Position numbers and translations under genes: made by a program. A stretch of 63,116 nt of DNA, counting the filler, from Bipalium vagum (taxonomy: Eukaryota): the NCBI GenBank assembly GCA_037834085.1. It is 3 parts of 3 records of this genome, joined end to end, with 100 filler letters (N's around TTAATTAATTAA, not from the genome) between each part and the next. Parts side by side here need not be neighbours in the genome. Positions count along the whole stretch, not along the records: positions 1 to 22,809 come from JBBMKC010216358.1; 2 more parts are not named here. The stretch is one strand, 5' to 3'. Every line of letters starts with the position of its first letter. Positions within the stretch are counted from its first letter, which is position 1. Under the pieces are notes generated by a model, which was not told the origin of the DNA, did no database searches, and saw nothing but the letters and a program-made list of their open reading frames with translations. Positions 1 to 63,116 of the stretch are shown here, in pieces.

Positions 1-109
1 TTGACGCAAAAATAGGAGTAAGGACAAGACAAGCCATTACCGAAGGAGGAAGTATAGGAGCCGATGGTACATGCAGTAGCAGAGAAAAGTACAGGAAAGG
101 TGAAAAGGT

Positions 110-440
110 ATTATGGGTGGTCACATATTCAGATTGGTCATGGATATTTTCTCCGTGATTTTCTTATTTTAATTTGCTTTTTCTTCATTCAATAATATAA
201 ACATTTATTCTTAATCCATTTTCTTTTTCAAATTTAGAAATAATATTTATTTTCATATCTTTATCAATATATTTAAAGTCATATTCTTTATACCAACTTA
301 CTCTTTCTTTATGAAGAGGACTGTGGTATAAGAAGTACTGAGCTTATAAAACATTGTTATCTTTAATTAATTATTAACTGAGATTTAAAAGATAATGAAG
401 TAAATGTTCTTCCATTTAATTTCATCAAATTTAATATTTA
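110..440 (-). pseudogene. Polinton/Maverick (adintovirus-like) protein-primed DNA polymerase B, N-terminal region remnant
   Basis: Manual minus-strand translation with stops and frameshifts gives LNGRTFTSLSFKSQLIIN..DN..HSPLHKERVSWYKEYDFKY..ISKFEKENGLRINVYIL. This matches the Polinton pPolB N-terminal pattern GSSYIxLP..IINIxNxDNxCF..HPERVSxY..IxKFExxNxxxINVY. Confidence 0.65.
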
Positions 441-2810
441 AGTTTAATGAAAATTTAAATGGTTTGAAAAATTTCCATCTTGAATATGATAGAACATGGA
501 TTCTTTAATTTTTGGAAGTAAATTAATTAAATAATCTCTGACGTCATCTCCTTCGTATATATCTTTTAAAATTAAATAATTTTTTTAAGAATTATAAAAT
601 TTATCTTTTTAAGTAATATTATTTTCATTATTATAATTATTTAAATTTTGATTTGCAACTATTCCGATAATTTAAATTTAAAGGAAAAAGTTTGCGAATA
701 TTGATGATTCAAATTTTGGAATAATATTTGCGAACCCAATCTGGAAGATATTAATATTATTAGAGTTTCAAAGAACAACAGAAAGAAACTTCTTACTCAA
801 CGTAATAGACAATTTTATTTCCTAAACAGATCATTTACATCTATTTTGTCCAGCTATACCAATGGCTGGTGATGTTACAATATGATTGAATTTTTCTTAA
901 AATGAAACTGGTGAATCATTTCTTACATTTTATAAATCTGAAAAATTATGACAAGAAAAATACGTTTAAGAAGTCGAACCACCAATATCACAATTCACTG
1001 GAATTTATATGAAGGTAAAAAATACCAATGGTATACTGGTAGCACCTACCGTGGTCACTTAAATGAGTTAAGAAATCAAAAAAATTATTACATAAAAATT
1101 ATCCGCCTTTAGATCGATCCTAATCATAAAAAGATAAATTACTATCAATTCTATTTACTTATTTAAATCTGTCGATAAACTATCTGAATAAACTCTAATT
1201 TTTGACATTAAAATGACGAGTGTTATTTAATGTAAGTCTAATAAAAAATTACCTTTTTAAATTATATTTTTATCATAATAAAAATAAAACGAATGCTAAT
1301 ATCGAAATCTTAAAATAAATCAACTTTAAAAACATGATGAAAGTAATGAAAATGGTGGATATGAATATAACTTAAAAACCAATTTATTTTCTTTTATGCC
1401 AAATTTCATAATTTTTTCATTCGATAAAATAAAATTTGTTACAATACTATTAACCAAAACTGATAAAAAAAAACATTCATCCTAACCAAATTTAATTTAC
1501 CATAAACAAAAAATAGCAATACCTGTATATATATATATATATAATTATATATATCAGTAACACTTCCACTGGTACAGATATGCTCGAAAAGTAACGCTTG
1601 ATCGAAATTATTCGAAAACCCGTCCAAGTGGAATAAAAGTGAGATCGGTTGATTTTCAAAAAATTAATTATTAAAAACAACAAACATAATAATGAAATTA
1701 AAAAAAACAATATATTGTAAACTATGCAATATACGATGTTTTTATCAGTGGAATAAATGGATAAATTGTCTGTGGTCAATAATATCATATTGATTTTTAT
1801 ATAAAAATTCCAGATCAAACTATAAAGCCAGTAATATCCAAGATGAACCATTAACTGTTAAGTCTGAAAGCAAATAAAAGATGAATAAATTAAACATTTG
1901 TTAAGTATAACACGAGATCCATTCGTTCATATCAGAAAATTGACAAAAATTTATGTTGTTTATTAATAAACATTTATGATTATTTATAAAGTTTCTCCAA
2001 TAAAAAATGATTTCATGAAACACTATCATCGATGTCTGTTTTCTACACTAAATTCTTCATTTTATCAATTTTTAGCAAGAGCAATTGCAAGAACAGAAAG
2101 TGATTTGATTTTAAAATTCTTTCTTAAAAAGTATTGTCCTGACAAAAATTACCATGATGAAAATGAAAAAATTACATTGATCAATGCAGAAAAATTTATT
2201 TTCGAAGCTTGTATTAAAAATTATATTTATTTATATTTTTATAAATAAATGATGTTTATTAATTGTGTCTATTTAAATCAATTTAAGCAGTCATTTTGAT
2301 TTCAGTTTCTGAAATTATAAACAAATTATTAATTAACTATTAGTTAAAACTATAACTTGACAATTTTTTTTCATATATAAATTTTCATTTAACAACTATT
2401 GTTTCCATTGATAGATTAATAGAAAATAGTTTATTTTATTTTTGAATTTAGAAATTTTTTATTTACTTTGTGACTAACAATAAAAAATTATTTTTTTAAA
2501 ATCATATCTGAATTTTGTATTAATTATACAATGGAAATACATTTTTCATATTTTTCAATAATCTATTAAACTTTATTTTACAATCAATATATGAAAATTA
2601 TAATCAAATAAAAATATGTCAACTAACATAGCTTTAAAAAGAACAAATCCAAATTAGATTAAAATCTTTTAAAGTCATAAACAGAGTAAAATATCGAAAT
2701 CAAATGAATTGTATATATTTAGAGAAAAGATTTCTCTTTTAAAAATGATAAAATCAATAGAACTTTGATATAAATATAAAAAGAGAAAATTACATTATTG
2801 TTAGTAATAT

Positions 2811-5800
2811 CTAATTATTGAAAATTGCACCTCCACCCCGAATGCCTTGAACCGCTTGTGGAGAAGTTATTGGTGCAGTACTCGGAGCATGACCGGCTCG
2901 AATTGGTTTGGCAATTTGAGGAGCTGGTCCACGTCTTGCTAAATTTCTTTGTCTCACAGCCTCTTTGATTCTATCAACTTCGTGTTGATATCGTCGTCGA
3001 TCTCGCATGGCTCCTTCTTTAGCATCTTTAAGAGCTGATTCAAGTGCTTTCACACGTTCAGTGGTACTCTTAATATTTGTATTTAACTTGTATTCAACAA
3101 ATCATCAGCATCAATGTTTAATAGAAGCTAATAAACCAAAACAACATCTATTTTTATTTTATGAAAACTGGAAGTAACATTAATTGTCAACAAGAATCTT
3201 TAAAAAAATTTGACAAATCTTTTAAAATATGAAATACAATATATTAAGTTTGAGAAAATCAATCATAGCCTATATTTCTTAGTAGAATGCCGAAGAAATT
3301 AATTTCAAATTTCATCGACAGTGTGAAATTATCATATTGTTTAACATCCGAGGATAAGAAAATCCTTGTGAAATCTCTGGACAGAAATAACACGAATAGA
3401 AAAAACGAATATTGTTTAATATTTAATATAAATTTATGGAAGTTATCGGAGAAAGTTTTATATCTTTGCTATGGTTACTAAAGAAATCTGAATTTAAAAT
3501 TAAATAAAACAGTAAAAAACATAGAAGAAAATAAAAAAATTAATAAAATAATATTTTCAGACTGGAAATTAATGAATGAAAGGAGAAATTCTCTAAAATA
3601 CGATCAAAATTACGGAATGTCAATTCCATTAATTTGAGAAACTGTACAAAGTTATAATAATAGATGAGAAAAGAAAAAAAATATATTTTTCAGAGAATTT
3701 TGCATAAAATCAAAAGTTAACATGTTATAATCAACTTATTGAAATCCACCAAGAAGCAGGTATATGGCTGGGATAATGAATAAATTTGATGTTCATGATT
3801 TTTATAGCCATTTTATTATTGTAATACATGACTTAAATATTTTAAATTTATTTGTAAACTTCATTTTTATTACTATTCAATTAGTTAAACTAAATTCTAC
3901 TTTTTGTTGTCATAATAATTATGCAACATGCCTCAAATTATTTGGAGATAGTAGTGAGTGAAGAACTGATAAAAAGTTTTAAAGATGTTTCATAATATTA
4001 ATTAGGGCTCATAGAAAATTTGATAGAAAGAAAAAAAATTACTTTATAGAATTTATTATATAGAAAATTTCTCAAAAAATTAGTTCATGATGCACATTTT
4101 ATTTTATAAGATGTTTTTTGCTAAATAATAAGTTATTGTTTGATATTTTCGATTTTGAAATTGGTTGTCATTTTTGAAGTTTAGAATAAAGTTCAGGTGA
4201 AATATCAACTCGTTGTAATAAAATAATTGTCCTTAATCAAATTTCTGATCATTCGTTTAACAATGTAGTTCTTAATTCTAGAAGGGTTTTACCGAAATGA
4301 CAGTTTTAATAGTATGATATAAACCTTTATGGAACTATAAGGACACGTTATATATTTTATAAAATTCGTTATCTGCTTTTATTTTTAACTCAAACACAAC
4401 TATTACCAAACCACACTTAATTGACTTTTGGGAACCTTAATAATGCTTTAACAAATTTTTCCTCAATTTATACAAAGTATATACTTGAAAAATATTCATT
4501 ATGTTCATTATGTCCTAAAAATTTTAATATCATTCATTGAAAAATGGTTAAAATAAAAATTAATTAGTTTGATAATCTTTAACAAAATCAATAATTACTT
4601 AAAATTAATTTAAAATATTAAATAAAAATCGATCGCATATTAAGACTTTAAGAGAATTTTATTAATTTATTTGTTTCAAAAATTTTAAGTCGTGATAATT
4701 TGAAAAATGATAGATTAAGATATATCGGAAAAATTAAATCCTTGCATCTAAAAATATTTGAAATTCTAAGTCAACTGGACTCAATTATTTCTTTAAGTTT
4801 GATTTTCTGTCTTTTATTTCACTTTTAAGAATGCAACTTTAATTGAGAGCGAAAAGGAAAGAATATTTGTGCCATTACCACTCCCTATCAATTATCACAC
4901 AAGGAATAAAATATAATCTTACTTTAAGTCGCTTTTCAAGTTTCGGTAGTTCCAGCCTCAAATCGGAATTGTCTCTAACCAGTTGCTTATGTACTTTGGT
5001 GAGCTGCTCAAGATTCATTTCCAAAAACTGTATTTTTTGTTTCTGCACCAAATTGCCAGATCTACCGTCATCGTCATCATCATCTTCGCCAATAATTCCA
5101 GAATCACGGTTCACATCACGTGTTGACTATTTGATAGATATTAGTACATACATATAGATCAATAATATTAATAAATGATATACCTTTTTCACCCGATTGC
5201 TCAGATCTTGAACAAACAACTTTCTCAAATTATGCAAAGTTTGCAATTCTTTCATAACCGTATCCTCTAAACCTTTGAGGTCCTGTCGAGCTTGCTCTCG
5301 TTTTTCGTTTGCTTTTTCCAATCCTTCTAATTTTGCGGCTTTTATTTCTCCTTCGGCTACCACTTTCTCATATTCTTCTTTCAATTTTTCATTTTGGAAA
5401 GTCAAATGATGAATTTTGCTTTAACAATAAAAAAAATTTTGGATTTAAGTATCAAGTTTTCTAACTCTTTCATTTCCTCGCTCACACGTTGCTTCTCATC
5501 CAATTTGTCTCGCAGTTCTTTAATCTGTTGAGAATATTGCTCACTTTGCCGTTTAAATTCCTCATCCAATTTTGATTTAATATCCAATTGTCCGGCAAGT
5601 ATTTCTGCTCTATTTTGAGCATTGGCATTAACAATCAATTGTTCATTTGCCTTGAACTTAGATATTTCAGCATTCAATTGATCGACTTGTTCTTCAAGAT
5701 TTCGTTTCTGTAATTCTGTATCGTCTATTTTGTTATTCAACGTATTCATTCGAACTTCAAACTAATTATTATAAATAAAAAATAGTTTATAACCAGATAA

Positions 5801-8800
5801 CATCATACCTCTTGAACTTTCAATTTCATATCGCGCAATTCTTCGTCGGTTTTCTTGAAATTTTGGTGTTGTATTTGTCTTTCCTCTTCCAATTGTTTCA
5901 CGCGCATTTGAGTCGTCTTCGCTTCAGTTTTCATTTTACTAATATACAATCGTATAACTGTAAACTCCTCATCGATTTTCTCAATTCCAGCAAATGAAGG
6001 CTTCTATAAATCGACTTAAACACAAAACAAATGAATTTAATTATTTACACTAAGCTGATCACTCATACATTCTCCAACGTCACCGAGATCCTTAATTAAA
6101 CTATTGAACATTTCCGTGTATTTCTTTTTCTGCGTCGTGTAATTTTCCTTTAATTGTTGTAATTCATTGTCTTTAGTATTGATATTTTGAGTCTGCTGAT
6201 TTATCTGTTCTTGCATATCTTCGAGTTCGTGGGTTCGGTTTTGAATTTCTTGAATTTTCTGATCATAATTCATTGCCAATTCCTCAAGAGCTTGAAGTAC
6301 TTCTTTGACTTCTTCTTTACTGGATTCATTTTCGCCCTACAAAATTTACAATGAATACTTACTTAAATGTTTAATGGAATTTAGATACCTGCAATCGAGT
6401 GAATTCTGATTGAATCCGTTCCTGGTCTTGTCTAAGACTTTTGATTAATTCATCCTGCTCTTCTATTTGTTGTTTAAGTCTTTCAACAAATTGGGCTTGT
6501 TTGTTAATTTCTTCATCTTTATCATCAAGTAATCTGTATAACTCGTTTACCGACGAACTTTCTCCGATTTGAGCTACGTTTGAAAATATATAATGATTAG
6601 AAAGTCTACCTATCCAAGTCACTCATTTAAATTTGTTATAAAAAAAACTGTTCAAGAGGAAACAAAAATATTTTATTTCTATTTCAACATTATAGTAATT
6701 CATAAGTAATTAAGTTTATTATTTAAAATAATAAAAAAACAAAATTAGTAAAAACAAAAGTAAAGGCCATTGAATCAATAGTTTTAAACTAGTTTTTGAA
6801 TCTCTTGTTGGTACCATTCCTTGTTCTTGGACCTGAAAAACTCTTAGCTTTCAATCTACGCCCTAGGAGAAAATGTACCACTGATCAAAAAAGGTGGTAA
6901 TCCAATAGGCCTATATTGGAACTGTATGCTGGATGTGATAACAGTTCAATAGATTCTCATTCTTTGATTTTCTCGATTGTTTTCTTGGCAGTGTGCTGGT
7001 TTTTATTATTGTGCTGTGAGATCACCCGCTTTCTATTGACAAATGCCGGATATTTCAGATTTAGTTTTTCAAACATTCGATCCAATTGAGCACAATATAG
7101 GTCTGCGTCTAGTGATATACTATTTGAAATCAATTTGAAGTTGATTATGCCTTGGAAATTCCACCAAACGCACAATAATGTCTTCTGTGAGAATTGGTCT
7201 CTGCTTGGAACAGGTTGCTTGCTCAGAGTCCAACAACTGATTATTTTTGTGATGATTTGTGATGATCACCAGAAGTTATAATTTGTCTAATGAATCGATC
7301 ATCCCTCGGATTTTGCAGCAGCTTTCTACACATTGACCATAATTTTAGGTCAAATCGTGAGGTACTTCTCTACATCGTATATTGACCATACCGATTTCTT
7401 TAAGGTGTCGGACAACTGTTGCTTTGGAAATACCTAGATCAGCAGACAATATTCGAGTGTAAGTCGATCGTTTTATCTCAACATTGCGTAGCGCTTCCTG
7501 ATTTACAGTTACTGGTCTACCGTATAGAACATGTCAACATTAAATATTTTGAACCAGATTTGGACTATACGAATATTTTTCTGGCAGCTTCACTATATCA
7601 AGGCAGAGTGCGAATTTCAAAATTTTTCCATTTTTATTTCAGCTAAAATAACATTTATAACATAATTTAAGTAACCCAATGGTAGAAAATTTATTAAATT
7701 TTAAATTGATATATAAATCGATATATTCAAATTTTTTATCAACTAAAAAATTACTTTGAACTACTTAAACAAAATAATAATTACTTATGAATACAATCCT
7801 TTACTCACAAAAGAGAAAGTTCTCTGAATTTGAACGTAATTATTATGGTCACAATAATTTAATAAATTTATGGTCACAATTCTCAAAATAATAAACACGT
7901 TAAATTTTTTTATCAAATAAAACTAATCACTGAAATCAAAATAAACAGAAATATTTTAAAATACTGAGATACAAAAGTTAATATTATAAAACTGGATAGA
8001 AGTATGTGAAAATATAAACGAGTAAGATAAAAATACTTACAAAAGAATTTCATAAATTTATTGATTTGCAAAAAATAATCTTTAATAATTTCAGAAAAAT
8101 TTACAAACATAACACAACGATCAGAAAGATTAAGAAAAAATGTCACTTTAATGACACAATTCCTATGTTTAAAATTCGATAGAAAATATAATTCCCTTTA
8201 TTATTTCACTGAAAATATCAATTATGAACAAAGAATTGTGTGGAGAATTATGAATAAGCTCTAATGAGTTAGTAAAAGATATGGTGAGAAGTTAAATGAT
8301 GTAATAAAATCAGAAAACAAGCATAAGTGGTTCACAAGGATTCCTATAATAAATAACGAATATATGACAGAATCAAAAGTTACTGGTCCAGCACAAAAAT
8401 ATTTTTATAAGAAAATTTCCGAATTTTTTATATTTAAATGTATTAAAACAACATTTAAAGAATAAATTTTAGATCAAACCAGTTATTAATTTTAATAAAA
8501 TTTATTGAAAATATCTTAAATTTTACTAATTATTACCTGTTCTTATTTTCTGATTATATATATCCGAATTAAGCCTATTCAAACTGTCCGTAGATGCAGA
8601 AATAAGTCCCAGTTGACTATTTGTCATTTCTTTAATTTCTTCAGCAAGTTGATTATACTGAGATTCAGTAAACCACTCGTTTTGATTTAATTTTTCACCT
8701 AAAATTATAATCGTCAAGAAAGGTAAAACTTGAAAAAAACACGTGAAAAAGATACCAGCTCGCCATTTTTTAATCTCTGCCTCCAATTTCATGATAATGG

Positions 8801-11213
8801 CTTTAAGTTGTTTATTACGTTGTTTTTCTTTCTCGTATCTTCTCCTCCATTCTTCAGCTGTCAATTCTTCGTTCACACTGACACAGTTTTTAATAGTTTT
8901 CGCTCTCATACCAAACATCAAAGTTGATTTAGTTTCTGCATCATTAAATTCTGCAGGAGAACAACAAATAACCATAGTAGTGCGAGCATTGCCACCGAGA
9001 GATTCTTGGAGTATTCTAGTCAATTTTGAATCTCGATATGGAATATGTGCCTAGTTTAAAGAATTAGGGCTTATTTTAAAAAAGTCCTAACAATAACTAT
9101 TCAGTAACATTTTAGAAAATTAAAACTTATTTTATTAAATCATTAAGCAAAACAGGATTTTATTTTGCACGAATTGTGTTCTGAATTATAGGCTAACTAA
9201 AAAATCAATAAAGTTTTGTTGGAATTATTAATGAATTGGTGGACAAAGAATTACATTTATTATTAAATAATTTTTATAAATATATACTGTGAATTTAATC
9301 ACCAGGAAAAAATTCTCTCATATACACACAAACCGAGTGATTGTGACTTCAATTTTCTGCTTTAAAAATCAATTCCAGAACTAACTTTCGTAGAAAAATA
9401 TTTTTCTCGAAATTTCTTACTGTCAAAAATAATAAATTAATAATCTTTTTTATATTCCAAAAATAATTATAATTTGAATTTTAGTTTACATCAAAAGGAT
9501 TAAATAAAACGGTAAAAACCTAATAATATTAAATGGATCTGAAGTCAAAATGACTTAATACTAATTTTCATATTTATGCAATAAATTATTTTTATCAATG
9601 TTCAGTAGACAGTGAAATTACTGTCATAACTAAAATCATAATAGAACGAATGTGCACATGTGATTCGAATGAAGCACATAAATTTTCGAATATCGATTAT
9701 TTTAAAATTAATATCTCATTAATTATACATCAATAAAAAATAACAATTAAAAAATGAATGAATATTCTTATGAATATTCAAGACGAAACTATAACTATAC
9801 GTAAATATTTTAAGTAAAATATCAATAAATTACACTGCCTTCCACCAATGCATTGATTACATTCCCCAATGCAGACAAGGATTTATTGATGTTTTTAGCC
9901 TCATCAAGAACAGTTCCTTCTGCACCGGTTTTTGCCACTTTCTCACTTCCTGCCAAATCAACAAGATATAACTTCCCGTGTAATTTTTTCTGAGTTTCTA
10001 AATTTTCCTGTTTGACTTGAATCATAAACACTGAATGACTTCTACTACTATGTTCGTTCATATCTAAATATTCTTAGAACAACTGAAAACGTTAATAATC
10101 TCCTCACTTGTAACAGACACATGTCGATTTGCTTTTCCTTCATCAATCACATCAAATACCTCTTCAGGGCTAGAAACAAACCTTTCTGTTGCTCCCTTCA
10201 TCAAAATTTAATTCAAATACAAAATTCAAATAATAGCAAAACCTTTACAAATGGAACTCGATCTTTATCTTCATGCACTGATAAATTAGTTTTCGATACT
10301 GCAAAAAAGATTTTTTTAATACTTTAGTTTTAGATATACTTGATTTCCTAAATTATTTTAATATTATTTATCTCAATCTGTATAATTTTTGGTACACATG
10401 TGAATTTATAATTTCTATATATTATATCACAAATTCTACACAATAAAGTTAGAAATATTTTATAGAAATAGATAAAATATATATAACTAAAGAATAGATT
10501 TTAATTTTAAAGAAAAGCTGTGCCGATTTAACACTTGATATATCATAAATCTTTATAAAACATTTGGAATTAATGTTTTTTTAAAAATTGATTAATTTCT
10601 AGAATACTTAATACTCATTATACAATTTTAATTTGATAGTAAGAAATTCATACCATCAAGCAAATCTCTGATTTTATCCAGATATATTTCGAAATATGAG
10701 ACCTAATATAATAATTAATAAATATTGATTACTTTATGATTATTGAAACCTTAATATGAAATTCTAAATTTTCATCCATAGTATAAATATGATCAAATAT
10801 GTCATGAATAATTCTAGGAATTATCCCTTGATATTCTGGATCACCCAAAACTCCTTCCATAGTAAATGTTTTACCACTAGCCGTTTGACCATATGCAAAA
10901 ATTGTTCCATTATAACCACTCAAAACATCAGCAACAATTGGCTTCGCAACAACCTCATATACTGCTGCTTGAGTTGATGTATGCTGCAAAACTCTGTCGA
11001 AAGTGAACGTGCGTCCCTAAAAATTAGATCAATCCATTCTTTACATGTGCGAAAAAATATAACTAATAAAAATGATCTAGAAAATAAACCTACTTGAATA
11101 ACGACCGAATTATCCGTTGATGGAGGAAAAGAAAGACAGCTCTTGCTTTTAAGATTAGTTTCATTTACATTTAAAGGTCTAACTCGACATACAACTTTAA
11201 TACTTTCTGACAT
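2811..11213 (-). CDS. Khc: Kinesin-1 heavy chain (KIF5/Khc orthologue), about 15 exons
   Basis: ATG at 11213 ([13 protein letters not shown]). P-loop GQTASGKT (~10870), switch I NEHSSRSH and switch II DLAGSE (9822-10061), LGGNARTT and neck [17 protein letters not shown] (8526-9051), coiled-coil exons 4920-6580. The last exon 2811-3068 follows an AG acceptor ([18 protein letters not shown]...QIAKPIR, the IAK autoinhibitory motif). Introns checked are GT-AG. Confidence 0.97.
6770..7680 (-). mobile_element. Degenerate mariner (Tc1/mariner) transposase inside a kinesin intron
   Basis: ORF 6957-7175 [11 protein letters not shown]...LYCAQLDRM...[11 protein letters not shown] is the typical mariner catalytic region; flanking frames are broken. 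Confidence 0.85.
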
Positions 11214-11819
11214 TGTTTACAAAATATTTGCAACGATATGGTAATTAAATATTTATATATTTATTAACTAGATTATTTAAACAAAGTGACATTGTCTATA
11301 TATTAGTATTCTAAATTTTAAAAATTATATTTTACTCTAAATTTGTATTTATAATAATTCATTGTGCTACAAGTAATTTACTTTATACAAATAAAGAATT
11401 ATTATTCATAAGATATAATACCAATAATTTTGAAAGAAATAAGGGATTTTGTATTAGAAAGAGTTTAAAATCCATAATAACAATAAAATATAAATGCATT
11501 TTATAATTTTAGTTTATTAAATAAAAAATTTTATTATAAAAAAAATTAATGTACTTAAATACATAAAAATTAAAAGAAAAATAATAATTTTTAACATAGA
11601 CCCAAAAAACGCACTCAACTTTAAAATCGATTAGGAGCTGATTCACAAGCCGCTTGACAGTTTATTGACGATTAAATTAAATAGTAATTATTTGTATTTT
11701 ATCATTTAAAACTTATTGACTTAAATTTATTATTTTCTTCAATGTGATTGATTTTGTTTGAGATCACAATTTACTGACTATGCTTTCAAATACAAAAATA
11801 AATTTGAAAAAGGTTATAC

Positions 11820-12457
11820 CGCAAAATCGGCGACGTTCGCCACAATGGTTGGATAGAAATAAAACTCCAAAACATTTCCCAAAGCCAAATTTCTACAATA
11901 AAAAAATTATGGTGACTATTTGGTAGCCCATGGCCGGTCTGATCCATCACAGCTTCCTAAATATGGGCGAGACTATTACAGCAGAAACATACTGCCAGCA
12001 AATAGAGAAAATACATAGGAAACTTCGAGTCATCTGTCCGGGACTGGTCAATAGAAAAGGTCCAATTCTGCTGCACGACAATGCACGACAATGCACGCCC
12101 ACAATGGCACAAACAACATTGCAGAAAATAAACAATTTGGGCTACGAGATTTTGACTCATCCTCCATGTTCTTCAGACCTCTCACCAACAGATTTCCATT
12201 TCTTTAAGGCTCTGGATAATTTCTTGGTCAATAGGCGTTTCGAAATCCGAGCCAATGCTGAAATGTCCTTTGAGGAGTTTCTTGCCTCCAGGAACAAAGT
12301 TTTTCATTCCACAGGCATGAATAAACTCATCACTAGTTGGTAGAAATATATTGACTTGCATGGAAATTATCTTGATAATTAAAGTTTATTTCCCATTGAA
12401 TTATGACATTTTTACTTTTATAGCTGTAAAACGACATTATTTTTGCACCAACCTAAT
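11820..12457 (+). mobile_element. 5'-truncated mariner transposon (DD34D type) with right TIR
   Basis: ORF 11930-12343 has ILLHDNAR and HPPCSSDLSPTDFHFF. A mariner-type TIR end aaaacgacattatttttgcaccaacctaata lies at about 12428-12457. Confidence 0.9.
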
Positions 12458-13159
12458 ATATTTAAATATTAAAGTTGTTTTAATTTTTAAAATTTTTAAT
12501 TAGTATTTATTTATTTAATTATATAAAAAACAAGATGAAAAAAAGCAGCAGAATAATTGCAATTTCCTACAATTCCACTATTAGAAATATTCGGTAAACT
12601 AATAGATGATGACGAATACTTAATAGATTGTGATTGTAACCCTCGAAAAACAAATATAATTCAGGTACATTATCCTGGTACTCAAAAACAAACAACGATA
12701 ACCGAAATAATAGATCTGACAGATACCTTAAAAGAAGCACAAATTCTCCCTAAGGAAGTAGAACCAGAGTATTGTGAAGTTCCTAAAGAATCAGAGGAAG
12801 AAAAACCATTACAGCAGGAAAAGCACGAAATAGTCCATAAGGTATGGCAGGAAATGGATCAAACTGATGTTGTATTACATGAAATTTTAGAACAAGATTA
12901 TCAACCCCTTGCTCAAATGAACCCACGATATTGGCCCACTGATATAGATGATGCGCAAATATCAGAAGATAACAATGAGCTTAAAATCCCAGAGTACAAT
13001 TCCACCTAGAGATAAGCCGACAACATCACAAGCAAGAGACCAAACTATACAAACTGATATAGTTTCAGGTTCGCAAGTAGGAACTCAGAAACCAGCAATC
13101 AAAATTAAAAAACCAAACCCTGTATCGGAAAGTATACCCTACATTAGGCAGTTAACAAA

Positions 13160-13600
13160 AACGGATACGATAAATCAAATAAAACAAAACCTTATATTTA
13201 AACAAGCGCAAAAATTGGCCGAACAAGTAAACAGTGATTTTGAAAATGAAAACATTCCAAATGAGCTGCTACACAATGTTACTACCATAATAAATGCCTT
13301 GCAAACTGATAATTGCCCGAATAACAGTGAAAATTATAATTTAATAAATAAGATAAAAAATCTAATTCCCAAAATCAAAAGCTTAAATGATATGAACCTA
13401 TCTCAAGTACAAGACCTCATCACAAACACACCCAATCAAGGAACATGTCTAACGGGACTCACAATTTTAATTCAACAGGCAATGCAAAGTATTAAACAAT
13501 CCCCAGAAAAAATACAAAGAATCATCAGAGATACTACAATGAATATAAAAGAAATAGTGGAACCCTTTCTTGAAAATTTGGGAGGATGGCAAACGCTAAA
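13160..13600 (+). pseudogene. Putative Bcl-2-like domain within the retroelement polyprotein
   Basis: Helical segment with BH3-like QAQKLAEQVNSDFE, BH1-like TPNQGTCLTGLTIL (cf. NWGRIVAFF) and BH2-like EPFLENLGGWQTL (cf. WIQDNGGWDAF), in the correct order and followed by a hydrophobic anchor. Confidence 0.55.
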
Positions 13601-13642
13601 TGCAAATCCTACAACAAATCCAACAAGTAGCAGTAACTCAAA

Positions 13643-15457
13643 TATGGTACAATGGATGATGATGATGATGTTAATGTTTTCACTGATTAAAACCGGAGGA
13701 GGATTGATAGCATATGATTCTGCGAATCCGAAATTTGGAAAAATATATTCCCTTATAGACACACAAGAATGCACTTACTTATCATCTAGTAATCTCACAG
13801 CCAAAACATCAGCTTATTATGTCTATCAAGAAGGTGATTACTTCCGTACGCACGCAAAGGAGTGCGAGTAACAGCCGAAACATGTGAAAATGCTTTCCAA
13901 TTTAATAAAATCCGAATAGATGACAAAAAACCCATTGCCGTCAAAGAAAATACGATTACTAGGCAAATAGTTACACGAGGATCAATAAATTATGATGGAA
14001 AATGTGATGGAGAACAGAAAAAGGTATCCGGACAGGACGTCAACGAGGTGGTAGACATAGAGGACTATCAAGTTGAACTACTTACTTATGAAGGAGTATT
14101 TGATGTCATTACTGGACAATTATTATCTAAACCAAGTTGCAATCTAAAAAAGGGATATTGTGTCACGCAAGAAGCAGCATTATTGTATGATAATAATAAA
14201 GATCACTGTAACCTGAGAAGTCTGAAATTGACAAACTTTCATGAAATAACAGGCGTACGACTTAACCCAGCCAGAATAAATATACAAAAATTCCAGAAAA
14301 TTACCGAACAGCCCCGAGGAGAAGTTCTGCTATAGATGAAGCAAAAACACCTACTGTTCTAGTAACAACGGATAGAAAGGAACTAATCCGATTGATTATT
14401 AAGAAACAAGTAGTAAAATGTGGAGTAGCAGTATTTGAAACCAATTATAAAGGAATATACGTCACTAAGGACAGAGTATCAAAACCAATGCCAAAAGATA
14501 GCTCAGACATCAAGATAAATATGTATTTAAATAATAAAATCGATTATCTATATCATGATTTACAGACACAATTAAAGGATGTATATCAAGAGACTATTCT
14601 AAATAACTGCAAATTAGGACGAGAAATATTAAAAAATTGGTTACTTTTAGCCATTAATAATCACGAACTAACATCACCCCTATTAGTACAGGATGGCGGT
14701 TTTGGTTGTAAAATGGGCGAAGCCTTGTACACGTACAAATGCGAGAAAGTAAATGTCCCATTAGCAAAATTCAATGAATGTACTAGTGACTTACCTATTA
14801 TTTATCAAAAGAAACTACGGTTCATTTCCCCATTAACTCGAATAATACTAGAAGTAAATGTGCAGCTTCAAATAGCTATGTGGTCCTATTATATCCCCTT
14901 TATATAATATCGGAGAACAATGGATATCCTTACCACAGAGGAAACCACTAAGAGAAAAAGTACAAACCATAAAGGGAATAGAAATGCAAAATATGGTTGA
15001 GTTTACACCTTTACCTTCTATTAATGAAGGAGAGATATATTCTCCCGAAGACATTGATCAGGTCAGGAAAGTAATACTATTTCCTCAGTCACAAGAGAGA
15101 GGTATAATATAAATGATCACAAAAATTTACAATGCCCAGGAAGGTAAAATGGATTACAACCTATTATTTGGAGCAGACCATTATTTTATACATGCAGCAA
15201 AAAATGTCATCACGTATATTTGGGGAGGTTTTAATACATTTGGTACATGGATTGTCAGATTTTCAGGTGTATACTTCATTTGCCAAATACTAAGAGGAAT
15301 CGGTAGCAGTTTCATGTCAGGTCGTAGTTTACATCACGCACTAGAATGCTCATGGAAACTAATTTTAGCCAGATGCCCACCAATAGCCAATCGAGAACTG
15401 CACAAAAGACATCGAAAAGACATTGATTTATTGAGGAAACAATGCCATTACATGTAA
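13643..15457 (+). pseudogene. Chuvirus-like (Jingchuvirales-type) envelope glycoprotein, frameshifted
   Basis: Signal-like MVQWMMMMMLMFSLIKTGGG then LIAYD..YSLIDTQEC; GSINYDGKCDG; CNLKKGYC; YLNNKIDYLYHDLQTQLKDVY...CKLGREILKN...GEALYTYKC...ECTSDLPI...FISPLTRII; C-terminal TM WGGFNTFGTW...GRSLHHALECSWKLILA. All are characteristic of chuviral-type glycoproteins. Confidence 0.85.
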
Positions 15458-15869
15458 AAACCCATTACCAGAACCTCAAAGCACAGGCATCATCACCATA
15501 GGAAGCATAATAATAGTAACGATGACAATGGATCAATTCTCCCAAAACCTATAATCACAGAACCCAAAGATTACTGACCTAACTGGGATGTAAAGGAACC
15601 AAAAGACATCTACAGTACCACCTCACAAGTTTATAATAAATTTAAGACTAGTATTATCAAGAAAAGGAGAACACCCTCTGTAATTGAACCAATAGAATTT
15701 CAAACACACCAAACTAGCAGCCTAGATAGAATGCCAAACAGATCAACTGTATATCCCCAATCTGAACTAACGAAAATTCGAAAATCCATTCAAGAAAATG
15801 ATGTTATGATGCGTTTAGGAATACCTCAACGTACATCATGCATGGTAATAGATAAACTAGGTCACATAA

Positions 15870-16170
15870 ACGATAACAGACCATATGTCCGTATCAAAAT
15901 AAATAACCATTCTTTATTAGCCTTAATTGACACAGGTTCAACAGCTTCCCTTATTCAAAAATCAATTCTTACACCTAACGAACTACAAAAAATGGATAAT
16001 ACTAATAATGGTGATAGGCATCGGAAATATGCCATATTGTTTAGCAGGCACATTGAAATACTAAATCATCAAATAAGTTGTAACATCAAAGTTGGAGAAG
16101 ACAATGCACATGAATGCGTACTTGGAATGGATATATTGAAACGAATTTCAGATTTAATGCTAATTTTTAC
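15870..16170 (+). pseudogene. Retropepsin aspartic protease copy 1
   Basis: RPYVRIKINNHSLLALIDTGSTASLI...ECVLGMDIL. Confidence 0.9.
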
Positions 16171-16489
16171 CACTGGTGAAGTCTTTGACGAGAATAAAGT
16201 ACTTACACCAAACGAACCCCTAAGCACTAGCACGATAGCTTGCAATGAAAATACCGATTTCACTAGTGAAATTGTAAATAAATCCGATGACATCATTAAC
16301 TTAATTAAGGAAACAATGGATGAAAACACAAACCGTATAAATCAACCTATACCCAATATTTCAACGTGTAATGATAAAATTGTGCAAGATATATTAGCAG
16401 TAGTTTCCAGTATGGGTCATCAATACGCATTTGGATTGAATGAAGATGGAGTATTTGAACAACTATTTACACATTTATCTATTCTTTTT

Positions 16490-17130
16490 ACCATACCCGA
16501 TCAGTATGGAGATACCCCGCTTCACAACGCTATTCTAAAAGGAAATATTAATCAAGCCAGAGATATAATTCGTATAATCAAAGAAAAATACTGGTGGATG
16601 TTGGATCACGAAGACATTTTTGGTCTTACCCCTTTGATTCTAACACCATCATGCGATACACCGATAGGATTAATGCAAACACTAGTAAACTTAGGCTGTA
16701 GAATTGACAAACGTGACAAAATGGGAAAATCTGTTATTGATTATACACTGGATTCGTGTAATGTCGCTGCCTTACGATTTCTTTTAGATAAATTTAAACA
16801 ACATAATCTAGAACAAATAATAAATTGTTACCCAAACAATTATTATTCGCCATTTCAAAATGCCATAATGAAACACTTTATTCCCAGAGTATAAATGTTG
16901 CTCGAACTTAAAAATGAGGCAGGAGATTATATGGTGAAAATAAACGATCAAAACCCGATGAATGGTCAAACAACATTACATATAGCAGTGATAGCTAGTC
17001 ACCCTCATATTTTAAGACTACTACTAGAAAGACCAGATATAAATACTTACATTCAAAACACTACTGGTGATACAGCCTTAGATGTGGCATATAGAATGAA
17101 GGAATTATATACTGCTGAACTAATTCTGGC
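16490..17130 (+). pseudogene. Ankyrin-repeat array 1 (about 5-6 repeats)
   Basis: DQYGDTPLHNAILKGN, FGLTPLIL, DKMGKSVIDY, YSPFQNAI, NGQTTLHIAV, TGDTALDVA. One in-frame stop at 16892-16894. Confidence 0.9.
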
Positions 17131-17319
17131 CCAAGTAAATATTAGACGGATAAATACCCCATCATTAGTCAATCCATGTTGTGTAATTTCACCCTTAAAT
17201 ACCCATAGCGGTGACAATACTAATATTGATCAACCAACTACATTTTAATACCAAAATTAAAATTGACATATTACCCTCTAGCACATCATGTATGATGATG
17301 GACGGATTAGAAGAAGACC

Positions 17320-17630
17320 AAAGGCTATATGTAGTCATGAAGATAAATGAACATATAATGTTAGCATTAATTGATACGGGTTCCCAAACGTCATGCTTAC
17401 ACAGGGAAATTTTAACAGAACAAGAAGAAGATCGTCTCGAATATAACCCTATGGTAGCATACGGAGTAGGAAATACCCCATATTGCCTCACAGGTACATT
17501 AAATTGCACCATACACTTTCTAAACCAAGTATTTGAACATCCGATGTATATTATCGACTCAAATTCCCGTATTCAAATTCACTTATTTAAAAGGATTCCT
17601 AATTTGGTACTAAATTTACGAACAAATAAA
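17320..17630 (+). pseudogene. Retropepsin aspartic protease copy 2 (C-terminal G-M-D motif missing)
   Basis: RLYVVMKINEHIMLALIDTGSQTSCL...YGVGNTPYCLTG. Confidence 0.85.
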
Positions 17631-17979
17631 ATGTATACAGAAAATCCTCAAGAATCAGGCAATGAAAGTTCTTCATCTAGTGGTGCATCTTCAATTCAGT
17701 CATTTGAAGAGACATTTGGAGTTAGAGAAGAAACAGTAGAGGAAATGAGAGAAGAAAACCGCACAAACGAAAACAATACCTTAAACGAATCAAATCGACA
17801 GATAGAAAAACCAGTCATGATAGTTGCATCTATGCATACCACAGCAAACTCAAATATGCATACAAATGCTCTAAGACAATTCTTCACTGATATGTCAAAA
17901 CTAGCTCATTATTTTGCATTTGGAAGGAAGAAACAAAGGAAGAAACTTTCAACGAAATGGCTAGAAAATTACCCGCTTT

Positions 17980-18630
17980 ATTCACAGTCCCTGACAAGTT
18001 CGGTGATACTCCATTGCACAACGCAATTCTGAAAGGAAACTCAGAAGTAGCACTTGAAATAATCGAAATTATAAAAAATAATTTTAAATGGGTTCTTAAT
18101 TTCGAAAACACTTTTGGACATACACCACTCCTAGCAACACCTGCATGTGATGTTTCATTAAATGTAAAAATCAAATTAGTCGAGAGTGGATGTAAAATAG
18201 ACCATTGGGACAAAGCAGGAAAATCAATTATAGACCATGCTTTAGAAGCTAACAATATAAATGCCCTGCGATACATAATGGTACAAATCCAATGCAAACA
18301 CTTACCCCAAATGTTCCACCGATATCGAAACAATGTGCAAACGTCCTTACATTTAGCGGTGTCATTAAATTTTGTAGAAGCAGTAAAGTTAATGATTGAA
18401 CTTAGAGGATATGATAATGAATTCATGATAGACATAAACGAGAGAAAATATTTAAACGATGAAACATTCCTTCATCTTGCAAGCCGTCATGAAGTGAATA
18501 CAGAAACAATTAAAATACTGCTAAAAAGGCCTGATGTGGATTTATTCCATCAAAATATATACGGTCAAACTGCGCTAGACATGGCCCGAGATAAGCAACT
18601 AACAGAAATTATAACCTTACTAGGCGCAGC
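17980..18630 (+). pseudogene. Ankyrin-repeat array 2 (paralog of array 1)
   Basis: DKFGDTPLHNAILKGN, FGHTPLLA, DKAGKSIIDHA, VQTSLHLAV, DETFLHLAS, YGQTALDMA. Confidence 0.92.
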
Positions 18631-18789
18631 CGAATATAACACCATAATTAATATGCAACAAACCCCTCATTGTTTGATCAAATAGACATATTTTCTGATT
18701 TTAATTTTCACCTTGTAACTAGAAATGACAATGATTCACCACCATCTAGTGTAAGTTGTGTACGAAATTCATTCATAACTAACAAAACC

Positions 18790-19400
18790 CGACCCACGAT
18801 TACGATCAGAGTAAATAAACATAGAGTTCTGGCTCTAGTAGATACTGGAGCACAGACATCTCTTATTGATGCTCGCATTTTAAATGCAGAAGAGCAAGCT
18901 GCAGTAAATACATCACCGATATCAGTAATAGGCGTAGATGGTAAATCAGTACCTTTATTAGGAACATGCAGAAGTATCGTTAGAATAATGGGTCACGATA
19001 TAGATCATACATTGAAAGTAATGGAAAAAAATGAACTTGAGTGTATAATCGGCATGGATATTTTATCCAAAATCCCTGGATTAATTCTTGACTTTGCAAC
19101 TCAACAATTAAAATTCTTTCATCCCAAAAGTTGTAAAAATGCTGATCATGTAGCCGTTGTGCTGGACCAAGCCATTATACCCGCCAAGCACAAACAGATA
19201 TGTCTGTTAGCTACTAATTTACCTAATGGGCAAGAAGTGATGTTTGAACCTTCAGAAAAATTCATTAACAGTAGTAATCTCACCACGCAAGCTACGTTAG
19301 CCATTGTGAATCGTAACCGAATCCCCATAAGAATAGCTAATTTTGACATAAAACCAAGAAAAATCCATCCCGGAATGAGAGTGGGAACTATTAACGAATA
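18790..19400 (+). pseudogene. Retropepsin aspartic protease copy 3 (pol-proximal) plus the beta-rich spacer common in gypsy pol
   Basis: RPTITIRVNKHRVLALVDTGAQTSLI...GVDGKSVPLLG...ECIIGMDIL, followed by IIPAKH...VMFEP...IPIRIAN...IHPGMRVGTI. Confidence 0.9.
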
Positions 19401-19501
19401 TGTTCCACACACAGATACCATAACCCAGCAAAAAAGGCATATGAACCAGTACAAGTAACCACATCTACCCTGACAATTATCTAAAAAAACGGTTCGCTCA
19501 A

Positions 19502-20840
19502 TTGTTAAGAATTTACAAAGATGCATTTGCCAAACATGAATTTGACGTAGGAACATCTAACATTTTACAACATGAAATACGTCTCACAAATCCCCAACCT
19601 ATTAAACAACGAGCTTACCGCACCCCACACACCTTAAAAACGGAGGCGGATAAGCAAATAGCTCATTGGCTAGAGACTGGTATCATTAGCCGTAGTTCAT
19701 CACCATGGTCCTCAGCTATGATAATTGTAAAAAAGAAAGGAGGAGAATGGAGAGTGTGTATAGATTACCGAAAATTAAATGAAGTAACCGTAAAGGATAA
19801 CTATTCACTTCCATTAATTGAAGATATGTTTGACAAATTGGGTACAGCTAAGCTGTTTACCACAATTGATTTACAATCAGGATATATGAACATCAAAGTT
19901 GCCGAACAGTCACGAGAAGCCACAGCATTTATAACAGAAAAAGGTTTATATGAGTTCAATAAGATGCCATTCGGTCTTAGAGGAGCACCCGCCACATTTC
20001 AAAGAGCAATGAACCTTATGCTCATGGACATTGCACATGTCATGGTAGACATAGACGACATTATCGTATTTTCCCCTGACTTCGAAGCCCATATGAAGGA
20101 CATGGAGGAAGTATTAAAAAGAATAAAAGTAGCTGGTTTCAAAATTAAACCCAGAAAATGTGAATGGGGAAGAACTCGGTAAAGTATATAGGGCATATAA
20201 TATCTCAAAATGGCATAGAACCTGATCCTGAAATAATAGAGAAAGTAAAAAATGCAATAGCTCCCAAAACGCCCAAGCAAGTACAAATATTTCTCGGTTT
20301 AGCAAACTATTACCGAAGATTTGTCAAAAACTTTGCCAAAATCGCAGCACCTCTAAATAAACTATTAAAAAAGGAACAGACTTTCAAATGGACTACTGAT
20401 CATCAAACGGCCTTTGATCAATTAAAACAATGTTTAATTTCATCACCAATCCTACGATACCCTGATCCCAAAAGACAATTCGAGCTAATGTGTGATGCTA
20501 GCGGAACTGCTATTGGAGCAGTACTAGGACAAAAAGATAATGAAAACAGAGATTACGCAATTGCATACGCCAGCCTTAGCCTTAAACCCCACGAAAGCAT
20601 TATGCGGTAATAGAACTAGAATGTCTAGCAATCATATTCGGAGTTACAAAATTCCGAACCCATTTATGGGGTCGAGAATTTATTGTGCATACCGATCACA
20701 ATCCTTTAGCTTATCTAGAAAAGCACCGAGACACATCATCCCGCCTTATAAGATGGTCACTTAAACTGCAAGAATACAATTATAAAATAATTTATCGAAA
20801 AGGAAAGGCGAATGCAAATGCAGACGCACTATCCAGAATG
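19502..20840 (+). pseudogene. Reverse transcriptase and RNase H (Ty3/gypsy), frameshifted
   Basis: SSSPWSS, WRVCIDYRKLN, IDLQSGY, MPFGLRGAPATFQR, catalytic DIDD (YxDD mutated), YIGHII, FLGLANYYRRFV, CDASGTAIGAVL, TDHNPL, RLIRWSLKLQEY, GKANANADALSR. Confidence 0.96.
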
Positions 20841-21039
20841 CCTGAAGTATGTTTACTGAGTCAGATAAAAAAGCTTAATACCCTTGACGATCTTAAATGA
20901 GTAATAAGCGACGATTCGGAAATACAAAAAATTGACCACTATATAAAAAATCCATCTCTTGCTACAAATACTCCATATGCAAAATTATTAAAAAAATTTT
21001 CATTGGAATGAAGGCTTATTAAAATATAAAGAGCATTTA

Positions 21040-21235
21040 AATTCAGTTATTTTTGTACCAGAAAGTCTACGAGAATCAGTGTTGGTACAGTATCACGATG
21101 GAACACTTGGTGGACACCTATCAAATCGAAAAACCCGTTCCCGTATCAGTCAAAAGTACTACTGGCCAAATATGATTCAAGATATCAAACAATGGTGTAT
21201 CACGTGTAAAATCTGCCAAACACGTAAAACACAGG
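21040..21235 (+). pseudogene. Integrase N-terminal HHCC zinc finger; catalytic core absent
   Basis: YHDGTLGGHLSNRKT...YYWPNMIQDIKQWCITCKICQ, then an abrupt switch to unrelated AT-rich sequence. Confidence 0.9.
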
Positions 21236-21255
21236 AAGAAAATTTTTTGATAATC

Positions 21256-21462
21256 TTAATTCAAAACAATTTTTATATATTTGAATGCTGCTTGAAGAAA
21301 AGCACTTTTAGAAAAAATAATTAAATTATTATAATCAATAAAATTTTGAGTTAATAACATTTTATACAATAATTCTGTTTTTCCTGATCCTGAAAGACCA
21401 ATAATTAACATTCTATTAATAAATATTGTTTGTATGATTATCAATTTGAATTGTGTTATCAT
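21256..21462 (-). pseudogene. Polinton/adintovirus-like A32/FtsK-type packaging ATPase, N-terminal fragment
   Basis: RMLIIGLSGSGKTELLYKMLL..FIDYNNLIIFSKS, a Walker A motif in the typical Polinton ATPase context, next to a penton-like remnant. Confidence 0.75.
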
Positions 21463-21689
21463 CCAAAAAATTTGAACAAAAATTATTATCCATTTTTATA
21501 TTTTTTAAAATATTTTTTTAGTTATACCTGCTTTAAGTGCGACTTCGTCTTAACTCGCAGACAATAGTCTGCTGTGAACTGAAGGTTCATCAAACTTGTT
21601 TAAGGTGTATTGTGAAACAAATTTCTTTTCCATTAAAATCTATTAATTTTCCTTTATCATCAATTATTTTAAATTTAATTTCATTAATT

Positions 21690-22350
21690 TTTTATGTAAT
21701 CAAAGGAAAATAAATTGGAAATTTTGGTCTGTCAATAATTCTGTATCCTTTTCGAACAGTATTTGAAGGAAAATCAAAAATTATGTTAGTTCTTTCTCTA
21801 TTAAAAAATGCTCCTTCAACAATATTACAATCAACCATAATTCTATTTATATTTGAAATATTAACTGGTTTAGATTCATGAATTTTTTTTCAGTTTCAAA
21901 TCCTAAAATGGTAGCTAAAGAATTTTCTTTAGGAAATTGAACAAAACAACCTTTAGATATTTTAATTAGACAATTTAAAGAAATTGGATTTGGTTTTATT
22001 TTTATATAATATAAGAATTTTATATAATATAATATAATATTCTTTCTCTTTTAATGGTTCTAAACTTTTATTATATTTGAATTCATTTTCAATAACTTTT
22101 GACATTTCTTCAATTTCATATGCACCTGGAGTTATATATATTTTATATTTTTAGTTTTTGACTTAAGTTTACTATCTGTAACTTTTACAATTATTTTATT
22201 ATTATTTTCATTAATATTAGAAATTGAATTAAAAGTAGAAAAATAAACTAATGATAATTCATAGTTAAAATTAGAATGAAGAACTAAAGGTGTTTGAAAT
22301 TTAAAAGTAATATCAGAATTTTTACTTTGTACAACAAATGATGTTGAAAA
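21690..22350 (-). pseudogene. Polinton/adintovirus-like minor capsid (penton) remnant
   Basis: Manual translation: SDITFKFQTPLVLHSNFNYELSLVYFSTFNSISNINENNNKI...PGAYEI...NSLATILGF...PVNISNINRIMVDCNIVEGAFFNRERTNIIFDF. Confidence 0.75.
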
Positions 22351-22809
22351 TTTTTGATATTTTTTCTAAACCGACAAAAGAGTTGACTAGACCTTCGGTC
22401 ACTGCTTCCATTTTTAGAGAAAAAATTCAATCAGAAACTAATTCATATTTTTTTATTATTTTATCATAATTTTTTCTTTAATTCTTTATTGCTTTTTTAA
22501 TTTATTTTAAAATTAAATGATTAAGATTATCATGTTCTACTTTTTTAGCTGCTAAATATTTGCTTAAAGTTACAAACTGATCAAGAGAATGTTTTGGTTT
22601 GTAAATTTTATAACCTTCTCCTTCTCTTTATATTTCTTGTTTTTTATTCAATTTCTTTTGAATATTTTTTATATATAATGATTTCATAGATCCTTTAACA
22701 CATTTTGTGAAATCTAAATATAAAATTAAATCTTTATCATTAAATTCTTTTATCCACCGATCATTATAAATATCTGAATAATATTTTCCTTCCAACAAAG
22801 ACTTAAAAC

Positions 22810-22909
22810 NNNNNNNNNNNNNNNNNNNNNNNNNNNNNNNNNNNNNNNNNNNNTTAATTAATTAANNNNNNNNNNNNNNNNNNNNNNNNNNNNNNNNNNN
22901 NNNNNNNNN
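22810..22909. other. Assembly gap / artificial spacer
   Basis: N44-TTAATTAATTAA-N44, exactly 100 nt, identical to the spacer at 44101-44200. Confidence 0.97.
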
Positions 22910-22929
22910 ATACTAGGCTCACAGAAATG

Positions 22930-23800
22930 TGCAATTGATTTATTTTCAATTATTTGTAAAGACTTGTTGTAAAAATACAATTTTGTCTGTTCGAATCCCG
23001 GTGTCTCCAATTTATTTGAACCTAACATATATAATTTTAGAAGAGGCTGATAAATATTTCGCTGGTTTTCATTTACATTTGATTAAAAAAAAATTACGTA
23101 GACAATTTCTACAGTACGTCATATTTTCGAGATTCAATATGGTTTGGTTTTCGAAACAATATGTAGTCTACCATCATCATATAGCAATTTAACAGGTTGT
23201 TTTATTTTTCAATTGTGATTGAATTATGACCATGGCTAGTAATTGTTCCAACAACGAATGATTTAAAAATGCCCTAATATCCCACAAGATGCAGACAAAA
23301 CCATTATGTTTCACATTGGTACATGTTCTAAACACACAATAACCTTATTTGTCTGTGATACTGAAATCTTCTTTAAAAAGTTTGAGCAAAAACGAAAAAA
23401 GATGGATCTATACGGTCTTATAATATTTTGACGTTTTCCTATGAGCTTTTCTACTATGAATAGTTGTGGCATTGTTACACTTTATATCTGCCCTGATACT
23501 TCTTCATAATGGCTATGTTCTTTTGAAATCGTTCACTGTGCTACTCGCTATAGGCTCCAATGTTGCTAGGAAAATAATCCAGATGTGAGTTTAAAATGTG
23601 ATTTTATACTTATTCGGCATACTATAGAACTTGAAAATCTTTGATTATATTCCTGACTAAATTGTCGTGATCGCCCGACTTTCAGTTTCCTAAAACACTA
23701 TGAACTACATAAAAACTACATTCTGATTCATTTTGGAAGAAAAAATTTACGAATTTTACGACCTGTAAAAGTGATCTATTTTATAATTCTTGCAGTTTCT
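22930..23800 (-). mobile_element. Highly degenerate Tc1-like transposase remnant
   Basis: Fragments such as KSGRSRQ and IMVLSA..GILG..FVVGTITS on the minus strand, with many stops. Confidence 0.35.
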
Positions 23801-24099
23801 TGGCATTTTAATAGAATAATAATAAGTGTCATTAATAAAGAATATTTAAACAAATTTTTTAAGTTTTATGATTTTAATTTTTTCAAGATCTAAACTTGTT
23901 ACGATTATAATTTATATACTAAAATTCATGATTTTAAAAGTACTTTCATAAAAATATAGATGTATCACCGATACAAAATTGCTGTAGACCGATGTAAGAG
24001 TTTTTAAAATTTGTTATTCCAGAGACCGGGTAACATATCACAGCCAAGGAAACAATAATTTTATTCCATTTATTGTTTAAAAGCAAAATCTTCTTATGA

Positions 24100-25437
24100 A
24101 GTACTAATGTTGAGTGGCTGCGAAGATCGTGTGATATGACTATTTTTCATCGCAATCTAAAATTTCTTCTCTACAGCGTAGATACTTTGAAGAATATGAT
24201 TAGAAAAATTATTTTTTTAAGACTAAATTTTATGTCTTGTTAAAATATGTTGACAACTTTTTTATTAATGAAATTATATTTAAACCTAAAACCAAAGAAC
24301 TAACGCTTCGAAACATTTTTCAATCTTTCAGCATCGTTTTTCGATACGGTATCGGAAAGAACAGCTTTCAAAACATTTTCTACGTCCTTTGATTCTACTG
24401 AAGTTATAGATAATTTTTATGATTGAAAAGAAAAGATCCCACTTAAATCATTTAGTTTTTTTTCCTTTAAAAATATGTCCTGAAATCGACTTCCTTCCCG
24501 TTTAGGTGAAAAACAATTTTCAATCAACAGCTTATCCGCGGAAAAATTAAGAACTAAATTATCATTCATTATTTTGTTTGTATCATCAATTATTTCATGT
24601 GCATTCACATCTACACTTTCAGACGGTTTCGACGAATTCACTTTGAAACCTAGCATTTCATATTCATTATCTCCAATCCCTCGCAACTCAATTATCTCTG
24701 CACAATTATCTGGTCCTTTCAAGAACCATTCCGGTTCCGTGTTTCGATTATTTAATCGAGAATTTAAACTCATTGATGACAACACTTTTTGTTCTTTATT
24801 CTCTTCACGTTTTTCGTCGAGATTAGAATATGCTAAATTAGCCTTTTCTGGTTTATTAATGCCATTGGTATGAACTTTTTCAGTGTTCTTTATTTTGGTC
24901 ACATTACGAGTTTGATTACGATTAAAACGCATTTTATCGTAATCACCTCGACAAGAATTAGATCCCACAGTTTGATATGACTTTCTACTAATACTTATAT
25001 TGTCCTCCGTAATTCGCTTGTTGTTTGTAACTTGACAACCATAATTCCATCGTCTTCGTTCCGGTCTTAAGCTAATATCATCTTTAATTTTACCTGTAAA
25101 ATAATAATTAAAACATGTGATAATTTAACTAATATTATAAAGCCGTACGAACTTTTATTTTCTGAAAACACTGTCGGTTTCACTTCTAAAGAATTTTTAG
25201 AAAGTTCAAAAGACTTAACAGGATCCCATTGATTATCAATGTTAATACACTTTTTATCTAAACTTTTAGGCCATATTACAGAAACCTCAGATTTTCGTAA
25301 TGATACTAATATTTCCTAAATGATAAAAATGCAATTTAACAAATCATTTAATCATTTTTAATTCTTAAAAGCTTAAAACGAACTCTGGGATATATTTTTC
25401 TAGATATTTTAGGAATATTGGTGTCATTATTATCCAT
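24100..25437 (-). CDS. EIF4ENIF1: eIF4E transporter (4E-T / EIF4ENIF1 / Cup-like), multi-exon; 3' end uncertain
   Basis: Exon 1 25384-25437 (MDNNDTNIPKISRKIYPR), exon 2 25153-25315 (EILVSLRKSEVSVIWPKSLD...QWDP), exon 3 from 25093 (DDISLRPERRWNYGCQVT...EPEWFLKGPDNCAEIIELRG...GSRFQDIF). These give the YxxxxLphi eIF4E motif, WDP, the LSPQRR..GC-like motif, the Cup-homology domain EPEWF..GP....IEL.G and the GSRF motif. Splice phases of exons 1-3 are consistent. Confidence 0.85.
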
Positions 25438-26454
25438 CTAAAAATCTATCAACCTAAATTACAAGTAGAATAAAATCAGTATGGTCGCATATTTCGTTTA
25501 TTTATAAATTTCTAAATCAATAAAAAATTGTCAGTAAAAGCTACTGACACAATTTTGAAAGTAAATATATGAACAAATAGCAATATAATTGTTACATTAA
25601 TTAAACAATTTTCGGTTTGTTGAATTTATTAAATCACTTTTAAAATTTTAATTAAAATTAGTTTTTCCTGTTGCATAAAATAGTTCTCTTTAAATATTTC
25701 TTTTTAAATTTTATTTGAAAATCTAAAACTTATGGATTGCTTTTTTAAGCGTACTTAAATATTAAATTAAAGTTTAAGAATGTGAAGTATAAATAATGGA
25801 ACAGTAACTTTATAGATACGATTAAGTTTATAAATTAATTTTTTATTATATATGGTTTATTTATATCACAAAGTATTACAGTTTAATTATCAATTACTAT
25901 TTATTTAACGTTAAAATTAAATTAATGAATTCAAAAAAGAATCTAGATATCCATATTACTTTCCAACTTTTTCAATTCCCTAAATTTAATGTTCTTTTTT
26001 GCAAAATTATAGTGACGTTTGGATTACCATCATCAATATTAATTTATTGATCAAATAACTTTATATAAAAAATAAATTTTATTGGGCAAATCTTGGAGTG
26101 AAATGGCACAATTTTAACTGTCACGGCAGACCAGTAAAATAGAATTAAATGTTAATCCACGATAATTTAATTCTTAAACTTTCTTAGTTATAGTGTCCTG
26201 GTGAATTGCTAATTTCTTAGTCAAAAACTCAAATGGTTCTGTTAATATTGCCACTAATAAAACGTGCAATTTCTAAATCTTTTCTTTCTTTATTAGAAAA
26301 TATTTTAGCTTCATTTACATGCAAGAAGAACTCATGTCTACTATTGACATCCATCATTTCATTACTAGGCTATGACTATTTTTGATAATCAAAATTCTTT
26401 TCAATACATTTTCTTAGTTTTATTTTTTACCTGTTTGGAAATATTTTATATATA

Positions 26455-27026
26455 TTTGGTTGTCTAATAAATTCGTGCCGTTTTTTTTCGAAGTCGTTTT
26501 GAATGACATTAGACATCTATTATTAATTTAATTTAATATTTAAATAGACAGATCACGTGTTTGTTATTTATTAATAGTGCTTTTAGCTCATTAGTTTTTA
26601 ATTTAGTTTTACATGAAATTCAAAATGGATATCCAATTCAATAAAAATGAACATCTCCGACACGCTCTTCTATACCAGTTTAATTGCCATGTTAATGCAA
26701 CCCAAGCTTCCCGAAACATAAATGCCGTGTACGGAGAAGGTACAATGTGTCTTCGGGCAGTTCGAAAATGGTTTTCTAAATTTAAGAAAGGTGATTTTAG
26801 CCTTAACAATGCTACTCGTTCCGGACGTCCATCCCATTTCAGTGAAGAGTGTCTCAGCTCTCTTCAAAAAGCTGACAATCGCCAAACAACACGTGAATTA
26901 TCTGAACAACTTAGTTGTAATCCACAGACAGTCCTGAACCATCTCCTTAAAATGAGGAAAGTTCAAAAATGTTATAAATAAAAATTTTGCATTTTAAAAA
27001 CGGCACGAATTTATTAGACAACCTAA
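26455..27026 (+). mobile_element. Internally deleted mariner with near-perfect ~31-bp TIRs and TA target duplication
   Basis: Left TA|tttggttgtctaataaattcgtgccgttttt, right aaaaacggcacgaatttattagacaacctaa|TA (1 mismatch). ORF 26613-26981 encodes only the HTH DNA-binding part (HLRHALLYQF...VRKWFSKFKKGDFSL...RSGRP). Confidence 0.93.
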
Positions 27027-27355
27027 TAGTACCATCAAATTTTGTTCATCTCTGGAAAATGTACAAATAACTTAGTAATTGATGTTATTTAATTTTTTAT
27101 TAATTTTATCTTAAAATTTATTAATGACTGCATTATTTAAATAATATTGATGTATGGTAATTATTTGAAATTTTACAATTTTTATGTCAGTTACAAAATG
27201 GTAAGACTTATATCGGATTTTAGTCGAACTGTTATACTTAATAAATGTAATAATTGTAATAATTAGGTTTATATATTAAAAATTATTTCTGGAAATAATG
27301 AATGTATATGTTTACCATAAAATATATTGACCCAAATTTTTAATGTAATAAGTAG

Positions 27356-27462
27356 TTATATCTCCAGGATGTCCCGCACATCAAAAATTTTTTTTTCAAT
27401 CACGGTTCGTGTGCACACCCGAACTCAAAAAATATTTTTGGCGGGATATGCTGGAGATATAA
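27356..27462. repeat. Imperfect ~107-bp palindrome/hairpin
   Basis: Outer arms ttatatctccaggatgtcccgc / gcgggatatgctggagatataa; inner gttcg-tgtgcaca-cc-cgaac around the perfect palindrome gtgtgcacac. Confidence 0.8.
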
Positions 27463-27499
27463 AATAAAATTTAAAAATTTATAATAATAATAATAATAT

Positions 27500-27532
<33 letters not shown>

Positions 27533-27695
27533 TAATAATAACAAGAATACAGCACATATACTCATTCGTTCGGAAAACACGTGTTTATAAACAGGATATC
27601 CTTTGTGTCGTATAAATAAGTAAAAAAATATGAAGCTTTGCGCACCGAAAGTTAATATTAAATCATAAATATTTTTAAAATAATAAACGCATCAA

Positions 27696-28500
27696 TGGAC
27701 ATTATGCGCGAAGCACTACACCCTGGAATTTTCAGGAAAGGTGACTACATCGAAAAATTTATTAAGAGGTGCACCAAATATTTTGAGTGCGTGGATATAA
27801 AGAAAAAAATTAAAAGGTCTGTTAGTGGTAGGCTTTATTGATTGAGAGCTAAGGGAAGCCTATTAATGCCAAAATAAATCGCTAGATAAAAAGATCGTCT
27901 ACGAAAGGCATTTCTGAGAAAAACAACTTTAATGCAGGACTTGGAAGAAACAATAAAGTACAAAAGGACAGATGAGAATATCTATTTGTACAAGTAGAAG
28001 ATCGAAGGATTAGTCAATAAAATTTTGATGCATACGCTGGACAAAGAACAATTAACAAAGGAAACCATTGTTAATAGCTGTCGAGATTTAAGAATTCAGA
28101 CGAAAATTAAAGGGGGCAAATTAGGCAATTCAGATAATATATTCGAGGCAATTAAAGCAAATTATAAATTAAAGAATGATCTGAGCGAGAAGGACAATAT
28201 CAACGTAGTTCAGAGATACAGTGATGTTTTAAAAAGGCCAGCAATTAAAAACAGGGCCAGTGAACGATCAAGACCTCAAAATTTTATTCCACAGAGAGTC
28301 AGAAATGAGATGACATGCTGATCTTGTCAAAAAGTAGGTCACACAAGTCTAAGATGCTCGGAAAAAAAAGAAATCGTGTTACGCGTGTGGACTGATCAGC
28401 ATCTGATCAATATGACAGGATAAGATGTTCGAGATGTGATAGGAATGGACATCGTACAGAGGAATGTTACACAAATTTGAGACAATAAGGTTACAGGCAA
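27696..28500 (+). pseudogene. LTR-retrotransposon gag remnant with CCHC zinc knuckles
   Basis: MDIMREALHPGIFRKGDYIEKFIKRCTKYFE...; TC*SCQKVGHTSLRC; CYACG; RCSRCDRNGHRTEEC. Stops and frameshifts throughout, and no pol follows. Confidence 0.8.
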
Positions 28501-28569
28501 GGAAATGAAAATTATTATTTTATAATTTATTTATTAATTATTAATTATATATTTTATTAATGTATTTTC

Positions 28570-29040
28570 TTTATCAATTTCAATTCTTCAGGTAAATATT
28601 CTCCTTACATATTATAAATTACTTTCTTATAAAATTGTAAAAATCCAAAGATTTTTTAAAATTAGAATATAATTTTTTCTAGTTTTAAATTCTTTATTAT
28701 CTTTATCTGGATCTTCCTTAATTTTATCTGGTATCAAACCAAATATTTATTCATCATTATTTAACAAAATTAGTTATTGAATTTGATGGACCTAAATTTT
28801 TAATTGTTTCTATTTCAGTTGAACCTAATTTCAAAGTTATTGTAGAAAATAAACATGGAAAGAAGTTATTTTGTTAGGTTATATTTTCATCAGCTTTTAT
28901 ATCTTGAATTTGAATTTCAAAAACTAAAATCTAAAACATTTGCTGATTGTAACACACAGAATGTTAGATTTCCATAATTTTTTAAATTTGTTGCAGTTGT
29001 AGGATTTAAAGACATTTCTAAATAGTCATTTTTTATCGTT
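28570..29040 (-). pseudogene. Polinton/adintovirus-like major capsid protein (hexon) N-terminal remnant
   Basis: NNFFPCLFSTITLKLGSTEIETIKNLGPSNS..., resembling the Polinton MCP motif NN...LFSxIxLxLxxxEIE...PG, directly downstream of a penton remnant. Confidence 0.6.
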
Positions 29041-29099
29041 TAAATCTTGATTATAGTAATTTTTAAATTTTAACTGATTCATAATAGCGTTCTGTGTAA

Positions 29100-29460
29100 G
29101 ATTTGTTTTCAAATCCTAATATTTCACAGATTGAATTTTCTGGAAAAGAAATAGTACAATCTTTAAATATTTTTGTTACACAATTTGAAGAAATTGAAAT
29201 ATCATTAATTGTTATATAATACTATTCTGGTTTTAAGGGTTCTAATTCTTTTATACTTTTAAGTCCATTCTCAATATATGCAAATATATCAGAAATTTCA
29301 TATGTTCCTGGAGTTATCTTTATCTTTAGAGATTCTTTCTTTTCTTTTGAATCTGTAAAAGTTAAATCTATTCTATTATTTTTTTCACTAACATTAAAAA
29401 TAGAAATATAAGTTGAAAACTTTTTAATATGTAAAAATGAAGTATTTTAATCAGAATAAT
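29100..29460 (-). pseudogene. Second penton-like remnant
   Basis: FSTYISIFNVSEKNNRIDLTF...KIKITPGTYEISDIFAYIENGL, paralogous to 21690-22350. Confidence 0.7.
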
Positions 29461-29948
29461 AATAATAATAATTTTCTTTAATAATTAAAAATGGTATTTC
29501 ATTTATTATTAACATGTTACCTATAATTGATGGAGTAATGGTCAGTGTTAAAAAAGAATAATAAAAAACCAAAGTTAAAGATGGTGAAAAAAAACTAAGA
29601 GACTCCAAAATATAACAAGAAAAACATTTTACTACCAGTAACTTTAAAAAATTAATTACCAAATACCAGCAAACTCGCAACAGTTGACCCACAAAAAATT
29701 AACTATAAATATATCAGACAAAAAAATAAGAAAAGAAAAAGGAAACGAAAAATTATTTATTGCTGTGAAGTATTTTTATTTGTGTTAAGCACTTTTAAAT
29801 AACTTTTAAAACAAAATTTTAACAATTACACAATAAGATTTATATTATATTAGCTGATAATAAATAATAAACATGTTGGTAATCAAAACATTTATATAAA
29901 ATTTTATTTATTTAAATTGGTTATTTTAGTTGTTTTAATCTTAAATGA

Positions 29949-29950
<2 letters not shown>

Positions 29951-30029
<79 letters not shown>
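29951..30029. repeat. (ATT)n microsatellite
   Basis: About 26 perfect ATT units. Others occur at ~27480-27540, ~30873-30906, 44024-44100, 44201-44269 and 63025-63105. Confidence 0.95.
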
Positions 30030-30868
30030 CTCAGACCCTTTAGCGGTCTTATAATTTGAAAGATTGAAAGGATGTGCCATTGGCCAACCAAACATAATTG
30101 TTTCTCAGAGGGATCACACCGCTCTATTCAGTATTACAATTTGGAAAATTAAGATTTCTGAAAGTACATAACTTTTATCATTTCAAATAAAATTACAATT
30201 TTTATATAAATGATACAAATATTGGTTTTGATAAATTAAAATTTTATAATTTTTTAAGATATTTATAGTTTTACCATGTATATATAATGAAGTTTTAATT
30301 TATTTTTTAATAAGATAATTTTCTTTTTAATTTACTCTTCTCATAAATTCCTTCAACATCAAATTTAATTAGATAAACAGAATGAAATAATTCTTTTATT
30401 TTCATTTAGTATTTCATTGATAACATTTTTTTCATTGAAAAAACTCTTCAAACAAAATTTATAAAAAAATTAATCTACCTTGCCTATCTTAATTATATTT
30501 TGATTTTCTTTTTACAAATCTTCTTTGATATCAGTTTGCCGATAAAGATGTCTTTCCGAATATCTTTTTTTTTACTAATATTTACTAAAAAAGTTTCTTA
30601 TGATAAAGTAATAAGAATATAATTATCTATTAAAATATAAAAATTTTGTGTTCCTTAATTCTAATTTCATCTTCCATATTCTATATTTTTTTATTTTTAG
30701 AATGTTATCTTCATTTATTTAATTAAAAATTAATTAGTTTGATATTCAATTTCTTGAGACATCAAAATTAAAAAATTTTTTTTTAAAAAAAAATAATAAT
30801 TTAGCCATTTTCAAATGAAAAAAGAATTAACAAAAAATTCATAACAGAATTTTTTATTTATCTCATTT

Positions 30869-30906
<38 letters not shown>

Positions 30907-32225
30907 TATTTGATTTTTAAAATTTTATTTTAATAATAAACATATGATAAATCTTATATATTTAAAATAAATAATTTTCCAACTGGAAAATAAATATATT
31001 TCTTAAAAAAACAGTAAAAGTGATAATCCATCCGTTGAACTTTATATTCATAAATACTCTAAAAATGATAATATTTTCTTTCCAATAGCACATTAATTAA
31101 ATTTTTATTTTACAAATATTAAAAAACATTGAAAATTTTACGTTACAATTCGTAAATATAATTATGCCTATTTTTTTAAATAACGTAACTGATGCAGATT
31201 CAGTTACATTTCCACTTCGTCAGATTAGTAATTAGCATTAGTTGAATATTTTCATAAATTAATAAAAATAATTGAAATAATATCCATGGAAAATATTTTG
31301 TTTCTACAAAAATGATTAATTCCTTTGAGAACTAATTTTCCATACAATAATTTATTTTCTTGAACTGTTCAGAGAAAGTCTTGAAATAATTCAAAAAAGA
31401 AATATATCAATTTTGAAAATGATTATCCATTTAATAAACACCGGTTAATTTTTTTTGTGAAAATTTAATAATTACAAATATAAAATTCTGTGAAAATGGA
31501 ATTATAATTTTTTATCTTTTTTATTGTCAATCAAAATGCAAATCTTCAGTAACATACTGAATATAGTGACAGTTGTTTGACAAGTGTCAATATAACTTAT
31601 CTATATGAAGAATAATGGAATTAATTAGATATTATCAAGACAAAAAATTATTGATTTAAAAAATAATTAAACTATTTCAATTTGGCATTTTCCTATTTGG
31701 TATTATTTTCCTTAAAACTTCTATCACTAATTATTTTTTTCAATTATTTTTTTTATCTTATTTTGTAAGAAATTATAAATTATATAAATAATCTCTGAAT
31801 ATTCTTCATTTTTATAACTTGAAAGTACACGTTGTGCCATTATTTGTAGTCAGATTTTGAAGATTTGTTTTTTATTTTTTACTTTATTGGGGTTTTACTT
31901 CGATTTTGTTTTACTGGACACCTTAGGTGAAGATTTTTAATATATTTTAAATAATCTTCATTCATGTTTATTGTTACAATAATACATTTTATAATACTTT
32001 GATACATACCGAATGGATTTTTCAATAGTTACTTTTTTTAAATAAATCTGCTGCGAATGATTTTGCCTAATCTTGCTTTTATTTATCATAATTTTCATTC
32101 TGAATACTGGAGACTTGTAATATAAATATTTAATTAACTTATAAATCTTCATTTACAATCTAAGAATACTAAAAATATTTTTGTTTTCATATATATTTTG
32201 CTTCAATGATTATAATTATTGATAA

Positions 32226-32308
32226 TAATATAATAATATAATAATATAATAATATAATAATATAATAATATAATAATATAATAATATAATAATATAATAA
32301 TAATATAT
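32226..32308. repeat. (AATATAAT)n low-complexity tandem repeat
   Basis: Direct reading of repeated aatataat units. Confidence 0.85.
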
Positions 32309-32469
32309 AACAAACAGTTATTTATTAATATTTTTTATTCTTTCGTCTTACCTTGCAACGAATTTGTCTCATTTTTTGATAAATTATGAATAGAAAATTA
32401 TAAATACATAATAAATAAATTATTATCATTATTTCACAAATACATTTATTTTTCTCGTTTTTAAGTGAA

Positions 32470-32880
32470 CATCATTATAAAATTTATAGAAATTAAATTT
32501 GGTTTTATTTTAATGTAAGATTAATTCTCTTCAAAGGTTCTAAAGTTTTATATTTAAATTCTTTTAATATTTAATCTATTTAATATAATCCCGAAGATAA
32601 ATAGACATTTTAATTTTGGATTATTTTTTTTTCTGTAACTTAAATATATAATTATTTTATTTACAATATATTATTATAATCATTAAACATATAATATTAT
32701 TATTATTAAATAAATAAATTATTAAATATAGTATTATTAAATATAGAATTAAATTATGAAAAATAAATTAAACTTAATTTATAATTAAAGTTTGGATTCA
32801 ATTTTAATCATTTTGCGTAATTTTGAAAGTAATATCTGATCTTTTATTTTTATGGTAAATAATGTTGAAAATATTTGTGA
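32470..32880 (-). pseudogene. Third, very decayed penton-like remnant
   Basis: STLFTIK..SDITFKI...LNPNFNYKLSLIYFS*FNSIFN aligns by eye with the 22250-22350 segment; also TPG-like LSSGLL and KTLEP segments. Confidence 0.5.
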
Positions 32881-35559
32881 TAAGATATTTACTAATTTCT
32901 GTAATGAATTTTCCACATTTAATAGATTAAAATAACAAATTAATCTTTACAGTTATTGTTTTAGTGATTTTTTTAGTTAAATTTTTAGAAATATTTACTA
33001 AAATTTTAATGATTTTTTATGTTAATTAAATCTGTAAGTAACGTAATAATGTAAAATAAAATTATCTTAACAGGGATTCAACTTTTAAAAGTTGCATTTT
33101 CATTATTACTTATATTTTCATTTGAAAAACACACAAAATCATTTTTTTTAGAAAATATCATACAAATAACCACAACATAAAATAATTCAAGACAATCATC
33201 AATTGAATATCTGAAAAATGTTTGAGAATTTTTAGAAAGATTAACGTTTTTTCACCAGGCACAAGGAAGTAATAATTTATATTTCGTGAAGAATACACCT
33301 CATTTATCAAAAGATCTTAAGAAACAGAAACAGTCTTGAATGTTTTTGGTTGAGATATTACCAGCACAAAAGTGCAAAATAGTGCTTTAATTTAAGTTCA
33401 GAAAACCATTACAGTGTTGGACTAACAACTGAATTTAGAACCTTGTGATTCTTCAGATTTTTATTGGAGATCAGGATAATTCAGAATATTCCGACGACAG
33501 TGAACAATGGTCATAATTTTTAAAAGCGAATTATTGGATGTGTTTTGAAATAATTTATAAACCCCTAGTTGCATGGAGTCCAAATGAATCTACTTTAAAT
33601 AAATGTATTTAAATTTATGTTCACATTGGAGTATTTTTCCTCGTATCAGTGACCTTACCCATGGAATAAGCTATTGGATATATTTACTGATTAAAATTTA
33701 TTAATATATTAAATTAATAGTAAACAATCAGAATTTTCGTATTGAAATATTTAATAAAGTCTAAGACTTTTTAAATAAGTTATTGTTTGGCATGAGCTTA
33801 AATTTGATCTTGGAAGAATAAGGCAGATCTCTTCGCGATTTCAGTTTTCTTGTCGCAGTTTTCAGGGAATCAGCTTTTGTTCATTGTTGGTCACAAACCT
33901 ACATTTCGACTGATCTCTTTTCATTTTTATAAAAAATTATCTATAAAAATTATTTTGTTTTTAAAAAAATTAACTTTTGACAGGAACCAATATTAAGTGA
34001 TTACATTATTCTATATTCATTCATATTAAAATTACAACTAAAAATAATAAACTATTCTTGTTAATAGAATGAAATGATAAGATAGCTCAGAAAGTACGAA
34101 TAGGTAAAATGACAATTATAATAATGTAGTAATACTTAAACGTTCCTTTCAATTGGAAAATTTTAATAAGGATTTTACTTCTGCACAAGTTGAGTCTCTG
34201 AATATTAAATAAATTAATATAAAAAGTGCACTTATTCATGGTAAAAGGAAAGAGAATAACATTTTTCAGAATAGTATTACTAAATAAAATGAAAAATAAT
34301 CTTTGTTCCATAATACTTGTTAGTTTTAATGAATATTATTGTTAAAATTTTGTGAAAGTGTCACAATAATTAATTGTTTTATTAAGACTTTCTTTAACCT
34401 TCAAAATAATAAATAAAATATTATTCACCTTATTCAAATAAATTTGAGTAAATGCAATTTCATCATAAAAAATAAAGAATATTTTTAAATTTAATTAATT
34501 TTAAATATTTAAGATAAATTAAATTTTACAGTTTACTTAAATAAAAACAAAATTTAGAGGAATTATAAACAAATAATAGAAAAACTTGACAATAAAATCT
34601 ATCCTTTATATTAATTCAAAGACTGTAAAAGATAGATTGTACAGATAACAATTAGATCTGGCAATGGCTATATATTAGCACTGTGATTATTTCAATGATA
34701 TATTATTAAAAAAAATAAAATTTCAAATGATTTATATAATTTAATGGTTTGCAATTAATTAAAAAAACAATATTTGTCTAGAATGCAATTATCTATTTTC
34801 AGTGACATATAATTGCTGCAGTGAAAATATCTTAAAAAATTGCTAATTTATTCTGTCTACTATATTAAAATAAATAATTATTGCTTTTTTCATGATTGTT
34901 TTTCCTTTTCACTTTAATTATTATAGAAATGACTGATAAATTAATATCATATTTCAAATAACTGGTATTTAAATATTTTTATTTTTTTTATCAATCTTAA
35001 ATTAGATTTAATATTAAAAGTTATGTTTCGTTAAAATGTCAAAACAAAATCAATATGCAATCAGAACCTTAAAAATCGCATTTTTGTTATTTATTTGATA
35101 ATTCAGAACGACCTGAATCTGTATAAAATAAGCTAGTGTAACTAACAAAGATTAGCAGAGAAATAACGCGAATTTATATCAAAATACAATGGCAATTCAT
35201 ACGTTCAAAATAAAAATGATATCAATTAACAAATTGTCAATTAGGTAATAATAATTTATGGATTATCAATCAAGCACAGAAAATAATAAGAATCAATTAA
35301 AACTCAAATTTTCTAAAGGATAAAGATAAAAAAATATATAAAATAAAGAAAAATGAAATACACATTACCACTTCGGCCCCTCTCAGTTACCAAGACTATT
35401 AGCTGAGCTGTCATGGTTCAGTCAAAAATAGCCCACTGATGGAGAATCTGAACACAATCTGGTTGTGTGATAGTAAAAATTATTGGGATTTGATATCTTC
35501 AATTATACTGGAATTCAATAAATATACGTTATAGTTTTAAAAAATTTCACTTTTAACTG

Positions 35560-36200
35560 AAACTAAGGGTATGAATTCTGGAAAATTGAACTGCTTGATT
35601 TTAAGAATATTCCTTTAATTGAAGCTTATACTCCTTAATTGTATTCTATGTATGTGTTCTAGTCTTTGGATCGAAATATTTTTCCGAAAGATTAATAAAT
35701 CAAAAAACCATATCCATTTCCTTTTCTTTTGGATAGCGGGCCATCCATCAGAAATAATTGTAATACCAGGGAGGCATACACTTTCAAGTATTGGTAATAA
35801 AGAATCTGGGTTGTTATCCACACATTATATATATCCAACTGGCAGGTTTATAACTGGTGTCCATTATTCCAAACACCCATTTTTCATGTTTCTGAACTCT
35901 ATCTCTGTGATATTTAGGTTTATATCAAAATAGAGATTTATCAACCTAACATGATATGTCATTTCCAACTAGCCTTATATGAGTTTCATTAAAAACTAGG
36001 TTTTCTAAACTTCCAATAGCTCATAAGTAAATTGCGAAAAAAATAGATCTCAAGTTCGATCGGATACTATACAAAAAACAACATTATTCATATTTCATGC
36101 ATAATTTCTTCCTTACTGTACAATAATCCTTTGGTTCTTAAAATATTTAAATAATATTTAAATCTGTTAAAGAAATAATTTTTTCTTGAGATCTCATAGC
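35560..36200 (-). mobile_element. Merlin (IS1016/IS1595-like) DNA transposase remnant
   Basis: VDKSLF*YKPKYHRDR...KWVFGIMDT and SLLPILESVCLPGITIISDGWPA are typical Merlin motifs. Confidence 0.8.
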
Positions 36201-37859
36201 AAAAAAACAAATAAATTCTTTCAATAATAATTTAAAAAAATATTTCAATTTAAATATGACAATTAAAATGACAATTTAAATAAATGTCAAGGAATTGTCA
36301 TATATTTAATATGAACCATAAAATTAATAATAATATTATAATATTATAATAATAATATAATCATTCTTTTATAGGTTCTCGGACTCTTTAAAAGTTTTTC
36401 TAATTTTTAATTTTTTTGATTTTTAAAATTATTAAGTTGTCTTAATTTTTTAAAATTTCGAAATTTTTTCATATTTTAAACAATACATTAAAAAAGAAAA
36501 ATCTGTAACAATGTAAAATTTTGTTTGAATAATTCAACACTACTACTTTTAAAATTTTAATCGATAAAATGATTTAATCAATGAAATATTTAATTATCAA
36601 AATTGCAAATTTTACCTTTAATTAACATCAAATGTTGAAGTAATAAATTTTTAAATTCTAATAACTGACAAAAAGTAATAAAATAAATAAAAGCGTTTAT
36701 TGTGAAATATATGATAAATATTTTCTAAAGAATTTCATTAATAAATCATTTAAAATAAAAAAAGAATTAAATATTAAATAATCAAAATAAAATATTTGAA
36801 AACTTAATTATAAAATTTGTGATTTAGAGTTTAAAACACTCATAGTGTTATTCTCTCATTTAAGATATAAAAATATTATAAAATATAATTTTAATTTATT
36901 TAATGAATAACCATATAATTCTGAAATTTATTTTAACAAAAGAAAAATAATAAGAAAAGGATTTATATAAAATAAAATAAAAAATGTAAAAATAAATATG
37001 ATTATGAAATATAAACCTTTTTAAAATCTAAAATTGAACTAAGAAATAGTAAAAAATATCATCAATTATTATGATGAAAAAGAAAAAATAAGCAATCTTC
37101 TTTTTGAAGAAATGAAAAATTCAAAAAATAAATGATAAATGAAATGATTTTATTTTTATTCAGAGTTAACAAAATAATAAATTAAAATATAGTAAAGTTT
37201 AACATTTCAAAGTTAAATAAATATATGGAAGAAAATGGAAACAAGGTTTATTTATTTTAATCATGAATATAAGTATTTATTTAAAAATATTATCAATCAA
37301 GTTAAATAAAAAAAAAAGACGAGATTTTACCTTTAATTTCAGTTTTAAGTGCAAATGTTTCAGTATACGGAGCTGCAGTCTCTTTAGCAGGAGAAATTGC
37401 AACAAAATATATTTCCAGATTTATATTTATTAAAACAATTAAGACAAGGATGATTAATTTTAAATTTTGTAGTAGAAAAGATATTAATATATTTACAAAA
37501 TATTTAAAAATTAATTATTATATAATAACAAACTAGATATTCTTTCTTTAATAGTTGGAAGAGGTACAAAATGTTCTAAATAAATTGGTTCTATTATTTT
37601 ATTTCACCTCTTATACTTTCTGATGATAATTCGAATGCATTCACATTAATATATTTTTTTAAAAAATGTTTTTAAAATCGTTTTTTTTTCAGATCCTGCT
37701 TGTTCTTTTTCTTAAATTTATTTAATTGTTTTAAAATTTTATAAAGTGTATTTTTTACATCTTTAATATTTATTTTTTCTGATTTTGAAAAGAAAATGTC
37801 AATTCTTTATTTTTTGCAGAATTATTTATTTCACAAGAAGATTATTTAAATATATGAAT

Positions 37860-38700
37860 ATATTGGGTTGTTGGATACGTAATGACGGATTTTCTTAAGT
37901 TGAAGAAATAAATATATTTAATATAAACAACAAAGATTAATAAATTATATATGGTCCATTTTGATTGATAACCATCTTCCATCTGACCTTGAGTTTCATA
38001 ATTCATCTTTCATTAGAGGTTCTTGTCTGTTTCGTTGAAAAATTGAACTAGGTGCTGATTTACAGCCTCATATATTTATATATATTTATATATGTATATA
38101 TTATTTACATCAAAATATTTTTCTAATGATTTTGTTAACTCATTTTTAAAATTGGCAAATATATATATTTTTCATTATTTTCTTTGATAAATGAAGTTTT
38201 ACCATCTTAAAATATTTTCATTTTATCTTTTAAATCTTTATGATATTTTTTATTATAACTCTGATCATAATGATTATTATTTTACTTTAATATTTTTTGG
38301 TTGTGACCAAATTACTTCTTACTGTGATTCGATCTTATAAAGAGATATTTATAATCTCTCGTGATGAATCGTTGAAGAAACCCTTTGTTGTGGCTGCGTG
38401 GTTTGAGTTTTGTGTCCGAAAAGATTTTTGGTTTTTTCCATATCTTTTCAATTTTAGGTAACGTAGGATTGTCGCTAATTTACTGTTCTCTGAAACAATT
38501 TTTTGCATGTTGCCTTTTCACAAGTTCGATCAATTGGTCATTATCGAAATTGGATGGCAGACTGGCATGTGGTGTTGAATGTCATTCGAATTTTTCGAAC
38601 TAATATTTTGCTGTACTGCAGGCCAATTTATTTTTCGTACCAATACACATTTCTTGAATATCTTCTACAACTTTTTGACTTTTATTAAAATAAAACTACG
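37860..38700 (-). mobile_element. Fragmented mariner remnant
   Basis: N-terminal-like PSNFDNDQLIELVK near 38530, C-terminal-like WxMVIxQNGPY near 37960, and TIR-like tattgggttgttggatacgtaatgacgg at 37861. Confidence 0.55.
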
Positions 38701-40199
38701 ATCAGTGGTGGAAATGGTGCAAGATTAACACTGTATTTTAAAGCTGTCAAATTTGAATAAAAATGAAATGACAAAAAAACTATACATTTGTATAACAGTA
38801 AAGGATCTTTCAAATAACGGTATTTGATATTATATAAATATGATATCGTAAAACAAAATTATAAAATAATGAAATCAAGAAAATTAAGTTTCCACTTATT
38901 AAAAATTTTTGATGTGATATTTTTTTGGCATTTATTTATTTATTATTTGAATGTTTTATTTTCAAATTATTTTTTTCTTTAAATTGTAGTTAAATTTGAT
39001 CCATATTTTAAAATGAACTAAAAATTCATAAATTAAATTAATTTTTAAGAAAAGAAATTAGAATCTTTCAATGCAGGTGAATTAACAATCAAATTTCTCG
39101 AGAAAGATTTTCTATCTCAATTGTTAATTAAAGTATTATTATATCATACACTCATTTATCAAATTATTTTTATTCAATAAAATTAAAATATACTATTTTA
39201 AAAAATATAATTTAAAATATACTATAAAATTAAAAAATGTTCCTTATAAAATTATATTATCTGGATATCTTTAAAAATAAAAAAATATTTAAAAAAATAA
39301 AGTTAAAATTTTAAAATTATCATGTATATAATTCTTCAAAATAAAATAAAATTAACAAAAAATAAAATAATAAAATTTTAAAAAGTACTATTTTGTTCTT
39401 TGCTATTTTTTATTATTCTTCAATTGTTTATGAATTTATTTAATTAAGTTTTAAGTTGACTATACATAGTAGTATTTAGTTTTCTGTTAATTTTCATAAT
39501 TTATTTCAATTAATAATATTTTTATTAACTTTAGGTTAAATAATAATAATTATTTTTCACATATACTCACTCTTAAATATTATATACACTATCTGCAAAC
39601 AGTATTCCTACGATCACTGTTTCATAATAAAAGTTAAATTTAGAAAAGAGAAAGAAACTTATGAAATGAAAAGAACTGTTTATATACATTACTGATGTAG
39701 CTCATTGCATTTAGCAAAACTGTTTATAAAATTTAATTAAAAAACAAAATAAAATTACATAAAATAAAATTTATGCAAATATTTATATTCTTACAGTATT
39801 TTTCATATCATTTTAAAAAAATAATATTTATTGACCCCATATATTTAGCGCAAAGGTAGATAGCTATTATTAACTAATCATTAATTTTACATTATAAAAC
39901 ATATAATCGAAATGAACCCCAATTTCTTTTAGCAATAAAAACATTACATAGGGGCCTAGGTCAAAAGAGCAGTCAGTCGATTTCAAAAATACAATTCTAA
40001 ATTTAAGAAATGATGGAATCAGCTTTGGTCAGATCTCCACTATGTTGCAAAGTCAACTGTTCAATCAATAAATATTTCCTTGATAAAACCCTCATATCTC
40101 AATCTCGGAGTGTTCGGCGTAGAATAACAACTGTCAGGGTAGAAAGGATTATTCAAAGATGAGTCAAAAAAATTGGCGGCGTCGGCAGATGGACTCTCT

Positions 40200-40880
40200 A
40201 TACAACTGAATAAGGCAAATAACTTATTTATCTCGCCATCAACTGTCAGAAACCAACTGAGAGAGATAGGCTGACACGGTTGAATGGTCAAGAACAAATC
40301 TTTCATTTCAAAAAAGAATATAATGGATTGGAATACAGTCCTATGGTTGGATAAAAGCTAATTTAACGTGTTTCGGAGAGGTGGGAAAGTTACTATGTGG
40401 AGAACTGTGAAAGAAAACTTAAGGTAAAGTTAAGACCGACAGTTAAGCATGGTGGTGAATGAGTCATAGTATGGGGGTTTTTATCGAGTGTTGGGATGGA
40501 GAAATTATATTTCATCGATGGTATAATAAAAAAAACGATCTTAACATTTTGAAAGAAAAACTGTAAAACTAAGTTTCAGAATGATAGGGATCCGAAACAT
40601 ACGGATATGATTGTGATAAAGTGGCTCGAAGAAACAGGTGTTGAAGTGATGAAATGGATTGGTCAATCATCGAACATGAGTTCTATTGAGAATTTATGGG
40701 TCTACTTGAAAAGAAAACTCAAGAAGAGAGAGATCACCGGAAAAGAAATGTTAAAAGCATGTCTCATAGAAAAACGGCAGAAAATGTTTTCTGATTTTTG
40801 CAACAAGCTTGCCTAACCAATGCATAATAGATGTCAAATGGCGCTTAATAGGAAAGGAAAATCAATAAAATATTAGGCAT
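40200..40880 (+). mobile_element. Tc1-family transposase remnant
   Basis: TVRNQLREIG, DWNTVLWLDKS*FN, PTVKHGG..VIVWG, KWIGQSSNMSSIENLWVYLKRKL. Confidence 0.85.
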
Positions 40881-41989
40881 GCCAAATACATTTAATACTT
40901 ATTTGTTTGTCATAAATAAACGACTAATTTTTTTGGTCTTAATTTCTTGTGTTTTCCAAATCTAAGTAGATAGATTTTTTTGAAAATATTTTTTTAACTT
41001 TAAGCTATTTGATACTTATAGATTAATATGTTGTAGATTTGAATACAATTATTTTTTAATAAGTATCTTATTGCTTTCTAAATCGCAATATTTTATAAAT
41101 GAAGTGATCGTTTGATAGTGTATAACATAACAAAAAAGAATAATGAAATACTATTCTTAATAATAATTTTATTCAACAAATATTTCAGAAACATAAAATA
41201 ACATATTTCAAGAGAATATTGTCATATTTTTTATAAGGCTTAAGAACCTCCATCTTCGATTTTGGGAATCTTTCTTTTGATATCAGAAATCACTACTTGG
41301 ATGGACTTCATATCAATTTTCATTATGGAATTTTTAATTTTTCTTATCAGCTGTTTCTTTGATTTGGCTTCCCAATTATCAATTTATCAAATAGTGTTCT
41401 AAATCTTCACTTCTTGAGTGTCGTCCAAGCATGGCAAACACTCTTCTACGTAATTCATTTTGCTGAGTGACCTTCATTATTAAATTTGAAATTTTCACTT
41501 AGTTTAAACCAACCATATTTAATAAAGAATAACTTATATTAATATTCCTAATTTTAAATTGGTTGGTGCGTATATAAAATACATCAACATTTTGTGCATC
41601 TACTTTATTTGGACACGTTATTAATATATTAAGATTATCATTAATTGTTTTACAATTTTCTTGTAGGTTTTAATTATGTTCAACAAAGATAATTTAGAAA
41701 AATGGTTAGGGGTCTAGAGTTAAATGTTACATAGTTAAATATTAAGATCAAGTATTTTTACTGATATATTTTAAATTTGTTAAACTAGTCACACATGTTC
41801 AAATTTTATGTTATGTATTGAAAACTTGGTAACGAACTAAGTTTTTTTATTTTTTCAGTTGTTTAAATTTGTTAGCCTCAGGGATTCTCATTTATCTACC
41901 GATTTAAATTTTCTTTGTTTTAGTTTGCTGCTTAAACATGTGAGTTTCAAATTTACTGTGTAATTAATGTTATTAACAGTTATCCTCTG

Positions 41990-42860
41990 GAATAGGTGCT
42001 CCAAAAGTTGGCTAGAAAAATCACAAATTTGAGCAATTATTTATTACGAATGGAAAAATAACACTAGCAAAAATGAAACTGTCTCGAAACTTAACGAGGT
42101 GCTTGGTGAAGAAACAATGCAACTGCGAACAGTGCAAAATTGGTTCAAAAAATTCAATAGTGGCAATTTTTTATTGGAAGACAAAGAGAGATCCTTTTCT
42201 CGACCGCCTAGTCACTTGCCATGAAAAGTGGATCTATCATGACAACATAACCAGACGAAAATCGAGGTCGTTGAAAGGACAGCTTCCGCAAAAATTGAAA
42301 AACCCATCTTACACGAAACAAGGTTCTTTTATGCATTGGTGGGACTCTCGTGGAATTATTTTTCAGAAGTTTCTCAAGTCCGGAGAAACCATTAATTCTG
42401 ATATCTGTTGTAACATGCTAAGAAGAGTTCATACCATTATGAAGGAAAACCTGAGAACTTTGATAAACCGAAAACAAATGATTTCCCCCCAAAATAATGC
42501 CAAGCCTCACAAATCAATGAAGTATTTAAGGTTATTCAGGAATAGAACTGGACTCTAATGGAAAATCCGCTATGTAGTTCCGGTATCGCCCCATCCGATT
42601 TTGATTTGTTCCGGGTATTACAAAATCACTTGATGGGTAAATATTTTAAGAGTTCCGATGGTATAAGGAATGAAGTACTTTCTTTCTTTCATTCAAAAGA
42701 TCGATATTTCTTTAATACTGGGATCAATAAACTTCTAAATAGATGGGATGCAGTAATAGAAAAAAATGGGGAATATTGTTAATTTTTTATGATTAATAAA
42801 TTAAATTTAACTTCAGTCTTAGTTTAGTTTTTAATTAAAAATGAAAAAACTTACCTGATA
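41990..42860 (+). mobile_element. Mariner transposase pseudogene
   Basis: FLDRLVTCHEKWIYHDN, WWDSRGII, QNNAKPH, SSGIAPSDFDLFRVLQNHL, INKLLNRWDAVIEKNGEY. Confidence 0.9.
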
Positions 42861-44021
42861 TATACATACATATGTATATGTATTAGAATATATAATTTTA
42901 GATGATTGATTAATTTAGAAGTTTAATACTGATAATAGCAAAAGATTGTGAAGTTGAATTTGCTGGAAAAAAATAGAATTATGATTGAATGTAGCATTGT
43001 AGACGAAACTTCTTATAATATTGAAAAAACTACTTAATTTTTGATTTTCCAAATAATAAAGTTAAAAAAGACAGAATAATCGAAAAGCCTAAATTTCCAA
43101 TTTATTATCTCGTAATTGAAAATAAAATTAAATGGAAAATAATTTCAAATAATTGATCAAGTAGATTTTAACAATGAAAAAATTAGTTTTACAATTCACC
43201 TCTAACAAGTTTAAAATATTATATTTTATATATCAGATTTCAAATGAGAAATTAATTCTGATTTCGTCTTAAAATTGTAATCACAAATATCACCAAATAA
43301 ATCTTTCTTTTCCCGTTATTTTTATAATAATAAAATGTTTATTGCATACATTTGTTACGTTATTTAATTACTATGAAACCTTGTCGTAACACTTAGATCT
43401 TAAAGTTTACTGATCACTTCACTTTTGTCAAAACGTGTTCGCAAATGAAAGAATCAAAATAACTACGATAATACTTTATTTCAGTTATCACAATTACAAC
43501 CGCAATCACATATTCTTAAAAGTTAAATGTCTCAACAATTTTACTAAATCAAAATACAAAAAATAATAAGAATCAATCAATAAAATAATATCAATTAAAT
43601 CAAAATTTCAATAAAATGTCAATTAATAAATAGAATCAAATGTTAATTTTAAACAGGAAAAGAAAAAAAATGATGATAACTCTCACCGATCCTGTTGACA
43701 ACTGTCCACAGAGTCGTTTGCTGATCTCGATTCGGTTAGCTTAGAAATAACCTAACAGCACAGAACCCACAGTAAGCTCCTGTCGTATAATTGAGGACTT
43801 AAACATAATATTCACTGATAAAATATGGCCGCTTTCTTCCAACGTAATAATTCAACAAGGACTTTTTGTGGCAATCCACTGCGCATTCCAACTCCTTTTA
43901 TACTATTCTGGTCAAACGACTAATTTTGATTTTAAGATTAGATCCTTTTTGGAAAATAATATATCCTTTTTTTATTTTCAATGTTCTTTTAATTAACTTT
44001 GTACTTATTAATTAATTATAA

Positions 44022-44100
<79 letters not shown>

Positions 44101-44200
44101 NNNNNNNNNNNNNNNNNNNNNNNNNNNNNNNNNNNNNNNNNNNNTTAATTAATTAANNNNNNNNNNNNNNNNNNNNNNNNNNNNNNNNNNNNNNNNNNNN
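44101..44200. other. Assembly gap / artificial spacer within an (ATT)n tract
   Basis: N44-TTAATTAATTAA-N44, flanked on both sides by (ATT)n. Confidence 0.97.
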
Positions 44201-44269
<69 letters not shown>

Positions 44270-47200
44270 TCCATTTTACTTCAGAACCACAGATTCTCTA
44301 CTGACGCCTCCGTTTTTTCAACTCATAAAAAATTAATAATTATCAATAATAATTATCACGAAAAAATGAAATCATTATTTTAATTTTTAATAAAATCAAA
44401 TATAATCATTCTCGTTTTTGACTTGAAATTGATAGATCGGTAATTAATTTTGAGATTTGGGTTGGTTTGAGTGGATTTTGGATTGATATTGAGTACTTCT
44501 TCACATATTATTGATTTTGATTGTGGAATTGATAACCAAATTTGGTGATAGATAGATTGAGTGAATTGATTTTAGGTTTTTAGAATTAATTTTAGGTTTT
44601 GGACTGAGTACTTCACATATATATTGAAGGTTATAAAACCTCATTCATTTTATTACATATTCTTATTAAGGTCAAGTTGCTTATTTATTTTATGTGATTT
44701 TTAAGGGTCATAAGACCTTTGTTTATTTTATTTAAGATTATTATTATTATTAATTTGGATGCTGTCTACCATAAACAGTCAATTATCACAAATAAAATTT
44801 ATTCCTTTGTTTATTTTATTTAAGAGAAAATTATTATTATTATTATTATTATTTAAGATTATTTCAAATCAGTCAATCACCACCAATAAAATTTTACTAT
44901 CTTATCACTATTAATATTATTTCAGACACCCCCGATGCCCCTCTTCTTTCAGTTTCTTCAAATGACAGCGTAAGTTTTATTTTATTTTTATTTAATATTT
45001 TAATTTTTTTTAGTTTTATTATTTTTAAATTTTAAAAATTAATAAGTATAATAACATGAAATCACAGCAAAATTGTTTTCTTGATGAAAAACATAAAATC
45101 AGAATAAAATTATTGTTTTTGATGAATTGGAGAAGCGGACTTGGTTTATCTTGGTATTGATTTTGGGATTTAACTTCCTCACAAACCACACAGGTGTTAG
45201 TATTAATTAATTTTTTGAAATTTTGGTAAACGACAAAATTGTGATTGTTGTCTCTCTATTTATACTATTTTTTAGACGGTATATTTTTATTTTGACGTTT
45301 GTTTTTTGAGCTTGTATTTTAATTTTTACTGACGTCATACTTTCAGCTATCAATTTAACTTTTTATTCTATTTTTATATTCATGCATATATATATGTATT
45401 ATATATTATATTCTTTTTATTAAATATTATTTTATATTACTTTATAAAATTTAATGTTCAATATTATTTAGTAGCATTCAACGAGGTTTACTTATTAAAT
45501 TACAGAATGATAAATTATGGTTAGTTTTTTTACTAGAAGTCAACGGTAAAATTCTTTTTATTATGATTACCATTATTACTACTTTACTTTTTTTAAAATT
45601 AGTTATTTTAATGACTTGGGAATTGAATAAATAATAGCTGATTATTGGGAATCGGTTGCTTGTCAATTATCATTCATAATTGGTTGGACGATTTGAGTGG
45701 CTTTTTGGTTGATTCGACTGTACCTTAGAAACAAGAAATCCAAGTTAAAAGTAAAAAGGCTATGAAATATTAATATATTTTTTATTTTAAAATATAAATT
45801 ATTTTAAAATTAAATGTTGGGACGCAAGCCTTTAAAAAAAATGACAATCTTCAAGATACACACAATTAAACTAAATGCTTCGCACTCACGATTTTACGCA
45901 GACTCATAGTAATTGTGCTTCAATTCTATATCGTCAGGTGACTTAATTAAATTGATTAATAATCAAAATCTAATTAATTTATATATAATTTTATATCTGT
46001 GCAGGTTCATCTCAACAAACACAGTGGAGTAAGAGGAGGACAAGATATGAAGTCCTATGCTGGTAGATCGAACAGGGGAGTGAAGAAGTTAGTGACAATC
46101 AACAATAACATTTGTGTAATCATCTTGGAAAATTACTTTCATTTTCGTATTACTTTCATTTCTGTATATAATTTTATATAATTGTGTAAAATCATTTTTC
46201 ACTGCTATGCTTCACCATTACGATCATTATGAATGCATGAAACATTTTTTATTTCTAAATAAATATGATTTGACTTCCAACTTCTAAAGATAAGAATAAT
46301 ATAAAGTTGTTGAAGTTCGACTCTTATAAGTTCTATAAATAAAATTTTGGCGAAAAATAAAATTAAAATAATACGCAGGCTAATTTAAAATTACGTATTA
46401 TAATTATTAATTTAAAGGTAATTAAATTTTAAATATTATTTTAGGAGCAAATACTGATTTTTAATCAGTAGCATGTCTCAAATTCTTAATTTATAATTTT
46501 TATAAATTTTATCTTATTTTTTATTAATAATTAAATTTAGAAAGTACGTCATGAATAAGAGCTTAACTGGCCAATCAGAGAAGCTAAAACGAACAGTAAG
46601 AAAGTATATAAGCCAGCGAAAATTCATTATTTTTCGCCCAGAAAATTGCCTGATAAAAAAGGTATGGATTTTATTGGTAATTTTATTTTGCTGACCATGA
46701 TTTTCCCTGGCACAACTTTTTAATTAGAGAGTGCTTGTACCTGTTGAGACTGTCTGAGCAGTTTTTGTTGACTTTTTGTGACTGCCGAGTGTTGTAGTTT
46801 GTTTGTTGTAACTAAAAATGGTCTTACCATCAATTGATTTAATAAATTTTTTATTGTAGTCTTAGTTAGAGGGTGAGATAACGAGCTCTTAACCTCAGCT
46901 CACAGTAACCTCAGTGTAGGTCAGGTTAGCTGAATAAGAGTTGGGCCAACAAAATTAAATAATTTATAAGGTCTTTAAACATTAATTTAGTATAACTAGA
47001 TACAATAAATAATGAAAAATTGAAAAGTAAAGTAAAAGAAAGCACTAAGTTTAGTATTTTTGCCAATGAATTTTATCTATTCTGCGTTTCATACAGCAAT
47101 CTTTCCGACATACACTTTAACAATATTTGAAGAGGTACAAAAATTCATTGACAATTTTATGCATTCCAAGTTCAAAGACTTTTCATTAATGTATTCATCT

Positions 47201-48371
47201 TTTGCCTGAAATGTGGGAAAAAGTAGTTAATAATAATGGAAAATATTTTGATTTAATGCACAAAGTTACTGTCGTATATTAATAAAAATTCTGCCTGAAA
47301 ATAGTTGGAATTTATACACTCCCTTAGAATTCACTACAATTTGATGAATAACCAAATCAGAAAAGTATTAATAAGTTGGCTTAGAAAAATTAATACAAAC
47401 TAAGCAGTCCAGTGTGAATGCGTTAATCAAATCAAAGGGTTTATACTCGAAACATTAATGACATTATATGTATTACTTTTATATCGTTTTTCTTTATATG
47501 CAGATTATTGTGTATCACAATATTTAATTTTATAATTGGAATATTTCTGTTTATGCATTGAGTACACAATTGGTTGGACCAAAATGTGTACAATATTACT
47601 CAATTTTGAAATTTGTATATAAATGATAATTTTAAAGTGTATTTGATATAACGTTAGTGATTTGTTAAAGTTATTTGATTATGTATATTAATATACCATA
47701 ACGTTATATATCTATTATTAACCCTTTACTGATTCAGCCAATTAATAAATTAAAACTTTTGCTTATTAAATAAATACTAGGACAAGGGACTCTAGGATCA
47801 TATAAATAAACTCCTTTTTGCTTCCCCTCCTTCATTTCGTATAATGTTGTCTTTTGTTGGGCTTCACAAACTTAGTATGGAGGTAAATCAAACTTAATTT
47901 GAATGTTTTATAACTCAACAAATAATCAAAAATATTTGGGAATGTAGTTATACGATTTGAAATGTATGTAAGTTAATTATAATTGAATACTAAAAATAAT
48001 AGTAATAATATCGCATTTTACAACGATTCCAAAAACGTACAAAAACTCAAAAAACTCACTTTCAAAACTAGACACAACGAATGTGTATAATTACCATGAT
48101 ATCGGTATAACTAATTTTTTAAAATTATCTCTATGCTCTATATTCACAAAAGATAAATCAGCTGCAATTCCATTAACCGCTAAAGTAACCAATAATACCT
48201 CAACAACACCTGAGCTCCTCAAGTATCAGACTCATCGATCAGCGTTAAATATTATAAATACCTATACGATTTAGTGAAACATTAGTGTACGAATTTTATA
48301 CATAAAAAGTTGTCATAGCCAATATTTCGTTTATATTTCTCAGTTATTGATTATTATTGAACATTATTTAA

Positions 48372-48758
48372 CCCTTTGGTGGCCGCAGATGGATATATAC
48401 GTTTTGAAAATTCGTTTTAATACAAAATTGATGTCACCTCAATGAAAATCCAAAGCATAATTTTAATAAAAGCGCGAAAGAAACGATCAAAAATGAATTT
48501 ATAAAAACCATTTATAATGACTGAATTACCATCTGGATATTCTTCAAGTGATGAAATTGATATTTATTACTCATTTATTGATGATCATACCGGTTATAAA
48601 AGCTTAAACTAACAAAATATTATAAAGAAAGCCAATATATTGAACTTCACGAAAGAAACTAGATCAAAAACTTGTTGAAAATTATCATACAAAGATGCAT
48701 TATTGAGAATAAAAATAATATTTAATTTTCAATAAAAAAAACCACTGTTGCCAAAGAG
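48372..48758 (+). mobile_element. Probable non-autonomous piggyBac derivative
   Basis: TTAA|ccctttgg ... ccaaagag|TTAA ends (TTAA TSD plus CCC/GGG-like termini) and an internal acidic start MTELPSGYSSSDEID. Confidence 0.5.
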
Positions 48759-50329
48759 TTAACGACTTATCATAAACATAGTTGGAAATCATCCTGCTTT
48801 AGTCATCCCATGAATATTTAATTTTTAAAGTTCTTCATTGCCTAGTAACTAAATTTGATAGAGAACTGTTTTAAAATCTTTAAAATGATAGGTCACTTTC
48901 TTATTTAGAAATTGAAAATATTTTTATTAAATTTTGCTAATTTTTGGAATTTTAATATGAAGAAATATACGACAGAGTAACGGATAAAAAATTATCGAAT
49001 TCTATTACCAAACCAAATGTCCTTTTATTTTTAACTGAAAAGAATATTTCAAATATTTTAAAATAAAACTTGGTTTAGTGCTTTCAACAGATTTACTATT
49101 AAAGATTAATTACGGCCTGGGAGACGCTTTTAAAAAAATGTTAATTTTTACAGGTCAGTATTCTAGAAAGCTATGAATATCCACTCAAAACTAAGTAATT
49201 TCAAGAATCTCTTTACTCTTTCAAGAATCTCTTTACACCGCAAGAATCTCTTACACCGCATTTAAATGTACAAATTAATCAATATTTTTTATAAAGAACT
49301 AAAATTTTATGGAATTTTTATGTGACATATTTTTTCATAAATAATAAAAATAGAATTCCATTTTTGTTTAATATTTTATTAATCCAGAAAAATTACAATA
49401 AGCAATACTAATACTCTAATCCCATACTCTAATTTAATGGGCATATGTACGTTATCTCGGAAAAAGGCTTGTAATAACATATATATTAAGTTTTAAGCGA
49501 ATACTCAGCTTTAATTAAATATTATTGAGAATTTTCACTATTTGTATCACAGTTACTCTTGATTTTTCAAATTTTATTTTACCCACTTTATCTGAACTTT
49601 AATTAATTTAAATAACCTTATTAATCCTAATTATTTTTGCTTACATAATAAATATTTATTTTACTGAAGGGAGTAAATCATCAGTTAAAAATCATTCTAT
49701 AAATATGAAGGATTTTGAATACCTTTACAAAGAAAGAATCAGATCTAGAAGTCTAAAGAATACTATTCTCATGTTACACAAAAGAAAACTCGAAATCGTT
49801 TGTTGTCATCGAACAAAAAGATATCTCTAACCATTTATTATAATTATTACTGATTATCTTAATAATATTATTATTATTTGATCGATTTTTTTAAAACTTT
49901 GAATTATTAAAAGTTTTTAAAGATTTATAATAAGTTACCGACATGCACAAAAATTTACCAAAGGTCCAAAATAGAACCATTTATTATTCACATTTCTATT
50001 TTTCTATATAAAAAACATTATCTCACAAATTTCATTTTCCTAACTATGTATTTAATTTTTGAATAAAGAAATGTTTGCAATTTTTGTTGTTGTTTATCTG
50101 AAGTACTGTTTAAGCGCTATCTATTTTTATGTCACAAGCTAAAAAATATAGTATTTTATTTTTTACATTTTAGATGACCAGATGTGTCAAATCAAAATTA
50201 AATATTTTATGTCTACATTATTATTTTATGTGTATTTCGATGTTTTGTTCCTTAATAAATTTACATTAAATGTAAATGTATTTATCTATTATTTTTATTT
50301 ATTATAAAATGTCTTAAAATTTTTAGTAG

Positions 50330-51100
50330 ATACCATTACCCTTCTTTTAAACGATATCTATCAAAAGCGATGAATACTTTTATAAATATTTTGTATAGCT
50401 TAAGGATCAATAGCTTTAGTCTGTCAATGACTTTAATGAGGTCTGTGTGACTATTATATTGCATTTCGTCATAAATTTTTAAATCCAATAAATGGCAAAC
50501 ATTTTCTATTACGTTCAGATCTTTCAAATATTTTTTCACATATCTCGCAGTATGGACAGGAGCCTAATCTTGTTGCCAAATAAAGGTATTCTATTGAATT
50601 CTTAATGATACACAATGATAAAGATTTTATATCGGAAATATAGTGCTATGAGTTGTATCGAAGAATTTTTATGATCATTTTCCCTGTTGCACCAAATACC
50701 ATAATAGATTCCCCTCTATCTTACGCTTGATTCAACGAGGAATTATTGGTGAATTCACTGAATTTTTTTTATAACTGCAAATATTGACTGGTCCATCAAA
50801 GCTAAGTCGTTTTAATATGAAAAAATGAACTCTTCAAAATATTTTTTTTCCGAAAGTGACTCAGCAAATTCCATTCGATTTTGACGATGACTAATAGTTA
50901 GTGACATATCATTTTAAAGTTTCAAGTAACCAAATCATTTTATTATCGCAAAATAGAGGTTTAAGATACATACAGATTATATAACTTTTGTACTTTTTTG
51001 ATGTCAATCAAGTGACAGCTTTAATTTCTGTTCACAAACCTCATTAAGCGTCTTGATTCATTCGGTAATATACATTTTGGAAGACCAACTTTCTTACCGT
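50330..51100 (-). mobile_element. Tc1-like transposase remnant
   Basis: SESLSEKK...LSFDGP, QQD*APVHTARYVKKYL..DLNVIENVCHLL. Confidence 0.7.
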
Positions 51101-51899
51101 TCTTGTAATTTTTATTATTTGCAATCATATTGATTGTTTGTAAGGAAAAAATCTTTCGATATTTGAACAGTTCAAAGATCTAACTTGTCTGATCATGAAA
51201 AAAGGTGAATGTTGAACTAATTCAAAGAGCAACTTTTTAATTTTTCTCATTAAAACTTTAGATGTGTGAGCAGATGCATTATCAAGGTGGAAAAAGTTAT
51301 TAAACACAACCTATTTAATGTAAATTTGGATTATGATTACTGATTATTATTATATAAGGTATAAATGTGGCTCCGTCGTATACATTAATCGTCGAACTTT
51401 TCAACCAACCTATTTTATTCATTCTCGTTTAAGTTACTTTTCTTTGTTAAGTCATAAATTGGTGAAACTTCGCCTCATTTCATGATTTTGATAGTATTTG
51501 AGGTGTTCTAGAAATATTGATTACCAGTATTTTGACATCATACTTATTCTTAAATGTCATTTCGTTATTTATTTATTTTTTATGTTCTCATTTATTTTAT
51601 ATTTTCTTAGGAATTTTTGATTATGTTATTATTTTAACTAATTTAATATTTTTAAACATGATAAAATTACATTTTTATTGTTATTAATAATTATATTTAT
51701 TTTATGTCCAAGAATTCCAAGGATCCGGCTATCGGTAAAATTAATAATTTTTTATTTATTATATTTCAGGTCTCGAGTTCCAATCGCAATATTCATCACA
51801 AACAAAATTTTTATTATTTAATTTAAAACTTTTCATATCTTTAATTTTAAACTGTCACTGCTGCTGCTACCTTGACTCTGCTGTGATTCACATACCATA

Positions 51900-52100
51900 C
51901 TATAGTAAGTCGTTACTTGCAGAGGCTTATGACAACCGTGCTTTAGCTGAAAGAACGTGTGGAAAATGGTTTCATCGATTTTAAACCCGAGATTTTAATG
52001 TGAACGACAAGGCTGAAACAAGAGTAGAACAATTAGCTGCTTCATTGAATGTAACTCAACAAGCAATTTCAACTCGCTTAAATCATAATGTTGGATTTTT
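51900..52100 (+). mobile_element. Mariner N-terminal remnant
   Basis: EAYDNRALAERTCGKWFHRF*TRDFNVND...LAASLNVTQQAISTRL. Confidence 0.7.
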
Positions 52101-52469
52101 AAAAGATGGGTTTTTAGGTTTTAGTATACCAATCACAAATTGATAAGAAATATTTAAAAAATAATTCAAATTTCCTTTATAAACTTTTTATTGTTTATGT
52201 CAATATACAAAAGAAATGGCAATTAATACACTTTTATCGTTCGAAATGACAATATTAATTAATTGAAGAAGTCAATCTACACTAGGAAGATTGAAGACGC
52301 CCTGAAATGAAAATAGCGAATCTAAAAACTAATTTGTGAAATCGCAAATGACAGAAAATAAACCCAAAAAGAAAAATCTGGAAATTTAAATTGAATAAAG
52401 ACAGAAAGGCAAAATTATATTCGCGTTCTGTAAAGTTAATAAATTAATTACTTTCGTGAAATTAAAAAA

Positions 52470-52925
52470 TTTATTCAACTGAAAATGAAAAAAAACAGTT
52501 TTATAGAAAGATTTAATAGAACTTTTAAAAATTTAATGTTTAAAAAATTTACAGAACAAGGAAATAGAAAATAGTTACATTTATTACCAAATTTAATTAT
52601 TTTTTATAATAATAAAATTCATAGTTCAATTGGAATGACTCCTTATGAAGCGAATAAAAGAATGAAGCGAATCCTGAGAAATTGAAAACTGATAAAATTT
52701 CCACTGTTTCTCAATTATCTTTAAATTCTAAATTTTAAATTGGAGATAAAGTTCGAGTTTTTAAAATATAAAAATAGATTCGAATACGGATACAGGGCAA
52801 AATGGACTAATGAAATATTAATCTTTAATGAAATTTATTTTAAAAATCCTATTGAATAAGGAATTCTTGATAAAAATGAAAAGATTTTAGGAAGGTTTTA
52901 TGAGAATGAGCTTTAAAGAAGCTTT
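52470..52925 (+). pseudogene. Polinton-type (c-integrase) retroviral-like integrase, C-terminal remnant
   Basis: IERFNRTFKNLMFKKFTEQGNRK*LHLLP..IFYNNKIHSSIGMTPYEA...KF*IGDKVRV...FEYGYRAKWTNEI...ILGRFYENEL. Confidence 0.8.
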
Positions 52926-55900
52926 CTATGAAATAAAAATTTGATAATTACAAAAAAATTCAATTTTAAAATAACAAATTTATTTAATATTTTAATTAAG
53001 TAAATGAATTTAAATTTAGATATTTTTTATTTATTTAAATAATTGTTTTTTAAACTGTATTATTTGTTTATATTAACATATCAATTATTGCCTTGACTAT
53101 AATAATTGAAAACAAATAAGCTTTAATTGATATTTTAAGAATTAAGTATTAATTGTTTTCATAAGTTTTATTTTTTCATCCCAGTTGAAGGTAAAAATGT
53201 TAATTTATTTTTATATATTACACGTAAAAAATTATATTGAAATAAATACAAGAAAGATTAAAAATCTTTTTTGAACTTATTTTAAAATAAACCATTTTTA
53301 CTAATCTTCATTGTTATTAAAATAATTTTATTTTAGAAAATACAAGGTTCGGTCAATAAGTAACACAATATTTAATAAAACTTTTTATTAACAACATACA
53401 AAAATTAAACTTGGTACATATAAACTCCACATATATGTCTATTTTTTAGGATCATTCGATATATACACCTTTATCTTAGGATCTTTATTGCCGACCTTTT
53501 CCCTATCAAATGACGCAGCGTAAGGTTTTATTTATTTATATTTAGTATTTTAATTATAAATTTAATAATCAAATAAAAGAAAATCATTTTTTTACTTTTT
53601 AGAACAAATCTGTTTTAAAGTAATTAATAAAGTTTTATCGTGATTGTTTTGATTTAATTTTGGGTGAGGATAATGTTTTATTGTGGGGTTTTGATTCAAT
53701 TGAGTTTAATTTGCGAAAATAACATTAAAAAGTTGGGGGTTATCGATTATTTCGAATGTAATTTACTAGTTGAGGTATAATAGTAACAATATTATGAATC
53801 AATATTTATATTTAATCGAGATCAAGAATTAGAAAGTTCGAACAAAATATCTTAGGACAAGACAAAAATAACACCTAAGAATTTCAAGCCGTCTCTAAGA
53901 GTAGGGATTGGTGATCGTAGACCAATCTCTACGACTATAAAAGGAAACGGTTATTCCGTTAATGGCCAAAAAACAAGAAAACGAGAGAAAACCCAGGACG
54001 AACTAGACTGAAGACGATTCACAGAGGTTTTTGACCAAAAACTTCTGTACAAGATAATATTTTATTTTTCCCCAATTATGCAGCCGGATTTTTACAAGGG
54101 GACCCAGCGAGCTTGGGAACCCCTAGGCGACCTGAGAATGACCTAGAGGGTGACCCGGAGACCCCTTGTCGCCCTTGGTGAGATCGATGCTTTTATTTAT
54201 TTTATTTTCCTTTATATTATTATTATTAATTATTGCTTTGATTTTTTTTCAGTATTAACATTAAAGTTGATTTTACTTTATTCGTTAATAACGTTTTGGT
54301 TTTGATTTACAAGTTGTAATTGTTGCGAATAAAGTTCTATTTTAAGTACTTTGAATTAGTTCCTAAGGGTGTAGATACAGTATTATGGAGGGTGCTTTAA
54401 ATTCGAAAAGGTTGAGAGGAATTACGAACACGAGTTATAAAAAGACGAGCATACGTTGCTAAATCTAACGATAATAGTAACATAAGTAAAGAATGATTTT
54501 ATTATATATTATGATTTAAAAAATAATTAAAAAAACAAATTATTTTAAAGTGTGATTTTAGAATTATATTGTGATATTAAAATTTAGTTATTGTGCTATC
54601 CATAAACCTTTTTATTTTGTTCAGTTATCAAAGTCCATTCAATTTTCTTAACCCTATTAAATTCATGTCTTTTTACCCTTCTAACATTTCTAAATGATTT
54701 CTTCAAAGCTACCCCGATATTTTGCTAATAGTATTGAAATATTAAATCAATGTTGACTCTAATTTTGTGAGATTAATGTCGTGTAGCTCCTCTTCAGAAT
54801 CGATGTTCGTCCTGCTAATGGTAGACATAAACACTCTTGAACAAGCACTCGGTTGGTTCAGAGTGCGATTGCATTGTAGGGTTCAAAGTATCAGGCTATT
54901 TTGTTAATGTTTAGTAAATCTATCACTTAAAATTGATCAGTTAGAAAGTACTTTTAATTGTTAGTATTATTTTTTGCAGGCCACAGCTACTTAATAATGA
55001 TTACTTAGAAATTCTTTACTAGAATTCAAACAACAAACTACCTTTCTTTTTTCTTGATATGCATGAGCTTGAGACCTTGAAAGCAGGCTTGGAGTGTCAA
55101 CAATAAATATGATTTTAATAAGTTAATTATAATAATAATATAACGAGTAAGTGACCGGATTGGTAGGATTACTAAAAAATTAAGTATAAAAGAAACCCTT
55201 ATTTTTAACCGATTTTTTCTATGATCATTCTCGGGTCCCGAGCGAGATTGATTTCTAACGAGAAGCCAGTAGTATCATGATTTAAAAACTTCAGATACTT
55301 GACACCAATTAAATGATATCTTTATTGTTTTTATGTTCATTATTTATAAATTTATTATTGAATTTTAATTTATTGAAATCCATAAATTCTATCAATTAAA
55401 TCAATATTTTACATAAATATTGAAGATTGTTTATTTAGTTTGATGTTTGTCATTCATCAGGTGTGACCAATAAACGTTATTGTCTTGCATGTGTTTAACT
55501 TAAAGAGTTGTTGGGATAAGAACACAACCTGTTAATAAAGAAGTCAGATTTTTGTAGAATCGAGTAATATAAATAATATTGATAAGTTTAAAGAACATAT
55601 TCTCCACACAATTTGACTGTTAAGTATTTTCCCATAAAACTGTACTAATCCAAAATTATTTTTTCCGAATATACGTTATTCAAAAAATTTCGATTTACAT
55701 AAATTAACTTATTTTCAATAAATTCTCAATTATCATTAAACCAATATTTCTTGAGATTACGGAAATTTAAAGTTTTAATTCATAATTTAAATACTTTCTA
55801 TATTAAATAACCCACCCTAGTTCCTTTGCTGTTTAATATTGGTTCCTGATTCCCCCAAACCTGAATCTCCTTCAACATAGAAGAGCTTTTGAAAATATAA

Positions 55901-57504
55901 TCTCTTCCAAAAAACAAATTGAAAACCATTATCGAGGAAATCAATTAAAGTTAATTTTTAAAATAGTGACCGTGAAATTTCATTGAATGTGATTGACATT
56001 GATTTATTATTGATTGATATACATATAAAATAATTACTGAATTAGAGCTAAAATTCATAATTATTTATGTTGATTTTTACAATCAATCATCCTCAACATT
56101 GATTATAATTAAAATTCTGATTATTGATTTATTCACTAACCACAATCTTTATTTTATTAATTATTATCATGTAATATAAAGATTGATTGTTAATTATTAA
56201 ATGTTATAAATTTAATTATTTAATATTTATTCATTATAATTATAAATTGATTTAATAATTATGGAAATTTATAATCAATAAATAATTCATTATTTAACGA
56301 AATGTAGTTTAATATAATTAGAAAATAACGTAAAAAAATCAATCCTTTCAAATTGATAATGAAATAGTATTGAGATACATTCTAAAAAAGATATGAATAA
56401 ATATTGCTTTTTATCTAGTTAATTTAGCTAAAAATTAAGGTGTATAATAAAATTCAAAAAATTACATCACAAAAAATAATACTTGTTGATTTAATGTACA
56501 GTTCCCATAGTATCCGAAATATTTAGATTCATAAACAAAAAGCATATTGTGATAATATTTGAATTTGAAACGCTTTTGGATAACTTAAAGATGATTTTGG
56601 CTTTATTTATCAATGAACTGAACTCTCTTGATTAATTTATCAAAAAATGGTAATTTCTTGTGTAACATCACATCAGAATATTTTTGAAAAACTATAAATA
56701 TTTCCATTAATCAGAGATTAATCAAATTAATCAAATTGAACCAAATGGAAAGATCCAGAGACGTATTGTATTTATCGGCCATTTAAAAATGAAATATTAA
56801 AACAAATGAGAATTTCTTAACTTTTTTGATTAAAAAAGAATTAAAAATATAAAATGTTTAATCATCCATTAATATTTTGTATTATATATGGTTTATGATA
56901 TTATTTTTTTATTTATAGTCCGCTTAATATTTATTATTAAAATATAATTATCATAAATAAATTTGAAAATTAAACTACTTAATAAAAGACAATTTTAATA
57001 GAAGATTACAGATTAAAAATAAATCTCATTTGAAAGAATTTATAATTTCTAAATTGCTTATTAATATTAAAAGTTTTGATCGTTAAGTACACTTATAAAT
57101 TTTGTCAATGAATCTAACAGTGAGGAAAAGAATACACATATTTTTAAGAATACCATTTACTGACGGATTTTAAAATGAAATATAAATATATATTAATTTT
57201 AACATTTACTAAGTTTTAAAATTATTCGGATATTCTTACATATTTAATACAGGTTAATTATTTCAAGATTAATTGACCAAAATTTGTTTTTAAAATTTGT
57301 TTGATTTATCCGAAGAATTTGAGTATGAAAACTCTTCTCGTTATGTTTCACAGGTAGAGTTAATTTGTATTGATTTAAAGAATTGGTAAATCGTCAACAA
57401 ATCACTCTTCCATTATTTAGTAGTAAATGAAGTGATTCATTTTTGGTGATCGACAATAAACAGATCCTTTAAAGTCCAGTGTGAGATAAATTGAAAGTTA
57501 GTCG

Positions 57505-57576
57505 GGGGATGTAGCTCAGCGGTCAGAGCAGTGCATGCGCATGTGAAGGTCCCGGGTTCGAATCCCGGTATCTCCG
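57505..57576 (+). tRNA. tRNA-Ala-like (probable anticodon CGC); anticodon arm degenerate, so possibly a pseudogene or SINE head
   Basis: GGGGATG TAGCTCAG..GAGC ... AGGTC CCGGG TTCGAAT CCCGG TATCTCC. A and B boxes, the G3:U70 Ala determinant, and D and T arms are present, but the anticodon stem pairs poorly. Confidence 0.75.
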
Positions 57577-57859
57577 ATTAATTTTCACTAACATCCAGTA
57601 AGTGAAAAACAGTTTAGGGAAATCCAAAAACTTATCAATCATTCTTGATGTGAAATTTTTTTTACTCTGCACAACAAAATATCCGATGAAATAGCATTAA
57701 TTATTCAAGGGGCTTATCTGCAACTCCTCTTTTTTTCAAATGAAGTCTTGTTGTAAAATATGAATCAAAACTGCTAGTTCGTGTGTGTTTATAAGATAAT
57801 GGTTCTTTTAAACAGTGGTTAGAGTGGTCTTGCAGATATTCAGAAGATTATTTAAATCA

Positions 57860-58130
57860 GTTCATCAGGAAGAAAATCACTCCTTTAATTACAGAATAAC
57901 ATTATGATGACCACTTTCTCTTTGATTAGATTCCGCAAGCGCACATTCGGAGAAATCGGTTATTTCCGTTTTGAGAGAAACAACATTAATTTTACAGAGA
58001 AGCAGTGTAACCCTCAAAACTACCTCAAATATCGTCTGATTGAAGATTTTTGGAGTGTTTTTAAAAGACTGATATACAATAATAATTGGAAAGTCATCAA
58101 TGTTAAATCATTTAAATTCAAACAATGACA
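57860..58130 (+). mobile_element. IS630-Tc1-mariner superfamily transposase remnant (NPPN..RPIEDFW type)
   Basis: DSASAH...NNINFTEKQCNPQN..RLIEDFWSVFKRLIY. Confidence 0.65.
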
Positions 58131-60299
58131 CAACACGCAAGACCTAATATCACAAGTACAAAATAATTTAAAATAGCAAACGACTGTATGTCATATTGTT
58201 ATAATTGACTGATCGTCGAGTAGTTAAGGCAACACGCAGTAGCTAGACGCAACTCAATACCACAGCAGACGTTTTCCAGAAGGAAACAGGAATTGGTAAA
58301 ATAAAAATAATAAAACAAAAGAAAAAAATATAATTGTAATAGTATTAAATAATAAAAAAAAATAATAATAATCATCATCATCTTCTTGAAAATTGTTAAG
58401 AAGCAACGAGGATAATTTTCATGGAAGTAAAGTGAAGTAAAAAATTCCGAGTTATATTTATTTCCCGTAACACAATATGTTAATCTTAATGTAATCTAGA
58501 ATTTATAAGTATAAATATTAAATTATAAATGTTATATTAACCTTATGTCTTCTCCAAATTCATGGCATTGACTGCATAGCAATTCACCATGGGTATGAAA
58601 GAATGATGATCAATTCTGGAAGAAGATTGGCAATTAATATGACTAGTATGACGGTTGAGAAATTTAAAAAAATCGGATAAAGTGGTCCTGAAAAGAATCG
58701 AATAATAACAGAAAAGTACTCAATCCAAGTATGAGGCTTGACCATCTCACTTCAAGAAATGATATGTGATGCATCCGCATTGATGTCTTTCCTTTTTTGA
58801 CAGTGGATGATATCGGATTTACATTGTCTATATGAAATAAAAAACTTAAAAGTTTTGACTTATTGAAGGTTAGCTAAATTATATTAGGATATTAAAACAA
58901 ACATCAAGGTTGATTAATTTTTATTGATGTACATTTGCAAAAATAAATATAAATATTTAAAGGATATTTTTTAGAAAACATGTAGAATTTTCTTATCTCA
59001 ATAAAATTAAAATTTTAATTTTAATCAATGTTTAAAAATTAAATGAGAATAGATTATTCTATAAAAAATTATAATGATTCGAATAATGGACAACTTACCG
59101 TTGTCTGCAGACAATCAAAGGAGAGTAGTACCAGGTGGAAAGGAAAAGGCTGTTATTAACATGGCCAAATGATATAGACATACAGATGTGTCTTTACACT
59201 CATTATACAATAAAAAGTGAACCTTATGATCAATAACTTGATTTCGTAATTACCCGAGACACTCAGGCTCAAAGTGAGTGTACTCAGAAGATGGTTCTGT
59301 TCCAAAGATGACAGCAGCCAGATTTTGAGTTATTGGTTCTACAGGCATCATGTATTAATGAGAACTCGGCGTCAAGCTTTATACGTATAAAATATAAATA
59401 TATTATTTAAATTTAAATTGATATACGTGTATGATTCCCATTTTTTGATTAATCAGACAATCAGTTGGAATAATCGGATTTTTATGTTATAAGTAAGTTA
59501 TAAATTATTAATTATAAAGTTTATCGTTATGAACTATAAATCGACATTTGTTAATAATTAAAATAATAACAATTATTATTATTATTATTTATTTGTTTTT
59601 CTTTTTATTCAATTTATTTAATTTTCTTTAAATAGTTTACTTTATGTTTTTTTAAAAAATCAAATTTTTCACTTTTATAGCACGATTAATGATAGCAGGA
59701 ATAATAATGTTAAAACCGACAAATGCCTCTCACTTCCCTGTGAGGAGGCCTTCAGATAATAGATTAACTGTAATAGTTAATTTGGAAGAACAACAAAAAC
59801 AAAATTAAACCTCAAAAAGCAAACGATAAGAAGTAAAATTAATAACTTGAATAATATTATCTCTTATTCATCCGTTACAATTTTTTCATATAAAACCACC
59901 ATTTTTACCGAAATTCAGCTTTAATTTTAAATACACCCTTCCGATTTATATTAATAATTTGGATCACCTTTGTCTTTTAATTCAATCAAGTGCGGATTAG
60001 TTTGTAATTCAAAATGAAAGTCCTTTAAAATGGTCGCCTTTTTGATGATTTATAATTTATATTAGAATAATTTACTGAGCTCGATTATTTTACTAAATTA
60101 TGATATTTGATATTTAATGTCATTTATTAGGTTACGTTTTTGACAAAATATACGAACTAGAAAGCTGTTAGTTTAATCACCTAGCAGACAAAACACGCGG
60201 AACCCCATGAGCCGATGGAGACCAGTATACAGTCCTCATAACTTAAGATTTACTGATCAACAGTCATGGACAATTAAAAAATGACTAACTAGGAAGAAG

Positions 60300-60900
60300 A
60301 TCTGTAGTCCTAAATATGTGAAAGATCAGAAAGAACGTGCAAAATAATCACTTAGAAGACTTTACAATGTCGCAGTTCAATTTTGATGGCAGGAAATTCT
60401 TTATAATTAATGATGAGACTTAGTGTCCGGTTGATTCAAGTCAAATATCAGGTAATATGCATTTTATTACTGTTGACGGTAACGTGATTAATATTGATGA
60501 TAAAAAAAAACGAAAATTAAAGTTTCATTATAACTATTTGATATGGCAAACGATTTTGCAAGATTCCCAAGTATCTGAATCTTATGAAAGTATGAATCGT
60601 ATCTAAGGGTACTATGAACACTGTAATTTATCTTGAAGAATACATTAAAAAGCGTCTGGAACCTTTTATTATCATACTGAAATAATACCATGATATTTTT
60701 TTCTGGTCTAATAGTGTGACTTCACATTATTCAAAAATTGTTTGAGATTGCCTTGATCAATAAAAATTCGATTATGTTAAAAGGAATAAAAATACATCTT
60801 CTGTACCTAATAAACGACCTATTTAAAGATTCTGAGCTTTATGCAAGAAAGATTACTAGCAATTAAACATTGTCTGTGATACTATTTGTGAAATTTAAGA
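60300..60900 (+). mobile_element. Related IS630-Tc1-mariner transposase remnant
   Basis: IINDET*CP, DIFFWSNSVTSHYSK, DYVKRNKNTSSVPNKRPI*RF*ALCKK. Confidence 0.55.
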
Positions 60901-61449
60901 ATGTTTGATTGGAAATTTCAAGAGAAGAGGAGATAATTAAAATCGTTGGTAGGTTATTCACAAACTTAAAACGTATTGTATTATGATGATTATAAAGTTT
61001 TGCAGATTTCTGTTTTCTTTTTAATAAACTTTATTCTTGTTCTCGAAAATGCAATAATTTTTCTTTAATAATCTTCTATAGTTTCTTCAGTAGATCTATT
61101 TAAAAAATGCGACATTAAGCCCTGTACAACTTTTAATATTATTATTATATAATATATTATTTATATTTATTAATAATAATAAAAGGAAGATAATGGAGAA
61201 ATGTAAAGAAAATGTGACGATATTGAGTTAAGATAAAACCGAAACAAATTGGCTATAACACTTAAATCCACTGTGGTGAAGGTAAGTGAACTCTTTCCTC
61301 CTCACCTACGGGGATATCATTATAGGAAGTGGAAAACAATAGAACAAGTGACTGATACATCAGATGGACGAGGAAAACTTTTAATTATATAATCGAAAGT
61401 AATGGTTCCACTTAAACAGGGATTCAAGATTACTAACAAAGAAGCGAAA

Positions 61450-62090
61450 ATATAAGAATCTTTTGATGGTTCTTTACAGAGTCAAAAGTTTGTAATGCGT
61501 AGAAGAGGCTTTTTCTGTCAATGTTATTGCTTAAATATTTAATGAGTCAATGAATATAATATGAAGATTCAATACTTGCTTCTTATGCGCTGGAGACCCT
61601 TGATAGTGTAGTAAAATATTAAGAAATGAATGTTTTATTATAAAAATTAGACCTAATATCACTAATGAAGTTCAGATTACTTTTATAACAAGAGATAAAA
61701 TGAATTGGGATATTTTCATGCATTTCGCAAGTCCCATTCATAAAAGTTTTTTGGACATTCTTGAAGTTTGCGACATTTACTTATATTTTCCAGCGTCGTA
61801 GTAGCTTAATTTAATACGTATATCAGTTTGTTAACTTAGAAATGCACCTTTTTAAGATCTATTTTTCAAAATCTATTTATTTTGAAAATAGAATGTAAAT
61901 GATTTGCTAAGACCAAGTGGCTGCATTTGAACGCCTCATCAAGTTTTCCACTAGTGCGTTGAGAATCTGTTTTCATGAGTTCTATTAAATCATCATCATT
62001 ACCGTGTGAAGACACTGTCAATACTGGTCATCTCTCAGATCTACATTTCGATGTTTAAATCGTTGAAACCATTACCTGCGTTGCCTGTTA
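61450..62090 (-). mobile_element. Mariner remnant
   Basis: WFQRFKHRNVDLRDD...DDDLIELMKTDSQRTSGKL...ANHLHS. Confidence 0.6.
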
Positions 62091-63021
62091 CTAATAACTT
62101 ATTAGTCAAAGAAATGGTTTTTTGGGTTAGCATAAATTTTTAGGTCGGAATAATCAAAAATAATTAAAGAATTTGTAAGTTAATAAAAACAGTAACCCAA
62201 AACCAAATTACTAAATTAATAATAATTTTAAAGAAATAACTTACCTAAATAGAAAGCTTACTAAATTTTGTGACGTTTGTAATGTCCTTCTATATTTAGT
62301 AAGTATTACAAACTTTTCGAAAATCGATTTAAATTTAGTAAGAATGGTTTTAAAATAAATCAACTTTTTTAACCAATTAAACAGCTCAAATCGTAAAATT
62401 TGGTTGTATAAAAATCCATGGAAATTATAAAGTCATAATATCTATATAATAAAGACTTTAAGATCCGATAAAATCCAAGGTAAGTAATAGTAGTATTCAA
62501 AAAACCATTCAACCTATTTTCTAGAGTCGTTAGTCATCGATTAATTAAATGATTTATTGGTGATAGAAGAAAGTACTCCTCATCAATATTTTTTTAATAT
62601 TTTCTTTTTCTCTTTTATTGTTTTCTTAGTAATCTTAATATGCGTCACTTTACACAATAGAGTAAGTAGTGTTAACATCAGGACTTCTTCGGTTATCATG
62701 GAACCAAAAGACAATTTTAGTTAAATAATGACATCAGATTTAGTTGTACAAAGAATGAGAATTTTAAATCTGTGATATACAAATATATATTTTTAGAATA
62801 TCAATGTTGCGTTCGTTATTCTTCTAATATTTACACTTCCAGCAGAGTGGTTGGTATAATTTAAAAGCAACTACGTAAGTATGTTTACTAAAACGATCAA
62901 ACCTTACATAATGAATTAATAATGTAGGACTAACTTCATTAATTTAAATTAAGTCTGTTATATTACCATGAGAAAAAATGAAGTAACTTTCTTAAAAAAC
63001 TAATGTTTTTTGAGAAAAGAG

Positions 63022-63055
<34 letters not shown>

Positions 63056-63116
63056 TATTATTATTATTATTATTATTATTTATAATAATAATTATTATTA
63101 TTATTGCACATTATTA

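Follow-up and report, generated by a model that had tools for sequence, protein, structure and literature searches.

A decayed, probably Burro-type retroelement piece of Bipalium vagum with a likely tandem doubling of its protease-ankyrin unit, which would free putative NF-kB decoys from one polyprotein

Burro1-4 and GYPSM1 are giant gypsy LTR elements of planarians, with internal regions of up to 25 kb, long LTRs, gag, BIR/MATH cargo and a ubiquitin/SUMO-like domain upstream of BCL2; decayed copies occur in Dugesia japonica (PMC6431247). In the part of that description available, the order BCL2-env-PR-dUTPase-RT-RH-IN is given, with ankyrins in the same polyprotein (PMC6431247). An oversized polyprotein that combines env, Bcl-2 and ankyrin domains has thus been published before. 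Similarly, GAG-ENV-POL errantiviruses with an HSV/gB-type env are described from Platyhelminthes (Smed_errantivirus_1-6; PMC13524379). The same glycoprotein class is found in Anakin LTR elements, which differ from the element analysed here in being mosquito BEL/Pao rather than Ty3/gypsy elements, and the passages available report no such cargo for them (PMC7642597; PMC12440569). Finally, the polyprotein of the planarian nidovirus PSCNV contains an ankyrin domain closest to the RHD-ankyrin proteins of Schmidtea mediterranea and Dendrocoelum lacteum, proposed in the sections available to be an IkB mimic (PMC6211748).

The window, i.e. the whole stretch of DNA analysed (63,116 nucleotides, filler included), harbours a retroelement piece whose features are collected in Table 1. 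Pfam searches, with Foldseek for the dUTPase fold, gave the 5'-to-3' order gB/chuvirus-type env, PR1, ANK1, PR2, ANK2, PR3, dUTPase fold, RT, RNase H and integrase zinc finger.

Table 1. Coordinates of the retroelement piece and its domains in the window
Feature	Position	Strand	Basis or remark
Retroelement piece	12557..21235	+	~8.7 kb, one strand, Bipalium vagum stretch
Tail of small domain, 5' cut end	12557..12700	+	tblastn vs P0045 517-554 (37%, E 9e-5) and P0155 339-372
All-helical domain, position of Burro BCL2-like motif	13116..13628	+	Position as in the available description of Burro (PMC6431247)
Hydrophobic segment, likely internal env signal sequence	13650..13710	+	Kyte-Doolittle; aligns with P0045 and P0155 segment
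Fusion glycoprotein of gB/chuvirus (Monjiviricetes) type, membrane segment at its C-terminus	13707..15454	+	PF24664; five pieces
Retropepsin 1 (PR1)	15878..16156	+	Pfam; D-T-G kept
Ankyrin module 1 (ANK1)	16385..17140	+	One in-frame stop; frame continuous with PR1
Retropepsin 2 (PR2)	17322..17606	+	D-T-G kept; second motif absent in own copy; long branch
Ankyrin module 2 (ANK2)	17798..18628	+	Paralog of module 1, 43% identity, ~1.5 kb period
Retropepsin 3 (PR3), pol-proximal	18790..19083	+	Pfam; D-T-G kept
dUTPase-fold domain	19144..19410	+	AlphaFold and Foldseek
Reverse transcriptase, Ty3/gypsy type	19484..20173	+	PF00078
RNase H	20389..20777	+	PF17917/PF17919
Integrase H2C2 zinc finger	21055..21235	+	PF17921; end of the element, which lacks catalytic core and 3' LTR

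The Ty3/gypsy assignment proposed in the earlier note was borne out by the PR-RT-RH-IN order and by the RT, whose best PDB match is Ty3 RT (E 8e-43; 150 bits, against 97 and 75 for the RT structures that rank after it). The pol domains match Pfam strongly (RVT_1, E 3e-31; RT_RNaseH, E 1e-23 and 1e-20; Integrase_H2C2, E 2e-23), and the RT is 50-57% identical to those of the relatives P0155, L001 and L002. Between PR3 and the RT, a dUTPase-fold domain had been overlooked. Its AlphaFold model reached a pLDDT of 72 on a five-row alignment, and Foldseek listed dUTPases and dCTP deaminase exclusively, the best match at E 7e-4 with a probability of 1.00.

The same note had taken this architecture to be undescribed. 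The headline arrangement is not new, because both the Burro/GYPSM1 order, including env between gag and pol (PMC6431247), and flatworm GAG-ENV-POL errantiviruses (PMC13524379) appear in the published accounts as far as these are available. Like Burro, the element has an env of mononegavirus/gB type before PR, a dUTPase-like domain between PR and RT, and ankyrin repeats in the polyprotein; unlike it, the element has several proteases, where the Burro text available names a single PR and gives neither number, place nor origin of the ankyrins. This likeness is one of layout, taken from the available published description. On that layout, 12557..21235 is very probably one Burro-type element. The element is likely of the GAG-ENV-POL kind and its host likely a planarian, the indirect indication being that the nearest cellular ankyrin comes from Dendrocoelum.

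The copy itself is dead. Its coding path consists of 12 pieces joined by 11 frame changes, with five in-frame stops, and it is devoid of gag, LTR and integrase core; it is thus a decayed Ty3/gypsy piece, truncated at both ends. The truncated copy yielded no LTRs, primer-binding site, gag or long direct repeat, nor are the MATH and BIR domains and the giant size of Burro visible in it; neither end of it showed a target-site duplication or LTR, and the integrase core of P0155 had no match next to the 21235 end. A contig comparison placed 5,330 contigs on the element, covering 30 of 30 bins. Of these contigs, 3,991 are less than 95% alike to it, the share running on into unlike sequence is 0.02, and none spans the whole element. 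The element is therefore a member of a dispersed family.

Stop-free frames cross the PR1-ANK1 and PR3-dUTPase junctions, and the data support one Ty3/gypsy element rather than nested insertions. The relatives P0155, P0045, P0152, L001 and L002 are intact and carry the same fusions without stops, which supports a single polyprotein as the predicted ancestral form; the one polyprotein of ~2,900 aa or longer proposed earlier is not seen in this copy. P0155 is a single ORF of 3003 aa (env-PR-PR-(dUT)-RT-RH-IN), and P0045 a single ORF of 2296 aa with gag-like zinc knuckles, env and four PR. P0152 reads PR-PR-ANK-PR, and L001 and L002 read pol-PR-PR-ANK, with the ankyrin behind the integrase. The search that gave these relatives started from PR1-ANK1 and so favours a multi-protease/ankyrin picture. 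The JGI scan gave seven loci, two of which (L001 and L002) were used, L003-L007 matching at E 1e-4 to 1e-5 with 26-35% identity. Scans of IMG/VR with ankyrin, env and RT alignments gave no confirmed relative.

At the 5' end, the first 40 codons, absent from the earlier note, match a small domain that two intact relatives, P0045 and P0155, have in one or two copies ahead of env. By analogy with Burro's published layout this tail may be ubiquitin-like; it had no Pfam match. The domain chain proposed before stood for env, the three PR, the two ANK, RT, RNase H and the integrase zinc finger, all found by Pfam, but its Bcl-2-like domain is unconfirmed. The all-helical domain had no match in Pfam (E<=10), PDB sequences or ESM Atlas, nor did a word-index search of the protein collection with the 12948-13868 ORF, a weak negative, give one. 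Its single-sequence AlphaFold model is all-helical with a pLDDT of 42 and hence unusable; Foldseek with this low-confidence model returned nothing at E<=0.001, and Bax at ranks 15 and 33 (E >2) is no evidence. By eye, it shows BH1- and BH2-like motifs, which together with its position are the only grounds for the putative Bcl-2 identity.

The env is much better defined. Monjiviricetes_fusion (PF24664) matched four consecutive pieces over 13838-15454, with profile positions 105-607 in order and E-values of 8e-10, 3e-30, 1e-8 and 1e-7, and 13 of the 15 cysteines of P0045 and 13 of the 16 of P0155 are kept in the aligned parts. The hydrophobic segments before env (~13650-13710) and at its end (~15236-15300) are modest, at 1.57 and 1.23 on a 19-residue Kyte-Doolittle scale. 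A word-index search of longer proteins with an env piece gave nothing, again a weak negative. The env lies upstream of the proteases, in a single ORF with them in P0155 and P0045. Schmidtea errantiviruses likewise have an env of the gB/chuvirus class upstream of pol, and, judged by eye, the env pieces look like the six env rows available from Schmidtea, Smed_errantivirus_4 being the closest (PMC13524379). The main text and seven supplements available for that study contain no mention of ankyrin or Bcl, and protease occurs once, in a legend.

We next consider the proteases. Pfam found retropepsins in ORFs starting at 15578 (E 1e-7), 17199 (E 9e-4) and 18652 (E 1e-8). The PR2 value falls below the Pfam cut-off, and the 110 bits obtained for PR2 with a family profile come from a profile seeded partly on PR2 itself. 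Aligned with PR1 and PR3, the PR2 of this copy is missing the second conserved motif. Of 23 protease domains, 21 were found; in the corresponding tree, PR1-3 fall in one clade with P0014, P0102 and P0147 (support 99/97). All five long intact relatives carry two to four proteases. In six of the seven ankyrin modules with at least 200 visible upstream residues, the distance from the end of a protease to the module is 7-80 residues; P0006 has no protease within 250 residues before its ankyrin. PR1 and PR2 cluster with the PR3 of the same element rather than with the proteases that adjoin ankyrins in other lineages, and the tree thus does not point to a single ancient PR-ANK cassette. A tandem doubling of the protease-ankyrin unit within the element is likely. 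Repeated proteases in such elements, or an NF-kB origin of the ankyrins, were not found in the literature, searched at listing level; the multiplied protease and the origin of the ankyrins in the element polyproteins are both apparently undescribed.

The extra proteases could be mere passengers, arising by frame-keeping tandem duplications through template switching, with any one of them cutting all sites and selection acting on ankyrin dose only. This is rather unlikely, although the number of proteases does vary from two to four among relatives, in lineage-specific pairs, and PR2 is a long branch and is without its second motif in this copy. The D-T-G motif is nevertheless kept in all three proteases of the element, and in 4/4 of those of P0045, 3/3 of P0152 and 2/2 of P0155, at paralog identities of 27-40%. 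Each of the five comparisons between paralogs showed the fewest differences at codon position 2 and the most at position 3 (75/37/93 of 150 codons in one of them), in counts from protein-guided alignments, which favour such a pattern. Since P0045, with four PR, and P0155, with two, are without ankyrin, extra proteases need no cargo. That they serve cargo release is a tentative proposal, with somewhat less than an even chance.

The ankyrins gave Pfam matches in ORFs from 15578/16895 and 17891, with E-values down to 3e-17. ANK1 and ANK2 have a single 38-nt DNA match in common and thus are not a recent collapse. A profile of seven element rows, which matched 152 of 163 proteins, scored 161 bits with P0038 and 52 with the next non-element protein. 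P0038 (UniRef T1E117, Dendrocoelum lacteum) is NF-kB p105/Relish-like by a weak RHD, ESM Atlas features (0.97) and structure matches, and the C-terminal domain of this RHD-ankyrin protein is the nearest cellular relative of ANK1 and ANK2. In a tree of 25 rows, with no canonical IkB or p105 among them, the elements and P0038 group together (100/99), as do ANK1 and ANK2 (95/95). A group of elements that excludes P0038 appears in only 2% of bootstrap trees, and the direction of transfer thus cannot be read from the tree. In the PDB, the ankyrin profile ranks generic ankyrins first, with Bcl-3 at 49.5 bits, and solved structures thus do not single out IkB. Together, these comparisons make it probable that the ankyrin was taken from a host NF-kB-like gene, and an action as NF-kB decoys has about an even chance. 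The anti-immune-signalling cargo suggested earlier is in keeping with this, the ankyrins plausibly acting on NF-kB-like signalling.

It is doubtful that the ankyrins rather serve the element as scaffolds, or bind the Rel factor for transcription or nuclear entry. They do lie beside pol in the element and behind the integrase in L001 and L002, and in the available account knockdown of a planarian Relish-like gene was lethal and left transgene silencing unchanged, the immune role of planarian RHD proteins being unproven (PMC13563047). However, ankyrin position varies by lineage, and the element ankyrins have a helical lead-in in common with the host NF-kB-like tail. Moreover, the ankyrin of PSCNV, which differs from the element in being an unrelated RNA virus with one ankyrin domain, is, by the description available, likewise nearest to a host protein of this type, even if its D. 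lacteum protein may differ from T1E117 (PMC6211748).

On the decoy reading, the polyprotein would be threaded a single time across the ER membrane, with env delivered to the lumen by the internal signal. Once cut by signal peptidase, this signal could remain as tail anchor of the helical, possibly Bcl-2-like, domain before it. Because the env membrane segment would return the chain to the cytosol, the part from PR1 to integrase would hang from the env tail and not from Gag. Retropepsins act as dimers, and several protease copies per chain would permit self-cutting without waiting for particle assembly. Self-cutting would set both ankyrin modules free as soluble, IkB-like proteins, which would keep a host Rel-domain factor inactive, and PR3 would mature pol. 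With three proteases and two NF-kB-tail-like ankyrin modules, the element would thus probably excise its own decoys of immune signalling. We give a probability of about 0.7 to the reading that this is a Burro-type piece whose protease-ankyrin unit, doubled in tandem, would free NF-kB decoys from one polyprotein.

Neighbouring proteases might instead fold together into pepsin-like heterodimers within a single chain, one half being dead in some of them, so that their multiplication would bring new specificity or regulation and not local cargo release. In L001 and L002 the D-T-G protease is indeed followed ~35 residues later by a conserved E-V-G copy (clades 99/99 and 100/100), and the proteases of P0045 and P0155 are ~45-60 residues apart. 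This reading is improbable; in the element itself, ~390 residues of linker and ankyrin part the proteases. Nested insertions or an assembly chimaera of repeats that never formed one polyprotein are very improbable: the assembly is gapped and short-read, other mobile-element fragments adjoin both ends and no contig spans the piece, but the single strand, the stop-free junctions, the colinear intact relatives, the one protease clade, the few contigs that branch off and the scant DNA identity of ANK1 and ANK2 all argue against them.

Retroelements are taught as having one protease. Two to four proteases with intact catalytic residues raise the question of the processing of a Gag-Env-Pol polyprotein that spans the membrane, and a pol hanging from Env and not from Gag puts its packaging in question. 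If the nidovirus and the elements both carry an RHD-ankyrin inhibitory tail, divergent planarian RHD-ankyrin proteins would be prime candidates for antiviral transcription factors. A wider and more speculative view, which we consider doubtful, is that planarian enveloped retroelements repeatedly multiplied their proteases to two to four per polyprotein, with one half dead but conserved in some pairs, as self-processing cassettes that free regulators captured from the host. In this element, the regulators would be two IkB-like decoys from an NF-kB-like family also raided by a planarian nidovirus. This convergence would mark a divergent Rel factor as a planarian antiviral switch, and the pairs would be living intermediates between homodimers and pepsins.

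Finally, a gag fragment lies at 27.7-28.5 kb of the window. It is short and located downstream, past a host gene, and was ruled out as the missing 5' part of the element.

The plus strand at positions 12557-21235 carries a run of reading-frame pieces with a GC content of 34-36%, against mostly 18-30% elsewhere in the window. The chain of domains from envelope (env) to integrase finger described in the earlier note is real, as Pfam places along this strand, in order, four pieces of a Monjiviricetes fusion glycoprotein, a retropepsin (PR1), ankyrins (ANK1), a weaker retropepsin (PR2), ankyrins again (ANK2), a third retropepsin (PR3), a reverse transcriptase (RT), an RNase H and the H2C2 finger of an integrase. 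The interval between PR3 and RT, folded from a five-row alignment at a pLDDT of 72, matched only dUTPases and dCTP deaminase. The coding path shifts frame 11 times and is interrupted by 5 in-frame stops, the RT catalytic motif differs by eye from that of intact relatives, and no gag, LTR or integrase core was found in this copy of the element. The segment is a single, dead copy from what is most likely a Burro-type family, and the host of this element is likely a planarian. A Bcl-2-like domain had also been proposed upstream of env, but none of six tests confirmed it; by eye, the region contains words that look BH1- and BH2-like.

That these domains belong to one element is borne out by the stop-free frames spanning PR1-ANK1 and PR3-dUTPase in the window, and by the intact relative P0155 (3003 aa), a protein with two proteases whose domains run colinear with the window, starting at the 5' piece and continuing across env as far as integrase. 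A phmmer search with the PR1-ANK1 frame against 1.84 billion representatives gave 492 matches; the 150 listed are mostly generic ankyrin proteins, and about 15 are relatives. P0045 (2296 aa) combines zinc knuckles and env with four proteases, and P0152 has the order PR-PR-ANK-PR. In two JGI loci, L001 and L002, a single frame encodes PR-RT-RNase H-integrase-PR-PR-ANK and then a membrane-anchored domain. The sole sequencing run containing the stretch, X1, which may itself be the source of the window, yielded 5,330 contigs covering 30 of 30 bins, at identities of at least 99% (426), 95-99% (913), 90-95% (2,032) and below 90% (1,959); no contig spans the element. The share of contigs that run on into unlike sequence is 0.02. 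This pattern is consistent with a dispersed family that involves every module.

The overall architecture, for which the earlier note knew of no described element, is in print. In the available text of Arkhipova and Yushenova (PMC6431247), Burro/GYPSM1 is a 4,873-aa polyprotein with gag, ubiquitin-like, BCL2, env, PR, dUTPase-like, RT-RH-IN, BIR and ankyrin parts, its env resembling mononegavirus fusion proteins and lying in frame between gag and pol. Similarly, that of Chary and Hayashi (PMC13524379) presents six GAG-ENV-POL elements with a gB-type env from S. mediterranea; their env rows there resemble the window env by eye, Smed_errantivirus_4 most closely. BURRO1 is transcribed upon SMEDWI-2 loss, according to the portion available of PMC8532177. 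The available parts of PMC6431247 and PMC13524379 mention neither repeated proteases nor a source of the ankyrins, and the figures or supplements of Grohme 2018 may bear on both. In the literature searched, the protease multiplication is the part that was not found in print.

Two to four proteases are present in all five long intact relatives, which were reached through the PR-ANK query. PR1-ANK1 and PR2-ANK2 appear to be an old tandem duplication: their ankyrins are 43% identical over 150 residues, protease plus linker are 26% identical, and at the DNA level they share a single 38-nt match. A family profile detected 23 protease domains across 13 sequences, and the 21 that were long enough entered the tree. 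There, PR1, PR2, PR3 and three short relatives form one clade (supports 99/97) that does not include the additional proteases found in other lineages, a pattern suggesting that proteases multiplied repeatedly and in a lineage-specific manner. The extra copies might be passenger duplications. In five of five comparisons of paralog pairs, under a protein-guided alignment, which is a caveat, codon position 2 was the least and position 3 the most different, as would be expected under selection on the protein. Alternatively, the proteases may act as single-chain pairs. D-T-G is present in every protease except P0147 (D-S-G) and, in L001 and L002, the later of the two post-integrase copies (E-V-G). 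In both loci, this close, conserved E-V-G copy follows a D-T-G protease directly behind the integrase, and the two neighbours are a candidate active/dead single-chain pair. By eye, one short word with a Cys is repeated ahead of every protease and behind every ankyrin module, and these are candidate cleavage sites.

Coordinates of features in the window and in related elements
Feature	Location	Strand	Remark
Mariner transposase remnants	11927-12343, 26607-26981, 42016-42558		
Polinton/Maverick-like-looking fragments	21256-22800, about 29000-29700	-	weak Pox_A32 match, E 0.013
Integrase-like fragment	52446-52646		
Broken short gag-like fragment	27690-28505	+	two zinc knuckles; separate from element
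Kinesin heavy chain gene with introns	about 5400-11216	-	start ~1.3 kb from element
Host eIF4E-transporter gene exon	24417-25124	-	Pfam E 2e-7
Cys-containing words	15800-15890, 17132-17222, 17247-17337, 18614-18682, 18712-18802		window; by eye
D-T-G/E-V-G protease neighbours	L001 ORF 1251-1479; L002 ORF 1114-1341		residues
Two accessory ORFs after polyprotein	L001 7268-10374; L002 6861-9923		
Signal-ectodomain-membrane unit	P0155 2590-2900; L001 ORF 1880-2310; L002 ORF 1740-2175; P0002 267-460		

Outside the elements, the sequence that ANK1 and ANK2 matched best among 158 was P0038 (UniRef T1E117, from the planarian Dendrocoelum lacteum), with 60 and 66 bits against 41 and 36 for the runner-up. 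A profile built from seven element ankyrin rows gave it 161 bits and the next protein 52. P0038 is annotated as BCL3-1, yet it combines an RHD with ankyrins and is NF-kB p105/Relish-like; in the Atlas, both its features (0.94-0.97) and its structure put it alongside NF-kB p105/p110. In an ankyrin tree of 25 rows, P0038 groups with ten element rows (100/99) and ANK1 with ANK2 (95/95), a topology that does not give the direction of transfer. Its outgroups were the 14 best other matches, with no canonical IkB among them, and the near-duplicates P0001, P0007 and P0008, the partial P0046 and P0157-P0159 were left out. According to the text available of Saberi et al. (PMC6211748), the nidovirus PSCNV has an ankyrin whose nearest relatives are RHD-ankyrin proteins from S. 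mediterranea and D. lacteum; the authors suggest that it mimics IkB. S. mediterranea has seven divergent RHD proteins, and the one tested had no role in transgene silencing, according to the accessible part of PMC13563047.

We propose that the single polyprotein would pass through the ER membrane at two points, the env signal and then the env anchor, leaving pol and cargo hanging off the env tail; the env signal could also serve as a tail anchor for the upstream helical domain. Several proteases per chain would allow early self-cutting, freeing two soluble ankyrin modules as possible decoys of a host Rel factor. No membrane segment comes after ANK1 or ANK2, whereas one does after the ankyrins of L001, L002, P0002, P0004 and P0152. 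The ankyrins might instead serve as a scaffold.

In L001 and L002, Pfam detects a DEDDh/RNase T exonuclease domain in the second accessory ORF (E 1e-11 and 6e-9, respectively), which could be a cargo for proofreading or RNA clearing in a large RNA genome. The first resembles a diverged copy of the second by eye, and short tandem repeats with a common motif lie between them. Late in the polyproteins of relatives there is also a second signal-ectodomain-membrane unit, assigned to no family; the window has none within its reach.

To its left the element has a mariner remnant, and to its right a fragment with a weak resemblance to an A32-like ATPase. The latter, on the minus strand, adjoins the cut 3' end of the element and is repeated in run X1 as well.

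Follow-up and report, generated by a model that had tools for sequence, protein, structure and literature searches.

Burro elements, also named GYPSM1, are giant LTR retrotransposons of gypsy-like type found in planarians (Jurka 2007 and Grohme et al. 2018, both as summarized in PMC6431247). They are over 25 kb in length, carry LTRs and have gag upstream in one giant open reading frame (ORF), and their domains include a ubiquitin-like (Ubi2/SUMO-like) motif, BCL2, an in-frame env like the fusion proteins of mononegaviruses, ankyrins, a dUTPase-like motif and apoptosis-related domains other than BCL2 (PMC6431247). The presence of a BCL2-like domain and its position before env are already known from this description. 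Expression of Burro is under PIWI control (PMC8532177; the term 'Bcl' was not found in the accessible part of this article), and the anti-apoptotic activity of Burro1 has been ascribed to its IAP region (Lee et al. 2026, cited in PMC13465017).

A sequence-only reading of the window (the whole stretch of Bipalium vagum DNA that was analyzed, 63,116 nucleotides with filler) had proposed a retroelement-encoded Bcl-2 homolog at 13160..13703. The motifs do lie at the positions given, with the reading frame in register from 13161 rather than 13160, and every string quoted was found in a single stop-free frame at 12948-13871. We consider it probable, at roughly 80%, that the locus represents a giant Ty3/gypsy element of Burro type, in broken form, in which a diverged Bcl-2 homolog precedes an in-frame Env and is joined to it by the internal signal peptide of the Env. 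A full HMMER search yielded 19 proteins, with the same Env family in 17 of them, and these relatives were utilized in the comparisons described here. The features of the locus are as follows.

12557..21258, plus strand: truncated, decayed env-before-pol Ty3/gypsy (Burro-type) copy (Pfam, tblastn to relatives)
12578..12682, plus strand: probable C-terminal half of a ubiquitin-like domain, in a different frame from the Bcl-2-like ORF (tblastn to P0005 520-554, E 3.5e-4)
13161..13262, plus strand: helical N-terminal extension containing the BH3 candidate, outside the domain common to relatives
13212-13244, plus strand: BH3 candidate KLAEQVNSDFE (translation)
13263..13598, plus strand: divergent Bcl-2-like helical domain (profiles of relatives, E 4.5e-10 and 2.4e-9)
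13431-13469, plus strand: BH1 candidate PNQGTCLTGLTIL (translation)
13431..13499, plus strand: BH1 position in degenerate form (NQGT in place of NWGR), along with the predicted central helix 5
13566-13598, plus strand: BH2 motif with GGW, FLENLGGWQTL (GW in 8/8 aligned sequences, the rows having been picked for carrying GW; fits the Bcl-xL BH2 region)
13599..13643, plus strand: uncharged S/T/N/P linker (translation)
13644..13703, plus strand: likely internal Env signal peptide, with a Met-rich hydrophobic core (13644-13694) and a polar end (PF24664 profile; -3/-1 pattern)
13695-13718, plus strand: GGG/LIAYD, the slash marking the predicted cleavage site (translation)
13704..15442, plus strand: gB-type (Monjiviricetes-like) Env, broken into four pieces (PF24664, E 7.9e-10, 2.6e-30 and 1e-7)
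15884..19392, plus strand: protease, ankyrin, protease, ankyrin, protease (Pfam, tblastn)
19484..21258, plus strand: frameshifted RT, RNase H and integrase zinc finger, ending before the integrase core (Pfam, tblastn)

Pfam and tblastn matches on the plus strand gave a domain order of ubiquitin-like piece, helical domain, Env, protease-ankyrin-protease-ankyrin-protease, RT, RNase H and integrase zinc finger. The Ty3/gypsy order of protease, RT, RNase H and integrase is present (Pfam, tblastn), as is the Burro order of BCL2-like domain, env and protease, together with ankyrin repeats and a ubiquitin-like piece before BCL2, the last of these matches being weak; in P0008, the region judged by eye to correspond to 12578..12682 gave a weak match to Pfam ubiquitin (E 0.031). 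The stretch after the third protease, up to 19392, lies at the place of the dUTPase-like motif of Burro, by position only. In P0005 and P0008 a zinc knuckle is in frame upstream of Env. Relative to intact relatives (tblastn of P0005, P0008, P0011, P0015 and P0020), the reading frame changes six or more times. For this copy, which is cut at both ends, neither gag nor LTRs nor an integrase core were found within the window, and the tested flanks had no 14-mer in common. This copy is broken and likely silent. It forms an island of higher GC (12.5-21.3 kb) within the window.

A run against contig records (X1) placed 4,820 records on the element, 404 of them at 99% identity or above and 1,750 below 90%, with all 30 bins covered; these figures are a depth of records and not a copy number. 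As the records span identities from at least 99% to less than 90%, many diverged copies of the element are indicated. In the relatives, Pfam detected up to four protease stretches in P0005 and six in P0020, and multiplication of the protease seems to be typical of this element family. Elsewhere in the window, 27998-28509 holds a gag-like fragment weakly similar to P0005 in its zinc knuckle (E 4.6e-4) and 52488-52646 an integrase-like fragment (E 4.8e-4 to P0011); both are probably remnants of other retroelements. Kinesin heavy chain exons, named by eye, occupy 2811-11216 on the minus strand, and the Burro-type fragment lies ∼1.3 kb upstream of the first kinesin coding exon, pointing away from it. 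A Mariner-type transposase remnant was detected at 11927-12343 (Pfam Transposase_1, E 4e-8), and further remnants of this type were seen by eye at 6957-7265, 26607-26981 and 42016-42558.

As a single query, the window sequence had no Bcl-2 match in Pfam, NCBIfam or PDB sequences, nor did P0003 against PDB sequences. Word-based homolog searches with the window sequence and scans of viral and metagenome contigs were empty, and the ESM Atlas returned no usable match for the window domain and unnamed leads only, at 0.81, for P0001. Matches to the Pfam Bcl-2 family (PF00452) were, however, detected in 3 of the 19 relatives (E 7.7e-5, 9.6e-4 and 0.012), covering profile positions 35/36-100 directly before Env, with scores of 16.5 to 23.6 bits that lie below the curated cut-off of 31.4 bits. 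A GGW or QGW was present upstream of the hydrophobic helix in 7 of 18 genuine relatives. Family profiles of five and eight sequences, the window included in each, both had Bcl-xL as best match (E 4.8e-4 and 5.6e-4), spanning its helices 4-8, and the best 60 of 89 and the best 60 of 165 matches, respectively, were all of the Bcl-2 family. A profile built from the domains of six relatives, without the window and without Env, recovered the window ORF among 908 targets at 35.8 bits (E 4.5e-10), the next target scoring 10.0 bits. With a profile from the three relatives whose best first match is the start of Env, the window ORF scored 33.3 bits (E 2.4e-9), and in a shuffle run the domain reached 34.9 bits as against 9.3 bits or less in 2,000 shuffles. 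These profiles indicate that the window domain is a divergent Bcl-2 homolog, and the proposal of a retroelement-encoded member of this family was, to that extent, upheld.

The BH2 assignment of FLENLGGWQTL also held, given the GW shared by all aligned sequences and the agreement with the BH2 region of Bcl-xL. GGW occurs once across the six frames of the 63-kb window. When the ORF was shuffled 20,000 times, a BH2-like pattern, written post hoc after the sequence had been seen, occurred once, and this pattern together with N-x-G at the right distance never occurred. The Asn at the BH1 position is 51 residues before the Trp of GGW and 52 in Bcl-xL, as counted from the profile alignment. Of the 40 X1 differences listed, out of 1,390, none fell inside 13566-13598.

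Two single-sequence AlphaFold models were all-helical and unreliable (pLDDT of 42.8 and 40.8), the latter having eight predicted helices. A Foldseek search with this unreliable model returned Bcl-2-fold chains as the top 6 and as 28 of the 42 matches listed, none of them significant (E 0.55 at best, TM 0.17 to 0.30), while the first model, likewise unreliable, gave Bax at rank 4 (E 1.6). Against a viral library, Foldseek detected nothing significant, with v-bcl2 at rank 24. In a three-dimensional alignment of an unreliable model, the best Bcl-2 chain was Mcl-1 (Z 3.5, rmsd 3.8, 80 aligned). The absence of any Bcl-2 chain among the 50 matches listed in a wide three-dimensional search and of any single-sequence match would fit with the domain being an unrelated helical linker in which the motifs arose by chance. 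Such an origin is highly improbable in view of the PF00452 matches of the relatives, the results of both the family and the relatives-only profiles and the published annotation of a BCL2-like domain at the same position (PMC6431247).

The BH1 motif was degenerate. The divergence of NWGR to NQGT that had been pointed out in the window is present, with the Asn and Gly kept and the Arg lost; the six aligned relatives keep Arg or Lys at BH1 and lack the Gly in every case, and an intact NWGR was found in none of the seven aligned domains. KLAEQVNSDFE, tried as the BH3 motif, was rejected: it lies 66 residues before BH1 and upstream of the domain common to relatives, whose first residue is near 13263 (ORF residue 106), and the stretch preceding this start scores 0.9 bits. 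The BH3 consensus signature is L-x3-G-D. Helix 2 presumably lies near 13326-13379, as judged by eye against Bcl-xL, and no BH3 signature was seen there by eye. By these sequence comparisons, the window domain is Bcl-2-like and not a canonical multi-BH member of the Bcl-2 family. Loss of the BH1 Gly has been regarded as rendering a functional groove improbable (PMC8998228), and some poxvirus proteins without recognizable BH motifs bind BH3 helices (PMC11209288).

The Env is ∼20 to 30 codons shorter than its relatives near 13865 and has a predicted transmembrane helix at 15236-15292; by eye it is closest to that of Smed_errantivirus_4 of Schmidtea mediterranea, with 36 of 84 residues identical in one gap-free stretch (supplement of PMC13524379). 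This resemblance to Schmidtea elements, together with AT-rich and intron-rich host sequence, suggests that the host is likely a planarian. Between the Bcl-2-like domain and the Env, the short S/T/N linker that had been described is present and uncharged, while the corresponding linkers of the relatives are longer and often charged. The segment from 13644 to 13868 matched PF24664 over profile positions 4-76 of 653 (E 1.3e-4). As this match begins at position 4, the hydrophobic helix is located at the site of the signal peptide of this Env family. Cleavage was predicted between 13703 and 13704. In a set composed of 17 relatives and the window, a small residue was present at -3 in 18 of 18 sequences, at -1 in 16 and at -2 in 6, relative to a background of 0.30; the Env motif, rather than the small-residue rule, fixed the cleavage site, and the counts are not independent since the 18 sequences are related. 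P0017 was dropped from this set (spectrin-like, a chance match). The count does not include P0006, which was not placed, P0020, a member of the P0013 cluster, or P0021, which lacks Env. The profile match and the -3/-1 pattern uphold, as a prediction, the claim of signal peptidase cleavage at GGG/L and suggest that the helix is likely to be the signal peptide of the Env.

The helix was kept in three relatives that are without the Bcl-2 domain, namely, P0005 (with 889 residues upstream, the zinc knuckle among them), P0011 (150 residues) and P0013 (161 residues), and, hence, travels with Env. The domain was present at the same pre-Env slot in P0001, P0003, P0007, P0008, P0012 and P0015; the occurrence of elements with and without it points to gain or loss within the family. 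The hydrophobic core in the window (13644-13694) is encoded by an ATG repeat, and Met runs were also observed in P0003, P0005, P0009 and P0010. These runs could provide internal starts or allow changes in length by slippage.

According to the sequence-only reading, the same helix might also be the tail anchor of the Bcl-2 domain. In its full form, this explanation has the helix persisting as a lasting anchor after cleavage, with the product acting as an anti-apoptotic vBcl-2 of the classical kind, able to bind BH3 helices. The helix does begin 19 residues after GGW, where the anchor of a Bcl-2 protein belongs (PMC8998228); viral Bcl-2 proteins devoid of BH motifs, such as DPV022, are able to bind Bak, Bax and Bim (PMC11209288); and Burro1 shields stem cells from apoptosis, but by way of its IAP region (as cited in PMC13465017). 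The helix is, however, short and ends in the signal peptide cleavage region. Its longest uninterrupted uncharged run is 12 residues in the window and 5 to 15 in relatives, which is below the length usual for tail anchors (about 18 to 22 residues). The distance from GGW to the cleavage site varies from 38 to 76 residues among the window and relatives, and the helix persists in the three relatives without the domain. Furthermore, co-translational insertion targets proteins to the ER and not to mitochondria, and the BH1 motif is incomplete, with the Gly missing from each of the six aligned relatives and the Arg from the window domain. We consider a lasting anchor of this kind unlikely, and the claim that the helix is the domain's own tail anchor was not sustained; with the helix as the Env signal peptide, tethering of the Bcl-2-like part to a membrane would be a side effect only.

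The Met-rich nature of the helix is also compatible with Env being produced mainly from a subgenomic mRNA starting at a Met of the helix, such that the signal peptide would be N-terminal and linked to the domain only in the full-length polyprotein. Consistent with this explanation, 6 of 18 relatives (P0002, P0006, P0009, P0014, P0016 and P0018) have a predicted start no more than ∼20 residues from the cleavage site, and ectodomains bordered either by a signal peptide or by a pair of membrane helices have been reported (PMC13524379). Short predicted starts are, however, equally expected from broken copies, as gene callers place the start at the first Met following a stop codon or the edge of a contig, and P0005, P0008 and P0015 run for 807 to 1,362 residues in frame into the helix. 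Main production of Env by this route seems improbable to us.

For a polyprotein in which the internal signal peptide of Env follows the Bcl-2-like domain, we propose the following sequence of events. In intact elements, a long polyprotein would be made in the cytosol. The helix would insert into the ER with its N terminus outside, Env would be translocated and signal peptidase would cut before the h-x-AYD motif, while the transmembrane helix of Env would bring the protease-RT-integrase portion back to the cytosol. As P0008 and P0015 are in frame from far upstream through the domain and the helix, cleavage would leave an upstream product ending in the Bcl-2-like domain, the linker and a signal peptide stub, which may be tethered to the ER in the manner of flavivirus anchor-C or HCV core. 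This tether would probably last only until an intramembrane protease or a protease of the element frees the upstream piece; the topology implies a transient ER tether, and a lasting or mitochondrial anchor does not follow from it. Capture of a Bcl-2 transcript of the host is the most likely origin of the domain, which is likely to influence the survival of the host cell, probably not by means of a canonical BH3-binding groove. A possible, if doubtful, extension is that Burro-type elements reuse the Env signal peptide as an anchor, so that each Env bound for the ER would leave behind a membrane-tethered survival modulator of Bcl-2 fold, with a remodelled groove lacking NWGR, on the cytosolic face.

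The idea of a shared anchor and signal peptide was not found in the literature searched; this coverage did not extend to Grohme et al. 2018 or to Lee et al. 2026, which may detail the domain. Troyka elements (PMC12440569) were set aside as a comparison. The GAG-ENV-POL errantiviruses with an HSV/gB-type Env (Smed_errantivirus_1-6) resemble the window copy in having Env before pol (PMC13524379). They differ in being intact, and the term 'Bcl' is absent from the main text and seven supplements of PMC13524379 as accessed. With Bcl-xL and the viral Bcl-2 proteins of DNA viruses, the window domain shares a profile match (helices 4-8 of Bcl-xL), the GGW of BH2, a near-equal BH1-to-BH2 spacing (51 versus 52) and a downstream hydrophobic helix. 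Unlike these proteins, it has no intact NWGR or BH3 signature and is embedded in a polyprotein, and its helix, unlike their anchors, is short and ends in a predicted signal peptidase site. In flavivirus anchor-C and the HCV core-E1 signal peptide, a single helix both anchors a cytosolic protein C-terminally and acts as signal sequence for the next glycoprotein (PMC7601889), a double use that the window helix would share. There is no homology between these systems and the window, the upstream protein in the viruses is a capsid, and processing has been shown for the viruses and is predicted here; in flavivirus anchor-C and HCV core, a second protease frees the cytosolic protein (PMC7601889).

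The closest match is with Burro itself. Both have a BCL2-like domain directly before an in-frame env, a ubiquitin-like motif, ankyrins and then protease, RT, RNase H and integrase, and decayed copies with stops and frameshifts, as seen here, have been reported for Burro in Dugesia japonica (PMC6431247). The window copy differs in being an 8.7-kb fragment without gag, BIR, MATH or LTRs and in having three proteases alternating with two ankyrin blocks, and the accessible part of the Burro description does not discuss a signal peptide or processing (PMC6431247). The additions made here are modest, namely, a helix that conservation suggests is the Env signal peptide, the occurrence of relatives with and without the domain and the loss of the BH1 Gly-Arg pair. 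If the domain works, it would be a second apoptosis-related cargo of Burro-type elements beside the IAP region of Burro1 and would bear on the persistence of retroelements in planarian stem cells.

Follow-up and report, generated by a model that had tools for sequence, protein, structure and literature searches.

The window analysed here, a 63,116-nucleotide stretch of the Bipalium vagum assembly GCA_037834085.1, contains a decayed fragment of a Burro-like Ty3/gypsy retroelement in which env lies in frame with pol. Its polyprotein probably enters the endoplasmic reticulum (ER) at an internal signal and leaves it at the Env transmembrane helix (TM), with protease (PR), reverse transcriptase (RT) and integrase made as the cytosolic tail of Env. 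This LTR-retroelement fragment occupies approximately positions 12557-21258 of the plus strand (~8.7 kb) and has a GC content of 0.33-0.37, compared with mostly 0.15-0.30 elsewhere in the window. Pfam matches follow one another in the order Monjiviricetes fusion glycoprotein (four pieces), aspartic protease, ankyrins, protease, ankyrins, protease, RT, RNase H and integrase zinc domain (Table 1). The PR-RT-RNase H-integrase order of Ty3/gypsy elements is thus followed in the window as far as the integrase zinc domain, and is complete in L002, the closest full-length relative. Gag is missing from the window copy, since residues 1-641 of L002 match nowhere in the window by tblastn, as are the integrase core, the C-terminal extension and anything 3' of the integrase zinc domain. 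An LTR pair was sought in the window and in L002, both partial sequences, and none was found. The window copy has many breaks of its own, including stops within Env and ankyrin.

Table 1. Parts of the retroelement fragment, in positions of the window
Feature	Position	Strand	Basis
Remnant of the Gag-to-Env region, one frame change	12557..13643	+	L002 residues 642-680, and those from 746 onward, match by tblastn
Predicted internal signal peptide, upstream of the Env ectodomain	13644..13709	+	Hydrophobic stretch upstream of the conserved Env start
gB-like (Monjiviricetes/chuvirus-type) Env ectodomain and membrane-proximal helix; three frame changes, one stop (15110)	13710..15235	+	PF24664 in four pieces; L002 model
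Predicted Env TM	15236..15310	+	Alignment to the TMs of relatives; weak in the window copy
Predicted cytosolic tail, comprising a short Cys-Pro amphipathic helix, HKRHRK and the stretch linking these to protease 1; stops in frame at 15455 and 15575	15311..15871	+	
Aspartic protease 1, DTG kept, lineage-specific duplicate	15872..16171	+	PF13975; tree
Ankyrin repeat block 1, stop at 16892	16493..17170	+	Ank Pfam matches; PR and ankyrins form one segment aligned to P0156 1676-2034
Aspartic protease 2, DTG kept, C-terminal motif degraded	17316..17630	+	PF09668, E 9e-4; long tree branch
Ankyrin repeat block 2, 44% identity to block 1 over 133 aa	17966..18640	+	Pfam
Aspartic protease 3, of the three the nearest to the single L002/L003 protease	18787..19110	+	50-57% identity
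Conserved domain between protease and RT, placed where Burro has a dUTPase-like domain	19138..19410	+	Homologous in 7 relatives
RT and RNase H, interrupted by frame changes and one stop	19484..20972	+	Pfam; tblastn
Integrase zinc-binding domain, 3' end of the copy	21007..21258	+	PF17921

Several other features surround the fragment. A multi-exon kinesin heavy chain gene lies at 2800-11216 on the minus strand, its best named matches being flatworm proteins with 62-65% identity, and named flatworms account for seven of the ten top rows. Mariner transposase fragments were detected by Pfam at 11927-12343, 26607-26981 and 42016-42782 and by eye at 6957-7265, one of them just upstream of the start of the retroelement fragment. 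At the end of the latter, 21256-21495 (-) encodes a P-loop fragment with a weak Pox_A32 match (E 0.013); similar-looking fragments at 22132-22365 (-) and 29222-29446 (-) complete a set that is possibly a decayed Polinton. An exon at 24417-25124 (-) matches EIF4E-T (E 2e-7), and 52488-52646 weakly matches P0156 at its integrase end (E 0.003) and may be a piece of a related element.

The first-pass annotation had proposed that coding-like sequence runs from the glycoprotein TM straight into the first protease, through a basic HKRHRK motif and a Pro/His-rich linker and without an AT-rich intergenic tract, and on these points it was borne out. The C-terminus of Env is matched by PF24664 in frame 2 (15113-15454, E 1e-7), HKRHRK occupies 15401-15418 in the same frame and is followed by a His/Pro-containing linker, and protease 1 is again in frame 2 (DTG at 15929; PF13975, E 9.7e-8). 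Over 14894-16891, this frame is interrupted by the stops at 15110, 15455 and 15575 only. Within the linker (15410-15930), frame 2 holds 2 stops in 174 codons, the other two frames 21 and 16, and 11.8 are expected (P ~0.0006). GC stays at 0.31-0.44 throughout 15100-16100, compared with 0.17-0.22 at 12400-12600. The scarcity of frame-2 stops and the lack of a GC dip indicate that coding sequence runs on from the TM to protease 1. Residues 1332-1817 of L002 align with window positions 14876-16273 as a single, collinear frame-2 tblastn segment (41% over 497 columns), and the spacing from TM to DTG is 222 codons in the window and 226 in L002. L002 is also the only relative with a counterpart of HKRHRK (HKKHRK), more distant ones having no match. 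One detail had to be corrected: the linker was described as broken by frameshifts, and the breaks found are the two in-frame stops, 15455 and 15575. Compensating frameshifts may lie between them, in a linker that is poorly conserved.

Relatives were sought in two ways. A scan of metagenome contigs with the window RT gave 17 loci, two of which (L002 and L003) reach the Env-protease junction, while L001 and L004 stop short of Env. In the RT tree, L001-L003 group with the window RT at 100/100 support. L002 is one ORF of 3184 aa encoding, in order, four zinc knuckles, a weak UBX-like match, a signal, a gB-like glycoprotein, a TM, one protease, RT, RNase H and integrase. The UBX match has an E of 0.001-0.006, below the curated cut-off, and the ubiquitin match in the PDB (E 0.2) is at chance level. 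L003 was considered as a second in-frame example and dropped: its junction is out of frame via a deletion of ~180 nt, and it counts neither way. A further locus, L010 (6187-7896), carries an unrelated element whose genes follow the usual gag-pol-env order and whose env is of the baculovirus F type.

The Env piece was also searched against 1.84 billion representative proteins. Among the 150 matches listed, we scanned 18, namely all 16 of at least 900 aa plus P0003 and P0005, the other 132 being shorter. Env is followed by a protease in one chain in 11 of these 18 long relatives (10 by Pfam, P0012 by profile), and the cluster members P0154 and P0156 are likewise Env-protease fusions. Of the remaining seven, two (P0005 and P0026) extend little beyond the TM, P0143 contains part of Env, and four are distant (28-33%). 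A search for homologues of the protease 1-ankyrin segment among longer proteins returned one unrelated ankyrin protein only. The Env-Pol polyprotein P0011 is deposited as a Flavobacteriaceae MAG protein (HBK71150.1, from a contig of 9 kb); the contig is probably of animal origin and was sorted into a bacterial bin. The first-pass annotation had suggested looking for copies open in one frame across the linker: L002 and 12 further chains are open there, with no stop between TM and protease, and L003, with its deletion, is not. The joining of env to pol in one frame is genuine, is how this family is normally built, and has already been published.

What this frame implies for the placement of Pol depends on how Env sits in the membrane. 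The modelled L002 glycoprotein (pLDDT 85) has its best PDB matches in herpesvirus gB (E 2e-13, TM-score ~0.4), which is a single-pass type I protein. Given env and pol in one frame and a gB-like, type I Env, we infer that Pol would be synthesized in the cytosol, beyond the Env TM, and would need proteolytic release. All 15 of 15 chains have a hydrophobic signal-like segment directly upstream of the conserved [AG][YF]DC with which Env begins. The segment lies at a depth of 148-912 residues in the ORF, and no Met ahead of it is conserved among them; the depth in the ORF and the lack of a conserved Met fit an internal signal. One strong hydrophobic segment closes Env in 14 chains (hydropathy 1.53-2.43). 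The window TM is weak taken alone (best 19-mer 1.23), and its position was set by aligning it to the TMs of relatives. Past the TM come a short amphipathic Cys-Pro stretch and a net basic tail; K+R exceeds D+E after the TM in 13 of 14 chains, a weak sign of orientation, since the upstream side is basic too. The main doubt comes from that short stretch, which scored 1.46-1.71 by hydropathy in 6 chains: if it crosses the membrane, Pol would be luminal. In P0156, an insert located after the ankyrins and before the RT-adjacent protease consists of a signal, ~17 residues and a TM, that is, an even number of passes. Judged by hydropathy and homology, membrane segments come in pairs, so the enzymes would stay cytosolic.

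The proposal that the chain enters the ER at an internal signal, returns at the TM and leaves Pol tethered to Env therefore agrees with the single frame (L002 and the 11 of 18), the signal-like segments and the gB fold, while the topology itself is deduced from hydropathy, charge and homology. On that basis, we regard a flavivirus-like topology as a reasonable, partly supported reading, and a rather likely one. Flavivirus and alphavirus polyproteins are threaded through the membrane by internal signals and stop-transfer helices, and are cut by host signal peptidase in the lumen and by their own protease in the cytosol. If the topology holds, the likeness is one of topology only and no homology is claimed: Flaviviridae have an RNA polymerase, a class II envelope protein and a serine protease, whereas the present element has an RT, a gB-like class III fusogen and aspartic proteases. 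Under such an arrangement, signal peptidase would free the N-terminus of Env, and the element's own dimeric protease would cut Gag away from the signal stub and Pol away from the tail, perhaps after trimerization of Env has gathered the tails at a budding membrane. The three products, Gag, Env and Pol, would arise in a 1:1:1 ratio.

Such a ratio is unusual for retroviruses, which make far less Pol than Gag, and it speaks for an alternative in which, despite the uninterrupted ORF, most of the working Pol would be translated from an RNA that has lost env through splicing or some other shortening, the tethered form being a minor product and Pol not tied to membranes. Against this, env, TM and linker stay in one frame even among elements with RTs only 49-67% identical to that of the window, and membrane segments are paired in the chains examined, as expected under selection on the topology of the whole chain. 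We consider this alternative unlikely.

Other copies in the same organism bear on the stops of the window copy. In run X1, 2068 contigs match the stretch, with summed depths in the thousands compared with ~20-30 for single pieces; depth is not copy number, yet such a high sum implies a multi-copy family. Among the 40 of 1068 difference rows listed, other copies differ from the window at stop 15110 in 24 contigs and at stop 15575-15577 in 13, in both cases accounting for >99% of depth. Stops 15110 and 15575 are thus private decay, position 15455 lying outside the rows listed. No contig of run X1 spans the Env-protease junction, and the single-contig joints found there look like deletion copies. 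A conserved stop after the glycoprotein tail, which the first-pass annotation had named as evidence against a tethered Pol, was not seen in relatives or at 15575, a comparison that leaves out 15455.

That stop is the centre of a second alternative, in which Env ends at a real stop at 15455 in the Bipalium vagum family and the protease and ankyrins are reached by read-through or reinitiation, which would set the Env:Pol ratio. Of the breaks downstream of the TM it is the nearest, the P0005 and P0026 chains run only a short way past their own TM, and the single in-frame stop that precedes a 607-codon frame in L002 indicates that such stops occur in the family. Nevertheless, the window copy has many private breaks, the neighbouring stops at 15110 and 15575 are absent from other copies, and L002 and 12 further chains read without a stop from TM to protease, which makes a genuine terminator at 15455 very unlikely. 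We retain the reading in which Pol continues from the Env tail.

The number of proteases is a separate matter. Nine chains contain both Env and RT; between the two domains, five have one protease (L002, P0011, P0013, P0021 and P0023), three have two, and P0156 has five. P0156 (4844 aa) carries seven DTG proteases in all, together with C2H2 zinc fingers and ankyrins homologous to those of the window, and in P0004 and P0156 further proteases lie beyond integrase, far from Env. DTG is kept in all 32 protease domains detected in 15 related chains, with a profile seeded from DTG-bearing copies. The three window proteases and the single ones of L002 and L003 fall into one clade (support 96/98), in which protease 3 is nearest to these two, and proteases 1 and 2 are longer-branched duplicates, each followed by an ankyrin block. 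Duplication arose more than once, in the window lineage, in P0014 and in a clade of 18 copies. Some protease pairs are ~135-160 residues apart, whereas the window copies are ~480 codons apart with ankyrin blocks between them.

The first-pass annotation had offered tethering as an explanation of the extra copies. This did not hold up: tethering does not require extra proteases, as five of the nine Env+RT chains, including L002, have a single one. One protease suffices for the layout, and the two extra copies in the window are duplicates that, judging from their arrangement, likely cut out ankyrin cargo; each duplicate would travel with its cargo module and help to excise the ankyrin block. The least probable alternative, that the extra proteases add cutting power for a tethered Pol or are tandem copies that pair within one chain and cut before assembly, draws on the conserved DTG under its DTG-seeded profile, the repeated duplications and the closely spaced pairs, and is countered by the single-protease chains, by the ankyrin-filled distance between the window copies and by the proteases placed after integrase in P0004 and P0156.

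Six chains extend past integrase in the same ORF (L002 at 8965-9954, and the C-termini of P0004, P0011, P0021, P0154 and P0156). All six have a second signal-like segment and an ectodomain of 215-376 aa, with a clear TM in five. In these relatives, Pol would be a loop anchored at both ends. The second ectodomains have no blastp similarity to each other and no Pfam match, and a homologue search found nothing among 1483 candidates. An AlphaFold model reached a pLDDT of 35; a fibronectin-III-like fold in some is a lead only, drawn from an Atlas score (0.88) and from the motif LxPxTxY/H, present in 4 of the 6 chains. The 607-codon frame of L002, at 9958-11778, follows the single in-frame stop that closes the main ORF. 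It has no Pfam match and only chance-level matches in a PDB sequence search, and part of it may resemble a DEDDh exonuclease. A wider reading, to which we would give about an even chance, is that these are retroviruses built like flaviviruses, with one polyprotein crossing the membrane in four to six paired passes, a cytosolic Pol loop held at its two ends, another envelope-like protein of type I downstream of integrase (in some, fibronectin-III-like) and an expandable set of up to seven active proteases, one per captured cargo module.

The closest published counterparts are the Burro/GYPSM1 giant Ty3/gypsy elements of planarians, which carry env in frame between Gag and protease and have an internal region of up to 25 kb, a product of 4873-5140 aa and cargo that varies between species (Arkhipova and Yushenova 2019, PMC6431247, in the portions available). 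By that description, likenesses are the env in frame from gag to pol in the L002 ORF, with which the window is collinear across env-PR, Gag being absent; an Env that in Burro matches mononegavirus glycoproteins and here matches PF24664 and, in the L002 model, the gB fold; and ankyrin repeats, in two blocks in the window and none in L002. The hosts of Burro are planarians; here the best named kinesin matches point to a probable flatworm. Burro has a ubiquitin/SUMO-like domain before Env, where L002 has its sub-threshold UBX match, and a dUTPase-like domain between PR and RT, where the domain of the relatives, like its window counterpart, has no match in Pfam or the PDB. Differences are the 3184 aa of L002 and the absence of MATH, BCL2-like and BIR domains by Pfam from L002 and from the ORFs of the window, which is a fragment. 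With these three domains not found, and with a likeness drawn from the published description, the element is called Burro-like rather than Burro. The available text of that account is silent on several proteases, on membrane topology and on a second membrane protein after integrase.

Errantiviruses with a GAG-ENV-POL order and an HSV/gB-type Env have been described in Platyhelminthes, Nematoda and Bryozoa (Chary and Hayashi, eLife, PMC13524379, in the portions available). Gene order and Env type are shared, and six Schmidtea C1a Env rows resemble the window Env by eye, but their genes are three ORFs in order, and the terms 'polyprotein', 'fused' and 'single ORF' are absent from the main text. 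The same source cites nematode NERVs (Sacco et al. 2022) as having Env before pol, and the available text of PMC12440569 and PMC7642597 describes other lineages. NERVs differ from the window element in their nematode hosts. Sacco et al., in J Gen Virol in 2022, are said to have described a continuous gag-env-pro-pol ORF in them. In the literature found, seen partly in excerpt, nothing addressed topology, multiple proteases (up to seven DTG per chain) or a second membrane protein after integrase; Repbase reports, Grohme 2018 and subscription journals may cover them. Relative to that literature, what may be new is the multiple proteases, the second signal-ectodomain-TM and the paired passes, the env-inside layout being already published.

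If the topology is true, this would be a reverse-transcribing element that, in contrast to retroviruses, is assembled from one chain threaded through the membrane and contains Gag, Env and Pol in equal amounts. Further predictions would be a second protein at the surface and cargo cassettes bounded by proteases, which would account for the continued uptake of host domains by Burro elements.

Follow-up and report, generated by a model that had tools for sequence, protein, structure and literature searches.

A tandemly duplicated protease–ankyrin unit in a decayed, apparently Burro-type retroelement of Bipalium vagum

Burro and GYPSM1 are giant gypsy-like LTR retrotransposons of planarians, more than 25–30 kb in total length, that encode a single huge polyprotein (PMC6431247). 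As set out in the text of that source, Burro carries ubiquitin-like and BCL2-like domains and a mononegavirus-type envelope protein (env) between gag and pol, together with ankyrin repeats; a further domain lies between protease (PR) and reverse transcriptase (RT), followed by RT, RNase H (RH), and integrase (IN). The same text describes decayed Burro-type copies, with stops and frameshifts, in Dugesia japonica. Burro1 cargo is reportedly important to the stem cells of planarians (Lee et al. 2026, cited in PMC13465017). If so, the mode by which cargo is released becomes a testable question.

LTR retrotransposons and retroviruses have, to our knowledge, been described with one protease. Polyproteins with several are found among RNA viruses: the tandem leader proteases of closteroviruses; PL1/PL2 plus 3CL of coronaviruses; and P1, HC-Pro, and NIa of potyviruses all free accessory proteins from a polyprotein. 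These systems provide a working analogy for duplicated or accessory proteases, although the viral enzymes, which are cysteine or serine proteases, act as monomers and can cut in cis, whereas retropepsins need a dimer.

The locus described here lies in a 63,116-nucleotide stretch of Bipalium vagum DNA (the window), with all features on the plus strand. Judged against the published domain layout of Burro, no named sequence of which is among the database matches, the element is a decayed, truncated Ty3/gypsy copy of the Burro/GYPSM1 type. The surviving piece begins with a 39-residue ubiquitin/UBX-like remnant (12,557–12,673; tblastn to residues 639–677 of the related polyprotein P0039, 49%, E 6e-07), at the ubiquitin/SUMO-like place before BCL2 where relatives score ubiquitin, Rad60-SLD, or UBX. 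Upstream of the remnant P0039 has no tblastn match, and gag and the 5' LTR are absent from the window. A predicted BCL2-like fold (13,155–13,622) stands directly before env. Modeled by AF2 from a five-row alignment (pLDDT 78.7), it matches Bcl-2-family chains in every Foldseek PDB match listed (the best 50, some duplicates omitted), the best being KsBcl-2 (prob 1.00, TM 0.55, E 0.034). Bcl-xL HMM matches to this region are weak (E 0.2–1.5); from the single sequence AF2 reached pLDDT 41, and phmmer gave no relevant match. Next come a hydrophobic signal-like segment and a chuvirus-type (Monjiviricetes) fusion glycoprotein in at least four ORFs (13,650–15,454; PF24664, E 7.9e-10, 2.6e-30, 1e-08, and 1e-07). 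This env, upstream of the first protease, is broken here and in frame in intact relatives.

Downstream, Pfam matches give the Ty3/gypsy order PR-RT-RH-IN. A domain of about 100 residues (19,110–19,410), conserved in relatives and with no Pfam or PDB match, sits between the last protease and RT, at the place of the Burro dUTPase-like domain. The frameshifted RT and RNase H (19,493–20,897; PF00078 E 3.3e-31, PF17919 1.5e-23, PF17917 1.3e-20) precede an integrase zinc finger (21,007–21,228; PF17921 E 1.7e-23), right after which the element is cut off: the last match to relatives ends at 21,228, and neither integrase core nor 3' LTR follows. The copy is thus truncated at both ends; gag and its CCHC motif are present in relatives. 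The flanks are 24% GC and contain (ATT)n runs. With Burro as described in PMC6431247 the locus shares the predicted BCL2-like domain, env, ankyrin repeats, the presence of a domain between PR and RT, the RT-RH-IN order, and decay, whereas Burro gag, MATH, BIR, and LTRs fall outside the surviving piece. The difference lies in the proteases: the text of PMC6431247 names one, and mentions neither several proteases nor a doubled protease–ankyrin unit.

Between env and RT the window encodes three retropepsins, which we take to be of clan AA and A2-like, alternating with two paralogous ankyrin arrays in the order PR1-ANK1-PR2-ANK2-PR3. The motif [LIVFA][LIVF]D[TS]G[AS] occurs exactly three times in six frames of the whole window, so that the hydrophobic-hydrophobic-D[TS]G triad is present in all three window proteases, with Asp codons at 15,929 (PR1, 15,860–16,190), 17,373 (PR2, 17,305–17,630), and 18,841 (PR3, the pol protease, 18,775–19,110). 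The intervals are 1,444 and 1,468 nucleotides. Aspartyl-protease Pfam families match all three ORFs: PF13975 for PR1 (E 9.7e-08) and PR3 (E 9.9e-09), and PF09668 for PR2 (E 9.3e-04, below the curated cut-off), which alignments also place here. Ank families match both arrays: ANK1 (16,415–17,152), an array of an element-specific ankyrin family that is further identified by its alignment with ANK2 and by the tree, and ANK2 (17,900–18,634; PF12796 E 2.9e-17). PR3, which is unbroken, retains both the flap and the C-terminal hydrophobic-G-x-D motif, and is 50% identical to the single protease of P0039. The preliminary description, made from the DNA alone, had reported three DTG proteases about 1.45 kb apart and two paralogous ankyrin arrays; its motifs are all present, and the self-comparison that it proposed gives blastn diagonals at offsets of 1,489 (57%, 686 nt) and 1,451 (60%, 237 nt).

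Absent from that description was the damage. The five domains are spread over three frames, and the cassette is broken at about seven places. In PR1 one frameshift, near 16,005, is compensated by a second, near 16,057, and the flap segment (10 of 13 residues identical to PR2) lies in another frame. ANK1 has an in-frame stop at 16,892–4; a frameshift follows near 17,250; the GxD motif expected at the C-terminal end of PR2, near 17,570, is missing; ANK2 is frameshifted at its start, near 17,925; and further on, 18,683–5 is a stop codon with a frameshift beside it. This copy is a dead pseudogene, incapable of the processing proposed below, so the selection described next must have worked on the family at an earlier time. 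Taken by itself, a dead locus holds little interest.

The two arrays are 41% identical over 220 codons, with synonymous sites near saturation (pS 0.71, pN 0.39). As proteins they are 43% identical over 150 residues (E 2e-41) and, after the stop, 36% over 74 residues (E 2e-13). Identity at codon positions 1, 2, and 3 is 0.49, 0.74, and 0.40; codons with position 2 unchanged and position 3 altered number 98, against 22 of the reverse kind (p 1e-12); and the arrays hold one stop where about 33 would be expected. JC dN/dS is about 0.26 for the ankyrin pair and pN/pS is 0.49–0.69 for the protease pieces, values that compare paralogues at saturation, not genomic copies. All three proteases keep DTG despite the near-saturated synonymous sites. 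In trees, ANK1 and ANK2 are sisters (95/86), as are PR1 and PR2 (93/87 in one tree, 86/75 in another); PR1, PR2, PR3, and the P0039 protease group together (95/97.5 and 94/98), and PR2 has a long branch (1.19 versus 0.38–0.52). Together these comparisons support an old duplication of the PR-ANK unit, kept by purifying selection on the family. The preliminary description had suggested as much, and the protease phylogeny for which it called agrees.

Could the cassette have arisen in assembly, or by a recent chance event in this single copy? We think this very improbable, and already largely refuted. The units are merely 57–60% alike in DNA, too diverged for collapse or recent duplication. Moreover, one public run (X1) yields 4,173 contigs over 13,600–21,150, of which 3,131 are less than 95% alike; they cover all 30 bins, and one contig fits two places. 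Both PR-ANK units are covered, mostly by diverged copies, and positions in PR1, ANK1, PR2, and ANK2 each lie under 13–23 different variant-bearing contigs. A duplication unique to this copy or assembly, which had been named as grounds for dropping the proposal, is therefore unsupported. The contigs are short, and X1 possibly comes from the same sample as the window; none of the contig pieces listed spans a whole PR-ANK unit, so the domain order is seen in the window only. (One contig-level joint, from 15,840 to 17,588 at depth 29.7, skips about one unit.) A second ankyrin array is found in none of the 11 ankyrin proteins of relatives, and among the lineages compared the doubled PR-ANK unit was seen in that of the window alone.

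The ankyrin-bearing relatives have one array each. Extra proteases are widespread among relatives. Five of six intact relatives contain two or three, each adjoining a passenger: ankyrin, C2H2 finger, or membrane protein. In each of P0054, P0056, and P0057 one D[TS]G protease stands after env, another in pol, and a third after IN; L006 has three between env and RT, and P0318, similarly, three before RT; P0058 has two, in an intact PR-ANK-PR layout; and P0039 has one. Among the five relatives with enough upstream sequence, the same element-specific ankyrin family follows a protease in four (P0058, P0171, P0185, and P0318, but not P0178), at differing places in the polyprotein. A count of triad motifs in 120 proteins, many of which resemble fused gene models with several RTs, gave 5 proteins with three and 14 with two; P0054, P0056, and P0057 make up three of those five, and the other two and the 14 are left uncounted here. 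Possession of extra proteases characterizes the clade as a whole, and seems to be new here. The literature searched, which did not include Grohme 2018, Lee 2026, or the Repbase entry by Jurka, describes ankyrins in Burro but nowhere an LTR element with several proteases; the figures or supplements of these three may already show one.

Accessory proteases of relatives group apart from PR1 and PR2, which join their lineage's own pol protease. These trees favor a separate origin for the extra proteases of the window, but by the AU test a grouping of window and relatives' accessory proteases is not rejected (p 0.247).

These patterns suggest a general model, which we regard as the probable explanation: an old tandem PR-ANK duplication in a Burro-type element, belonging to a clade of protease–passenger modules whose dimeric proteases likely free the passengers. 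Copying of the lineage's pol protease, with an ankyrin array set between the two copies, would have given PR-ANK-PR as in intact P0058; the PR-ANK unit would then have been duplicated. Signal peptidase would cut the single polyprotein at the glycoprotein, and everything downstream would stay on the cytosolic face of the membrane. Retropepsins pair between chains, and those of the element presumably do likewise; their targets would be short hydrophobic stretches ahead of every protease and flanking the ankyrin array. Two diverged ankyrin proteins would be freed to bind host proteins, alongside the BCL2-like cargo. The putative excision of cargo by the extra proteases fits the comparative pattern. 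In 18 of 24 proteases, compared with a background of 0.18, a hydrophobic four-residue word lies 17–34 residues ahead of the Asp; this is a lead only, since the motif was written after the windows had been seen.

A bolder version, to which we would give a little less than even chances, sees an enveloped giant-retroelement clade with an RNA-virus-like multi-protease polyprotein. Self-releasing, movable cassettes, with ankyrin, C2H2 finger, or membrane proteins as passengers, would serve as expression modules that enter before pol or after integrase; the extras would have arisen at least twice, by duplication; and the module doubled here would have yielded two diverged host-targeting ankyrins.

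What if the extra proteases do no cutting? They may be hitch-hikers: the pol protease would cut everything in trans, the copies would be retained only as folded, in-frame spacers with a cleavage site, and recombination would use the protease gene as its stretch of homology when cargo is inserted or duplicated. PR1 retains the N-terminal flank of the P0039 protease (LGIP..TSC/TTC) and PR3 the C-terminal flank, which is what a direct duplication flanking an inserted segment would leave. One protease, without any ankyrin, suffices in L008 and in P0039/L001, the closest relative (RT 66%), so that this element type can dispense with the extras; and accessory proteases in two relatives lack the canonical triad, with DTA in P0058 and EVG in P0171. 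Mere spacers would not be expected to retain the triad, yet DTG persists in three of three window proteases and D[TS]G in eight of nine accessory domains of the long intact ORFs P0054, P0056, P0057, P0058, and L006, over 20–35% identity. We judge the hitch-hiking account unlikely.

The non-canonical DTA and EVG domains, which persist in the open polyproteins of P0058 and P0171, could instead point to a regulatory role, in which the extra domains pair with the pol protease in mixed dimers and so set the timing of processing or restrain it, some of them being pseudo-proteases. Mixed retropepsin dimers can indeed be dominant-negative. Most accessory domains retain the triad, their places track those of passengers, and they are just 20–42% identical to their own pol protease, which presumably weakens mixed dimers; this role seems to us improbable.

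Still less probable is that two copies in one chain fold as a single-chain, pepsin-like enzyme with the ankyrin array looped out. Engineered retropepsin dimers, tethered into a single chain, are present in the PDB, and linkers of about 50–90 residues on either side of ANK are compatible with such a fold. Three copies cannot all pair in one chain, a likely cleavage word precedes most proteases, and extra proteases of relatives lie about 1,150 residues away after integrase or across a passenger with signal and membrane segments. The intramolecular dimerization raised in the preliminary description is left unsupported by the odd count and by these distant or membrane-separated proteases.

Under the preferred model of passenger release, if true, Burro-type elements would gain host-manipulating cargo in a single reading frame with neither splicing nor extra promoters, and would provide natural sets of paralogous retropepsins for studies of specificity and mixed dimers. 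The likenesses are divided among relatives: P0058, P0318, P0171, and P0185 share the same ankyrin family behind a protease, and P0054, P0056, P0057, and L006 share extra proteases adjoining passengers.

The putative cargo itself recalls IkappaB-like viral ankyrins, known as vankyrins. Each array would stand alone at about 240 residues, and in a phmmer search the alignment with IkappaB-alpha runs over almost its full length (E 2e-08); designed and unrelated ankyrins outscore IkappaB-alpha, so this match is generic. Among viral contigs, neither of two stretches matched ANK2 and none of 89 matched the env alignment. Word-based searches found no close relative of ANK2 (463–2,000 aa; 19 generic ankyrin matches among 1,557 candidates) or of PR1-ANK1 (240–767 aa; none among 3,372 candidates). 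Within the clade, ANK2 is 36.5% identical to the ankyrin of P0058 (E 9e-41).

Three retropepsins (PR1, PR2, and PR3, the pol protease) alternate with two ankyrin arrays (ANK1 and ANK2) in the window element, an arrangement proposed in the preliminary description and confirmed here by pattern scan and Pfam. The triad pattern [LIVFA][LIVF]D[TS]G[AS] occurs three times in six frames of the 63-kb window (at 15,929, 17,373, and 18,841), always within the cassette, where Pfam recognizes three aspartyl-protease and two ankyrin regions. The arrays are paralogous, as claimed: they share 41% identity across 220 aligned codons, and self-comparison gives agreeing DNA diagonals (offsets 1,451 and 1,489; identity 57-60%). 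That the cassette is an artefact is highly improbable.

The two PR-ANK units also bear the marks of protein-level constraint. ANK1/ANK2 identity at codon positions 1/2/3 is 0.49/0.74/0.40; 98 codons keep position 2 and change position 3, versus 22 the reverse (p 1e-12). One stop interrupts the frame versus about 33 expected, and the two off-frames hold 52 and 34. ANK1 versus ANK2 gives pS 0.71 and pN 0.39 (Jukes-Cantor dS 2.1, dN 0.55), a comparison of paralogues at saturation, distinct from dN/dS across genomic copies. In-frame protease pieces follow a like pattern (pN/pS 0.49-0.69 for longer pieces). Therefore, each unit continued to be maintained at the protein level long after the duplication, which bears out, from this paralogue comparison, the view of an old duplication maintained by selection.

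The window locus itself is a dead copy carrying this genuine, old duplication. PR1 has two mutually compensating frameshifts, ANK1 carries a stop codon, PR2 has lost its GxD motif, further frameshifts lie near 17,250, 17,925, and 18,690, and a stop codon lies at 18,683. Lesions near 16,005 and 17,925 are probably private to this copy, because most of the depth there (three contigs and one contig, respectively) disagrees with the window in X1, the one public sequencing run containing the cassette stretch, which may be the source sample. From this run, 4,173 contigs aligned to 13,600-21,150: 344 at ≥99% identity, 698 at 95-99%, 1,609 at 90-95%, and 1,522 below 90%. These contigs, most of them diverged, cover 30 of 30 bins, which argues against a duplication unique to one copy or assembly, the listed pieces (up to ~440 bases) speaking to coverage rather than to domain order in other copies. 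Summed depth (2,373-70,619 versus 17-31 for listed single contigs) gives no copy number. One contig of the 4,173 fits two places; a joint from 15,840 to 17,588 jumps about one PR-ANK unit, and the copy behind it may be a single-unit or deleted one.

Published Burro/GYPSM1 elements have ankyrin repeats, BCL2, an in-frame env, and one listed protease (PMC6431247). The window element matches in domain order, ankyrin, BCL2, and env, but has three proteases. Its surviving order is a BCL2-like domain (predicted fold), the chuvirus-type glycoprotein PF24664, the PR1-to-PR3 cassette, a conserved unnamed domain, and reverse transcriptase (RT), RNase H, and integrase zinc finger (Pfam except where noted); gag, integrase core, and both LTRs are absent from the window. 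The host is probably a flatworm. The element type, the env within the polyprotein, and the BCL2 and ankyrin cargo are already published (PMC6431247). No report of several proteases per polyprotein, or of a duplicated PR-ANK unit, was found in the literature searched, including text from PMC6431247, PMC13465017, PMC8532177, and PMC11410931; figures or supplements of Grohme 2018, Lee 2026, or Repbase may show it. The dead copy's duplication points toward a clade-wide multi-protease design, apparently undescribed.

An RT query against proteins of 1,620-5,158 aa supplied relatives. PF24664 is present in 9 of the 120 listed (out of 154 matches). Five have RTs 54-66% identical to the window's and group with it (92/96; window plus P0039, 100/99) in a tree that combines the window RT with 28 of these 120 proteins. 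Their architectures are: P0039, env-PR-RT; P0054 and P0056, env-PR-C2H2 region-PR-RT-IN-PR-tail; P0057, env-PR-linker-PR-RT-IN-PR-membrane protein; and P0058, env-PR(DTA)-ANK-PR-RT. The other four (RT 41-44%) have a single protease each. In the more distant gypsy polyproteins P0085, P0086, and P0097 (RT 41-42%) the glycoprotein likewise precedes the protease; in P0113 it follows integrase.

A metagenome scan with the env alignment yielded 13 loci from 55 candidates. L001 is of P0039 type, L008 has one protease ahead of RT, and L006, which the RT tree does not include, has an open frame of 3,426 aa (env-PR-PR-membrane protein-PR-RT); the other loci are distant, short, or broken. Among the long intact frames, five of six carry two or more proteases and four of six carry three. 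Downstream of the L006 polyprotein, a second ORF (10617-12104) shows similarity to exonucleases of the RNase_T (DEDDh) family (E 1.4e-05); the second ORF of L001 (9958-11778, 607 aa) has no Pfam match.

A HMMER search with PR1-ANK1 placed nine of the best 150 of 3,616 matches in the window's ankyrin family (BLAST 83-147 bits versus ≤60.5 for others); adding P0058 and P0318, the latter from the same cluster as P0182, gives 11, none with two ankyrin arrays. They include P0171 (IN-PR-dead PR(EVG)-ANK-membrane protein), P0185 (PR-ANK-membrane protein), P0318 (PR-PR-ANK-hydrophobic segments-PR), and P0175 (ANK-membrane protein-PR). A protease precedes the ankyrins in four of the five proteins with enough upstream sequence (exception, P0178), six being too short upstream to count. 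The source contigs of P0054 and P0185 are equal in length (25,841 bases); if they are one contig, the element would have four proteases, one in a separate PR-ANK-membrane ORF.

A second membrane protein, made up of a signal-like segment, an ectodomain, and a transmembrane helix at the C-terminus, stands 3' of integrase in P0039, P0056, P0057, P0058, P0171, and L006, with no convincing Pfam match in these six; it may be a second envelope-type or host-targeting protein. L006 and P0175 have a similar-looking one ahead of the pol protease.

Protease trees unite PR1, PR2, PR3, and the P0039 protease (95/97.5; 94/98 in a second tree), and both trees pair PR1 with PR2 as sisters (93/87 and 86/75). 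ANK1 and ANK2 are likewise sisters (95/86), adjoined by the P0058 ankyrin (85/84). Accessory proteases (those besides the pol protease) of P0054, P0056, and P0057 form a separate, weaker group (77/92 with that of P0058; 84/77 without). These trees make a repeated origin of the extra proteases likely rather than certain, since the AU test is compatible with PR1 and PR2 belonging to the latter group (p 0.247).

What might the extra proteases do? Their placing beside passengers and their retained triads are observed; on balance we favor modules in which they release those passengers from the polyprotein, and we infer the cutting itself. The extra retropepsins would dimerize between chains, and the dimers would free passengers from a membrane-anchored polyprotein. 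Pairing of in-chain proteases as an intramolecular dimer, as the preliminary description had raised, seems very unlikely, and regulation through mixed dimers only slightly less so. That they are hitch-hiking spacers, despite those triads, is doubtful, if the most plausible of these alternatives. For passenger release, a hydrophobic word ahead of 18 of 24 proteases (background 0.18; motif defined after inspecting the sequences) fits candidate cleavage sites. A related word, PV[MI]x[VI]A[SP], stands ahead of ANK2 and of the P0171 and P0197 ankyrins.

The element forms a GC island (34-37% GC, 12.55-21.23 kb) amid 24% GC DNA, with AT-rich DNA to its right. To its left are a mariner remnant and, close upstream, a kinesin gene with short introns (8,500-11,220, minus strand, PF00225), which we take from its motifs to be of heavy-chain type. 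Decayed mariner-type transposase remnants (PF01359) lie at 11,800-12,400 and 42,016-42,558. In the joined window the element sits between the kinesin gene and an eIF4E-transporter-like gene, an exon of which lies at 24,417-25,124 (minus strand, PF10477, E 2e-07).
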